From: Octopus sinensis
Lineage: Eukaryota
Direction: 5' to 3'
NCBI RefSeq assembly: GCF_006345805.1
Contig: NW_021832531.1
Span: 62,001-126,000, forward strand
DNA: 64,000 bases
Within the stretch, counting starts at the first letter, position 1. Each line of letters opens with the position of its first letter. Below the pieces are notes generated by a model. The model made no database searches, had not been told where the DNA came from, and saw only the letters and a list, made by a program, of their open reading frames with translations. A program made the position numbers and the translations under genes. Shown piece after piece: positions 1-64,000 of this stretch.

Positions 1-899
1 GTCGGTGGGAGGCTCGGTTTGGTTCGAAGCTGCCCAACTCTCAATCTGTACAGCGCCAATGGGACGAAATCTCTTGTCAGGCAATCTTCGAAGGCCTGCT
101 TCCTGTCTCCAATCAACACCGTGTCGCTTGCCTCCGTGCAGGTCGCTGTGAAAGCAGCGGTGTCTGGTTAAAGGCTCTCCCTCTCCCTTCCATCGGGAAC
201 CTGTTGGACAAGGAATGCCTAAGAATTGCAATCTCCCTCCGTGTCGGGCTGAAAATCTGCCAGTCGCACAAATGCCGTTGTGGGGGAACTGTTGACGAGT
301 ACGGTTTGCATCCCCTCGCTTGCCGGCGGAGTGCCGGTCGTGCCCCCCGTCACAGTGAACTCAACTCAGTCGTACAGAGAGCCCTCGCCTCAGCAGGCAT
401 CCCGTCTATCCTTGAACCTGTTGGATTGGATAGAGGGGATGGCAAACGCCCTGACGGCATGTCCACCTTCCCCTACGAGCAGGGGAAATCCCTTATTTGG
501 GATTCTACCTGCTCGGACACGTTCTCGCTGGGAAATCTCGCGCTGTCCGCCGCCAATCCTGGGCACGCTTCCAGGCAGGCCGAGGAGCGAAAGATTCTCA
601 AGTACGGCCACCTGTCCAACTCGCTCCTCTTTACTCCAATTGCCTTGGAGTCCTCCGGGATCTTCGGTCCCAAGACACTCCGCTTCCTTCGCTCGATCGG
701 TCGACAGATTTCAAGGACTAGTCATGATCCAAGAGAGTTTTCTTGGCTCCTGGAACGTCTGTCGATTGCTGTGATCCGAGGGAACGTCTTCGCCATTCGC
801 GCGGCTGGTCGGGTGTCTCGTGAGGCCTTTAACTAACTTAGCTATCTGTAATTTTGTCTTGTTTGTATAAATTAAATTTAATTATAATAAAAAAAAAAA
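1..899 (+). mobile_element. 3' end of a CRE-clade (restriction-like endonuclease) non-LTR retrotransposon: ORF 3..836 open from the window start, short 3' UTR, poly(A) at about 889-899
   Basis: Frame 3 reads QRQWD...SGVWLKALPLPSIGNLLD...CRCGGTVDEYGLHPLAC (zinc knuckle)...RHSELN...RPDG...LIWDSTCSDT...FTPIALES...LERLSIAVIRGN (RLE domain). Ends in an 11-A tail. Visibly far more GC-rich than its flanks. Confidence 0.9.
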
Positions 900-1299
900 T
901 TTAATATAGGTAATACAAAATGTCATTTTCTTGTTTTTTAATAATTTGGGCGAGTAGCTCCATCAATTGATTCATAATCATGAGTGTAATAGCTATGAGA
1001 CTTTCCACAAAATTTCGGACTATTTTCTTTAAAATTGTGATATAGTTGAGTATCACACAGTTCAGACGAATTTCATCCATTTCAATGAATTCGACGCAGT
1101 AAAATCAATTTATACTAAGTCGAAATTTTGCGTTGGCGCGTAAATGTAAAAGTAAATGTAATTTATTATTCTGATATGATTACTACTATCAAGATAGAAT
1201 GTAATTTTTTACTTTTCTGGATTTTATTCGACATTTTAAAATAATCTTACTTAGAAATTTAGTTGAAATCTTATTCTTATTGTAGTAAAAACGTTTTTT

Positions 1300-2198
1300 A
1301 AAGGCGATGATACCTCCCGTAATCAATTCAATTATCTTACCGTAGAACCTAATATCGGGTTGTTGTTATGTTCCAATAGCTTTTTAACTATTTGATATTA
1401 CTAAACTTTAAAGTTAACGTTGGACACTTTTATTACCGAATTGTAAAAAGTTATTTCCTATACTTCCTAAACGTAAGTCTAGGAAGTATCCGAAATATAA
1501 AAACGACTCTTTTAGTTTTTTTAATCGCTAAATGTTGAAAATTGTGATTGATCGGTATTTAAATATGTTCAACAATATATTCCAGATACCGAAGGCACCT
1601 AAAAAAGTCCATATCAGAACAATATCAACAAGATTTTGAATATTGTTTTCAAGGTAGATCATAATGATCATTTTAGATTATTTAAAGCATGAACGTGATC
1701 CGAGACTTCGTAAATTTATGAAAACGTCGGAATACATGTTCCGACATTTAAATCGAGTCCTGAAACAAGAATCTGATCCATCGGTAATTGTGATTTTTTT
1801 ATTATTTTTAGTGTCTTTCAGATTCTTCAGAAGATAGTGTACATGGTGATTCCAAGCATTACAAAGAAATGTACGACGAAAGATTAAAAGATGATTCAAG
1901 TGTGGTTGAATATGAACACGTTGAACAAGTTGCGAATACTGAAAACAACAAATATGAATCATCTCTTTGGAATGCATTTCCTATAAAAAATACAAAGATT
2001 GAACCCAAAAAAACGCAATCTAAAAAAACGGTATTTGATTTTTTTAATTTGTTAGAACATTAAAAATACAAATAAATCTGAAAGAAAACAGATTCTCAAT
2101 AAAGCTCCAAATGGGAAATGTCGAAAAGTGTATGGAGCAGAAAACGTCATTTGTGGTGTAAACAATGTCAATGGAAAAAAACTTGTGCACGTTTCTAA
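1300..2198 (+). CDS. Spliced gene ending in a C-clamp domain (ZNF395/ZNF704/SLC2A4RG or TCF E-tail type); start uncertain
   Basis: 2116-2198 reads KCRKVYGAE(K)[17 protein letters not shown] after restoring one A to the A-run at about 2141-2144. Upstream exons join through 23-31 nt GT-AG introns. Confidence 0.6.
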
Positions 2199-2323
2199 TA
2201 ATCAATCAACTTTTTTAATTTTAATAATAAAATTGTATGGTATGTGTTTGTGTGTGTGCACCAACTTCAAATTGGCAAAGTACAGATAAATTGTCAAAAT
2301 CATTTTTCATTATAATTGTCAAA

Positions 2324-2374
2324 ATAACTTTCCCCTTCGAAAATGGCAAGTCCCTCATATGGGACGCAACTTTT
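2324..2374 (+). mobile_element. Short fragment of a second, diverged CRE-like RLE domain
   Basis: ITFPFENGKSLIWDAT versus STFPYEQGKSLIWDST in the element at 1-899: 12 of 16 residues identical, with most third codon positions different. Confidence 0.75.
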
Positions 2375-2970
2375 GGGAGGTCTCTTGTAAATAAATTGAA
2401 CAGGATTGGTGATAAGGGGGATCCTTCTGGGACCCCGTTTGGGAGGTATCGGTTATTCATTATAACCTGTCCACTTCTGCCATTAAGGAAGTTCGCCAAC
2501 CATATCTTGATCTTCGGATGGATACCGATGGAGAGAATTTTTGATGTTAAAGTTTTCCTCGGTACTGAATCGAATGTTTTTTCGATATTTAGAGCGACTA
2601 ACACCGTTCTTTGATGTGGTTTTGAGTAGTTCAGTCCATCTGAGATGAACTGAGTCAACTTCGTAAGATATGTAGAAGTTGAACGGTCTCTCCTGAATCC
2701 ATGTTGAAAACTGGGTAATTCTAAAGAAAGAGTAGTTTTGTTGAGAATTAACTTTTCCTTGAATTGATACAGGACCATAACTCCGTGGATCGTTCAGAGA
2801 TTTGTCCTTTCGGGTGTATGAGTGATTTTTTCCATAATGACGGAATTTCATTTTTGTTTACTGAGTAATTAAAAACTTGGGTAAGGGCTTCGATTCCCAC
2901 CGGCCCCAAGTGTTTTAATTCATCAATTGAAATATCGTCAGCTCCTCTTGACCTTGTATTTTTCATTTAT
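2375..2970 (-). mobile_element. Degenerate reverse transcriptase fragment of an APE-type non-LTR retrotransposon (Jockey/I/L2-like), truncated at both ends
   Basis: GADDISIDELKHL...IPSLWK; SFQHGFRRDRST; VALNIEKTFDSV; GVPEGSPLSPILFNLFTRDLP, spread over three frames. Confidence 0.85.
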
Positions 2971-3580
2971 TTAATTACATTAATTACATCTAAGTGTTTG
3001 AAGTATTCATTGTATTGATATCTTTTCTTCTTGTGTTTTGGTTCATGTTCCATTTTCAAATACGGTTTGTGGCTTATGCTAACATAAAATTTCATTAGTG
3101 TTAAGCCCGCTAGGAACAAACATGCACGTAGCAACCCTAAACGCAATTCTTTTTGTTAAATTAACATTTTGTTTTATAGGGAATAACAAAAATTGATCCG
3201 ATCGTCACGGTAGCATCGTATAAAATTAGAATTCTCGTTTGCAGACTCTAAATCAAATGACTGAGATTATTAGTTTAACAAAAAACTGGTTTCTGATGGT
3301 CGCAAAATATTGCTCCAAGTCTTTTCCGCTGAAACAAACGCGAACAAAAAACCTTTCGAACATCTTAAGTATTTTGTAATTTTAATTCCGAGACGTTGCA
3401 TGTAAGCAAGTGTTTTCCCGAATAAAAGTTTTGACATCTCAGCAGAAGACATGGAAACAAGTTTACTGTCTCCTTAGTCTAAAGCTTCAGCTTAGTTGAA
3501 ATCCTACAGAATGCAACATGGCCAAAATAATACAAAGAGAAATTTTAAAACAAAATATATCTTTATGAATGTAAATTATG

Positions 3581-4449
3581 TTATAGTTGAATATCATTTT
3601 TGATCATTTCTTGGTAACTAGATTGTTGGGTAGAATTGGAGACAGAAAAGCTAACTGAGATGGTAATACGTCTCATTTCCGAAACGAAAGTAAGACTAAA
3701 TCCAATTAATAAAAACAAAGTCATGATTTCACAAAATGCTGCAAAAGACCAAAATTTTATGTTCTAAAAATAAATTGATAAAAAATAGAAACCTTAATTC
3801 CATTAATATCGACCGTCGATGTTCCAGCAAAAGCTAAAATGTACATAATATGCTTACTTATGATACTTCCAAAAATAGTCAAAATTGTCAGCACAATCCT
3901 CAAGGTTGTCACCCTGGCATCCTGACAAGACGCCTTTCCCAAAAACGTTTGCGAAATGCAGTAAGTGGGTTGACTGACAAAGACCATAATTGAGGCCATG
4001 TAATGCCCAGTCATAAAACTAGACTAAAGACTGAGGAAACAACAACAACTTTAAAATTCGCAATCAGGAAAGATCCAATGGATATAATAAGGCCGACAAT
4101 AAATGCAAGTTTGTTAATATTGTGAACTAGTTGGTTATTCTTAGCAATTCTACTCTTTACGTAGATGTAACGAACAAAAAATATAAAAACACCTAAATTA
4201 AAAATTCAATTCCAACTTATTATGGAAATTATTATGAGAGAAATTGAGAAAGAATGCCTTGAAAGCCACTGTCTGTTACTTCACTACAATTTTAATGCAA
4301 GTTTAGCACCTTAAATATGGAAAATATCCATTCCAGTTCTTAGTAGTTGAATAGATCACTGTTATTGATGTGATTAAGATCACAAAAACCGAGAAAGGGC
4401 AGAAATAAAACTTGGAGGTTGAAAGTGAATGTAGATTGTAATTCGTCAT
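3581..4449 (-). CDS. DRAM/TMEM150 (Frag1/DRAM/Sfk1) family membrane protein, spliced
   Basis: Spliced product includes YFPYLSE; VFIFFVRYIYVK...NKLAFIVGLIISIGSFLIANFK; AAFCEIMTLFLLIGFSLTFVSEMRRITIS. One apparent 1-bp slip near 4235. Confidence 0.75.
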
Positions 4450-4574
4450 AAAAGGAAGGAAAGAATAAACAAATCAAAAATGTAAAAATTTATGTTTATT
4501 ATAAAATTTTAAATGTTTATTATAAAATTTTAAATAAATTTAAATAAAATTAATGGAAATTGACCGAGATGATA

Positions 4575-4769
4575 TTATTTTGGTTGTCCTGATCTTGGCT
4601 TATTTTTGGTAGTTTTAAATAATTTCCATTTATTGATAATGTTCCATACTATACTCTTCGGAATATGAACACTTTCGGAAATTTTTCGGATTGAGTTTCC
4701 TGCATTATATTCAAGAAGTATAAGTTTTTTTATTTTTTCTGAATGTTCCTTTTGCTTAAGCATGTACAA
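4575..4769 (-). mobile_element. Tc1 transposase N-terminal HTH remnant
   Basis: KEHSEKIKKLILLEYNAGNSIRKISESVHIPKSIVWNIINKWK...KPRSGQPK, a typical paired-like HTH followed by a GRPR-like motif. No catalytic domain or TIRs found. Confidence 0.75.
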
Positions 4770-4960
4770 AATACGAATTAATCCGGAATTAGTATAATTT
4801 CGTTGATCGATATGTAGATGAATTCAATTATTTTATCAAAAAGTAAATAAATAACTAACTGTCCCAAGACTAATTGGAACATGATATTCTATCTGTTGGA
4901 AATAAATGTGAAATTTTTCTATAAATAAAACGAATTTTGTAATTTTTTTATGATCTAGGA

Positions 4961-5740
4961 CAGGGGTGTCAAACATGCGGCCCGCGAGCATTTGTTGAGA
5001 TCGGAAATAATTTTATTTATGGAGATGAAAGGGAAAAACACAGACGAAATGAAAAGCCAATCTTGGATCAGGAGTACTGTTGATGCACATAATGTAATGA
5101 ATTTTTCTCAGTATGAAAAACAACTAGAATCGTTGTTAAAGGAATTTCAAGAAAGATTTAATGATTTTTGGTCTTTTGAACAACAATTTTCATTATTCGC
5201 ATCACCATTCTCTTTTAATGTTTCCAATGCAGATGAAAGTTTACAAATGGAACTATTCTAAATCCAATCAGATTCTATACTTTAAGCTAAATATTTGGAG
5301 GTTGGAATACCTGCTTTCTTTTCATATCTTTCTGGAAAGTTTAAAAACTTTAAAAAGTTTGCAACAAAAATCATTGCTATGTTTGGTTTGACATATGTGT
5401 GTGAACAGCTTTTTTCATTTATGAAAAGCACAAAAACTGCTCAAAGAACAGGACTAACTGATGAAAATTTACTCTCTTTAATAAAAGTCGTAACTACACG
5501 AATAGCTCAGCTTGACATATCAAAAATTGTATCTAAAAAAAGATGCCAATCCTCTGGAAGCAGCTCTCACCAAAATTAAGGGGCGATGATTGAATAATTT
5601 AGTTTCTCTTATTTTGGTTATTCATCATAATAAATATCAAAACTAATATTCCCTTAATAAGAAATTATTATAAATGCGGCCCTCGAAGCGAAATTGTTAC
5701 AAAATGCGGCACTCAAAGCGAAATGAGTTTGACACCCCTG
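4961..5740 (+). mobile_element. Non-autonomous Buster-type hAT deletion derivative, family 1 (780 bp)
   Basis: TIR CAGGGGTGTCAAAC / GTTTGACACCCCTG. Perfect 8-bp TSD ATCTAGGA (4953-4960, 5741-5748). C-terminal dimerisation remnant MFGLTYVCEQLFSFMK. Confidence 0.95.
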
Positions 5741-6796
5741 ATCTAGGATGTATAGAAAACTAGGAGCACTATTATACTATTGGGAAAAATTAAATAAAAA
5801 CAGCTATGTTAACGAAAATAAAATTTCATTAAAAATAAACAAGTGTCTCAAGACTACCCACACATTCTCAAAAGCAGCCTCAGGATGCAAATTGGAATAT
5901 GACAACAGAGCGGTAACGTGAAGAGGGTAGTACTGTATCTGTATTGGAACGAAGAAAAGTGGCTATACTGCTATCTACTCAGGAAAAAATTAGCCCGATT
6001 GATTGAAACACGTGTAGATATTCTTTTTGAAAATACGAAAGAACTGGATGAACTAGAACTAGTTCAAACAATGGTTTTTTAATATTTTAAGCCAGGTTGT
6101 AATTTCAAATCAAAATGAAATATACAAACGCGACTTCATTTTTGAAAGTGTTTTGTCTTTCTGAAAACAAGCATAGTACACATTTTGGAAGTTTTGGTCA
6201 GCTATTACAGATATGTTTTTAATTTATTTTTTAAATTTATAAACTCGTACTGGTAAGCGTCAGGAAGAAGTATTACAAATATTATATTTTGAAATTCTTT
6301 TCTATTGACTTTTTCATTAACCATGCAAAATATTTTTCTTAAAATGAATAAAAAAATCAATTTAAAAATTAAAAAATAATTTTAAAATGAATAATTTATC
6401 ACAAACTTGCTCTATTTATGGACAAATTGAACTACTCGACACAATGTGTGTCTATTCGGGGATTTGTATATCCTTAGTTTTCCAATCTTTGTCCCCGGCA
6501 GTGCTTCCAAGAACTTGACAGTCTTTCCTTGCTTTGATTAGGTTGCTGAGGCCTTAAAAGAAAGAGTTTTTGAATTTTTTTAGTTTTTTTGACAGTTAAA
6601 TAGACATTCATTTTTATTAAAATTGAACAGTAAAAATAGACTATGTTCTAATTATAACTATAAATGAGATATGTTTCTAATATATTTATTATATATTTTC
6701 TTCAAAACTATTAATTTTTTTATTTATAAAAATTAATAATAAAACGTGTGAAACCATTCTAGTGTTAGAATTATCGGCTTACATAATAGTTGATTC

Positions 6797-7289
6797 ATGA
6801 ATGAAGAAAAATTAAAAAAACTACAGAACTGTGTCAGAATAGGCGGAAAAGTACTTTATTTCACCCCATTAATCAGGGGACTGTAAGAAGGAAGAAGAAA
6901 GTAGTCCAAAGAGCTCCCGTCGATGACAAAAAAATACAGACAATAACCAAAAAACTCGGATTATCCTCATTTCCAGGGATCTCTCAGGTCCCCACCTGCT
7001 TTATTTGTAGATTGAGTTTATCCACGATGACGGGACAGTCACGTGTATGTCCAATGCCAAGCTTCACACCTCCAAGACGACCAACAGTTTTGCCGCCACA
7101 GGAAATTTGGAGACCAAAAATATTTCAGAAATGTTGCCCGACCTCCTCAAGAATTTGGGAGGAGAAATGGAGGGAAAAAAATGTTCATTTTTTCTTTATA
7201 AGCCAGCTGACGACGAGGATGATGAAATACCCGATCTTGAACAGAATTTTGAGGAGGCTGCCGAAAACCCACCTCAGACTGCATTATAG
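6797..7289 (+). CDS. BTF3: NAC beta subunit / BTF3
   Basis: MNEEKLKKLQNCVRIGGK|GTVRRKKKVV...DDKKIQ...KKLG...|IEFIHDDGTV...NSFAATG...EMLP...DDEIPDLEQNFEEAA. Introns of 26 and 23 nt. Confidence 0.93.
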
Positions 7290-7362
7290 TACTTTCTGGA
7301 CATTCTTGTTATTTTAATTATGGAAACATTTATTAATTTATTTAAATAATTATAATAAAATG

Positions 7363-7635
7363 TTAAGGAGTGTCTAGTGGTATTTCTAGTGTGTGTACGT
7401 CGTTTGTGCGTATTGTAGCGAATGGTATTGTGCCGATAGGGGAATGTAGGCCTTGGACGTGGAATAAGGAGGATTCTGCGTTCATGGCCAGGATTTTATC
7501 AGCTTTTATGATGTTGTTGTCAAAAAGTGTGATTTCGACTGGCTTTCCGGACAGCCAGTTTATAGAATGTAAAAATTTTAATCTTTTAATTCCTGATGAT
7601 TCTTTAGTTGTTGAATTTTTATTGATTTCGTTCAT
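7363..7635 (-). CDS. GEMIN7: Gemin7 (SMN complex), single exon, convergent with BTF3
   Basis: RLKFLHSI...GKPVEITLF...FHVQGLHSPIGTIPFATIRTNDV matches the Gemin7 Sm-like fold motif (LQTPIG...ALLRCSDI). Confidence 0.85.
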   Translation of the reverse strand: MNEINKNSTTKESSGIKRLKFLHSINWLSGKPVEITLFDNNIIKADKILAMNAESSLFHVQGLHSPIGTIPFATIRTNDVHTLEIPLDTP

Positions 7636-8134
7636 TTATGTGATACCTCACAAACAGCGAAATGAATTTTGAATTTATTTTATATTTATAAAATAAAAAA
7701 TTAATTTATAACAACAAAGATTATTAATCAACATAGCTGACTTTTTAAAGATATAGATAACATCAGAATTGTACTTAACCACTCTCCTGTAGTATTCGGA
7801 TAGTGGTTTTTGAAAATGAAAAATGACCTAAAGAATGTTGGATTGCTACTGCACACGATCTAGACAGCCTTAGAAAAATCGCAAACTCAAAAAGAGATGT
7901 CTAACAGACAAGATTGGCATAAGCTACGGGAGGATTATGACTTTCTTATTGTCGCGGATGTGCTACTAATAATAAATCTCTAAATAAACCGAGAAATAAC
8001 GTGCAGCAGAATTAATGACAGAATACATTGAATGAATGTATTCATTAACGTAATTGTGATATAATTGAATCGCAAAAACATTGACTTTAAATTAAGGTTA
8101 CTTTATATAAATCGATTCTGTTGTTACTTTAAGC

Positions 8135-9560
8135 CAGTGGTTCTCAAACTTTTTTTCCTTGCGTACCCCTTGCCATCTAAATAATTTTTCGCGTACCCCT
8201 TATCGATTTTTAAAAAATTAAGGAAAAAAAATATTTAATTAATGAGATGGATGGTGTTGTTTATCAATCACTAATCTATCGATTTCTGGATCCTTTGACG
8301 AAAGACACACCCGAATATCATGAACAACATTCAGCCTCGCACGATGAACTGATTTTAAATTAAACAACGATGAAAATCCTTGTTCGCAGAGATATGTAGT
8401 CGGAAACAAAAGCAAAAAATCGATTATATAAAATCCAATATTGTGATATTTTGATGTCATTTTACACCAAAATTCAATTAATGGTGCAGATTCAAATAAG
8501 ATTTTTGACTCGTAAGAATTTATTAATTCAATAACTTTTCTTGAATATTTGAAGGCAAAACATTAACTTTTACGGAAAAAGGATTGACAAAAAACTTAAG
8601 ATCTACTTCATTAATTTCAGGTATATATTTTTCAATTTCATTCTTCAATCCAAGTAAATGGGAAGTTATTTGATGTTTTAAATTTTCTATTTCATTTAAT
8701 TTTAGATGGAAAATGTTTTCATTCAACTTATCAACATAGTAAAATTAGAATTTGTTGTATTATCTATCCACAGTTGGAGCTTCATACGAAAAGACCTACA
8801 ATATTGCATTATTTCGTAAAAAACCTTGTTTTTTCTAAAAAGTCAACAATGGTAACTCCCTTAGTTTGTACCGATAAATTCAAAGCATTAATTCGCGAAA
8901 AAATGTCCGTTAAATAAGATTCTTCTATTGACGGTATCATTTGAACATGGAATTTTTCGAACAATATGCTCCAATTTATTGCCAGGGAAACATTCAAACA
9001 TGTCCTTAATGCACGGTATAATAAGATTCTCGGCAATTGTATGTGGTTTTTTGGCTTTTGCGATCCGATATGAAATCATGTAAGAGAGTTTTGATAGTAA
9101 AAATTAATGTCAAAATTGAAAGAATCGTCTATTTTCCGAATATTATCTTTTTTGTTCTTAAAAAAGTCATTTGGTTTTCCGATAGTTTCGAAATGATTAG
9201 AAACTTGATGCCGAGAAAGTAATGAAGGTTTCATGGATTCAGGGCAAAGAATCTTTTGGCAAATAATACACTGCGGATGTGGCACACCGTTTTTAATCAC
9301 AAAATAAAATCCATAGTTGAGATAACTATCGTTGTATTTTCGAATCTTGTTAACAGGTAAACTCATAAGAAAAACTAGTAGCGTGGAGATTTATTTTATT
9401 ATTAATTATTTAATTTAATTATGATTTTTATTATAATTAGAATTAATAACTTTTTTATGTTGAAACGAAAATTAAATAGATTTTCAAAAAATTTTCGCGT
9501 ACCCCCTACAGAATTTCGCGTACCCCTAGGGGTACGCGTATCCCAGTTTGAGAACCACTG
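8135..9560 (-). mobile_element. Internally deleted Buster-type hAT, family 2 (1426 bp; ZBED5/SCAND3-like transposase remnants)
   Basis: 16-bp TIR CAGTGGTTCTCAAACT. Perfect TSD CTTTAAGC (8127-8134, 9561-9568). Remnants RKYNDSYLNYGF...PQCIICQKIL...SMKPSLLSRH; AKAKKPHTIAENLI; FPTTYLCEQGFS. Confidence 0.95.
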
Positions 9561-11899
9561 CTTTAAGCCATCAAATTGGCATTTTTGTTACTTAAAATCT
9601 TCACTTAATCTATAATTTGTCATTCTGTAAGAAAGTCTTTTAGTGTTAGTATTCCTTAAAAATCCCCAACATATTTAGTGATTAGAGACCATCTTTTTTG
9701 ATATTTGTGACTCAATGTCACAATGAGGGGAAACTAAATGACTGACAACTCACAAGATATTAGATAACCAAGAATACTGCAAACAATCTCTAATTTCGTT
9801 TGTGATTATATCCTGTCCAGAAAACTCAATTGGTATGTTTGATGACTGTTTTATATAATCAAATTTACTACCAAATAAACTTTTTATTTTAAAAATAAGT
9901 GCTATATGGGTCAGCAAAAAAGAGGTAAAGAAATGCATTTATTGCTTAAAAATATGATTCTTAATTAAAGATTGAAAGTTAATCCATTAATCTCAAAATT
10001 TTTACCGTGTTTCTTTTTTTTCAAAAATATTACATTTAACACAATTTCTTAAAGTCGAATATTTTCTGATTGTTTCTTAGAATATAATAATCTAGCAATA
10101 TTTTATGCTTGCAATACAATACCAATATGTAACCAAGAAACATCTTGTTGAGACTAATCATCTCTTTGAGACTTTTGCATGAATGATTATACAAACATTG
10201 TTGTGGTTAAATTAAAATAATCTTATTAAATATTTGTTTAATTCATGAAAATGTAATTCTGTTCGATTAAAATAAAGATAATTGTGGTTATTTAAATTTT
10301 AAACAAGGATTCTGAAATTTTCGAATTATTTATTTGGTAAATGCTGTAATTTTGTTACCAATTATTTGTAAAACTAGTACAAATTTTATTCGTTTTATAT
10401 CATGAATGTTGCCACAATTGAACGCAGGAGAGACTCAAGGAAACCGAGGTGGAAAGGTGGAAATGGAAATAAATACAATCTTTTGGCTGGAGAACTAAAA
10501 ATTCTTTATGGGGCTTCGACACGCCTGTTTGAACGAAAAGTATTCAAATCACCTGCTTAAAATTGTCTAGGAAATTTTGACAGGCAAATATGGAAAGGAT
10601 TTAAAGTTAATTTACGATCTGATGGACCAGGAAGGAGTACTATTGTCTCTACACTATGATTTGACAGTATTTAATTGATAAAAATATTAAGGTCCCTTAT
10701 TTGGCTTCAAGAAAAATTCAGAACATGAAGAAATATCACATTGGGAAAGTGTACAGGAAAGATAATCCTGCAATAGCTCGTGGACGGTTTAGGGAATTTA
10801 TGCAATGTGTAAGTTATGTGTAAAATCTATCCTTTTAAAGGATTTTGACATTGCTGGAAATTATTCTAATATGCTGCCTGGTGCGGAAATATTGAGATTT
10901 ACGAGATTTTCAAGTCCTTGGATTTATCCGATTTTTGGATTAAGGTAACGAATATGTTTATTTGGGTTTTTATATTTTTCTGTGTATTAAACAATTTCCA
11001 ATTTGTTATTGTTGATAAAAACAAATTTAATGGTAAAATTTCAGTATTATGCGAATTAATATTTTTAATACTGATATTTGCAACTGATTATATGATTTAT
11101 AGATAAACAGCAGAAAACTGTTGGATGGACTATTAGAGTCGTTAAATTCTCCTTCGGATAAATTCACTACAATTTGTTTGTCTGTCGATAAATTAGATAA
11201 AGTGACGTTATTTTAATAATTATTTAAGGGTATTATTTAAGTTCAATTTTTAAATTTTCGATCTAATATTCAAAAAATTTTCATTAATTCATTTAGTGGA
11301 CTATTTTCGTGCAGGATGAAATGCAAAAGTACCTTATTAAGGTCCCGTGGAGTGAAGTTGAAGCTGAGTTGCTCCAAGTTAAAAATAGACAAATTCGTAG
11401 TGGAAAACTTAAAAAATACGTTTAACTCAATGGTTTGTTTATAAGACGATTTTATAATTTATTGCAACGTTTAATTAAACTAGGAGGAAAGGAGTTGGTT
11501 GCAAAACTAATGATGGATAATAATCTCATAAACTGCTCGAGTTGCTTTCGATGAAATGAACATTCTATTTGATTACTGTGAGTCTTTTGGAATAGTCGAA
11601 AAGGTATAATGCATAAAAAATACTTAAAATAGTTAAATTTTGATTTGAGCCTTGCTTGAGGATTGGATTACCACACGGGGCTGATTTTTGAAGTTCAATT
11701 TTTGGGTTTGAGTTTTTGGATGACGTAATTTTTCACAGATAGTGGAGACGAGTTTTCGGTAGGAAGTGTAGCTGGAGGTGGCCGTTATGACAATTTAGTC
11801 AACATGTTTCAAGAGGATGATACCAAGATTCCATGTGTTGGTTTTTCTGTTGGAGTCGAACGTCTCTTCGCATTTTGTGAAAACAAATTAAAAGTTTGT

Positions 11900-13815
11900 G
11901 TTTATGCCATTTTCAATTCAAGTTTGACACTTTTTGTATCAATTTTAACAATGCGATATTCAGGCGACATTCAATTTCAACACTTTTTTCATCGATATTG
12001 ACATTTTTTTAATTTTGACTTTTGCCGATTTGTCATTTATTTTATATTTTCTGATGCCGTTCCTGTACGAATTTTATTTCAAGAAAAAATTCACAGAGTG
12101 TCAGAGCTACAAGAAGAGCACTTATAAGTTAGGATGAAAAGGATGGCGATTATATACATCTTGCTCGCGATCTTGGTGTCAGAAGACAACAGCTTAGCCA
12201 TTGTAAAAATTGGAATCCGTATTTTTTAAACGTGGAGGTAGAAGGGATGCTACGATTAATTACGGATGATGATATGAATTGATAATTGAAAAAATTGAGG
12301 ATAATCCATCGATACATTGAAAGAATTACGAAAATGTTAAAGAAAATAATAAAGTTGATTTGCGACAATATATAACCGACTTGATGAGCGATTGATTACC
12401 TACAAAACGCTGCGAGAGAACCATTTCCAGGAATAGCCTGGAAAATATAGAAAAAAAAAAATTTTGCATTCGATTATCAACTTAGTACAATAAAAAATTA
12501 CATTTGGACGAAACAAATTTTAATCTCTTTACATTAAAAAAATTCGGCCGATCCTATATAGCAGAGGTTTCCAATGGGGAGGCGCGCCTCCCTAGGGAGG
12601 CGTTGACTCGTGTCAAGGGAGGCGCGAAAAGTATTTCAGAAACATTTTAGAAAAAATTATATCTATGTTAAAAAACGTGACTATATTCCGATAATAATAG
12701 TTATTAATTTAAAAATTATATTTTTTCAAAAATTTATTTAATTTATAGACAATTAAATAATTTTAACACATGAATAAATTCTTGAGTGGTTGCAAAAGAA
12801 AATTCACGAATAATAAAGATTTTGACGATGGTTCAAAAATCAAAATGATTGGAATATAATCAATACCACTCCAAAGACAAGAAAATACTTTCCATCTTAC
12901 TTATTGTTAGATTCACACGTATCTTTGTTGATTCTATGGAAAAACCCCTCTGTTTGCTTTGCCTCAAACACACTTGCAGCAGATAGTATGAGGCCATGCA
13001 AATAAGAAGACATTTTGAAACGATGCATTCTGAACATGTCCATAAGTCTGAAGAATTTTTTAAAAGAAAATTAGAAGAGTTTGATAACCAAACGAAATCG
13101 TTAAAAAAACTTGTTTCTGTCTCTTCAAATGCTTTACTGCATCGTACAAAGTTTCTTACAGGATTGCAAATATTGTATTATATTATGGAATATAAAGGGA
13201 GCGCAAGATTGTACTTTTTCTCTAAGGGAGGCGCGTAAAAAAAGCTTGGAAACCTCTGCTATATAGGATCACGTGCGATAGTTCCAGTAAGGGAAAGCAA
13301 AGGAGTGAATCTTAACGTTATTTTGGGAATTGATGACAATGGAACAATTGTGAGATTTGAATCATACATTGGATCTAAAAAATCGAAATTTGCAATTTTA
13401 TGACGGCATTATCTGACAGTTTAGCTGGAGAAGAAATTATTATTTATATAGATAATGCTCCAATCCATAAAAAACAAGGAAATTTTGAAGGTGTGCGAGT
13501 AGAACATACAATTCGAAGATTTGATGCACCATATTCTCCGCAGCTTAATTCATGCGAAGACTGTTTTTTGATTCTCAAGGCTGGGATAAAGACATATTTA
13601 GCCAATCACAATAATCCTCATAATGATGTTCATGCAAGCAGGAAATGGAACCCTGACGGAATTTCGAGCACTATTATTACAAAATGCGTTAGAATAGTCT
13701 ATGACAAATCTAACTCGGGAGAAAATACCGAATTTCTACACAAATGCAGAAAAAATCATAGTTGTATAGTTGTAGTATTTTTTTAGCAGGACAGTTGTGT
13801 TTTGAACACAAATTG
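11900..13815 (+). mobile_element. Degenerate IS630/Tc1/mariner-superfamily element inserted in HARS; boundaries approximate
   Basis: HTH DYIHLARDLGVRRQ; LDETNFNLFT...GRSYIGSRA (split by the hAT); IYIDNAPIH...PYSPQLNSCE (34 residues between D and E as read). Only weak, imperfect terminal similarity. Confidence 0.8.
12562..13258 (+). mobile_element. Non-autonomous Buster-type hAT, family 3 (697 bp), nested in the Tc1-like transposase
   Basis: TIR CAGAGGTTTCCAA / TTGGAAACCTCTG. Perfect TSD CTATATAG (12554-12561, 13259-13266). BED-finger remnant PLCLLCLK...SMRP..IRRHFETMH. Removing the element restores RSYIGSR. Confidence 0.95.
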
Positions 13816-14299
13816 AAGTATTTGTGATCACAATCCTTAGTAAAACAGATTCAGAAGGCCAAAATCAAATGATTTCCGAAAGGATTAAATTATGCCGCGA
13901 TTCATTTGATGCAGGAATGAACGTATCTGTGATTTTTTATTTTTATAGACTGAGTTTTGTTATAAAACAAATACGAATTTTAAGGGGCAAAAAATTATCA
14001 GTCAGGAAAAGCAGGTCAAGCTGGCAGTGATCCTTGGGGAGGATGAGATTGTCAATGATGTGGTTATTATTCAACGGGTAGATACGAGGAATGAGATAAT
14101 TGTCCCGCGATGTGAACTTGTCCAAAAATTGAAGGAGATGTTAGCATACGAGAATAAAAATAATGTCGATGTTCAAAATGGAAACTAATTTATCCCTTTT
14201 TATTCTTTAGATAAATGGTTTCATTTTTTTATTTTTAAAAATATAATTGTAAAGTTTACCGAAGATATGCGTGTCATCATCTCGAGTGAATTTAATAGA

Positions 14300-14698
14300 T
14301 GGAAATAATATTGTAATATTTATTTTTAATTATAACGATCAGATGATTAATTAATACTATATTAAAAAGGAGAAACGATTACCTAAAAACTTACTTCAGA
14401 TTTTCTTCCCCTGGACATCTTTAAAATAATAAAATCCTCGATAACAATTTAATAGTAACCTTATTTATTTTCTTTTTTATGTCAGTAAAGTATAATTATA
14501 ATAAAAAATCATTCAAAAGATTTCATTATTTTGGCACAAATAATCGTATGCTTGTGATTCATATTTTCGATCCTTTAAAAGACTTTAATATTGAAGATCA
14601 AAACATACACGAAATTTGTTTAAAAGAAGATCAAGAGCCAAAAAGTAGCGAATTTCATTTTAATTAAATTTAAATGACCAATATGCGAGGGTTCACTG
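14300..14698 (+). mobile_element. Probable right end of a pogo/Tigger element (solo TIR)
   Basis: ...CGAGGGTTCACTG followed by TA (14699-14700) resembles a Tigger terminus (reverse complement CAGTGAACCCTC). No partner TIR found. Confidence 0.35.
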
Positions 14699-15010
14699 TA
14701 TTTTGAAATTAAAAAAATAAAAAACAAATCAAAATCTACTAAAATTTCCTATTCTTTTTAGGCAAGTAAACCGTCTGACTAAAAAATATTTATTTAACTA
14801 AAAAGTATAAATTTGAAAATAAAATTTTTAAAAATATGATAAATTGTCGTAATCTAGTACACCAAATAAGTTCTATTGGCATAAAACTACGCATTATTGA
14901 CCATAAAAACGCAAAAAACTTGAAAAATCCACGTTTTTAGTACAGAGATCCTTCAAACACAAATTAATCAAATTAAAAGTCATTAAATCAAACAAAAAAG
15001 ACACCAAAAA

Positions 15011-15481
15011 TCACTGCCCAGTCTCTTCCACAATTTCCTCAGTCACTATTTGGTGATTTGAAAGAGAATAACCTTCACTTTCAGGAATATCGTTGAACAT
15101 TGAGAATTCGTTGATGTCTTGATTAGAAAGAGGATTGCTCATTTCCGTGGAGGTCCTTTTGACTGCCATATTGTCCAGATTCCTACAAATAAAAGAATAT
15201 TCAAACAGAGAACGCTCTTTAACTCTGCCTAAAACATTTTGAAGACAGTCGCGAAATCTTTCCACGGATTGTTTGAGTTGGAGGATCTCCTCATCTGTCC
15301 ACTTGCCACTGGAGAGGACTCGTTGATTGGTGGTACCTTGACGGGTTATTTCCACTTCCAGATTCAAGAGAAGCCGTAAAATTTGCGAATTTTGAAAATG
15401 ATTCTCCAGCGTAGGCAAAAATGTCCCCAACCTGATGTTATTATCAAAATGGAAATACACCACCTTATTACCAACATCCAT
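15011..15481 (-). CDS. BAP18: BAP18 / C17orf49 (SANT-like chromatin complex subunit), spliced
   Basis: Removing 29- and 28-nt introns gives MDVGNKVGDIFAYAGESFSKFANFTASL...SGKWTDEEILQLKQSVERF...VKER, matching KVGEIFSAAGAAF...KWTETEIEML. Confidence 0.85.
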   Translation of the reverse strand: MDVGNKVVYFHFDNNIRLGTFLPTLENHFQNSQILRLLLNLEVEITRQGTTNQRVLSSGKWTDEEILQLKQSVERFRDCLQNVLGRVKERSLFEYSFICRNLDNMAVKRTSTEMSNPLSNQDINEFSMFNDIPESEGYSLSNHQIVTEEIVEETGQ

Positions 15482-15633
15482 ATTTGAATTTAAATATTTA
15501 TTTATCTATTTAAATATATTACAAATATCTCAATTAATATAAAAAATAAAACAAATAATATTTATCAACGATTACCAGAACAAGATTGACTTTGATTTAC
15601 TAGGAACAGACAGAATCAAAAAATATATTTTTA

Positions 15634-16992
15634 TTAAAGAACTTCGAGATCAACATGTCTGAGATTTGGATGTTTAGACTTTAAAATTTTCTCAATTCGA
15701 TCAACTTCCTGGCCAAGCTGATCGATTGAATTTTTTCCATGAAACAATAAAAACGATTTAAGTTCATCCGTAGTTTCAATTTGCTTAATTTCCATCAAAA
15801 TATTATCCAAATTGGTCGTTTTTAGATAAATATCGGTAATCTGGTAGCCGTCAAAATCAATTTCTGCTTTGAAATGAATGTTTGACTGGCCACATTCGAT
15901 AGCCTTGATGTCGTGGACAGCCCTGATGACCCGATCATTCTCCAAATCAGTCCTCATTTCTCTGTAGACTTTGATAGAAACTGATTTCCCCATCAAAAGT
16001 TGTGCATTTTGACGCACAATAAAAACCCCGACAGTCGAAAGCAATAACGAAATAGCAACACAGCCGAGAACGTCAAAAAGTATACTGCCCGTCCAATATG
16101 TCAAAAACATGCAAATCCCGGCGAGAGTGACCCCACCAATTCCCGCCATGTCCTCCAACAACACGACAGTCACATTCGGGTCAATTCCGAGAGTAATATA
16201 ATCAAAAATTGGAATATTTCTAGCTTTTGAAGACTGTCTAATTTCTCGATATGCGACAATAAAAGACGACAATTCCGACAGAAATGAACCAATAAGAATA
16301 AACAACGCCCAAAACATATAAACAGGTTCTTCAGGGTGGATTAACCCCAATAGCCCGTTATATAAAGTCAGTCCAGTCCCAAAAAACAGAATCCCCACCC
16401 CTCCAACCAACGAGGAAATATATCGGAGATTGACATATCCATATGGATGTAAAAAATCAGGTTTTTTCATGGCCTGGTGGAGACCGACGGCCAACAGGAT
16501 TTGATTCAAAGTGTCGACCAACGAGTGAACTGCTTCCGCGAACATTGAGTGTGACCCACAGTATATATATGCCACTGATTTGAACAGAAAGTTGAAGGAA
16601 TTTACAATTATCGCCATTGAGACGACTTTTCCACTTCCGTTTTTTACAAAATCACGGAATGTCACCGTCGTGGATTTTTTGGGAGAGATTCGTCGTTTTT
16701 GGGACTCGATTTTAAATTTTTCCAAAGATCCGAATTTTTTAATGGTGAATTCTTCAATGTCTTGTCTCAAATATACGATGAAGGGATATGACTGGTCGTA
16801 CGGATTTCGACGGTAAAATTTCTGGAGTTTATCCAGGTCTTCCCGGACAAGCAAATACTCGTTCATTGCCCGGACTGGGGTTATATAGTTATTGTCCGTG
16901 TAAAGAAATGGGTCTTGCTTCTCCTTTGATGTAGAAAGGGCGCGAAATACTGATATTTTTCGCGGGCAAATTTTGATAAATTTATTTAGCAT
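15634..16992 (-). CDS. SLC30A9: Zinc transporter ZnT9 (452 aa), intronless
   Basis: NNYITPVRAMNEYLL; HSMFAEAVHSLVDTLNQ; HPYGY; VLLED; AVHDIKA; FKAEIDFDG; C-terminal RHVDLEVL. Continuous ORF. Confidence 0.95.
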   Translation of the reverse strand: MLNKFIKICPRKISVFRALSTSKEKQDPFLYTDNNYITPVRAMNEYLLVREDLDKLQKFYRRNPYDQSYPFIVYLRQDIEEFTIKKFGSLEKFKIESQKRRISPKKSTTVTFRDFVKNGSGKVVSMAIIVNSFNFLFKSVAYIYCGSHSMFAEAVHSLVDTLNQILLAVGLHQAMKKPDFLHPYGYVNLRYISSLVGGVGILFFGTGLTLYNGLLGLIHPEEPVYMFWALFILIGSFLSELSSFIVAYREIRQSSKARNIPIFDYITLGIDPNVTVVLLEDMAGIGGVTLAGICMFLTYWTGSILFDVLGCVAISLLLSTVGVFIVRQNAQLLMGKSVSIKVYREMRTDLENDRVIRAVHDIKAIECGQSNIHFKAEIDFDGYQITDIYLKTTNLDNILMEIKQIETTDELKSFLLFHGKNSIDQLGQEVDRIEKILKSKHPNLRHVDLEVL

Positions 16993-17192
16993 TGCACAAC
17001 CTGAATATTTGTGAATATTTTTTTAAATGTTCATAAATAATTATTTTTTTAAATATAATTATATAATTTATTTCTGCACATTATTTTTGATTGTAATTTC
17101 TGTTGTGTTGTTGTTCATACTACGCTTTATTAAATATAATATTTTTAATTAAATATTAACAAAATTAATTCAATAATTAATTTTAGAACAGT
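16993..17192. promoter_or_regulatory. Probable bidirectional promoter between SLC30A9 and PNN (200 bp)
   Basis: Head-to-head start codons separated by an extremely AT-rich 200-bp spacer. Inferred from gene arrangement only. Confidence 0.4.
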
Positions 17193-18340
17193 ATGAGTGT
17201 AATCGAAGATAACACAGAAAAGGTCATCTTCCTCCTCAATGAGCAAATTGATAAAACTAGGGGAGACTTGCGAAGTGTGGACTCAAACATAAGGCGAATC
17301 GGCGGTCCCGGAGCACTCCAAAGGTCCTAATCTATAACCACCATCCAATAGACAACTCTCAATTCGGAATCGGCCAAACATGAGATGGCCAAGAGATGAC
17401 TTTAGGAACGTTTCTCAGCCAAAACGTCGCATAGAGCCAATGTTGGTTATTTAGGCAATATTTAGCAGATCTCAGACATATTCCGAGTCAGATAACGACA
17501 ATGGCTGGTTTTCTGACAACGACAACTCCACTAGACGAGTTTGTGTCATTTTCTATTTTATTTCAGCCTACAGTTCAGTCCTCCGTCGTGGAAATTGTCA
17601 GAGAGCCTTTGTCTCACCGAGAAATAACGAATGACGGTAACTACAAGTCATCCGATGCCAATAAACAACGGTAGTCACAATTTTTATCATTTTTTTAGAA
17701 ATAAAAGACTTTTTGGTGCATTGTTGAATAAATTGAGGGACTTTAAGGAAGATGAAGCCAAATTGATGAGGAAACCAGAGGTTGTTTGTTGTATATATAA
17801 TCCTAAGGCAATCCGAAGAAGGGAACTGGAAATGGAGGTAGAACAGAGAGAGAATGAAGAGCGAGTGCAGACAGCCAATGAAATCCAGTCGCTGTTTTCT
17901 CAGCGAATGGAAAAACAGCACAGATTGAATTTAATGCAGAGAAAGTTGGGTGCCATCACGGAAGTAAGTTTTGGTGGGTTGATGGAGTAGCATAAAGAAT
18001 GGGAGAGTGCTACAGTGAATTTGAGATATCATATCCGCACAGAGGCACAGCCACATATATTTTATAACCCCAAAGTCCTCAATGACGAGTCGAGATCTCG
18101 TTTAGAGGCGACAGTTTCTATTGTGGATGGTTTGTGGGGTTTTGTGATGTGTTTGTAGCCATAATCAACGACCGGAAGTCTCAGGTGATTGATGATTCAC
18201 AGTTTGTTCTTTCTACTGCAGAAACGGGTCAAGAAGGAGAGGAAGTGAAGAAGGAGGGGGACGTGGAGCAGAATGAGGAAGGCCATTCGAAGGAGGAGGT
18301 TAGTCCGGAGGATGTTTCCCCTGCTTTGGCAGAAGTTTAG
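17193..18340 (+). CDS. PNN: Pinin, spliced
   Basis: LNEQIDKTRGDLRSVDSNIRR; RNKRLFGALLNKLRDFK...RRRELEMEVEQRENEER; HIRTEAQPHIFY; acidic C-terminus. Confidence 0.9.
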
Positions 18341-18754
18341 TTAGATGATTATTAATTTTGGTTTTATGATACATTAAAACTTTCATTGGGTTTTTTATAA
18401 TCCGATTAAAGTTGTTGGTGTGGCTCTAGTTGAGCTTCTGTGGTCACAAATGTACGAATATTTATTTGTGTTTTGTTGTATATTTGGTGATGGGTTTTGT
18501 TGAAAAATTATGATTTATAAGTATAAGCAAATGTAGGTTTGTCTATTGCTACAAATAACCCAACATTAATTTTCTTATAAAAATAAAATGTTTTTATCCA
18601 AGTTCGTTTTCAGTAATAATTGACTGGTCTTGAAAAATATTAAATATTATCTATTCATTTTAATAATATTGAATTAGAATTTTAATGCTTCAGAGAACAA
18701 ATATTATTGTTCCCCGGCAACTCAAACGAAAATTTTTGTTAGGAAAATATTTGA

Positions 18755-21700
18755 ATGGAAGAAAATCAAAGAAATTTTATTATTTCCACTGCTTCTGCTT
18801 ACTTTGACGTTGAGCAAAATAGTGCGCCCCTGTCTCAAGAAAGTTTGAAGGCACTTTCTCAATTTATTAATCACTCAAATGCAAAGACTTTATACTGCCA
18901 ACGGGAATCAAATTTCTTAACTTTCAGAATCAATGTATTTTTTTTCAGTTTATTTACTTAGTACAACGAAGATAAAAAACTTGAAACGATTGCTTTTTTT
19001 AGAATTCCATCAATAGAAATTGAGCAGTCAAAGAATAATATTTTGATGTGCTCAATGTCCTCTTCTCCAATCGCGTCCTTCTACTATGCAATCCATCAAG
19101 TAACTCACTCGAATAATACTTCCAGCTTTATGGTCCTTTACTCAGTTGTTCAGAAATAAAACAAAAATTGGACCCGACACTCAAAAATATGACATCACAA
19201 CTAGACTGGGGACTTAAAAAATTCCTCAAAAACTCAACAGTTCAGGACTATGGATGTAAATAATTCATAATGATATTTTTTAGTTGTTTTAACCCCGTTT
19301 GACGAATTTGAATATTGGGCCAACCTGAGTTGTGAAAATTGTGAATCAAATCAAAAATCGCTCATAAATACAATTCAATTCTCTCTCCTTTAAGTCGAAA
19401 ATTCGACGGACTTGAATGTTTTGGGATTTCCGAGTTGAATGAAGTTGTTGAAATTTGTTTTGATGTTCTCGACGATTTATGGCGCCATTCAGATTATGAA
19501 AACTATCCAGAAAACAGAATGGAGCATTTTATGCTTGTTTTAGGTAATTAAAGCATTCCTAAATGTTGAAGACAGCACTTTTGCATGCCAAATACAAACT
19601 GTCCTCAGCAAGGAAAATATTTGGAAAGAAACTTTTATTAAATCAAAAAATTTATTAGAAATGGGGATAAAGGTCACTGATAGATTGAAGAAATGTGTAT
19701 ATCTCTCACCGAACAATTCTGGCCTCAATACGTTCCCCATAAATGGAAGGGGGGACCCTTCAAGCCTAAAATGACGAATCAATTAGGCAACAGAATTAAA
19801 GAAGTTAAATTGTAATATTTACACCTCAGATTACAAAAATCAGAACATGTTGTGAACAGCTTTCTAGATTTGTGGATAAAGAAAACATGATGTTTACAAA
19901 AGAACAAATATTTAAGCCTTTTGACAGTTTTTTTAATAAATAAGCCTATTAGACTTGGACGTGTTTCAATCCAATGTGTATACGGCTAGGGACTGGGGAA
20001 AAGCAGTGGCTGAACATGAAAAAATTATTTCAACTTTTTTGCCATGTTTTATTGATAAATTAAAAGAATATTTCATACAATTCAGCCAAAACTCGTGTAA
20101 AGTAGTGGATATTTTTTATTTTAAGCTTTTAACAAAACTTGGGCAATTCACCGACCTTGTTGCTATGCCTCAAATTAAGGAGAAATTAATAGATGAGAGG
20201 TTAAAAAAATATTAATATTTTTTAAATAGAAAGAATCTTTTAAGTCAAATGAATATTGATGTGACACATTTCCAAGAAGAGGTTCACTCAATTATGTCAC
20301 ACAAGACGGAACCTTCTAGAATAATCCACCAATCTTTATTTATTAATCAAATGTCCTGGGTATTCCATCAAAACAAAAAAGTCAAAAACAAATTTATAAA
20401 ATAATTTATATAGGTAGAAGAATATATTGCAATTGGAAAAGCAATTTTAAGCGATTTAGACGGATTTTCTTCATTTCTAAACACCCTAAATAGCATAAAA
20501 ACAGAACTATCATTATGGAAGCAGGACAAATACAACGACTGGTGTCGAGAAATTCTCAAAAAAGCAGATTCCTCAGAAAATAAGTAATTTTTTAAACTCA
20601 AATCCAAAGGCTGGTCATCACGGGCAAAGTAATGACGATGGACCATACAAATGGGAAGCTCAAAGTAAGCTATAGTGACGAGTTGGTTGCCCTACTGGAG
20701 GATGTCCGTCATTTGTCAAACCTCGGTTTTACCATTCCGTCAAAAATAATGGAAATTGTCAACGAAGGACAAAAATATTACAATTATGGAATTTCTCTTC
20801 GGAAAGTATAAAAAAGTTTGTTCAAGTAAAAAACAGGTCGCACATTTTTACAACTCGATTGACCGTCAAATGATCCCCTGTCAGAAACCAATGATGATTT
20901 CCACGGCAAGAGCCTTCGAGGAAATTATCCGAAAAAAACAAAATGGTCGGAAATGTTTTTAAACCACCTTAAAACAGGAACCGACGAAATCACGTGGAAA
21001 AACTGTGAAGAATTGGAAAATTATGTTCAAAAACTCAAAGAAATCAGCGAAAAACTTTCCCAAGAAAATCGACGTCTAATGTCAAGCCACGAGCAACTCA
21101 TAGACAAGGTTGGTTGTAGAAATAAAAAAACAGACAATAATGTTATTTGACGTTGATTTATTACGTAATCAACAACAGTGGAAGAGTGAAATGGTCACGT
21201 TTCGGCAAATATTCACATCCCTAGAATCCCAAGTCTTTATTAATAACACAAAATAGGGATATTCGCCGGAAGATATGCAGGGTTGGAGAAATCATTGGGA
21301 TCACCAACTTTTCAAAGCTCTCGAATTCCAATATCAGATTGGAATGGAATTATTTAATGATATTTTCCCTCCATTCAAAATAGATTTAATTTTTAGGCAT
21401 ATTTTTAAGTCGATTAATGTTTAGACAAAATAAATTGCAATTCAAGCCTTCTCTTGAAGACTCGAGAATGAGCTTCATGAAGGAAGTCAGGAGATTCGTC
21501 ACTATTCCAAGACAATTTAGAGGAGTCAGCGCGGGAAAACAAAATCGAATTTTTCCGACAATGATAAACTTAAACGTTGACAGAATTAAATCTGTTTATG
21601 GTAAAATTGAGAACATTTTTGAAAGATTGGACGATATTCTCGTCAGTTTTAAAGTTATTTTTTGTATTTTATATTTTTAGCCGTGGTTTGTTCTCAGTTC

Positions 21701-24700
21701 GGTTGAAATTGAGACTTTTGTTGCCAAAAACGTAACGAAAATTGAAGAATTTGAGGAAAACTTTCGAGAAATGAAAGCAAAAGGAAGAGAAGCAGAAAGA
21801 ATTCCAAAGTAGAGTTTTCTATATTTACAAAAGTGAGATAAAAGTGGATTGTGTTTTGATAAACACAGTTTTGATGAAGGGAGCTATCGACGACTTGTTG
21901 GAAAAGTATTTTGAGGCATTGGTGGCCACATTGAGTGATTCGATCCAAGCCACGAACACAAAATTGACTCAAAATATTTTCGAGGCACAATCTTCGTTGG
22001 AAAAGACTCCTCAGTCAGTCGAAGAAGTTGTTGAATATTCCAACAAAAAGATTGAATGGACAAGGGAACTTAATTCTGTTTATTTACTTAATTATATTTA
22101 GTTAAAAATTGAAATTGATTCGGTTGAAAAAAAGAATAAATTGTTAAAAATTGTCGCGGGAAAAAGTGTTCAATCTGTTGGAATGGCTCGGAGAAATTTT
22201 GAAAAATTCGAATCAACGATAAATAACTATGACGTAATGCTAAAAAAACAGGCATAAAATTTTAAATTATTCAAAGATTAAAGCAATTAAAGAACAAATT
22301 TCCAGTGATGTGATCGAAGCACGGAAAAACGTTGATAAAATTAAATCGCGGTGGAATCATTTAGTTCCAAATGACGAAGATTTCGAGGATGATTTTGAAA
22401 AAATCAAAGAAAAAACCAATCAAATTATTTCTCAAAAAAATAATTTTGACATTTTTATAAAACAAGTCGAAATTTTACGGTGAATAAAATGTTTTATTTT
22501 AGACGGAATGTCGAATACTTTGAGGCTGATTCATCTGAACTTGAAAACATTGAAAAAATAATCCAACAAATTTCTATGAGCCAAGAAAAATGGAATTTGT
22601 TTTTAGAATTTTTTTCAGAATTAAAAAAACTCGAATCTGAGGACTGGATTTCATTCAGGTTCTTTCCGCATTATCAACTGCAGATCAAACACGGAAGATT
22701 TTACTGACTTGATTAACCGATGGCAAAACAAACTCAAATCCGAACAAAAAACGTTCATAAACATAAAATTATGCAACGAAATCGAAAAATTCAAAGTAAA
22801 TCCAAAACGGAAAATAATCCGTTAGGAATTAATTCCATGCTTGAAATGGCTCCGAGGTGATGATCTGACCGTAGACCACTGGATTGAACTTTTTAATTTG
22901 ATCAGACTTCCTAAAGATATGACAATTGAGAAACTTTTATTTCGAGATATTTTGAATCAAAAACAAGAAATTATTCTTAAATTCGAAATCATAAAAGTAA
23001 ATAAAAATTAAATTTTATAGGAAATAAATAAAAGGGCCAAAGGTGAGATCGCCATTAGAAGATCATTGAGAGAACTCGACCTTTGGGGTTCAAGTTGTAC
23101 GTTCTCATTGACAAATTACATTGCATCGGACAATTCTGTGGTTAAAATCATTAAAGAATGGAAAGAACTACTTTCCTACGTATTTTTGGATTTGTTAGTA
23201 TAAGGTTGGGGATAATCAGTTGATTGTCCAATCTCTCAAGGAATTTAGTCATTCTGGACTTTTTGGTGATAAAATAAGTGCATGGGAACAAAAATTGGGT
23301 AAATTGGACAACCTTCTTCATAATTTAAACTTAATACAACGAAAATGGATACATTTAGAACCAATTTTTGGTAAAGGGTCACTCCCACAACAGGCAAGAT
23401 TTAATAAAACAAATAACGAGATTAAGTAATAGTATTTATATCACAAATAGGAATATATTGAATGATATCTCTCACGATAACCGAGTCTTATCTCTATCCA
23501 GTAGGCCTGGAATACAAACACAGTTTGAAAACCTGTCGGATCAATTGCATCGATGTCAAAAAGCTCTGAACGACTATTTAGAAGTAAAAATGTTGTTATT
23601 AATAATATATAAGGAGAAAAGACTCAATTTTCCGCGATTTTATTTCATCGGAGACGAAAGCCTCTTAGAAGTTATCGGCCAGGGAACAAACCCCACGATT
23701 ATTCAGGATCATCTCAAAAAACTATTCGCAGGAATATATTCCGTGGAATTCAACGAAAAACTGACTCAAATCACCGCAATTTGTTCTGTCGAAGGCGACC
23801 GAGTGTCTCTTTCCAATTATGTTGAGGTCACCAAATTTGTTGAAGTAAAAAAATGGTTTTAAACGAAAGGAATGGTTGAATAAATTATCGGAAGAAATGG
23901 TGAGAACACTCACAATTTTAGCTCGAAATTTGATCTCAGAATCAACTCACGCTCAAACGAATTACGGAAAATATCCATCCCAGGTAAAAACGGCATAAAA
24001 CGTGAGATTTTATTACTTGGAGACTCAATAAAATTTACGGAATCCTGCGAGAATTCTATAAGAGAGGGGTCTCTAAATACTTTTAAACAAAACTTGCAAA
24101 AAAAACTGAATGACCTTTGCAAACTCCGTGAAAACACCGTGAATGACCGTGTTTTGAAATTGAAATTAAAAGATCTTATTCTCGACTGTGTTCATAATTT
24201 GGAAATTGTGAATCAACTAATTTCTGCTAGAATTTTAAACGTAGAAGATTGGGAATGGCAAAAACAACTACGGTATGTCGATTTGGTACAAAAAATACTT
24301 TTTTAGTGCTTACATTGATAAGAGCGGGACAGTGAGCTTCAAAATGGTTGATTCCACCACAAACTATTCTTACGAATACCAGGGAAATGCTCCCAAACTT
24401 GTACATACTCCACTTACTGATAAATGTTTTCTGACACTCACACAAGGTTTTTAATTTAACGAATTATTTCTGTTTAGCCATGGTTACGGGGCTTGGGGGT
24501 AATCCGTACGGTCCGGCTGGAACTGGTAAGACAGAATCTGTGAAGGCTCTCGGTGCTATTTTTGGAAGGCAAGTTTTGGTTTTTAACTGCGACGAAGTTT
24601 TTCAATTTTTGAGTTAAATCAGGGCATCGACGTCAAGTCAATGGAAAGGATTTTTGTTGGATTGCTCAAATGTGGTGCTTGGGGATGCTTTGACGAGTTC

Positions 24701-27700
24701 AACAGACTGGAAGAGTCTGTGCTCTCCATACTTTCAATGCACATTCAAACGATTCAGCAAGCAATCAAATTCCGACATAAAACCGTTGAACTACTTGGAA
24801 GACATGTTCCTATTTTAAGGTCAAACATTTCAGATTGATGTCAATTTCAACTCAAATATGTTTATAACAATGAATCCGGCTGGAAAAGGATATGGTGGGC
24901 GACAAAAGCTTCCTGATAATTTAAAACAACTGTTTCGGCCAGTCGTCATGTCCAAACCCGACAATGAACTGATCGCTGAAGTGATTTTGTTTTCTGAAGG
25001 ATTTGTTGAAGCTAAGAAAATTGGGAAAAAACTTGTTTCAATATTTTCTTCTGCCGAGTGATATTTATTATGTTATTTCCAAGAAGTCTTCTTACATATC
25101 GTCAACATTATGATTGGGGATTACGGGCACTTAAGACAGTTTTGAAAAGCTGTGGAAATATTATCCAAAAAGTAGATCGAGAAAAAGGTTTTTTAACAGT
25201 TAAAACATTTTTAAGCTGGTTATAATGATATTGAATTTCATGTTGTGGTTGAAGCTCTGCGTCTTAATACTTTGTCAAAATTGTCTCATTATGATTCGCT
25301 CGTGTTTAATGATTTGGTCAAAGCTGTGTTTCAGTCTGTTCATCTGAGCAATGTCACTAACAACAGCCTGACTGAATATGTGAAACAGAGTTATGTTGAA
25401 ATGAATCTTACTGAATCTTCTATGCAGGTTTTTTATTAAAAGGGTATAAAATTTCTTAGATTCAAAAGGTTTTCGAACTACATGAGCAAATTCAACAACG
25501 CATTGGGGTCGTGATCGTAGGTCCCAGTGGATCAGGAAAGTCGACTCTTTGGAAATTATTAACAAATGCTTTGATAAAAAATGGACAAATAGTCCGACTA
25601 TATGCCCTAAACCCGAAAGCAGTGACAAAATTGCAAGTTTTTTAATCAAAAACAATAAACATATATTATAGTTGTTAGGACAGATTGACTATGACACTCG
25701 AGAATGGACTGATGGGATCTTAACATGCGCTGCTCGTCAAATTGTTAGAGAGTCCTCAGAAATACTCTCTTTCGTGGTCTGTGATGGAGACATTGACCCG
25801 GAATGGATCGAATCCCTTAATTCTGTCCTCGACGATAATCACCTTTTGACACTCCCATCTGGTGAAAGAATTAAATTTGGAGAAAATGTCAATTTTATTT
25901 TTGAAACGCATGATCTGACGAATGCTTCTCCAGCCACAATTTCCCGCCTCGGAGTTGTCTATATCAGGTATTTTTTAACAAAATATGCCGACTAGTAATG
26001 AGACTATAGATTTCTCCGCAATTGTGAAATCTTGGATTAAAAAATTTAGCTCAGACAACGAAAAACTTGTTGAATGGATTGAAACTTATTTTCACAAAGT
26101 TTTTGATTGGTGTCTCAAAGAGGTTTCCACAAATTTGCAGAATTTCTAGATTGGGACAGTCATCCCGATTAGTGCTGTTGGAGTAGTTAATAGTGGGTTG
26201 TCACATCTAAAAGGAGTTTCGAATTTGTTGGAATTTGCCATCGCAATGATTCGTGGATTCGGAAGTAACGGAAAAACAATTTTCCGTCAGCGTTTAACTC
26301 ACTACGTAATTTCTTTTATTTATTATTTTTTCAGGTTTTTGAACTTATTGGAGAAAATAAGAAATCAGCTGATCAAGTTGGGTGGTATTTTGACGGAGAA
26401 AAGTTAAAAACCTTCACCGATGATGTATTCTGTCTAAATTATAAATAGTTCGATGCCGATTCTGTAAAAGAAACTTTTTTGTAAACACTGCACTCGCGCA
26501 ACAAAAAATGAGTTTCTACACAAGACTATTAGATTCGGACAATATTCACAACTTTCTAATGGTTGGACCACCAGGAAGCGGGAAAACGTATTTCAATAAA
26601 CAGAACTCTTATTTACTAGTCTAATGCTTGAAAAATGTTGTCGTGACCGAAGATCTGTTTATTTGACCACAATTTACTGCAGTACAGAGACGAGTCCTCA
26701 ACATTTAATTCTCCGCCTTTCTCAACTATGCATTATGTTAACCACTGCGACAGGAAGAGTTTACAGACCAAAAGATTGTGAAAGAATTGTTTTATATCTA
26801 AAAAACATTGATTATTGTAAACCAGATAAATGGGGAACGACTCAACTTGTTGCTTTTCTTCAACAAGTTTTGAGTTGCTATAAATTTAGATTTTCACGTA
26901 TAACGGATTTTACGACGATAATCTTGAATTTGTTCTTTTTGAGGGAATTCAAATTGTGTGCGGAATTAGTGACCATGATACTGGTCGGCATGTGTTGTCA
27001 AGTCGATTCACCTCTGAGATTCCAGTGTGCTATATCGAGTAAACTAAAAATGGTTAAAATCTCGCTAGACCGACAGAAGAAGAGGAAATGAAAAAAATAT
27101 TTTATAATTACGTTTTGAATTTCAAACTTCCTGGCTTCTCTGGATTGACTGAACACAAAAACGTGGAACTGATAAATTTCCTGGTTAAGTTTTTTGTTGA
27201 GGTTTCTTGTGAGTAATTTAATAAATTATAGTTGAGAAAAAAAATTGACTTGGATAAAAATCCTCAATGTATATTTAGTCCCAAAGACTTAAGCAAAATA
27301 ATTTTCGGGGTCGCTAATTATGACTTTTCAGCACAATATGATTCAAAATATGTAAAAGATAATTTTTAGTTAAAATTAGTTATTGAAAGTGTTAGTACAT
27401 GAAATTCTACGTTTATTTCGTGATAGAATCAAAAAAGTTGAATCCTTAGAAATATTCGACGATTTATTACGTAATATGATTAAATCAAGTTGGAATTATT
27501 CACTAAATGATTTAACTTCAAGTTTATTTTGAATTTTAAATTTAAGCGATTTTTACATCTTTGGGAAATCCCTCGGCGAAGATGATCTCCACAGTGTCGA
27601 AGGACAAATTGAATTTGATTATTTTGGAAGGTCTCAAGCAATATGGTCTTGAATTTGTCAATAATCAATTAGCAAGGGAAATCACAGAACTAAATATAAT

Positions 27701-30700
27701 TCCGGTAGATGACTTTGTAGAAAATGTTTTGAAAATTGATCGGATTTTGATTCAGCCGCGTGGATCTGTTCTCTTCGTTGGGAGTAGCGGAATTGGAAGG
27801 ACATCCGCGGTTATGCTTACTGCTTATATGCATGGAATAAAGATTATAACTCCAAAAATAGGGAAAATGTATGAAATAAGACAATTTAAAGACTATTTGA
27901 AAGCTGTCAGTAAATTCTAAAATATTTTCAGGCAATGCAATCTGCTGGTATTGAAGGAGAAAAAATAATATTTTTGTTGAAAGATCATCATTTGAGAAAT
28001 CCATCTTACTACAAAATGATCAACAGTTTTTTGTCTTCTGGAGAAATCCCTGGCTTGTATAAAACCGGGGAACTTGAGTCGCTGATATCCGTTTTAAATG
28101 AGATGTGTTCTGAGACAAATTTTGACGGATCTGTCAATAATTTTTTCCTTTCCAGTTTTGTATGTGCAAATATATTTTCAGGAGTTCAAAAAAATCTGCA
28201 TATCGTTCTTATAATGAATGATAAGGCTGACAATTTTTCTACTGTTTGTCACGAGAATCCAGCTTTCTTTAAACATTGCAACATTATTTGGCAAAATAAC
28301 TGGAAAACTGAAACGATGAGACTGGTTCTTTCTTAAATCTATTTTTACAAGATTCCGGAATTGCTTTTATCAAAATTAAATAAATCGAATGATCTAGTTA
28401 CTTCTAAAATGAATAAAAAAACTGTGGATGAACAGCTGGCGACTTATTTTTACGAAATTAATAAATCCTGCCAGGATATTTTGATTGACACATCTCCATT
28501 CAAATATATTTCGTTTATATCAACCTACCAAAAGGTCATGAACGAGAAGAAAACGATTTTAGAATCCAGGGTTGCTCGACTAATGGTAGTTATACATATT
28601 CATTTTTAGAGCGGATTAAATAAATTAAACGAATCTAAATTGTTGGTTGACGATTTGAGGACTGTGGCAGCTGAAAAATCAAAGTTGCTGCCAATAAAGC
28701 AACAAAAAGCAGACGAAGCTCTCCAGCAAATAACGCAAACTATGCAAGTATCATTTTGATTGATATAAAATAAAGGAAACAACAAAACAGAGAGAAGAAA
28801 TTGAAAAACTACAAAAACTTATAATTAAAGAAACCGATAAAATTACAGAGAGAAAAAAACCAATCGACCAAAAGCTGTCAGCAGTCCAACCTACGATTGA
28901 AGCTGCAAATGCTTCAATTCGCGGAATAACCACCGACTCTCTCACAGAAATAAAATCCATGAGAGTTCCTCCCGATATTGTTAGAGACATTCTTGAATGC
29001 GTATTGCGACTGATCGGGATCAAAGACGTCTCTTGGAATAGTATGAAGAAAGTTTTAGGTACGAGAGGAATCAAAGAAGATTTGATCTCGACGGATATTT
29101 CAAAAATCAGGTCAGAAAATTGGAAGAACGTTGAACTGATTGTTTCTCAACGTTCTGAATCTTTTGAGGAAAAAGTGATCCAATTTTACTAAAGACTGAA
29201 TTAGAATGCAAAAAGGGCTTCTTTGGCTGCAGCTCCGTTGGCTCAATGGACAAAGGCAGTACTTCAATACGCCAAAGTCTACGAATCAATATTAGACTTA
29301 ATGACGGAGCAAAATGAACTTAAAATGTATTTCAGGCTGTTTTTAACTGTTTCAGAAACATAAATAAATCCCAAGAAAGACTAAAATCGCTGCAAACTGA
29401 AATGAGTAAAGTAGATGAACAAATTTCAACTTTACGAACAAATTTTGAATCCCATACTCGAGAGGCCTCAAACTTGAAAGAAGAACTCTCCAAATATCAA
29501 AATACAATCACAGCATCCGCAACTCTGATTGAGAAATTACACGGAGAAAACGAAAGATGGACCAAACAAGTTAGTCTTGGAATCAATCATTCATAAAGAT
29601 TGATGAGATTTCTAAAGAACTCAAGTCTCTTCAAGTCCACTCAATATTGGCTGCTGCTTACCTTACATACATGCCTCCTGCATCGGAAACAATCAGAGAA
29701 AAATGTCTTAAGTCGTGGATGGAACTATTTGGAGTTGACAATTTTAAATTTGGTTCATTTTTTGAAAGTGAAAGCGAAAAAATCACATCAAAATCCAAAG
29801 GAGAAAACTTTATCATGATAAAACAAGTTTGAAAAATTAAACAAACTAAAAAAAGAGTATCTTGGTACTCTTCATTATTGATCCGTCTGAGCGGGCAACC
29901 ACTTTCCTAAAAAATAATTATCGTGATTCAAAAATTGAATTCGTACAACAAAAAGTGATTGAAAATATTCAAAATAAAAATAGGATCCAAATTTTACAAC
30001 TTCATTGGAATTAGCGATTCGCTTTGGAAAACCTTTGGTAGTCATCGAAGCAGACGAGATTGAACCAATACTTCATCCCATAATTCGAAATGAAATCAAA
30101 ATTCGAGGTCATCAGTAAATAAACTGATCCTCAGGATTACACCAAACGATTGAACTCGGAGACAAAACATTGGACTACCACGAGAACTTTAAGCTAATTT
30201 TTATCACACGAAATGAAAACGTGAAGATCCATCCTGACCAAAGAGATTTTATGACAGTCATAAATTTCTCAACTTCAAAGGCGGGACTCAGAGATCAGGT
30301 GATCCTCATCTTTCCATTTTAGTTATTGGAAATTACTGTAAAACATGAAAAGCCTGAACTCCAGTTGAAATTATCAGAATTGGCAGAGTCCGAAAACAAA
30401 ATGTCTTTAGAATTGATCCAACTAGAGGATTCCTTAATAGAGGCATTTTCCGCTATTTTATTCGTAGAACTTAACAAAATCTCGCGGAAACATTCTTCAA
30501 GATCTTGACTTGTTAGAATCTCTCAACAAACTCAAGGAAAGCAGTCAAATTGTTTCCACAGCATTAAAAGAGTCAAGACAACTACATTCAAAATTCACTG
30601 AAGAAGAAACTGTCTTCCAAGAATTCGTAAAGTTCAGTTCCCGAATTTATTTTCTTTTGGGAGATCTCTATAAACTCAACTCAATGTACCAATTTAGTTT

Positions 30701-33355
30701 GCAATCTTTCCTGGCTGTGTTTGAAAAATCCATTTTTCAGTGCGCGGTCGGTTTATAAACTTTACTGATAGAAACGACATAAAATTTCTGAATGTAAACC
30801 TTACCAGACTTTTCTGTCAGAGACTTTAATGCGGAATGCCTACGACTATGTCTGTCGTTCTATATTTAACGAAGATCGACTCACATTTGCTTTATATTTT
30901 ATACATTCTGTACATCCTCAGTTATTCGAAAATCTTGTAAGTAATAAATTCTATTTTTATAAAGGAATGGGAAGTTTTCAACCGGCAATTCGAGTCTTAT
31001 CCTGGAAACGAGTCAATTCCAGACTGGATTGAAGAGGATCGACGAGAATCAGTTAAAACTCTTCAAGTAAATTTAAATTACGAAAAAACAGGTCAACTTA
31101 CCAGAATTGTATTCTCGTCTAAATTTTTGTTGTGGAAATGTTTGGCAAAAGTTTTATAATAGTCCACAATGTGAAAAAGATTTTCCAGAAATCAAACTTT
31201 CATCATTCCAACGAGTTTTAGTAGTCCAAGCTCTTCGACCTGATCGATTACATTTAGCACTAAGCGAATTTTCTTGCAATTCATTAGGTTTTACATTTTA
31301 CCGACATTTTAAAGGAATTCCCGACATTTCTTGTGGACTGTTAAACATACGGGACATTTATAGCCACGAATCATCCTCTAATAATCATATACTATTTATA
31401 ACATCTCCCGGATCTGATCCGTCGGAAGAGCTTCAAGAATTGGCTGAGAAAATGGGCAAACTTGGTCAATTTCATCAGATATCAATGGGGAACGGTCAGT
31501 GCGAAACTGCCATTAATGAACTTGCGAAAACTGCCAAATTAGGGCATTGGATTTGTCTGAAAAATCTTCATCTTGTGACACATTGGTTGCCATCGTTGGA
31601 AAAGGTAAAATTAAAAAAATAAACCTCAATAGGAACTTACTTCTCTAAAAGACCAACATGCTGACTTTCGTTTATTTATGTCAACTGAACAGCACTGTAA
31701 TTTCCCATCCACGTTGCTTCAAATATGTGTCAAGATTACTTACGAAGTATTTCTTTGGTTTATATATAGGCTCCACCCGGAGTGAGAAATAACATGTTTC
31801 GCTGTGTTAGTTCCATTCCTAATGAATTTATCACACCTTCGATGCCTTCTTTGTCACAAGCAGTATTTTCTCTCATGTGCTTTCACGTGGTTGTGCAAGA
31901 GAGGCGTCGATTTATACCACAAGTTTGATTTTTGAAAACAATTCTTTTAGGGGTGGAATATGTTCTATGAGTTTTCATACTCGGATTTTAAAATTGGTCT
32001 GGAAATACTTAATAGAATAATTTCAAAGGGTAATATTCGGCCATTCTACCCTTATCTATAGCTTCTGGGAAGATCAGATGGGAAATAGTCCACGGCTTGT
32101 TCGAAATCGCAGTTTACGGCGGCCGAGTAGATAATCCATTTGATATGCGGATTCTTAAACACTTAATAAACAAATATTTTAATTCCCGCGCTCAGGATTC
32201 CAAGGAAACAATCGGGTATTTTAAAGTCCCCTCAGAATGCACATATAATGTAAAAAATATTTATTTGAATGATTTTAAGGGTTTTTTAAAGTCGATTGAA
32301 ATGATTCCCGACATTGACTGTCCCGGAATACTTGGTTTACCTGCAAACACAGACAAGTCTGTACAAGATATTAAAAGTGGTGTTGTCTTAACTGGACTAC
32401 GACTTTTGTCTAAATTCAATGTAGAATCAGTAACATTCGATAAAACCATTGCCTTGCTGACCATCAATCCTTTGCTAAAGCAGTGGAAGGTTTGCAATAA
32501 GGTTGTCTTGATGAGTTATTTTGAAGGATAAACGGTTTATTGAATTGGAAATGAGTCATCCTGAATATGATTCGAGTCATTCACCAATTCGTAGTTTTGT
32601 TGAAATTGAATTTTTTACTGTGGTTGAACTCGTAAAAATAATTCATTCTGATCTTGGAGCTTTAAGTAATTACTTACGGGACAAAGCAGTCCTATCACCT
32701 GAAAGTCGTGAAATTGCAAAGGATTTGATCAGTCACGTGGTATTGAGTTTAAAATTTACCAAAGGTCCCGGCTAAATGGTCCTCAAAGTGGGAAGGACCG
32801 GCAAATCCTTTGAAATATATTTCCATGATTGCGTCTAAAGCTTATAAAATCGAGAAATGGCTTAATCTAGTTCGTAGTGGCAATCTATTTTTACACGAAA
32901 TAAATTTAGCGGATTTACTAAGACCAAAAACATTTTTAAAGTCACTGAGACAGTTTACTGCAATGTACTTTTTTGAAATATTATTTTAGAACGGAACGGA
33001 TTGAAATGGATCTTTTGCAGTTTTGCTGTGATTGGACAGATAAGGAAAACAACAAAATTGGAATCAAAGTAGAAGGATTAGAACTTGAAGGCTGTTTATT
33101 TTCAAAAAATAAATTTATCCCGAGTTCTGTTAGTTCGCCTATTGTAACAAGAGTTCCAGTATGTTTCATGTCTTGGAAGGTGGTCATTATTTTAAGTAAT
33201 GTCAGAATATAATCACAGAGCAATTTGAAATTCCAGTCTATTTGGACAGGAATAGAAGCAAAGTTGTTATTTCTATTCCCGTCGAATGTTCAAAGGATGA
33301 AGCAAGTCAGTTGTCTCTTGCCGGAGCTGCATTTTTCCTGTCGGACTTAATTTAA
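18755..33355 (+). CDS. DYNC2H1: Cytoplasmic dynein-2 heavy chain (retrograde IFT motor), about 4200 aa, about 72 miniature introns
   Basis: P-loops GPAGTGKT (AAA1), GPSGSGKS (AAA2), GPPGSGK (AAA3), GSSGIGR (AAA4); [14 protein letters not shown]; [23 protein letters not shown]; [13 protein letters not shown]; C-terminal LAGAAFFL. No in-frame nonsense codons after manual splicing. Three 1-bp slips (about 19355, 19703, 26478). Confidence 0.95.
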
Positions 33356-33789
33356 TTTTGATTAGACTTTCAATAGTTAAATGAAATTATTAAACATTTT
33401 TGACTTTATTAAACTCAGTAAAAGAACTTTAGTTCTTATAAGTAAACTCAATAATTAAAAAAAAATTTATCTAGAAAGGTATTTGTCAAAATTAATGTTG
33501 ATTAATCAAACGGGGGGGAAGCCGACGCGATCGAGAAAGAGTTTAAATTTAATTCCGAAAATCAAATCATTGGTAGATTTTAGAAAGACGAATCATTCAA
33601 AGTGGAAATAAATTAAAAAACTAAATGGTTTTTTAACATGAAAATCCTAGCCATTACTGCTTCTTTTATAGAATTTAGTAAATTAATGACTACTCCAGAA
33701 ATATTAAAAACAAGAAAAATTTTAATTTTACAATAAAAATAAATTAATTTGAAATCAATAAAATAAACAATAAATTAAGTATCACGTTG

Positions 33790-34369
33790 ATGAAGTTGAA
33801 TTCCTTACCAATTAAATTTACTACAAAATGTGTAGTCGCATATTGCATTTTTGAAACATTTATTTCCAACATTTTAAGTTTAGTGATGGTTTCACTTTAT
33901 TTGAAACCCCACAAGGTCAAAGGACGTTCAATGGAGCCAACCCTCTTCGAAGGAGACCTCATACTACTAAGACCCCTCTTTACCCACACGACACCTGCAC
34001 GGTACCTGACCTATCATAAACCTAAGAGGTGACATTGTGGTTTTTAGGTCTCCCACTGAACGAGGAGTTCTCTTAATTAAGCGTTTAGTTGCAATGGAAG
34101 GTGATTTGGTCTCAAAAAATGGATGTGTCGATTTAGTAACTTGTTGGTAATTCATGATTTAGGTTCCACGAGGGTATGTTTGGGTAGAAGGAGATAATGT
34201 TAACAAATCAGAAGATTCTCGTTATTTTGGCCCCATTCCAATGTCTTTGGTCGTTTCAAAATACATTTATTGGTCAAAATCAAGATTTTTTATTCCTAGT
34301 TTTAAGACCCACAAGCTACGCCAGTATATAACAAACAATTTATTTAATAATTCAAATTTTTTACTTTAA
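33790..34369 (+). CDS. IMMP1L: Mitochondrial inner-membrane peptidase, IMP1-like (S26 family), 3 introns
   Basis: GRSMEPTL (catalytic Ser); RGDIVVFRSP; IKRLVAMEGD (catalytic Lys); VWVEGDN...DSRYFGPIP. IMP1 versus IMP2 assignment is by motif similarity only. Confidence 0.75.
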
Positions 34370-34416
34370 TAAAATATTAAATAAAATCTTTATATCTACT
34401 CTCAAAAGTAGGATCT

Positions 34417-34957
34417 TCATCTAAAATTTAAACATACTAAAAAACCAAGTACTAGCTGTCTCAATCGCTCCAAAAAAGCAATTCTAGTTTCAGAGAGGGC
34501 GAGCTTTTCAAGCACGTGATTGTACTGCTCACGTGTCCTTTCTTCTGAGAACTGTGTACCACGAAGAGCAGTTTGGAGTAGGTCGTTTTCTGTTTGAAGA
34601 GACTTAACCTGCGACTGGGTGAGAGCAAGCTGGTCGGTTGACTGGGTGAGGGACTTTTGTATGTCTGATAGTTGTTTGTTCCACGTTAAAATGGAATTTT
34701 GTTGATTGTTCTATATTTAATTTAATTTTTATTTACTTTTAAATTAATTAATTCATTTTTTAATTTGTAATTTTCTGATTTTTGTTGTTGGTATTTGGTG
34801 TTTAGTTGGTCTAATTGGAGTTCATATTCTGATTCAATTTGACGACTGTTTTCGATATATTCGTTCAATTCAGCCTTCATCTCCTCATACTTTCTAAACA
34901 TATATAATTTACTTATATATACTTTATATTAAAGTCTTTATTAGGCACATCCGCCAT
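34417..34957 (-). CDS. NudE/NDEL1-like coiled-coil protein (N-terminal coiled coil only); 3' end uncertain
   Basis: KYEEMKAELNEYIENSRQIESEYELQL (cf. [24 protein letters not shown]); LQTENDLLQTALRGT...VLEKLALSE (cf. EQANDDLERAKRAT...AIERNAFLE). Confidence 0.75.
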
Positions 34958-35479
34958 CACAGGTTATTTCTAAGAAAAATACTATTTTCAAATTTCCACA
35001 AGAACCGCAAATTAAATTAATTATTTAAATTTAAAAATTTAATTAATTAAGTTTTATAAATATAATGAATTAATAAAAAAATTATATAATCATAGTGATT
35101 TTATAATGAGGTTTTCTCCATGCTTTAAAAATTTATAATATTAATATATAGTGTTACCGGTTTTTGAGCGGACCCGGCATCTCCTTGGACCGCCTTAAAA
35201 ATCGACTAAATCGCTTTATTTGTATCTAAAATTATAAAATAGTTAAAATTTAATCCTAAATGCTGATAGATTTTAATTTACTGAAATTTATTTCTTGTAC
35301 AAAACCAGCATTATTATAACACAAGCCCCAACCCTAATTTATCTCCAACTTTAATCTTAAAATAATGATTCTTAGGTTTGTACTATTAAAGAATCTTTGT
35401 AAGAATTATTTTATTATAATCAAAAACATTAATCAATTTTATAAAGTCTCGCAATATTTGTTCTTTATACGAATCAATA

Positions 35480-36207
35480 AGTACAAGTATCTATAAATTA
35501 CAATTCTGAAAATATAGCCAAGAATTTGAATCATTCACAGTTATTGATAACTTGCAATATTTCAGAACGACCAACACCTTATCTTCAGATGACTAATCAT
35601 TCGATCTCTTCCAAAATGATTCCAAAGTATTCGTTAGTGACTATGGCTAGTATGCAATATTTAATTCCTTATCCAACAACATACTTATGCGAAACTGCGG
35701 TGTCTTGTTTATCATTTATTCAAAATAAATCTCGTAATCGATTGAAAGTTGGAGATGATATGGAACATGGATGAATTAGCAACATGGATTCGAGTATTAT
35801 AAAACTTGTTGCATAAAAGCAACAACAAATATCTCACTAGAATTAAATCTTTTGCACTTTTTCAGCATAAAATATTTTATTGATTTTTTTAGTTAGAAAA
35901 TAATTTATATTTTATAATTAAATCATTGATCGGGAACCAGAAGAAGAAATGATCATCGGGAACAGACATGGATTTTCCAACGCATATCAATAGCCATCTT
36001 GCGTGGGAATTGCCATTCCATCCTATCCTCTGCTGCTAATTAAATATACATAATTATCATAAATTGATTCACCCTAAAAAAAATTAAATCATTTATCTCA
36101 AAAAAAGATATGTAAAAATTTAAAAATCGATAGGGGGTACGCGGGATTCATTTTTAACCCCAAGGGATACAATTTATCAAAAATTTGAAAAAGGTTAAGA
36201 ACCGCTG
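35480..36207 (+). mobile_element. 3' remnant of a Buster-type hAT, family 4
   Basis: LIPYPTTYLCETAVS...KSRNRL...KQQQISH*; subterminal GGGGTACGCG; terminal AAGGTTAAGAACCGCTG. Left end not found. Confidence 0.8.
35925..36084 (+). mobile_element. Severely 5'-truncated CRE-like retrotransposon tail inserted in the hAT remnant
   Basis: DHREQTWIFQRISIAILRGNCHSILSSAAN* (cf. DPREFSWLLERLSIAVIRGN at 724-786), followed by a short UTR and an A-run at about 36076-36083. Confidence 0.7.
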
Positions 36208-36291
36208 CTCTTGTCAAAACCAGTAGACTCATGTTTCACGTGCCAATTTAATTCTATAAAAGTAATATTCTTTTTAAAAATAATTAATAAA

Positions 36292-37639
36292 TGTCGTATG
36301 TCATAGTGTTCGGGCGTTGATACTGTCCAGGCTGATAAGACCGACTGATCACTTGAAAACATTAACCAACTAAAATTTTTCGACTTATTTTTTCCCGAAA
36401 ATGTGTTCCTCACTTCCATGACCTCCTCTCCCTAAAAAAATTTTCGATTTATTTTTTTAAAAAAATTCATTTAAAGATTTGTTTTACTCAGTTGGGCCAC
36501 CAGAAAGTCTACACACAGATAATGGAAAAGAGTTTTGCAACTCAGAAGTGTCAACATTATTACGTGATTGGGGAATAAAGGCAATTCATGGAAGACCAAG
36601 ACACCCTCAATCACAAGGTCAAGTAGAAAGATATAATCAGACGCTAAAGCGTTGGTTAGCGAAAACTTTATTTGAATCAGAATCTAACAACTGGATTGAC
36701 ATATTGAAAAGTACCGTCTATAGATACAACATAACTATTCATCGTGCTACCGGACAGGCACCTTTCAGGTTAGCTACATGAATTATATTTCTAGATTATT
36801 TTACGGGACTTCAGGATTCAATACAATTTCTTTGCTAGATAGTAAAGAAACCGAATCAGACCAAACCACTGATAATTTATCGGAAAATGAAACTCTAATG
36901 ACTTGTTCTTTTACAGAAATTGAATTGGAACATAAAACATCTGAACATTTTAAAAATTATAAGAAGAAAGTAAAAGAAAATGCATACAAAAATTTTCAAA
37001 AAGAGCATATAAAAATTGGAGACACTATTTATATCAAATCAGATTTCGATAATAGTGTGAAAACAAAAAAAAGTCCTTTAGAAAGTTTTTTCGAAAATGA
37101 ACGATATGTTGTTATTGAAGAACATCTACATTTTGTTGTTGTTAAGGGCCTTTCAACTGATGAAACAAAAAAAGTTTCAAAATTACGAATTAAAAAAATT
37201 AATTAGGGATTCATTATTGTTCATTTGTCTTATAATAAAGATTTTATATTCGCTTTTATTTGTTATCATTCAAATAAAATCTTATCATTCAAATAAATAT
37301 GGTTTGGATTGATGCTAGGGTTGGATCAAGTTAGAATTAGGTTTAGATTCGTGCTAGGGTTTGGATTAAGATTTGGGCTAAAATTAAGGTTAGAGTTAGA
37401 CTTGGGGTTGTTCACATGCAGGAATTAAATCAAACATCAGAAGATTCCTAAAATTTAAAAAAATTTTTTGGGATTTCCTATAAGTAACCTTTTATTTGGG
37501 TTCTTTTCCTTGAGGATTTAACTTCTCTTTAGTTTGTTTCTCTTGAAACAAAGTTTGCTGGATGTTAATGTTTTCAAGTGATCAGTCGGTCTTATCAGCC
37601 CGGACAGTATCAACGCCCGGGTTCTTATGACATACGACA
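36292..37639 (+). mobile_element. Internally deleted Ginger (Gypsy-integrase-related) DNA transposon, 1348 bp
   Basis: About 76-bp TIRs with TGT...ACA termini (TGTCGTATGTCATA...GATAAGACCGACTGATCACTTGAAAACATTAAC). 5-bp flanking duplication ATAAA. Integrase core LHTDNGKEF...GRPRHPQSQGQVER...TGQAPFR|LFYG with a 26-nt intron. The HHCC zinc finger and first catalytic Asp are missing. Confidence 0.88.
37301..37410 (+). repeat. Degenerate TTAGGG-like 6-bp-periodic tract inside the Ginger 3' region
   Basis: ctaggg ttggat caagtt agaatt aggttt ... ctaggg tttgga ttaaga tttggg ctaaaa ttaagg ttagag ttagac ttgggg. Confidence 0.6.
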
Positions 37640-37823
37640 ATAAATATGTATTTATGACCGTTAATAAACTATTTTCTATATTTTTCATTTCAAAATACGC
37701 TTGCGGTCCGAGCAGAATATAAAAGAGGTTTAAAATTTTTAAATAATTATTTTTATATAAAAAAATATATATAATTTTAAATATATTTAACTGTTAGCTG
37801 CAGCGTATTGCTGCTTGTGGTAA

Positions 37824-40084
37824 ATGGTGAAAAAAGTTAAATATTATTTTTAAAAACTAGGATAATCCTGAAATTAAATTAGAAACAAATTCTAAAAACA
37901 AAAAGTATAATCTCATATCCAAAATAATAATCAGAAATGAAAAAAATAACATTTCTAAAAAACCAAAAAAAGAACGCATTCCACAAATAAAAAAAGAAAT
38001 CAATCCAGACCAACCCGACCAAAAAAAACTAAAAAAATCATCCAAAAGAGAACATCCCGACAACCTCAAATCATCTCCCTCCAAGCTACAAAAACGTATT
38101 AAAAAAGAAGAGGAAGACGAATCCCGTTGGAAGTGGTAATACCAACAAATTCCGTGAAATCAACAGGTGGGAAGAACCCCTAAAAAACAATACAATAAAA
38201 TGGACAACTCTACATCACAAAGGCCCTGTTTTTCCGCCAGAATATGTACGTTTGCCAGAAAACATAAAAATGAAATACGACGGTTTTTTTATTTTGGTGA
38301 TTTGTGAAGGAAATGAGGTGATTTTGAGTTCTCCGGCAGAAGAAGTGGCGGGATATTACGCTCGGATGTTGGATCACGAATTCACAACGATGGAGACATT
38401 TAGAAAGAACTTTTTTGAGGATTGGACGTCAGTCATGTCAGAAAATGAGAAAAAACTAATAAAAAACTTGGAATTGTGTGATTTCAGGCCAATCCACGAC
38501 TTTTATGTCGAACAAACCGAAAAACGGAAATCCATGTCTAAAGAAGAGAAACAAGTGAGTTGTCTAATTCTAACCAAAGTCCCTGAAAGAGGCAAACGAG
38601 AAACTCCAAGAGGAGTTCGGTTTTTGTATTTTGGACGGTCATCGCGAAAAAATCGGCAATTTCAAAATCGAGCCTCCTGGACTGTTTCGAGGAAGGGGAA
38701 ACCACCCAAAAATGGGCAAGTTGAAAAGTCGAATTCGGCCAGAGGACGTGACTATAAACTGCAGTGCTGACACCACTGTGGACCCGCCCCCCGGAAGTCG
38801 GTGGAAGGACGTGATTAATGACAATTCCGTGACTTTCCTGGCCAGTTGGACAGAACCGGTGTTAAATACAACGAAATATATAATGCTGGCCTCCTCCTCC
38901 AAATTGAAGGTTTTTCCGCAAGTCCTGAGGCTTGGCAGGGCGTGAAGGACATGGAGAAGTTTGACTTGGCCAGGAGACTCCACGGAAGGATTGAGGACAT
39001 CAGAAGGAACTACAACGACGACTTCAAGTCCAAGGAAATGGGCAAAAGACAACGTGCCGTGGCCCTTTATTTTATTGACCGATTGGCATTGAGGGCGGGA
39101 AATGAAAAGGATGAGGATACTGCAGATACGGTGGGGTGTTGTTCCCTCAGAGTGGAGCATGTGACTCTGCATGATGACTATGTTGTGGAGTTTGACTTTC
39201 TGGGGAAGGATTCTATTCGATATCAAAACAAGGTTGCCGTCTTTCCCAAGGCGTATAAAAATTTACGGATTTTTATGAAGGACAAAAAACCGGAGGACAG
39301 TCTATTCGATAGTCTGTCGGTTTAAATTAACTATTTAATGTCCAAGACGACATCTTTGAACAAATATCTCCAAGAGTTGATGCCAGGGTTAACCGCCAAG
39401 GTTTTCCGTACTTACAACGCCTCGAGGACCTTGGAAGACCAACTGGAAATCCTCACTGACCGTATATCCGCATTTTGTGTTATGAATAGCCAATTCTTTG
39501 GTCGCGGAAAAAGTTTTGTCGTATAATCGAGGCAATCGGGCAGTGGCAGTGTTGTGTAATCACCAGAGATCGGTTCCTAAGACATTTGCCAAGTCAATGG
39601 ATAACATGCAACGAAAAGTGAGTTTATTTTTCAGTATTTTTAGATTGAGGGGAAAAAGACAGCAATTGAGGAATTGGAGAAGGAGTTGAAGACAAGAAAA
39701 GCTGATTACGTAACTTCTCAGACAGAATCGAAACGAAAGTTTGATTTGTTACTTTTATAAATAATAGGTCGTATGAAGCAATGCAGAAAAAGGTAAGTAC
39801 GGCACTGAATACGTTGGAGAAGTTAAAAATGACCGCGACGGATCGTGTATGTGCATTTGGTGGATTTAGGTTAGGATGAGTGTAAACAGATTGCAATGGG
39901 GACTTCAAAGTTGAACTATTTGGACCCGCGTATTTCTGTTTCTTGGTTTGGTTTTGTTTGGATTGTTTGTAGGTGTTTGAGAAATGACGTGCCTATTGAA
40001 AAGATTTACAACAAAACTCAGCGAGACAAATTTCGTTGGGCAATTGAAATGACTGATGGCACTTATAAATTCGTGTCCAGTTAG
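37824..40084 (+). CDS. TOP1: DNA topoisomerase IB, spliced
   Basis: [16 protein letters not shown]; [16 protein letters not shown]; [21 protein letters not shown]; [12 protein letters not shown]; [11 protein letters not shown]; [10 protein letters not shown]; AVLCNHQR; [12 protein letters not shown] (catalytic Tyr). Confidence 0.97.
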
Positions 40085-40399
40085 TCTACAATTTTTTAGC
40101 ATTAATTTATTTAATTATTATTGGTAATTATTACTATTTAAGTAAGGTCTGTTGTTTTGTTTTGAAGATTGTTTTATAATTAGGGGAGTTGAAAATAGCA
40201 AAATAATTTCGAAGAAATAACCAAAATGGCAAATTTTTTCTGAAAAATATTATTTTGTCATCTGAAATGCAAAAATAATAAGTTTTTAGGATTAATTTGT
40301 TTATGATGGCAAAGGTTTTCAGTCGATGTGCTAAAAATAGAAATTTACAATTTAAGGTGTGCCCAGCAAAATTATTAACTTAAAAAGCAATTTAAAAAT

Positions 40400-41700
40400 T
40401 TATAAAGGCGATTAAAACAAATTGCATTTAAAGAATCATTTACTAAAATAATTATTTATCTTCTTCAAAAAAATAGATATTATTTAAGATAGGTTCGTAA
40501 CTTGTATTTCTCAAATCAACAAATTTTTGTTTCCAAATAAAACTGTAATGTAGATCTATTAGCTGTATTTCCAGATCTTCAAATTAAGTTTATCAAATGT
40601 AATTGAATCTGGATATATTATAAATTTGGATGTTTGGGGAAATAGTTTTAATTCAACAAATCTCGAAGAAAATTCATGAATTACTGACTTAATTAACGAT
40701 GAAAATTCTAGAATTTGTTTAGGTAGATCTATTTTTCATGCACAAATAAATTTAATTTCTAGAATTTTTTGGTATTTTTTAAATATTTAAATTGTTGGAA
40801 AGTACATCAAGATTAAAAACAACCAATTTAACCTAAATACCTGAATTGAATCAATCGTGTGATATAATAATTTATTAACACCTTGCAAATTCAAGCTGAA
40901 TTCAATTAAATGGCACGTAAAATCTGCCAGAAATGTTAGTTTAAGGATCCATCCAGGGTCCATTAATTGTGGATACTTATCAATTACTTTTTCACTCTGT
41001 AAAAATATTTGCACTTCATCCAAACACTGGACAAATTGTTCAATAACTTTTCCACGGCTCAACCATCTTACATTGTTATACATAATTAATCCTTTTAGCC
41101 GATTATAAATATTTATAAAAACCCATATGTACTGAATTTACTTCATTTAATAATGTCTGAAATTTTCTTTTATTTAAGGACCGAGCAGATATGAAGTTAA
41201 TTATTTTGTGACAACGATTGTAATGTGCTCGAATGACTCGAATTCAGATTTTGCGATCTAATGAAAACCACGAACTGGATGCCCGACGTGCTGTGTAAGT
41301 AAGCTGAAAAAACCATTATTCTTTCCAATCATAGTGGGTGCACCATCTGTGGTTATTGATACTATTTTTGAAATATCTATCTTTTTCTCTGTGATCGAAT
41401 TTACAATTGTTTAAAAATATCGACTTTTGTAGTTGTTGCTAATGCTGGCAAACACAATAATTCTTCCAGAATAGTATTCACGGCGTAATATCTGATAAAA
41501 ATTGCTAGGCGTGACAATCCAGATGTCAATACTTTCGTCAACACAAAGGGAAATGAAATACAAGATTTAATATCTTTACTTTGTTGAAGAGAGATATTTT
41601 CACTCATCACCAAAATTCTTTATTGCTGACCCATATTCTCCTCCATAAATAACTTCGTAGTTTTTATTCGCCAACTTGTACGATTACTAAAAAGTCAGGC
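40400..41700 (-). mobile_element. Old degenerate hAT transposase (GTF2IRD2/EPM2AIP1-like); no TIRs recognised
   Basis: VRWLSRGKVIEQF; LTFLADFTCHL..FSLNLQG; RLAIFIRY...EELLCL; EDLEIQLIDL; many stops and frameshifts. Confidence 0.8.
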
Positions 41701-41789
41701 AGAAATGCCCGCCCACATTTAACCGATTAATTGTTATCTAAATATAACAAATACAAAATACTTTTTCCTTTCAGATGCTTGACGGGTTT

Positions 41790-42680
41790 TAGAGGTTCAT
41801 CAACAGCAAATTTTTATCAAAGTTAATCACAATTGAACGATTTGAAAAAAATACGGTACTGTGACGTTCGGTGGGCGATATCCAACGATTGCGTCTAATA
41901 ATTCGTCGAAAGCGTTGTCCAAATGGCTCACTTGCCTTCTCCATAAAAATTCTACACATTAAATCGGAGTATACCAGCAAAGTATTCACCCATGTAGTGT
42001 CGTGCGGTTCCTCTGTGTCTTTTATTGCGCCATTTTGCGCTCCTCCACATTCTCTCCACAGTCTGAGTATGTGCACCGGTCCTCGGGTCTACAAAATTCG
42101 CCTGTGATTGACTGTAAGGTGCACATGTGCAAGAGCATTAAGATCTGGCGTTGAATAACCTATTAACAAGAATAAAGTAATTACAATTACCATTCCATTT
42201 GTCAGAGTATATCACTAAACCCGGTGCGATAATATACCAATCAATGTGTTCGGACGATTAACTAAATAATCAGCACATACCTCCCGCAGGGAGTGAGACC
42301 AATTACAAATAGTTTGGCTACTCCACTCCAATTGACGCCGACACCATGAAATTGTGTGTCTGTCAAAGCTCCACATATAGATAAAACGAATACATGATGC
42401 TAAGGGCACTGTCTTGCCTTCGAGCCACGTACCTAAAAATAAAGTTCTCTCTTATTATACCGTTTCTGACAGAACTATAAGTTCGGCACTCGCTTTTATT
42501 GCACACCCATGTGGTAGTATCCCGCTGAAGGGCCATGAAATGTCTTTTTTCGCATTTCTTTTCCATTGGTATGATTCCGACCTCCTGTAAGAACGTAACT
42601 GACTCCATTTCCGACCGTGGTAGTTCGTAGTCCTTCAATTTAGAAAAATTTCGCATACAAAAGTTATTATTCATCCCCAC
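41790..42680 (-). mobile_element. Merlin (IS1595/ISXO2-like) transposase remnant, internally deleted, with two miniature introns
   Basis: WVCNKSECRTYSSVRNG|TWLEG; TICNWSHSLREVC; VIYSDKWNG|Y...VNH...FVDPRTGAHTQTVERMWRSAK...RGT. Introns at 42433-42460 and 42160-42190. Confidence 0.85.
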
Positions 42681-42932
42681 AACGCACTTACAAATTCAAA
42701 ATTTTATTTAAAAAAATTTATAATAATATTTACAAATTCGGCATTGTTCATTTGTTTTAATTTTAGTTCAAATAATCAAAAAAATTTTCCAAAATTCAGT
42801 TAGAGCATTATTTCGTGCAGCATGAAATCTACAAGTACCAAAAATACATTTCCGTCTACATTAAAAACAAGATCTGTATATTTTTGGTATAAAAATGTGT
42901 TTTCTGTTTTTTGACCTTGCACAAAACAAGTA

Positions 42933-45900
42933 CAGTACGACCCCGGTTTGGGGCAGACCCCATGGGTGGGGCACCCTCGGGTTTTGGGGCACCCCCGCTT
43001 TTAGGGGCAGTTTTTGAAAACAGTAAATTTTTCATTCTATTATTTATTTTTGATGACCCCGGTTTGGGGCACTTATTTAATTTATTTAATTACAAAATGT
43101 TAGTTTATTTATTAATTATTAATTAATACTATTATTTCACGTGTTTATTTTGACTTTAGTATGGTTCGTAAAAAGAATTCAAAGATTAATTATGAAACAA
43201 AAATTAAAATCGCTAAAGATATAAAACATGGTCAATTTTCAGAAAGAGATCTTGCTAAAAAGTATAAAACGACCAAAGGTATCTTTTTAACTAATTATTA
43301 ATTACAGGTACTATTTCTCGCATTAAACAAAATTTTGTTTATTATTTTGACGCGGGATTAACTGAATCCGATAGAATCAAGGAATCACATGATCCAAATA
43401 ATGAATTAGATAGATTAGTTTTTGAAACTTTTCTACGTCTGAGAGATGAATTTCTTCCAATTTCTGGAACTATCTTAAAACTGATTGCAAAAAAATTATC
43501 TAAAAAGATAAATTATGAATCATTTAAGGCATCAAATGGATGGCTAGACCGGTTCAAGAAAAGACACGAGTTGCTATTTAAAACTATAAGTGGAGAAAAG
43601 AATTCATCTGACCTTTCTACGGTTTCCAATTTTTTTGCTGATTATGACAACTGTTTGGAAACTGTAGGAAGTGAAAATATTTTTAACTGTGATGAAACAG
43701 CTTTATACATAAAGCGAACGCCGTCGAAATCTTTTGTTCAATTTAATGACAAATGCAATGGAATTAAAATGAGCAAAGAGAAAGTTACCCTTCTCCTTTG
43801 TTGTAATGCACTTGGTGAAAAGTTAAAACCTCTATTAATTGGAAAATTCAAATCTCCTAGGTGTTTAAAAAATTTTAACGCTGAGGATCACGGAGTACTA
43901 TATGCTGCATCAAAAAATTCGTGGATGACTAGTGATATTTTTGGGAAATGGTTATGGAAAGTAAATCAAGATATGATCAATGAAAAGAGAAAAATTGTCT
44001 TAATACTGGATAATGCGAGCTGTCACAGAAATACAGAATATTCCAATGTTTATTTACTTTTTCTTCCCAAAAATACGACCGCTTTAATTCAACCCCTAGA
44101 TATGGGAATAATAAAATCCTTCAAGTCCCTCTATTTCAATAAACTGATTGATTTTACTCTTATATTTGAAAAAGAACAGCTTTCTGATTTGAATTTGAAT
44201 AATGTCAATCTTAGACAAGTCATTACAGTTGTCGGGGAGGCATGGAAAATGATGTCAGAGACAACGATAATTAATTGCTGGCAGAAAATAAATGAAAACA
44301 GATCAAAAATTTCGGATAATGTACAGTTGGACGAAGAATTAATAGATGACGTGATTTCAGATGTTATTTCAATGGATTCGACAGATATTACAGTACGACC
44401 CCGGTTTGGGGCAGCATTTTTATCATAGTGCCCCAAAAAGCGGGGGTGCCCCAAAATGCGAGGGTAAAGATTTTTTGCTTTTATTTTCTCCTCAATAGAT
44501 TTTTATTGCATTTTAGACTATAAATTAAAATTATTTAATATTAATAAAATTCTAACATAGTCCTTTCTAATAAAATTTAAAAATTTTAATAAATCCAACA
44601 AAAAATACTATTAAAAGTAATCAGTAATTTTCTCACCGAATTGGTTTTTTTTTCAGTTCTCCTGATAGGTTTTTTCTAAATTCGTAGTAGATTTTCAAAA
44701 ATTGTGGACATGTACTGAAAATATTATCTTCTAGAGAATTCACGATGTTTATGATTTCTTTAATTGATGATTTTTTAGATTCATATCCATCATAAGTAAT
44801 TTTGTCCTCAATACAGTACGACCCCGGTTTGGGGCAGACCCCATGGGTGGGGCACCCTCGGGTTTTGGGGCACCCCCGCTTTTAGGGGCAGTTTTTGAAA
44901 ACAGTAAATTTTTCATTCTATTATTTATTTTTGATGACCCCGGTTTGGGGCACTTATTTAATTTATTTAATTACAAAATGTTAGTTTATTTATTAATTAT
45001 TAATTAATACTATTATTTCACGTGTTTTTTTTGACTTTAGTATGGTTCGTAAAAAGAATTCAAAGATTAATTATGAAACAAAAATTAAAATCGCTAAAGA
45101 TATAAAACATGGTCAATTTTCAGAAAGAGATCTTGCTAAAAAGTATAAAACGACCAAAGGTATCTTTTTTAACTAATTATTAATTACAGGTACTATTTCT
45201 CGCATTAAACAAAATTTTGTTTATTATTTTGACGCGGGATTAACTGAATCCGATAGAATCAAGGAATCACATGATCCAAATAATGAATTAGATAGATTAG
45301 TTTTTGAAACTTTTCTACGTCTGAGAGATGAATTTCTTCCAATTTCTGGAACTATCTTAAAACTGATTGCAAAAAAATTATCTAAAAAGATAAATTATGA
45401 ATCATTTAAGGCATCAAATGGATGGCTAGACCGGTTCAAGAAAACACGAGTTGCTATTTAAAACTATAAGTGGAGAAAAGAATTCATCTGACCTTTCTAC
45501 GGTTTCCAATTTTTTTGCTGATTATGACAACTGTTGGAAACTGTAGGAAGTGAAAATATTTTTAACTGTGATGAAACAGCTTTATACATAAAGCGAACGC
45601 CGTCGAAATCTTTTGTTCAATTTAATGACAAATGCAATGGAATTAAAATGAGCAAAGAGAAAGTTACCCTTCTCCTTTGTTGTAATGCACTTGGTGAAAA
45701 GTTAAAACCTCTATTAATTGGAAAATTCAAATCTCCTAGGTGTTTAAAAAATTTTAACGCTGAGGATCACGGAGTACTATATGCTGCATCAAAAAATTCG
45801 TGGATGACTAGTGATATTTTTGGGAAATGGTTATGGAAAGTAAATCAAGATATGATCAATGAAAAGAGAAAAATTGTCTTAATACTGGATAATGCGAGCT

Positions 45901-46691
45901 GTCACAGAAATACAGAATATTCCAATGTTTATTTACTTTTTCTTCCCAAAAATACGACCGCTTTAATTCAACCCCTAGATATGGGAATAATAAAATCCTT
46001 CAAGTCCCTCTATTTCAATAAACTGATTGATTTTACTCTTATATTTGAAAAAGAACAGCTTTCTGATTTGAATTTGAATAATGTCAATCTTAGACAAGTC
46101 ATTACAGTTGTCGGGGAGGCATGGAAAATGATGTCAGAGACAACGATAATTAATTGCTGGCAGAAAATAAATGAAAACAGATCAAAAATTTCGGATAATG
46201 TACAGTTGGACGAAGAATTAATAGATGACGTGATTTCAGATGTTATTTCAATGGATTCGACAGATATTATTGAGGACAAAATTACTTATGATGGATATGA
46301 ATCTAAAAAATCATCAATTAAAGAAATCATAAACATCGTGAATTCTCTAGAAGATAATATTTTCAGTACATGTCCACAATTTTTGAAAATCTACTACGAA
46401 TTTAGAAAAAACCTATCAGGAGAACTGAAAAAAAACCAATTCGGTGAGAAAATTACTGATTACTTTTAATAGTATTTTTTGTTGGATTTATTAAAATTTT
46501 TAAATTTTATTAAGAAAGGACTATGTTAGAATTTTTATTAATATTAAATAATTTTAATTTATAGTCTAAAATGCAATAAAAATCTATTGAGGAGAAAATA
46601 AAAGCAAAAAATCTTTACCCTCGCATTTTGGGGCACCCCCGCTTTTTGGGGCACTATGATAAAAATGCTGCCCCAAACCGGGGTCGTACTG
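42933..46691 (+). mobile_element. Compound Tigger/pogo locus: copy A (42933-44390, truncated at an internal TA), inverted right end (44391-44811), complete copy B (44814-46691)
   Basis: 24-bp TIR CAGTACGACCCCGGTTTGGGGCAG at 42933, 44391, 44814 and (inverted) ending 46691. TA at 42931-2, 44389-90, 44812-3 and 46692-3. The copies differ almost only in homopolymer lengths. Confidence 0.95.
45042..46469 (+). CDS. Tigger/pogo transposase (CENP-B HTH plus DD29D catalytic domain) of copy B, one intron; the copy A equivalent starts at 43161
   Basis: FKASNGWLDRFKKRH; NCDET; NSWMTSDIF; LDNASCH...29 aa...QPLDMGII. Copy B has -2 and -1 slips (about 45445, 45533) that are intact in copy A. Confidence 0.9.
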
Positions 46692-48409
46692 TAATAAGAA
46701 TAATAAACATTTCTCTACGATTTTTAGAATCTGTTGCCTTGTTTACAAAATTTTACATTTTTCAAATATTTTTTCTTGGAAATACCAAGCGACGACTTGG
46801 TTTCTTTAAAAACGAACTCAAACCTTCCGCTATCCACAGACCATTCAAAGCATTCAAGTGGAAACCTAATTGGTGTCATATAATCTTTCAAAAGCTTAAA
46901 GCTTGACTTCTACCAGTACAGTCTGGCCTGCTTTCTTTCTGCTGCACACATCAGTGCTAACCGATATGCGGGTTTGACTGATGTGTCCCTCTCAGTTCAG
47001 GCAATGGGTTTTTTCGAATTGAAATCAAATCAGATTTCTCATTTCGAAGAGACCAAAGACCTTAGTAAACTTTTAACTATTCCAAACAAATGGCCCGGCA
47101 ATCTAAAGACGTAGCAATGCCACAATTTTTAGATATTCTTTTTGAATCGCTTACTTTTGTATTATCGTAGCTTTATTTTATGAATTTAGTAATTATTATT
47201 CAAGTGTTGATCTCTGCCTAAATCCCTATGTTTCCTTCTTTAGCCAAATTTTTAAACAGGAAAATCTTTTACCACACCCAAACCTCCAGTTCTATTTCGG
47301 TGGCGTTTGCATTCGCAGTTGTGATTATCTACTATTTAATCAACTTTTTAGTTAATTTTGTTAAGGATATAAAAATGGTTCGAATCCTTGCGTATATTCT
47401 AAAGGTTCTTCGATCTTGTGTTTTGTTATCTTTTTTTAATGATTAATAATTGTGGTTGAATAATGAATTTGTGGCTGACATTACAAATTAAACTTGGTTT
47501 TTCAAGGATAGTTGCGCCATTTTCAGTTTCTAGATACAATTTTTAAAAGCCAACAGTTAGGTTTCCCTTACAATATTATTCATATGAGGAAGAAAAGAAA
47601 TATATTTCCACCTATAGAAGATTGATTTTTAACTCAGATAGTTGAGATTAAATATTCAGATTCTTCATATTTTCAAGTTATCAAAAGTAACAAAAATTTC
47701 ATATTTTATGATTTTTAAAAACCTGCTGGCATCCTAAAAAGTTTTTGAAATCCTTCAAGGAAATTGAAAACTAATCCGTTTTCCAGCTTATTTTTAATCC
47801 ATCTTAATTCTTAATGAATGTTGTTCTGAAAATAATTATTTTCGTCAATTAAATAACCTCAAAACAAAAAGCCCAACTTACATTATACTTTTTGAATCCA
47901 ACATTACTAAAACAACACGGAACGATGTCAGAACTCTTTCCGATGTGAGGAAATTTTTGGATGAAATTCTTTTATATCAATTTCTATTTGCACGAACACG
48001 TTTCTCTGTTCAAATTACTAATAATTATACCTAAAGGATAAAAAATATAGATTAAAGACTCTTCAGGCTCTCATTTTAATGGAAATATGGTATGTTTAGT
48101 TCCGTAAAAATTATATTAACCTGAAATTAGAAGTAATTTTATGTTGTTTAAACCTTCTACCGATTCTTAATTCATTTTCAAACACATTATGGCAATTAGA
48201 TATTAGTTTTTCAAACACCAATAGCTTATAGAGTTTCCCGAAGCATTGACATAATGAAAAGAAGTGACTAATGTTTAAATTATCGTAATTATTAGTTTCA
48301 AAGATTTATTTTGATGAAAGTAAAATGTTACATTGAAACTAATTAAATTTTTTATGCTAATGCATAGAACAATTTGATAATCGACCTAATTTTCAATACG
48401 ATCGATCAC

Positions 48410-48880
48410 CTAGTAGCCTCGGGAACATAATCGAGCGACCATTGCTTGGATTATTTTTTTCGCAACAACAAGTTGTTTTGAAGTGATAATCATTCCGACC
48501 ACAACCATTTTTTTTGAGGGTGCTATCAAATAAAAATTCCGTCCATTGAAAGCTACAAGTATTTTTTCGTCAACATCTTGAATAACGTGAGTGAATCCTT
48601 TTATTTTTACTATTTTTTGCTTGGAGTTATTACCGGCCGAAATGTAATGTAAAATCTCCTATAAATAGAATAATCTGATCTTATTAAATACTTTTATTTC
48701 ATTTTGAGATATAACAAAATTGTTAGACGAAGTTGCAAGCAAAGATCCGTTACTTCGGAACATTGCAGCACTGTTAAAATTGACGTATTTATTGCTAATG
48801 AGATACTCAACCCAGCAGCTCCAAACTGCATTTATTTCATTATATATGGGTGTGACATGCTGACAATAAAGACTGTTCAT
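48410..48880 (-). CDS. Divergent profilin; start uncertain
   Basis: WSCWVEYLISNKYVNFNSAAMFRSNGSLLATSSNNFVISQNEIK|EILH...KMVVVG...AMVARLCSRGY*. Confidence 0.7.
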
Positions 48881-49199
48881 TTCGCTGATATACTAAATAT
48901 GCGAATTAGCATTTCCTTTTATATCAATCTTTTGCGGTTATGCGTATAATTTTACCAGTTTTTTTCGCTTATTTAATGGTTCAATACGTGAACAATAAAT
49001 CCATTTAATTGAATATATACCAGTACATTCTAATAAAAAGTCCAAATTGTATTGATTTAAAGTATTTTGTCTTTTAAATGAGCTTGCATTAATTTTTCTA
49101 GTGGTGGTAAAATAACAAAACTTTTTCCAAAATATTACTCAAAATTTTATTGAGGAAAATACGCCCAAAGTATTATTTTTTAATTTTATTCATTTGAAC

Positions 49200-49880
49200 A
49201 TTCACTAAAATTAGAGATTTGATTTTTTTTTGATCCATTGGAAAGTAAGATTTTGTTCTCTACATCTTAACCAGACGCTTCGCCACAGACTTTTACGTAA
49301 GGAACTTTTCGTTAAAACATTTGCCCATTTGATCGATGATAGCCCGTCGTCATCAACGTGGTTGAAATATGTGAATAACACTTCCCGATCAGAAGATATT
49401 TGCAGGATAGAATTTTTCCAATAATTAACGAAAACAGTGTAAAGTAAGCCGATGACTACTTAGTCACAAAGTGCTGGAGTATGCTTTATTATGATTACAC
49501 ATGTAGGGACAACAAAGTGATAAGGTCCCTCCATCTTCTGCACTGCAATAAATATGGCTTGAGGCAGTCCAGAAAGTTGTGAACCCATCGAGTTCAATCG
49601 GTATGTGAACTCGAAGGTGTGCATTAAATGGACACACCAATACGCACTTGGATTGTTGTCCGACACAACAAATCCGATATTGTGGTCTACGATAAGGTCA
49701 CTAGAAAAATTTTTTATTGTGGGAGTAGGAATAACATTCCTAAACTAGACAAAATCAAAAATGAGAAGACACATGAAATCAAATTCAAGGTTAATTTAAA
49801 ATAAAATAAGTCTACAAGACCTCAGTGAAATGAGAAATATTTTAGTCAGTTAACTCATATTAGCATGGCATGTCATCAAA
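49200..49880 (-). CDS. Uncharacterised, probably spliced, possible single-pass membrane protein
   Basis: Open frames separated by intron-like GT-AG segments; hydrophobic stretch VVIGLLYTVFVNYW. No family recognised. Confidence 0.3.
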
Positions 49881-50084
49881 GGTCAAGAATATGTATCTTT
49901 TAAAAACAGAACAATAAGCACAAAATAAACACGTTCTTTATAAAAATATATTTTTTAATAATTTTTAAAAAATAACTAATTAGATGAATTGTAAAAAAAA
50001 GATAATTACAATTTATCTCCTTTACATTTTATCTGCTAAACGATCCTCTTATGGGAAAGTCAAATAATAAAAAAGAAATTTAAA

Positions 50085-51142
50085 TTATGTAATCGAATTT
50101 AAAATTAAATCTGAACGTTCATAACTTATGGTTGCAAAGACGTTATCGTCTACCCATACTCCACCCTGAAGCATACTATCATCAATAATATATTCCCTGT
50201 GGTTTTCAATCTAATTATTACTACAAAAATACGACTTGTGAATTTATTATCCATGTTCTAGCTATGCCGTCTTCTCCGACTGATAACATGAGTTCAGTCT
50301 ATAATAATAATTTAAAAATTTTTAACATTTTTATTAATTTCCAGTGAGCGTATACATCGAGAATGAGCTTTGACAAAAAAGTGATGTGTATTATCAGATA
50401 AAGATTGAACGTCTATTCTTCCTTCGATATCCCCAGCGATTACTTGCATATTATGTAATGCAAGTGCTGAGATCACACTGTTAAATTGAGCTATTATTAA
50501 GTCTCAAACGTATTAAATTTTAATATTTTGTACACATTGAATTTTTGATTCCACAAAATCACAACACCTCTGTCATCTCCACTTGCTAAATAATTTGAAT
50601 CTTTTGCAAAATCACAAACAATTCCCAAATGTTCTAAATTGATTTTCTTTCTAAAGTACTTTTCAAAGTATGTAAATAAATAAATTGTTTGTTCTGATAC
50701 TGAAAACATAAAATACACCCATTTGACAATCCGACAAACAAAAAACCATTCCACTGAATAATTCCATTTGGGAAATGAGATTCTCCATTAAAAAAACGAA
50801 TTAGTAATACCTTCTAAATGTTTTTGGATGTAAATAGTTTGAAAAAGTTTGCCTGTTTCTGTGATATATATTTGTATGAAAGTGCTTGAAAGTATAATTA
50901 TATAAACTGAATTTTCTAAGTAACAGAATCCAGCCAAAAGTAATAAAAACTATAAAAACTTCGATTATGTAATTATGATCTGTCGATGATGCTGGGATTC
51001 TTTTTATTTCGTTTTTTGAGCCAATATTGACATAAATAATTTCATCGTGACAAACACAAAGAATCAAATTATTCTCAATCTTTAAATTTCGAAATTTATG
51101 CGATATAAGATTTCCAAGATCAATTTTCTCGATAATTACCAT
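50085..51142 (-). CDS. WDR54: WD-repeat protein WDR54-like, spliced
   Basis: HLGIVCD...LASGDDRGVVILW; VIAGDIEGRI; VKAHSRCIRSLE...LMLSVGEDG; DDSMLQG...FATISYE (cf. AHARAICALD...LSAGED...FAVTGYD). Confidence 0.72.
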
Positions 51143-52128
51143 TTATAAATATCAGCAACGACCTTTTCTTGTTTCCATGGAATTAAATTAATTTAATTTT
51201 TTGGGATTTTGTATCTATAAAATTAAATTTATGAAATTTACGAACAGTTAAAATGATATTTTTTTATTTGTTTGGAAAATATTCGGATCTTGATAAAACA
51301 AACAGAACAAGAATTGAATGAATATAGAATTTAATTAATAAATATTTTTAAAACAGTTATTGTATCATTGTTAGTAGAATAATCAAAATACAGTCCGACT
51401 TTCCGACTTTTAATTGGGCATACCTCGAGGGATGGAGCACCATTTTGAGAGAAAACTCCGTTTTGGTAATTATAAATTTTTCAACGAAATTATGAAAAAT
51501 TTTGGTCATATAACATTTTTATTTTGGACAATAATTTTTATTAAATAAAAATAATACCCCCGTCCCGTTAAAAAAAATTTAGAGCCCCAGAAAATCTTAC
51601 GACGACTTTTATATGACACATCGAGAGACGGAAACAGCTAGGGATCCTCTCTGCAATGACACATTTTTGATTATATTTAGAATCCCTGTTCTTACACACA
51701 ACTTTTGAGGCTTTTTATCTCTAATTAAAAAGAAACAATTGCCAGAGGATCTGTCTCTCAAAAAATACCCAAAGTTTTGGATGATGATATCTGAAAGATA
51801 AAAAAAAAACATTCAAAGTTTTGGATAACCAAAATATTAGTATCTGGGATTTATAAATAAATATTAAAAAACATTAATTAGCTCGTTTATTAAAGTTTCC
51901 TTCGATAATGAAATAAATTCACTTTCATAAATATTTTTAAAAATACAAAGAAATTTCGTTTCTAACATTTTATATTGATTTCTGCAGTGACCTATTTAAC
52001 AAATGTACTGTGATTTCTATGCAATATTTTATTGAATGTTTTTATTTCATTTATTAAAATTGATTTTAAATTATTAGACGTAAAGAAGTGATTATATAAA
52101 GTTTAAACTTGTACGTATTTGTGTCAAT

Positions 52129-53324
52129 ATGGAATGGATCAATAATGTAAAGCTTGATTTCAAAGACATTTTAATTGTCCCTAAGAAAAGCAAAGTCAAA
52201 AGCAGATCTAGCGTATTAAAAAATGTTCCCCATATTTATCATAGGTTAATTTGGAGACTAGTTATACATTCAAATATGCAACTGTCCCATTTAATGGAGT
52301 TCCTATAATGGCCAGTAATATGGATAGTATTGGTAATTTTCAAATGGCATCTGTTCTCTCTAAAGTAGCTGTATTTTATTTCTACTTAAAGTATAAAATA
52401 CACACTGTTATTTCCAAGCATTACAACACCGCAGAATGGCTTGAATTTGTAAAAAAGAACTCTGAATGTCTTCCAGTTGTGTGATGACGTAATCATTATA
52501 GTACGTTTCGGTTAGCACGGGACTTCACGATAAAGATTTGGAAAACGTTGTTAGCATTATAAAGGCAGTTCCCGATGTCAAATCAATCTGCATTGACGTG
52601 GCCAATGGATATATGGAAGATCTGTCGTTTTTTACTACTAAAGTCAGAAACCTTTATCCAAATCATATTATTATGGTCGGAAATGTGGTCACTGGAGAAG
52701 GAGTCAAAAAACTACTTAATTCTGGCGCTGATATAGTGAAAGTTGGGATAGGTTCTGGATCTGTTTGTACTACACGGATAATGACTGGAATTGGTTATCC
52801 CCAGTTTAGTGCTGTCTTGGAATGCGCAATCGCAGCCAAGGAATGCGGTGGGCATATTATTTCAGTTATACCTTTGATAATATATTTAGGATGGAGGTTG
52901 CGTATGTCCTGGAGACATTGTAAAAGCTTTTTCCGCTGGAGCCAGCTTTGTTATGATTGGTGGAATGTTTGCAGGGTACGATGAGAACGGAAGCGTAATC
53001 GAAACTGCTAACTCTTCTACAAAAACGATGTTATATTATGGAATGAGTTCAAAAACGGCTATGAATAAATATTCTGACTCAAATTTAGAAAATTACAGGT
53101 CGTGAAATTTTTAAATAAATTTTAGAGGATCTGAAGGGAGAACTATCCGCATAAAATGCCGAGGATCTATAATTCCAGCCATTAACGACATCTTTCATGG
53201 ACTAAGATCTGCTTGTTCGTATGTCGGAGCAGAGCAACTAGAGGACATTTCTAAGGAAGTCTCCTTTATTCGTGTGGCTCGACAATATAATGACGTTTAC
53301 GCACCTTTTACTGTTGGGGATTAA
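52129..53324 (+). CDS. GMPR: GMP reductase (GMPR/GuaC type), 5 introns
   Basis: KLDFKDILIVPKKS..KSRS; PIMASNMD; ICIDVANGY; VKVGIGSGSVCTTR..TGIGYPQ (catalytic Cys); SDGGC..PGDI.KAF.AGA.FVM.GGM; YGMSS; SEGRT; GLRSACSYVGA. Confidence 0.95.
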
Positions 53325-54572
53325 TATATCTTCTTATTTATTAACATGGTTTAGATTTATTTAAAAATTTGTTTAATTGTTTTTATCGTTAATTAATCTT
53401 ATTTTTATAAGGAGTTAGTTTAAAATTAATGAGTAGTAAGACTGGATATATTTTTAGTTAAGTTTTTTTAGGAAAATAATCTTTCCCAGTTTAGCTAATG
53501 TTTTAAATGTCATTAATCATATTCCGAGATCCGAGTCAGTATTTAGATCTAATTTTTGCAAAAGTTAAAACTTCGAAATAAATACTTAGCTAAAGTTATT
53601 TCTATCTTCATTTATCTAGAGAAAATGTATTTCTTGTTTCTTTCAATAATTGTATCCACTTTTTACTTAATTTTAATAAAATAAATATTAACATATGTTT
53701 TTAGAAGTTGCACGATAAAAACTATAAAATAGCTTCCAAAGCACATATAAATTTCCTTTTGTTTTACCTATATTTTAATAACTTGTTATTTTAGCAATCA
53801 TCACACAGGAAATTCCCACTAAACTGATTAAAACAGAAAACGTTGAAAAAAAATTGAATAATATTTTTTAAATTTCTCATGTTTATAAAAGTGAATTTCG
53901 AACACAATGTAAAGTTAATGAGATTTTTTCAAATAATATGTGAGTTTGACGTAAGTTGATATTCAACTGAGCTGAGAATCTTTAAATTTTAAAAAACCAC
54001 TGATAGTAAGCTGATATAAAGATGCGAATTAATGAAAATTAATTTTCAGGCAATTTAAGTATTTTCTACACATTTTTGGTAACCCAATACAACAAATACT
54101 TACATAATACTTACATATTTTCGGCCGACTTTTTTAAAATCCTGCAGGAAAAATCATATTTGACCTTGCTTGTATTGGGTGTTGTCATGACATTTTTGCA
54201 ATTTCTCTCGATCCTCTCCCTATATCAAATAACCTCTAATTTATATAAAATGGTAAAAATACTATATAATTATCCAAAATATGCTATTTTTAGCTCTTAT
54301 TCAACTTGTTCATAAACTGGAAGCTCTGACCGGGTTTGACAAGTAACGCCGTCATGAGCATCTTATCAGATACGGACTCCCCATGGAAATGGATTCATGG
54401 GATGGGATGTTGAGCTTCCTAGCGTTTATTTGGGCGCACTACAATAGTAAAAACTTTAAGAGAAGAGTAATTAATGGTTTTCCTACCTCAGAATTAGTTA
54501 AAAAGAATTAACTTTCTTGTTCTTTTTTTTTCTTAAAAAAATTGTGTACCTGGCACAAGCAAAGTCCTAGAT

Positions 54573-55053
54573 TAGGAGTGGCCAACTTTTATCACCGGCG
54601 AGGTACTTTTCATATTGCGATTTTTTGGCAATCGACTTATATATTTTAATAAAACAGTTTTTATTTTATAATTGAAAGTTAATGGAATTTTTGGCATTGG
54701 TAATTCTGGCTCATCATACTTTAAAATGATGTCTCGCATAAATATATGCTTCCAAAGCATGAAAGAATTCATTGATACGAATCAATGAATATTGGATATT
54801 TTTCTGGAGACATAAATCTCCACATGTTGAAATTGGTAAAATTTTTTTTCGGATTTGAGATATCCATATTTCTAACTTCATTATGAAAGCATTTATTGAG
54901 CTGATCATATCGATAATATATGAATTCCTTTCCTGTAATTCTAAATTAAGTTCATTCAGTTTTGTAATAATATCAGTTAAAAAACTAGGTAATTTACATA
55001 TCGAAGGCGATTGACTAAGAAATGCACCGCGATCGACTGGTTGGCCACCTCTG
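54573..55053 (-). mobile_element. Older Buster-type hAT deletion derivative, family 5 (about 480 bp)
   Basis: Terminal CAGAGGTGGCCAACC versus imperfect TAGGAGTGGCCAAC. Diverged TA-centred flanks TCCTAGAT / CCTTAGGT. Remnant FLTDIITKLNELNLELQ...MISSINAF. Confidence 0.75.
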
Positions 55054-56002
55054 CCTTAGGTGCTTATGGCTACTTGCTTTAATTATTTGTTCATAGATCC
55101 AAACAAATCAACAACAGATCGAGCCGTGTCTATAAAAGAGATTGCTGCAAGTGTAGGAAACGTGGTTCTCGTAGTTTTCAAGAAATTCTTTCCCACATTT
55201 TCAGAACGATTCAATGAACCGTTGGAAGTATTCTTTTCGCCATCTTTATTTTAACTAAGTCTGTTTGACCAAAAACTTGTCTTGTTATCGATTTCTAAAC
55301 AGTTTCAATTTTCACATTGATGACCTGAACTTTACCAAAAGTTTGGTAGAGTTAGGCCTTATTTATACCAGTATTCGTGTATAAAGACTTCTCTTTTGTT
55401 TCTCGAATTGGACTTGAAGAAAGGCATTTCTTTCATTTTGAGGTTAAGTTGATTGTTTTAAGTAAATTCTTGTAACTTATCTGCTTATTCCCCTCTTTCT
55501 ATCCTTTTACTTTTTTAATTAGAATATTTAACGGACGTTCAGTAGAATTTTTCATTTCCTCAAAAGTTATATTGGCACCTTTAAAAACGTGAAAAGGATG
55601 AATCTCATACTTTCAAGTCTTTCCATTATAATTTTATTTGTCGAAAGAATGGGTAGTCTATTATTGAAAGAGAAAATAATATATAAGCAATTAAACTTTT
55701 TAGATACCAAGATTTGATAAGAATTTTTTTTAATTAGTTAAGATTTTTGATGTGTTTTGTTTAACACTGGCAGATAGTGTGTAAAAGATCATTTTTCAAT
55801 ATTTGGTGAAATAAATCGCCTAATACATTCTGTCTTTTTTTACTGACTAAAAATTTACCAATATTTGTTTAATTTTTACGAGTTTACTACTTATTAAAAG
55901 TAAAATTATTTCTAACTAAATTAATATAAACAAAACATTTTAAGACCAAATTTATTAAAAATAACTAGAAAATGAGTACTAACAAAGAAAATGAAACAAT
56001 AA

Positions 56003-59000
56003 TTAAAGCTGAGCAAAACACTCGTCGATTACCAGTTTCAACCTACTAGAAGAAGCTTTAAAATCGTCAAGTGAAATATCGGACGATAACCACAAATTTT
56101 TGATATCCTCATCTGAATGCTTCCACTTCCTCAAAGCTTTCAGTATTTCTGAGATAAAGTCCGGTCCCGAATTGTCTGACTTGACCACATTAAATATTCC
56201 ACGAATGTCTAAGGCAGGCCCACAGCAACGAATCACAATTTCCGCCATGTCAACCAATGCCATCGGGCAATCATAATCGTAGATTAATTTATCAACCGAC
56301 TCCATCATTGCCCCAACCCTACAAATTAACGAATCCTCCTACAATTCGTGAATTATTTGTGGATTCAGCAGACCTCGCTTCTGTAACTCTTCAAAAAAGG
56401 AGAGAAAAAATTGTTTTTGTTTGGCCAACATTTCTTCGCAATATCGAAACAGCAATTCATTCAAAAAATCAACCACTGATACAGTTTGCAATACACCACG
56501 GAATATGGAAATACACGACTGGGAATAAGCATAAACTATTACCTCAAGGTCACAATCCTTCGAAGAATCGACAATCCTATCCGTCTTCTCTTCAATCTCC
56601 TTTTGACTGAGTTTCACCAAAGTTCCAAAAGATTTAACATCGGATACTCCAAGACGACTAGAATAACAACTAACGAATACATATTCGCTCCACTCAAATC
56701 CAATTCGTTAGGAAGAACATTAAATGGCAAATCCTTAAAATTGAATGTTGACTCCTGAGACTTATTATCCAACGTTTTCTTCTTCTGAGAAAAGCTACTT
56801 TGAGTTCTTTGTTGATTATAGCCCTTTTTTGTCAATATTTATTAAAATTACATCACTGATGTTGGATTTGCCCACAACCTTGAACCCGTCCTTTATACTT
56901 GACTGGACTTCTGAACTCGGTGCAGGTCCCTTCCCACCAGTTTTCTTATTTTTCTGTAAATAAAGTTGTTTGGATTGCTGGAGCTCGGCAATACACAATT
57001 TGTCTTTACTGTGACTTGGAGCAAGCATGAAATTAGACTAGACTATACACGACAAATTGTACTTTGAAATCATCGACGAGATCCATGACAGTGAAGGCCA
57101 CAGTCATGTCCTTACACTTAGTACAGGACCCCAAATAATCCATAATTTCACCAAGTTTCTACAATTAATAAAAACTAAACCTTCTTGTCCTGAACTGAAA
57201 TTTTACGTCCAATGATCGACACAATTCGACACAGACAAACCACATCAGACAACACAGTCGAGGACTGCAGCTTACTCAGCAGAGAGCATAAAGTATCGTT
57301 CGTTATGAGATCAAGATTATACAACCATCCGAACAAACTGAAATATGGAAACGACAGTTTATACCAGGCAGATCTCAATATTCTCGAACGCTGTTTTTCT
57401 TCTCCGTCTGCAATATCCACACTCAGAGGCTCAAGTTCTTTCACTCTGGGAGATTGCGGGTCTTTTTCAATCTCCTTTAAATTAGTTTTAAAACATTAAT
57501 TTTACCTTCAATAGGTTTGAGAGAGTATCTTTCATAGCCACTAAACTTTCCACAGGATCGTGTCTTCTTTGGAGCACATCCAGACAACCAGTTAATATCC
57601 CCTCAGAGATTGTCCCATATGTCCTCTATAACTAAGAATCATAAAAACATACAGACAAATCCTTGATGAGATAAGCCAGAGGAATCAAAGAGTGAGTAGA
57701 CGATATTATAGACTTGAATAAGACTATATAAATACATTTAAGAGTGCTGCTGCGCATTCCTGAATAAAATTGAAATTCGAAGCAATCTTGGAAATAGCCA
57801 ACTCACACTCCGCAACACACTCCCCGTAGTTACTGGGCGTAAGTCTGTTCACGTGTCGAATAACCTCCCGCAATGGTTTCTGTGTGGGTGACACAAATAG
57901 GAATAACCTGGTTGTCTTTTCCAAGAACCATTGCGTCACTCGAAGTACCGAGGTTGCTGTGACGGACTTTCTCCACGACTTTACGCTCTTTGGCCGAGGA
58001 TGTTCGGTACACCGAATCGAGTGATTTCTAAATTGTCAATTTTAATTATCTACGGCTTCTTTTTCGTAATTTAATTTGGATTCTTCTGATTCTTCCGGCT
58101 TCCCCAGGTGTATCATGTCTTTCATTGAATAACGCACTCTCTTGGGCTCTACGATCCATCAACCACACAAAATACTCTTTGGCTCTTCTGGTTTGACCTC
58201 GACGGTAACCTCTTCCTTTTTCTCCACCACAGCAGAAGCCTCTTTCTCGTTTGCTTGGGGAACCACGTCTGAAGACTCTCCATTAATAAGTTCTCGATCA
58301 ATTCTGGCAAGTTCTAATAAGCTAATTGAGATATATACTGACCTTCCTTATCAGCAATAACCACCCCATTCTCATCAAAAATGGGCTTTCCGGAATTCTT
58401 GTATACGGCAAATGCTGCGAAAGAACAGCCCGAAAGTTCGCTGATGGTCATAATGTTCTGGACTTTATGCAAGACCAAGTGGTAATTCGAATCAATATCC
58501 TTCTTTCTTTCAAGGTTTTCGGATTGTGACACAATGGGGACTTCGGAGACAGGAGAGACTTCCAACTCTTCTTCTGGAAGCACAACATCGTCAAGAAGAT
58601 CAAAATCATCGATCTCTAAATCGCCTTCAAACAAATCCCCGAATTCTTCATGTACTTTCTTGTCAGTCTCTATCCTGGCATTTTCTTGTTCCAGCAACCA
58701 CGACTCTCCCTAAACGTATAAATCAACATCCCACCTTCTTTTTATTTTCAAGATAGTCTGACACTTCCTCCAAAGTTTTGCCCTGCAGATATTTTATTCC
58801 TTTGGCTGCCCAATCCATTAAACTCTTTTTGGTCATCTCGGCCTGTCAATCAACCAAAATAAAGACAACTTCTTTCCGAGCCAAATTTATCTTTTCCTGT
58901 AACTGAATTTTCGTCTCTTCCAACAAAGCGGTACGTTCACGATTTTTTGCTTCCTCTTCTAAAAATATATTCGATTTCATAACCTTCCATATCCGGAATA

Positions 59001-59830
59001 CAAATTTCGACATGTTTTCCCTAAGAATGAATATTCCTTTACTTACCGATTGTTTGTCAGAATACATCTTATCCAGTTTACTGCTACTTTGATTGCTCAA
59101 ATGCTTATGGATGTTGCTTATATCAGCAATTACATCATCCACGTTCTGTAATAAAAGATTAAAACACAACATACAATTTTGTTAGCCTAAAAACATAAAT
59201 CACAATTACAAACCGATATTTTTGAACTGATTTCCATTTTTACAGCAGCAAGACACTCTTTTTGGTCAGCAATTTCTAAAACCATTTTTATAAATTCAAA
59301 TCACCCTTTCGCACCTTTTCTCTTAACTAAAATTAATAAAAATAACAAAACCTCTTCCATTTCCTCTTCATTCATTTTTGAGAGTTCTTCTGGAGTTTTA
59401 CGATTAAGATATTCTTTGATTTTTTTAATTACTAAAACTTAGTTATATTAATAACATAAAAATTCATCCGACTTGAAGTTGTCAGCTACTTTTATTTGTG
59501 TAGAAGAATCAGTTTTATTTGGAAGCTCCTTATAATATAAATAATATTTTTAAATACTTTCGGGCGATGTGTGTTTTCCATGTTTTGAATTGGATAATAA
59601 GAAGTATCAAATCCTAACGAATTGGGGATGAATGAGCCACCAGATTGGTCATAAATAGGTGTATATGGATAGTTTAATGGGTTATAGTTAGCCTAGAAAT
59701 AAATAATGAGGGGATTTGATACATATATTGGGAGAAAAAACATTCCTTGATTGGGTACTGCCATGGGATTCGCGCCTGCTGAATGGATGAGGTTGTTTGG
59801 TTTTTCCCCAGTTAAGTCGGATTGCATCCC
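56003..59830 (-). CDS. EIF4G: eIF4G-like protein (P/Y-rich N-terminus, coiled-coil region, putative eIF4E-binding motif, MIF4G, MA3); start approximate
   Basis: LREVIRHVNRLTPSNY; SLFGWLYNLDLIT...VVCLCRIVSIIGRK (MIF4G); DKLIYDYDCPMALVDMAEIV (MA3); KRVRYSMKDMIHL (Y-x4-M-I). Confidence 0.7.
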
Positions 59831-60229
59831 AGCTAAGTATGATAATAATAAAATATATGTTTTAATATTTATAATAATAATGATAAATATTAATATAAAG
59901 TAGAATCAATAGAGAAAAATAAATAATTGAATGTATTTAATACATGACGATACTCACCAACGAGAACGCGTAATAACGAGAAAGTAATTAAGTTTTATAA
60001 TTTTAATTAAATTTATTTTAAATTAATATAATTTAATTATAATAAGAATTTTCGTTAGTAGTTTCTTACGACTTAAAAACAAGTAAAAAAAACTGACTGA
60101 GTAAAACATGTTCTAAATAATACTCCAAAAATAACTTTAATAAAATATTTACTGAATTAAATTTAAAAATAATATTTTCAATATTAAAAAAATAATAAAT
60201 TATTAACAAGAATCTGCTGTGGTGTGTGC
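59831..60229. promoter_or_regulatory. Probable bidirectional promoter between the eIF4G-like gene and PLRG1
   Basis: Head-to-head genes about 400 bp apart. The AT-rich spacer contains a repeated AACGAGAA (about 59958 and 59973). Confidence 0.35.
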
Positions 60230-61912
60230 ATGGAGGATGTATTTCACTTTATAATAACATATAGCCAATAGTCAAACAAACATTACAGACTCTGGTCTTT
60301 CGATCACTCAAAAGAACTCACGATATGTTCATTTCTGAGGCTTCTGACATTGCATTTGATAATGACCTGAGGTTTTGTCTTCTACTTTACTTCAGTGACT
60401 GTCTAAGTCTAAAAACTAAGCTAAGTTCTCGATTTGGAATGGCCCAAATTGCCAAACCAAATTCAGTGGACGAAATACTTAACCCAAGACGTTCTAATTA
60501 TATATAAATCAAATAGAAACCACAAAAGATATTTCATTTCCCGCCAATTTTATTCAAAATCCACAAAAGTATTTAAAATCAATAATTTTTAGTGGAAATT
60601 CAGAAAAGACGACTTGTCAGGTATTTTCAACAAATTTAAATTAAAAGCAACTTGTGTTGTCCAATGACAAAAAACTAGAGAAATATAAGGCTCCAGTGAC
60701 CCACAAACCAGATTGGCACCCTCCGTGGAAATTATACAGAGTTTGGTGTTTTATTTGAATTTTAGGTTTTGTGTGGTCACGTGGGTTGGGTGAGATCCCT
60801 TTCAGTCGAGCCGGGCAATTCTTGGTTCGCTTCTGGGGGAGCCGACCGAATTATTAAGGTTTAAATGATGGTTATTGAATGTGTCAGATTTGGGATTTGG
60901 CTTCAGGAGAGTTAAAGTTGTCTTTGACAGGACATGTGGGGTCAGTCCGAGGTGTCGTTGTGAGTCATAATCATCCCTATTTATTCTCCTGTGGAGATGA
61001 CAAACAGATTAAATGTTGGGATTTGGAATGTAACAAGGTATTATTTAGAATTGAGTTTTATTATTATTTTTAGGTTATTAGACACTATCATGGCCATCTG
61101 AATGGCATATTCACGATTGATCTTCACCCTAAACTGGACATACTTTTTACAGGAGGAGCTGATTCCACTGCAAGGGTAACACAGGTGTGTGACAGTAGGT
61201 GTGGGATATGAGGACTAAGGCATGTATTAATACGTTGGCCAGTCATTCCAGTACTGTTGCTGTTGTTAAATCACAGCAATACGAGCCTCAGGTGGTGATT
61301 GGGTGTTGATTTTAAAGTTAATGACAGGAAGTCATGACCATACTATCAGGTTGTGGGATTTGAGGACATGTCGTACCCACGCTACATTGACACATCACAA
61401 GAAGAGTATTCGAGCAATCTCCATTCATCCTTCTCTGTTGATTTAAGTCATAATGTGAGCAGATATTGTTTTGCTTCTGCCTCTCCTGATAATATAAAAC
61501 AGTTTAAATGTCCCGATGGTGTGTTTATGCAAAATCTGAGCGGACATAAGTCGATTATAAATGCATTGGCTGTCAATGACGACAATGTTTTAGTTTCGGG
61601 GGGTATTTTGTGGTTTCGAATTGTTTTAGGTGACAATGGGACACTCTACTTTTGGGATTGGAAGACGGGGTATAATTTCCAGAGATACCACGCCCCGGTA
61701 CATCCTGGGTCTATGGACGCCGAAAGTGGGATTTTTGGATTGACTTTTGACATTTCTGGAAGTAGGTTAATCACTGCAGAGGCAGACAAGACAATAAAGA
61801 TATATAAGGAGGACTCTACTGCGGTGAGTGTTGGTGTTTGTTAGTAATTTAGACTGAGGAATCACATCCTGTTGACTGGAAACCTGAAATTTTTAGACGC
61901 TCTAAATTCTGA
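60230..61912 (+). CDS. PLRG1: Pleiotropic regulator 1 (Prp46), spliced
   Basis: [14 protein letters not shown]; [17 protein letters not shown]; GHVGWVRS; [16 protein letters not shown]; [11 protein letters not shown]; [11 protein letters not shown]; [18 protein letters not shown]; HPVDWKPEI. Confidence 0.96.
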
Positions 61913-62060
61913 TTTTGTTTTTGACTAAATTGAGTTTTTATGGTTAGAATTGATTTTTTATTTAGTTTAAAGAAAAATAATTTTTTATTCTTTGATAAAT
62001 AGTCTGTTTAAATCACATAGATGAAAACTATCAAAAAATATTATTTCAAAATATAAAAAA

Positions 62061-64000
62061 TTATATAATCTTCATCCATTTTGCAGGCACCCACTGAGGA
62101 GTAGAATCAATAATTTTGACAGTATGCATGACCTGGTTAATAGTATTGGAAAGATAATTATTGATTACGACTTTGTCAATATAACGTCCAAATTTCTCTT
62201 CGAGAAATCGACCCCGGTCAATGATATCCCTTAGCTCGCGTTCTTTGGCATGTTTGAATTGCTCTCGCATGACTTGAATATTTGGAAGTCCGATGAATAT
62301 AACATAAGATATAAAATCGCTTTCTTGTATTTTTCGGAGTGACTAAATGAAAATAATGCTAAAAACCTGGCAATCGCTGCAACATATGATGCAATGTTTT
62401 CCTGTAGGAATTGCCTTTCGAATCGTCGAAATTTGTGTTCCATAATAACATTTGTCGATTTTTAAAAATGAGTACTCTAAAAATTTTCCCGCCACGACTG
62501 CTTTCTGGAAACATTTTTTCGAAACAAAGTAAAAATTAACTCCATCAGTTTCTCCACGTTTCCTTTTCCTGGTAGTGTCTAACGTTAGAAGATTTATCAA
62601 GAACGTTTGATAGTCTTGGTAAACATTCCTGAGTAGTTCTTAAGCAAATTATCGACTATTTTTTGCAAGGTTTCAAATTCTGGTCCGACAATAACAATAA
62701 CAGATTTGTTATCATTTTCAGGGTAATGCAATATCACTTGATCATATGAAGGTAATATCTCTTTGAAAATATACAAATCAGTATACCTAATTCACTCATC
62801 TTTGAATTTTTAAAAAAAAATTTTTTCTTGTTTTGAATCTCTTTTCGTTTCTTTTCTCTTTCACGACTTAAATAGAATTAAATGCTATACTATTGCTGCA
62901 TTTCAGGACTTGGAATTATTCCAATTGTACAATCCCCGTTATCATCTTCTTGTTGAACTTGCCACCAATGTTTGTCAGACGTATCTATTACTGCAAGTAT
63001 TGTCCTCTTGTTAAAAGAAATTCCAAGTTCAGCACATGGGATATCTTCGTCGTCTTCTGCGTTGTAAGTAAACAATGTTCTCAAATACAACTAAAATTCT
63101 CATTTTTTGTACAACTTGTGAGGGATCCGTCCATTCCATATTAAACTTTCCCCGATTTCCCTGCATTACTACCAAATTAAGATTTCCCCTTTCCCGACGC
63201 TAAAATTTTTGAATTATAAAACAACTAATAAAAGTTGAGCTTCATCTACAGATATTCCTGATAGAGACTTTCCATTTATTGATATCAACTCGTCTCTCAC
63301 TCGCAACATCCCTTAAAATAAAATTTCGATTAATTTCTACCCGACTGATCGACTTGACCCCCTGAAACAATTCTACTTACAAAAATAGACCCCATTTCAT
63401 TTTCAATCGTCATTCCCTTAAAGAATATAGTTTTGCAAAATACCATTATATCTCCGTCCTTCCGTAATGATATGACTCTGAGAGGACTTGCACTACTTTC
63501 TTCTGCATTCGCGCCCTCAAACATATCCGACATTGTAGACAAAATTTCAAATATATTCTAAGTAAATTTAGCATTAAATACTTTCATATGTATATTATTT
63601 ATTAGCAAAATCAATTCTTTCATATCGTTTACTAGTAGATCTGATTTTAACTCGGATCTATGATCAAGTATACGATCTACGCCGGAAACTGTCTCTCCAA
63701 TGTTAGTTAATATTTTTAAGCGTTCTGGTCTCATGTTATTCAACTAAATTATAAAATAAAGACTTACATTCAGCAATCTACTATGTAAATCTATTGATGA
63801 TTTGACATTCTTTTGCTCAAAAAATTTCTTTATTTTATCTAAATAATCTTTTCCATCATTCTTAATAACATCTTCAACTGCCTTTATCCATTCGGATACG
63901 GAAAAATAGTCTATAAAATATTTCAAAGTCTTGATTAAACCAATATTTTTAGTGATCAATTTTCCATTACATAAATCCGTGTAGGTAACCTTATTTTCTG
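62061..64000 (-). CDS. MPP5: MAGUK p55 subfamily, MPP5/PALS1/Stardust-like (L27-PDZ-SH3-GuK); 5' end beyond the window
   Basis: PDZ GMTIENEMGSIFVSRIVSGG; SH3 FTYNAEDDEDIPCAELGISF...HWWQ; GuK HTTRKRK..ETDG..YYGT; C-terminal STPQWVPAKW. Confidence 0.85.

Follow-up and report, generated by a model that had tools for sequence, protein, structure and literature searches.

Tip-to-TA joints in a rearranged pogo-superfamily element point to transposase attack on a TA within the element itself

Introduction

How did a DNA transposon come to carry its own right end in inverted orientation, bounded on both sides by TA dinucleotides and joined to a structurally complete copy of the same element? This question is raised by a locus in the window, the whole stretch of 64,000 nucleotides that was analysed. 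Although the contig is labelled Octopus sinensis, it probably comes from a dicyemid parasite, and for curation this means that the RefSeq 'Octopus sinensis' proteins placed on it are probably dicyemid proteins. The original prediction had described the locus as a Tigger dimer with an internal inversion, for which two mechanisms were thought to fit exactly.

Results

A base-level check of positions 42931-46693 gave the segment order TA, L-x, TA, inverted y-R, TA, full element, TA, where L and R are the left and right ends and x and y are the internal sequences on either side of an internal TA. The left, rearranged copy is referred to as copy A and the full element as copy B. The features are listed below.

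42931-42932, no strand: outer left TA target-site duplication
42933-44388, + strand: arm 1, L end and internal x, 1456 bp, 99.7% identical to 44814-46267
42933-42956, + strand: 24-bp terminal inverted repeat (TIR) of arm 1, from the motif map
44389-44390, no strand: internal target TA, first of the two copies, directly followed by the inverted right TIR, whose outer tip is at 44391
44391-44811, - strand: arm 2, R end and internal y, inverted, 421 bp, reverse complement of 46270-46691
44812-44813, no strand: internal target TA, second of the two copies, directly followed by the left TIR, whose outer tip is at 44814
44814-46691, + strand: copy B, structurally complete, 1878 bp, perfect 24-bp TIRs, 99.0-99.7% identical to six monomers
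46268-46269, no strand: undisturbed internal TA (GATAT-TA-TTGAGG), homologous to the hit site and single within copy B
46692-46693, no strand: outer right TA target-site duplication

The positions given in the original prediction for the five TA dinucleotides and the four tips were all exactly right. The 23-nt tip CAGTACGACCCCGGTTTGGGGCA has four matches in the window, each with 0 mismatches (expected number, 0), and the motif map shows GGGGCA motifs at 18-bp spacing within arm 1. No further whole or partial copy of the element was found in the 64-kb window from which the structure might be explained by independent insertions, and scans of the window for tRNAs and tandem repeats gave nothing relevant. 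The two L-x arms are 1 substitution and 3 indel events apart, the two y-R arms differ by three single-base indels only, and each of these indels lies within or adjoins a short single-base run.

Every monomer of the family has a single internal TA; at the window joints it is duplicated, and one copy is joined to the R tip at 44391 and the other to the L tip at 44814, as had been claimed; one tip of each kind is used. Because each new joint connects an element tip to one of the two internal TA copies, both are attributed to the transposase, in agreement with the earlier reading. The use of one R and one L tip is the mark that a normal L+R transpososome leaves on attacking a TA within the element. 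The segment 42933-44813 has the permutation of an inversion circle, L-x-TA-R'-y'-TA.

On its sequence features the element is a DNA transposon of the pogo superfamily, within the IS630-Tc1-mariner group. The family occupies at least seven loci in the assembly, of which the six others are plain monomers, and a TA is present on both sides at 7 of 7. The TIRs are perfect over 24 bp and start with CAGTA. The transposase matches Pfam HTH_Tnp_Tc5 (3e-13) and DDE_1 (7e-39) as well as the N-terminal domain of CENP-B (1hlv, 2e-10), thereby combining the helix-turn-helix (HTH) with DDE_1. Its catalytic triad is D168, D274 and D304, and the 29 residues between the last two confirm the predicted DD29D spacing and lie within the pogo range of 29-59 (family ranges in PMC7386202). 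The name Tigger went further than these features allow, in that DD29D fits Tigger, pogoR and Lemi alike, and the closest relatives carry the annotation names TIGD6-like and TIGD4-like, which point to pogoR, the family from which the TIGD6/TIGD4 genes are derived (PMC7386202). The element resembles Tigger and pogoR in its TA duplication, CAGTA-starting 24-bp TIRs, CENP-B-like HTH with DDE_1, and DD29D, and differs from them in two features, an intron of 29-30 nt and subterminal arrays of GGGGCA that are asymmetric.

That intron is required for the transposase ORF, and the splice is supported by an intronless relative, P0003 (ERR3671687), which at 47% identity is the closest relative outside. 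The coding features of copy A are as follows.

43161-44428, + strand: 3'-truncated transposase ORF of copy A, 412 aa, Pfam HTH_Tnp_Tc5 and DDE_1
43161-43278, + strand: exon 1
43279-43307, + strand: intron
43308, + strand: start of exon 2

The copy A ORF ends in ...DSTDITVRPRFGAAFLS* with the stop at 44426-8, and its last 12 residues are encoded by the junction TA together with the right TIR in inverted orientation; the truncated ORF with a TIR-derived end that had been predicted is thus present. The RefSeq model XP_029655427.1 rests on this region, and because the 29-30-nt intron was not used, the annotation pipeline mis-modelled the gene. Copy B is not intact as assembled. Two deletions, of 2 bp at 45444 and of 1 bp at 45534, put about 30 codons, containing stops, out of frame; the frameshift is possibly a PacBio homopolymer error. 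An intact DD29D transposase of 466 aa is encoded by the family consensus and by one monomer (copy L001). The prediction of a probably active DD29D transposase therefore holds for the family but not for the two window copies, one truncated and the other frameshifted.

Divergence within the family was examined in eight sequences, namely the two window L-x arms and six monomers elsewhere in the same assembly. The six unlinked monomers differ by some 2 substitutions in 1.9 kb, a substitution divergence of about 0.1%, and small indels, mostly within or adjoining single-base runs, occur in all family copies. No family member of more than 90% identity was found in the protein collection outside the source assembly. 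Current activity of the family is suggested by its seven or more loci, by the low divergence of about 0.1% and by the intact 466-aa DD29D transposase. The near-identity of copies A and B had been taken to imply a very recent event, but the unlinked copies are 0-5 substitutions apart and are as alike as A and B, which differ by 1; dating the event from A/B identity was ruled out for this reason. One substitution was informative.

43273 (also 45154), + strand: private substitution at element position 341, C in both arms, G in all six other copies

This is the sole non-singleton substitution among the eight sequences, shared by one pair of 28 possible, and it gives Thr38 in the window arms as compared with Ser38 elsewhere. 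Because the C is private to the two L-x arms, it points to a common parent element for both. The shared variant is a single site, and a sister copy acting as an ordinary donor fits it too.

Four routes to the structure were simulated in silico and their products aligned to the window. All four yielded the same sequence, identical to the window at 4158 of 4166 positions, the 8 mismatches being small differences between A and B. The two mechanisms originally proposed do reproduce the structure, as was claimed; they share this property with two others, one involving sister chromatids and the other an insertion followed by a flip.

Discussion

Our preferred reading, held tentatively, is a hybrid-end ('alternative') transposition between sister chromatids, involving one element and one step. 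It would begin with a single pogo-superfamily element at this TA, the locus being replicated. A transposase complex would then pair the R end on one sister chromatid with the L end on the other, and both freed tips would attack the internal TA of the first copy (element position 1455-1456), which lies 422 bp away from that copy's right tip. The R tip would join the x side of the target, and the y side would join the L tip of the sister copy. As a result, y-R would be inverted and the TA duplicated, and the recipient chromatid would read L-x-TA-(y-R inverted)-TA-L-x-TA-y-R inside the original TA flanks, while the remaining two flanks would be rejoined as an empty site and lost by segregation. 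The route is supported by the exact geometry of the joints, and it predicts the sequence found. The shared C at position 341 is compatible with tips taken from two sister copies, though no proof of it, and the signs of current activity in the family also speak for the route. A history with a single insertion is supported by the outer flanks, which retain one simple TA duplication, and we favour the sister-chromatid route because no other manages with one element and one event. We infer that sister chromatids supplied the two ends and that a single step sufficed; since three other routes end in the identical sequence, the window does not prove either point. In vitro, Hsmar1 transposase synapsed the ends of two donor molecules and strongly preferred intramolecular targets (PMC3544897). 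Counting against the preferred route, the synapsis of ends on separate molecules is disfavoured for mariner-type elements on supercoiled DNA (PMC3544897). Both sister-chromatid and reversed-ends transposition are established for Ac/Ds, and there are reports of non-standard transposition by P, by impala (Tc1/mariner) and by Sleeping Beauty (PMC8225341; 10.1101/2020.01.07.897926).

One could envision other histories. An unlikely one is that a second copy entered the internal TA of a resident copy in inverse orientation and that recombination between the 421-bp inverted y-R arms later flipped the product. The donor would most simply be the sister chromatid's copy after normal excision, and the intermediate, L-x-TA-[R'-y'-TA-x'-L']-TA-y-R (a 'double element'), would have had a 1458-bp segment inverted. 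Its first step is standard transposition only, and close inverted repeats are prone to recombination, which speaks for the flip. When 44812-46269 was flipped in silico, we obtained a complete TA-flanked inner element of 1877 bp inside a complete outer element that matches copy B at 1876 of 1881 positions, and forward simulation gave the 4158/4166 fit already mentioned; without the flip, the nested model fitted at 3543 of 4299, and the window as assembled is not a 'double element'. The route nevertheless needs two events in a very short time, given arms at most 1 substitution apart, and a donor with the private C at 341, hence a sister or homologous copy; moreover, the longer 1456-bp inverted arms of the nested form should out-recombine the 421-bp arms and yield an isomer other than the one seen. 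We consider it rather improbable that, as originally proposed, an autointegration inversion circle L-x-TA-R'-y'-TA recombined through L-x into an intact copy on the sister or homologue. The permutation is exactly that of the left 1.88 kb, the simulated product fits equally well, and Hsmar1 yields inversion circles as a major product in vitro (PMC3544897), while such circles were also recovered for Sleeping Beauty in cells (PMC3952818). However, a gapped, non-replicating circle derived from the same parent element (position 341) would have to integrate in a second, independent homologous event, and no such re-entry of a Tc1/mariner or pogo element is reported in the cited papers.

The other original mechanism, in which the R end of A and the L end of B in a head-to-tail dimer sharing one TA undergo reversed-ends transposition into the internal TA of copy A, equals the preferred route in chemistry and product, and such transposition is well documented for Ac/Ds (PMC3744419). 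What makes it distinctly improbable is the rare prior event that it requires, an insertion at precisely the TA that flanks another copy; no trace of such an event is seen, and the other six loci, six of six, are plain monomers. The dimer is not demonstrated, and the sister-chromatid chemistry needs no pre-existing one. Very improbable, in our view, is an artefact of contig assembly over a multi-copy repeat. The assembly was built from PacBio and Hi-C data (Li et al. 2020, as cited in PMC10700109), and small homopolymer-type indels of the kind typical of incompletely polished long-read assemblies are present in all copies; yet chimeric or fold-back reads break at arbitrary places, not twice at a tip joined to a duplicated TA, and the 3.76-kb structure lies well inside single long reads. 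Three further candidates were rejected: a fold-back or missed-adapter read, in that the joints lie at tips and not at a palindrome centre; insertion of copy B beside a pre-existing odd fragment, whose end would have to coincide exactly with the internal TA by chance; and gap repair or template switching after excision, which predicts no tip-to-TA joints with a duplicated TA.

The phenomenon itself is already known from Ac/Ds, P, impala and Sleeping Beauty; the host and the family are new. As in the alternative transposition of maize Ac/Ds, one transposase complex would have used the ends of two element copies and inserted them nearby, and the inversion or inverted duplication is bounded by element tips and a target-site duplication. 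Unlike Ac/Ds, which is a hAT element with an 8-bp target-site duplication, the window element is a pogo element duplicating TA; its target lies inside the element, so that the rearrangement is confined to element DNA; neither re-replication nor a composite insertion has to be invoked; and the case is known here from sequence alone. In the autointegration of Hsmar1, Mos1 and Sleeping Beauty, both tips likewise attack a TA inside the element, and the inversion product has both ends reoriented and a duplicated TA, as in the left 1.88 kb here. Known products of that reaction are dead-end extrachromosomal circles, in vitro or from plasmids, whereas the window structure is chromosomal and joined to a copy of intact structure. 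The flip isomer of the window structure is what we take to be the maize 'double Ds' type, a Ds inverted inside an identical Ds, although the structure in the window, as assembled, lacks the nested arrangement. Drosophila P hybrid element insertion, Fusarium impala and Sleeping Beauty concatemers also draw on the ends of different copies or chromatids. In those cases, as cited in PMC8225341 and PMC1584263, DNA adjoining the donor is rearranged. They were recovered genetically, whereas here a footprint was read from an assembly.

Genetic work on Ac/Ds and P has documented the footprints of aberrant transposition well, and in natural genomes Tc1/mariner-pogo cases are seldom found intact, because direct 1.46-kb repeats should soon collapse such a structure to a monomer. 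The base-perfect footprint described here shows that a pogo-type transposase hit a TA inside its own element in vivo. It marks this as a family that was active very recently and probably still is, and that could supply a working pogo-type transposase. The case is also cautionary, in that hybrid-end transposition and insertion followed by recombination are indistinguishable from the product sequence.

The inverted duplication consists of 421-bp arms with 3 indels and a 1458-bp spacer, an inverted repeat of the kind found at 'killer' loci. Inverted repeats (I1-I3) were detected at the arms, which are predicted to fold into 420 pairs at -678 kcal/mol. Inverted repeats of Ac/Ds can yield dsRNA ('Ac killer' alleles; PMC3744419; PMC8225341; 10.1101/2020.01.07.897926). 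It is a speculative and rather doubtful idea that the locus is a natural silencer of its own family. If so, a transcript from the copy A promoter would cross the antisense y-R arm into copy B and produce a 420-bp hairpin, or antisense RNA to the 3' end of every active copy; small-RNA silencing would be seeded against an active dicyemid pogo element, and the locus would do among Tc1/mariner-pogo elements what Mu killer and Ac killer do in maize. Early termination of copy A transcripts could result from the AATAAA/ATTAAA signals at 44524-44610. The TA-flanked unit 44391-46691 has two right ends and the 421-bp inverted arms and, as part of the same doubtful proposal, might be a newborn long-TIR derivative.

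Structure of the rearranged locus

Base-by-base reading of the region 42600-47100, with its segments aligned to each other, resolved 42933-46691 into a left partial copy of a transposon (copy A, arms 1 and 2) and a complete element (copy B). L and R denote the left and right element ends, and x and y the parts on either side of the internal TA.

42931-2, outer TA, left
42933-44388, arm 1 (L plus x), 1456 bp
44389-90, duplicated internal TA, first copy
44391-44811, arm 2 (reverse complement of R plus y), 421 bp
44812-3, duplicated internal TA, second copy
44814-46691, structurally complete element (copy B), 1878 bp
46268-9, the one internal TA of copy B, context GATAT-TA-TTGAGG
46692-3, outer TA, right

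This map of TA dinucleotides and segments is exactly that of the original prediction. A search for the 23-nt element tip gave four exact matches in the window, where none is expected by chance, and a BLAST search of the window with the element found no further copies. Alignment of arm 1 with the left part of copy B shows one substitution and three indel events, and that of arm 2 with the right part shows three single-base indels; all of these indels lie in or adjoin short single-base runs.

The element and its transposase

After removal of a GT-AG intron (29 nt in copy A, 30 nt in all other copies), the element protein comprises 466 aa and carries the Pfam domains HTH_Tnp_Tc5 and DDE_1, an N-terminus resembling the CENP-B DNA-binding domain, and the catalytic residues D168, D274 and D304, a DD29D triad. 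An intronless relative with 47% identity supports the splice: it reads YQTSKGTISRIRK uninterrupted over the junction, and it also keeps the C-terminal tail. The element belongs to the pogo superfamily. The earlier label "Tigger", in the strict sense, is not established, as DD29D fits Tigger, pogoR and Lemi alike. The closest transposase relatives carry the annotation names TIGD6-like and TIGD4-like; the TIGD6 and TIGD4 genes are derived from pogoR (PMC7386202). Among named relatives outside the assembly, several of the closest (38-48% identity) come from amphipod microsporidia (Dictyocoela, Cucumispora) and others from rotifers and molluscs, a distribution suggesting that such elements spread horizontally among parasites and invertebrates of aquatic habitats.

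The TIRs are perfect over 24 bp. GGGGCA motifs are found in the left end at positions 18, 36, 54 and 72, with an exact 18-bp spacing, and also at 134 (42933-43071, all copies), whereas at the right end one lies within the TIR and another two are oppositely oriented (46617-46691, all copies); the two ends are, therefore, not equivalent. A subterminal block of 37-48 bp forms a direct repeat at both ends, and it and the motifs are possible additional binding sites for the transposase.

Coding state and the element family

The original prediction inferred a probably active DD29D transposase; neither copy encodes an intact transposase as assembled. The copy A ORF is severed at the internal TA and encodes 412 aa (stop at 44426-8), the last 12 residues coming from the junction TA and inverted TIR; its product retains the DNA-binding and catalytic domains without the 62 conserved C-terminal residues. 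In copy B, deletions of 2 bp at 45444 and 1 bp at 45534 leave about 30 codons, with stops, out of frame. These frameshifts may be consensus errors, because the assembly is described as PacBio-based (Li et al. 2020, as cited in PMC10700109) and every family copy has private indels, mostly in or adjoining single-base runs.

Full-length monomers, all TA-flanked, are present on six other contigs of GCA_006345805.1 and are 99.0-99.7% identical to copy B. Within the family, two copies differ on average by 2.2 substitutions and about 6 indel events per 1.88 kb; three unlinked ones show no substitutions between one another, and both the majority consensus and one of the copies elsewhere (L001) contain the intact 466-aa ORF. 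Judged by these sequences, the family is very young and plausibly active. The near-identity of copies A and B, previously taken as a sign of a very recent event, therefore tells nothing of the date of the rearrangement, since unlinked copies are equally alike. At position 341 of the element, both window arms have C (43273, 45154), where the six remaining copies have G. No other substitution in the data set is common to two sequences, and this single site argues that both L-x arms came from one parent element.

The truncated ORF of copy A is the basis of RefSeq model XP_029655427.1, annotated as 'tigger transposable element-derived protein 6-like [Octopus sinensis]', whose contig in GCA_006345805.1 is 500,255 bp long. 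This and other RefSeq models of the family (205-561 aa; 43161-44428 and loci L001-L006) are fragmentary or chimeric relative to the real 466-aa product, because the pipeline made no use of the intron of 29-30 nt and the ORFs are disrupted by small indels in the assembly. One family copy is split by an insertion of about 980 bp (L003:4773-5753) with an 8-bp target duplication (ATTTAAGG) and TIRs (CAGGCATTCTCAACC / CAGGTGTTCTCAACC), features that point to a hAT-like non-autonomous element and thus to a second DNA transposon recently active in the same genome. A relative of the element (L004:2458-3600), 4 kb upstream of the L004 copy, has 83% identity across the left 99 bp and about 66% internally, a divergence indicating an older sister family.

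Origin of the rearrangement

Each new joint consists of an exact tip and one copy of the duplicated TA, with one R tip and one L tip used. We infer from known Tc1/mariner-type chemistry that transposase made both joints, as they would be the remnant of a normal L+R transpososome attack on TA. The chemistry proposed earlier is thus right, but the mechanisms listed, reversed-ends transposition of a tandem dimer or an autointegration circle, were incomplete. Candidate routes were simulated from one parental element, three computed products standing for four routes. All three products were identical and matched the window at 4158/4166; because the routes share one sequence, the product alone cannot name the route.

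In the route that we prefer, at nearly even chances, the R end of one copy and the L end of another would insert into the internal TA of the first (hybrid-end transposition), the two ends being supplied by sister chromatids of one element in a single event. We favor it because one element and one event suffice, the simple outer TA duplication is retained, the shared private variant is accounted for, and the component reactions are documented for relatives. Hsmar1 ends on two molecules are synapsed, with a strong preference for intramolecular targets (PMC3544897), and sister-chromatid and reversed-ends transposition are documented for maize Ac/Ds, whose end use is the same as that proposed here.

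Alternatively, the 421-bp inverted arms might have recombined after an ordinary inverse self-insertion. Flipping 44812-46269 in silico does restore a complete TA-flanked inner element within a complete outer one, and the simulated product is the 4158/4166 match; we regard this route as possible though doubtful. The nested form before the flip does not fit the window (3543/4299). Recombination of an autointegration inversion circle with an intact copy would give the identical product and seems improbable. Less probable still is hybrid-end transposition in a pre-existing tandem dimer; its product equals that of the sister-chromatid version, and the dimer itself is not established at the locus. 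Misassembly appears unlikely, the least probable explanation of all, as chimeric reads do not show two breakpoints, each at a tip plus a duplicated TA, and 3.76 kb is within reach of single long reads.

Genomic surroundings and host identity

The 64-kb window holds at least five unrelated genes (ZnT9/SLC30A9, dynein heavy chain, topoisomerase I, GMP reductase/IMPDH-type, WD40 protein), and the following segments illustrate its apparently compact character.

15634-16992, minus strand
23368-32531, plus strand
38252-39325, plus strand
52538-52984, plus strand
61353-61844, plus strand

A 22-nt intron (27913-27934) interrupts the dynein AAA_8 domain, the transposase intron is 29-30 nt, and the G+C content is 32.8%. 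The window ZnT9 is 47% identical to that of Octopus bimaculoides, no nearer than to arthropod or vertebrate proteins. The DNA looks like a compact, divergent metazoan genome, unlike that of an octopus. O. sinensis harbors Dicyema japonicum in its renal sacs; the genome of this dicyemid spans 67.5 Mb, is 36.7% G+C and 49% repeats, and its introns average 38 bp (PMC6736024). By these published statistics, the contig is most likely dicyemid (Dicyema) DNA co-assembled with its host; if so, the RefSeq 'Octopus sinensis' proteins on it are mislabelled.

On either side of the repeat-rich gap that holds the element are topoisomerase I and, near 50.3-50.8 kb, a probable minus-strand gene. Further transposon debris at 204-2851, 13400-13786 and 40787-42680 (minus strand) comprises reverse-transcriptase (RVT_1) fragments, a DDE_3 transposase fragment and broken ORFs directly upstream of the element that are transposase-like as judged by eye.

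Consequences and parallels

Ac/Ds, P, impala and Sleeping Beauty already provide examples of such rearrangements; what is new here is a clean, naturally occurring footprint in a pogo-type element whose host is probably a dicyemid. The structure is probably short-lived, since its 1456-bp direct repeats should recombine to a monomer. Joined by a tetraloop, the 421-bp inverted arms are predicted to form a 420-bp duplex (-678 kcal/mol), and they could pair as RNA if transcription of copy A continued through to copy B; such transcription might end early at the polyadenylation-like signals of 44524-44610. In maize 'Ac killer' alleles, alternative transposition generates inverted Ac repeats, dsRNA and Ac silencing (10.1101/2020.01.07.897926), a parallel in inverted element repeats that we offer as a lead only. 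The 2.3-kb segment 44391-46691, with TA on both sides, a right tip at each end and 421-bp inverted arms, could be mobile as a new derivative with long TIRs, end asymmetry permitting. The 5 bases beyond its tips (TATTA / TAATA) are complementary, probably by chance in AT-rich DNA.
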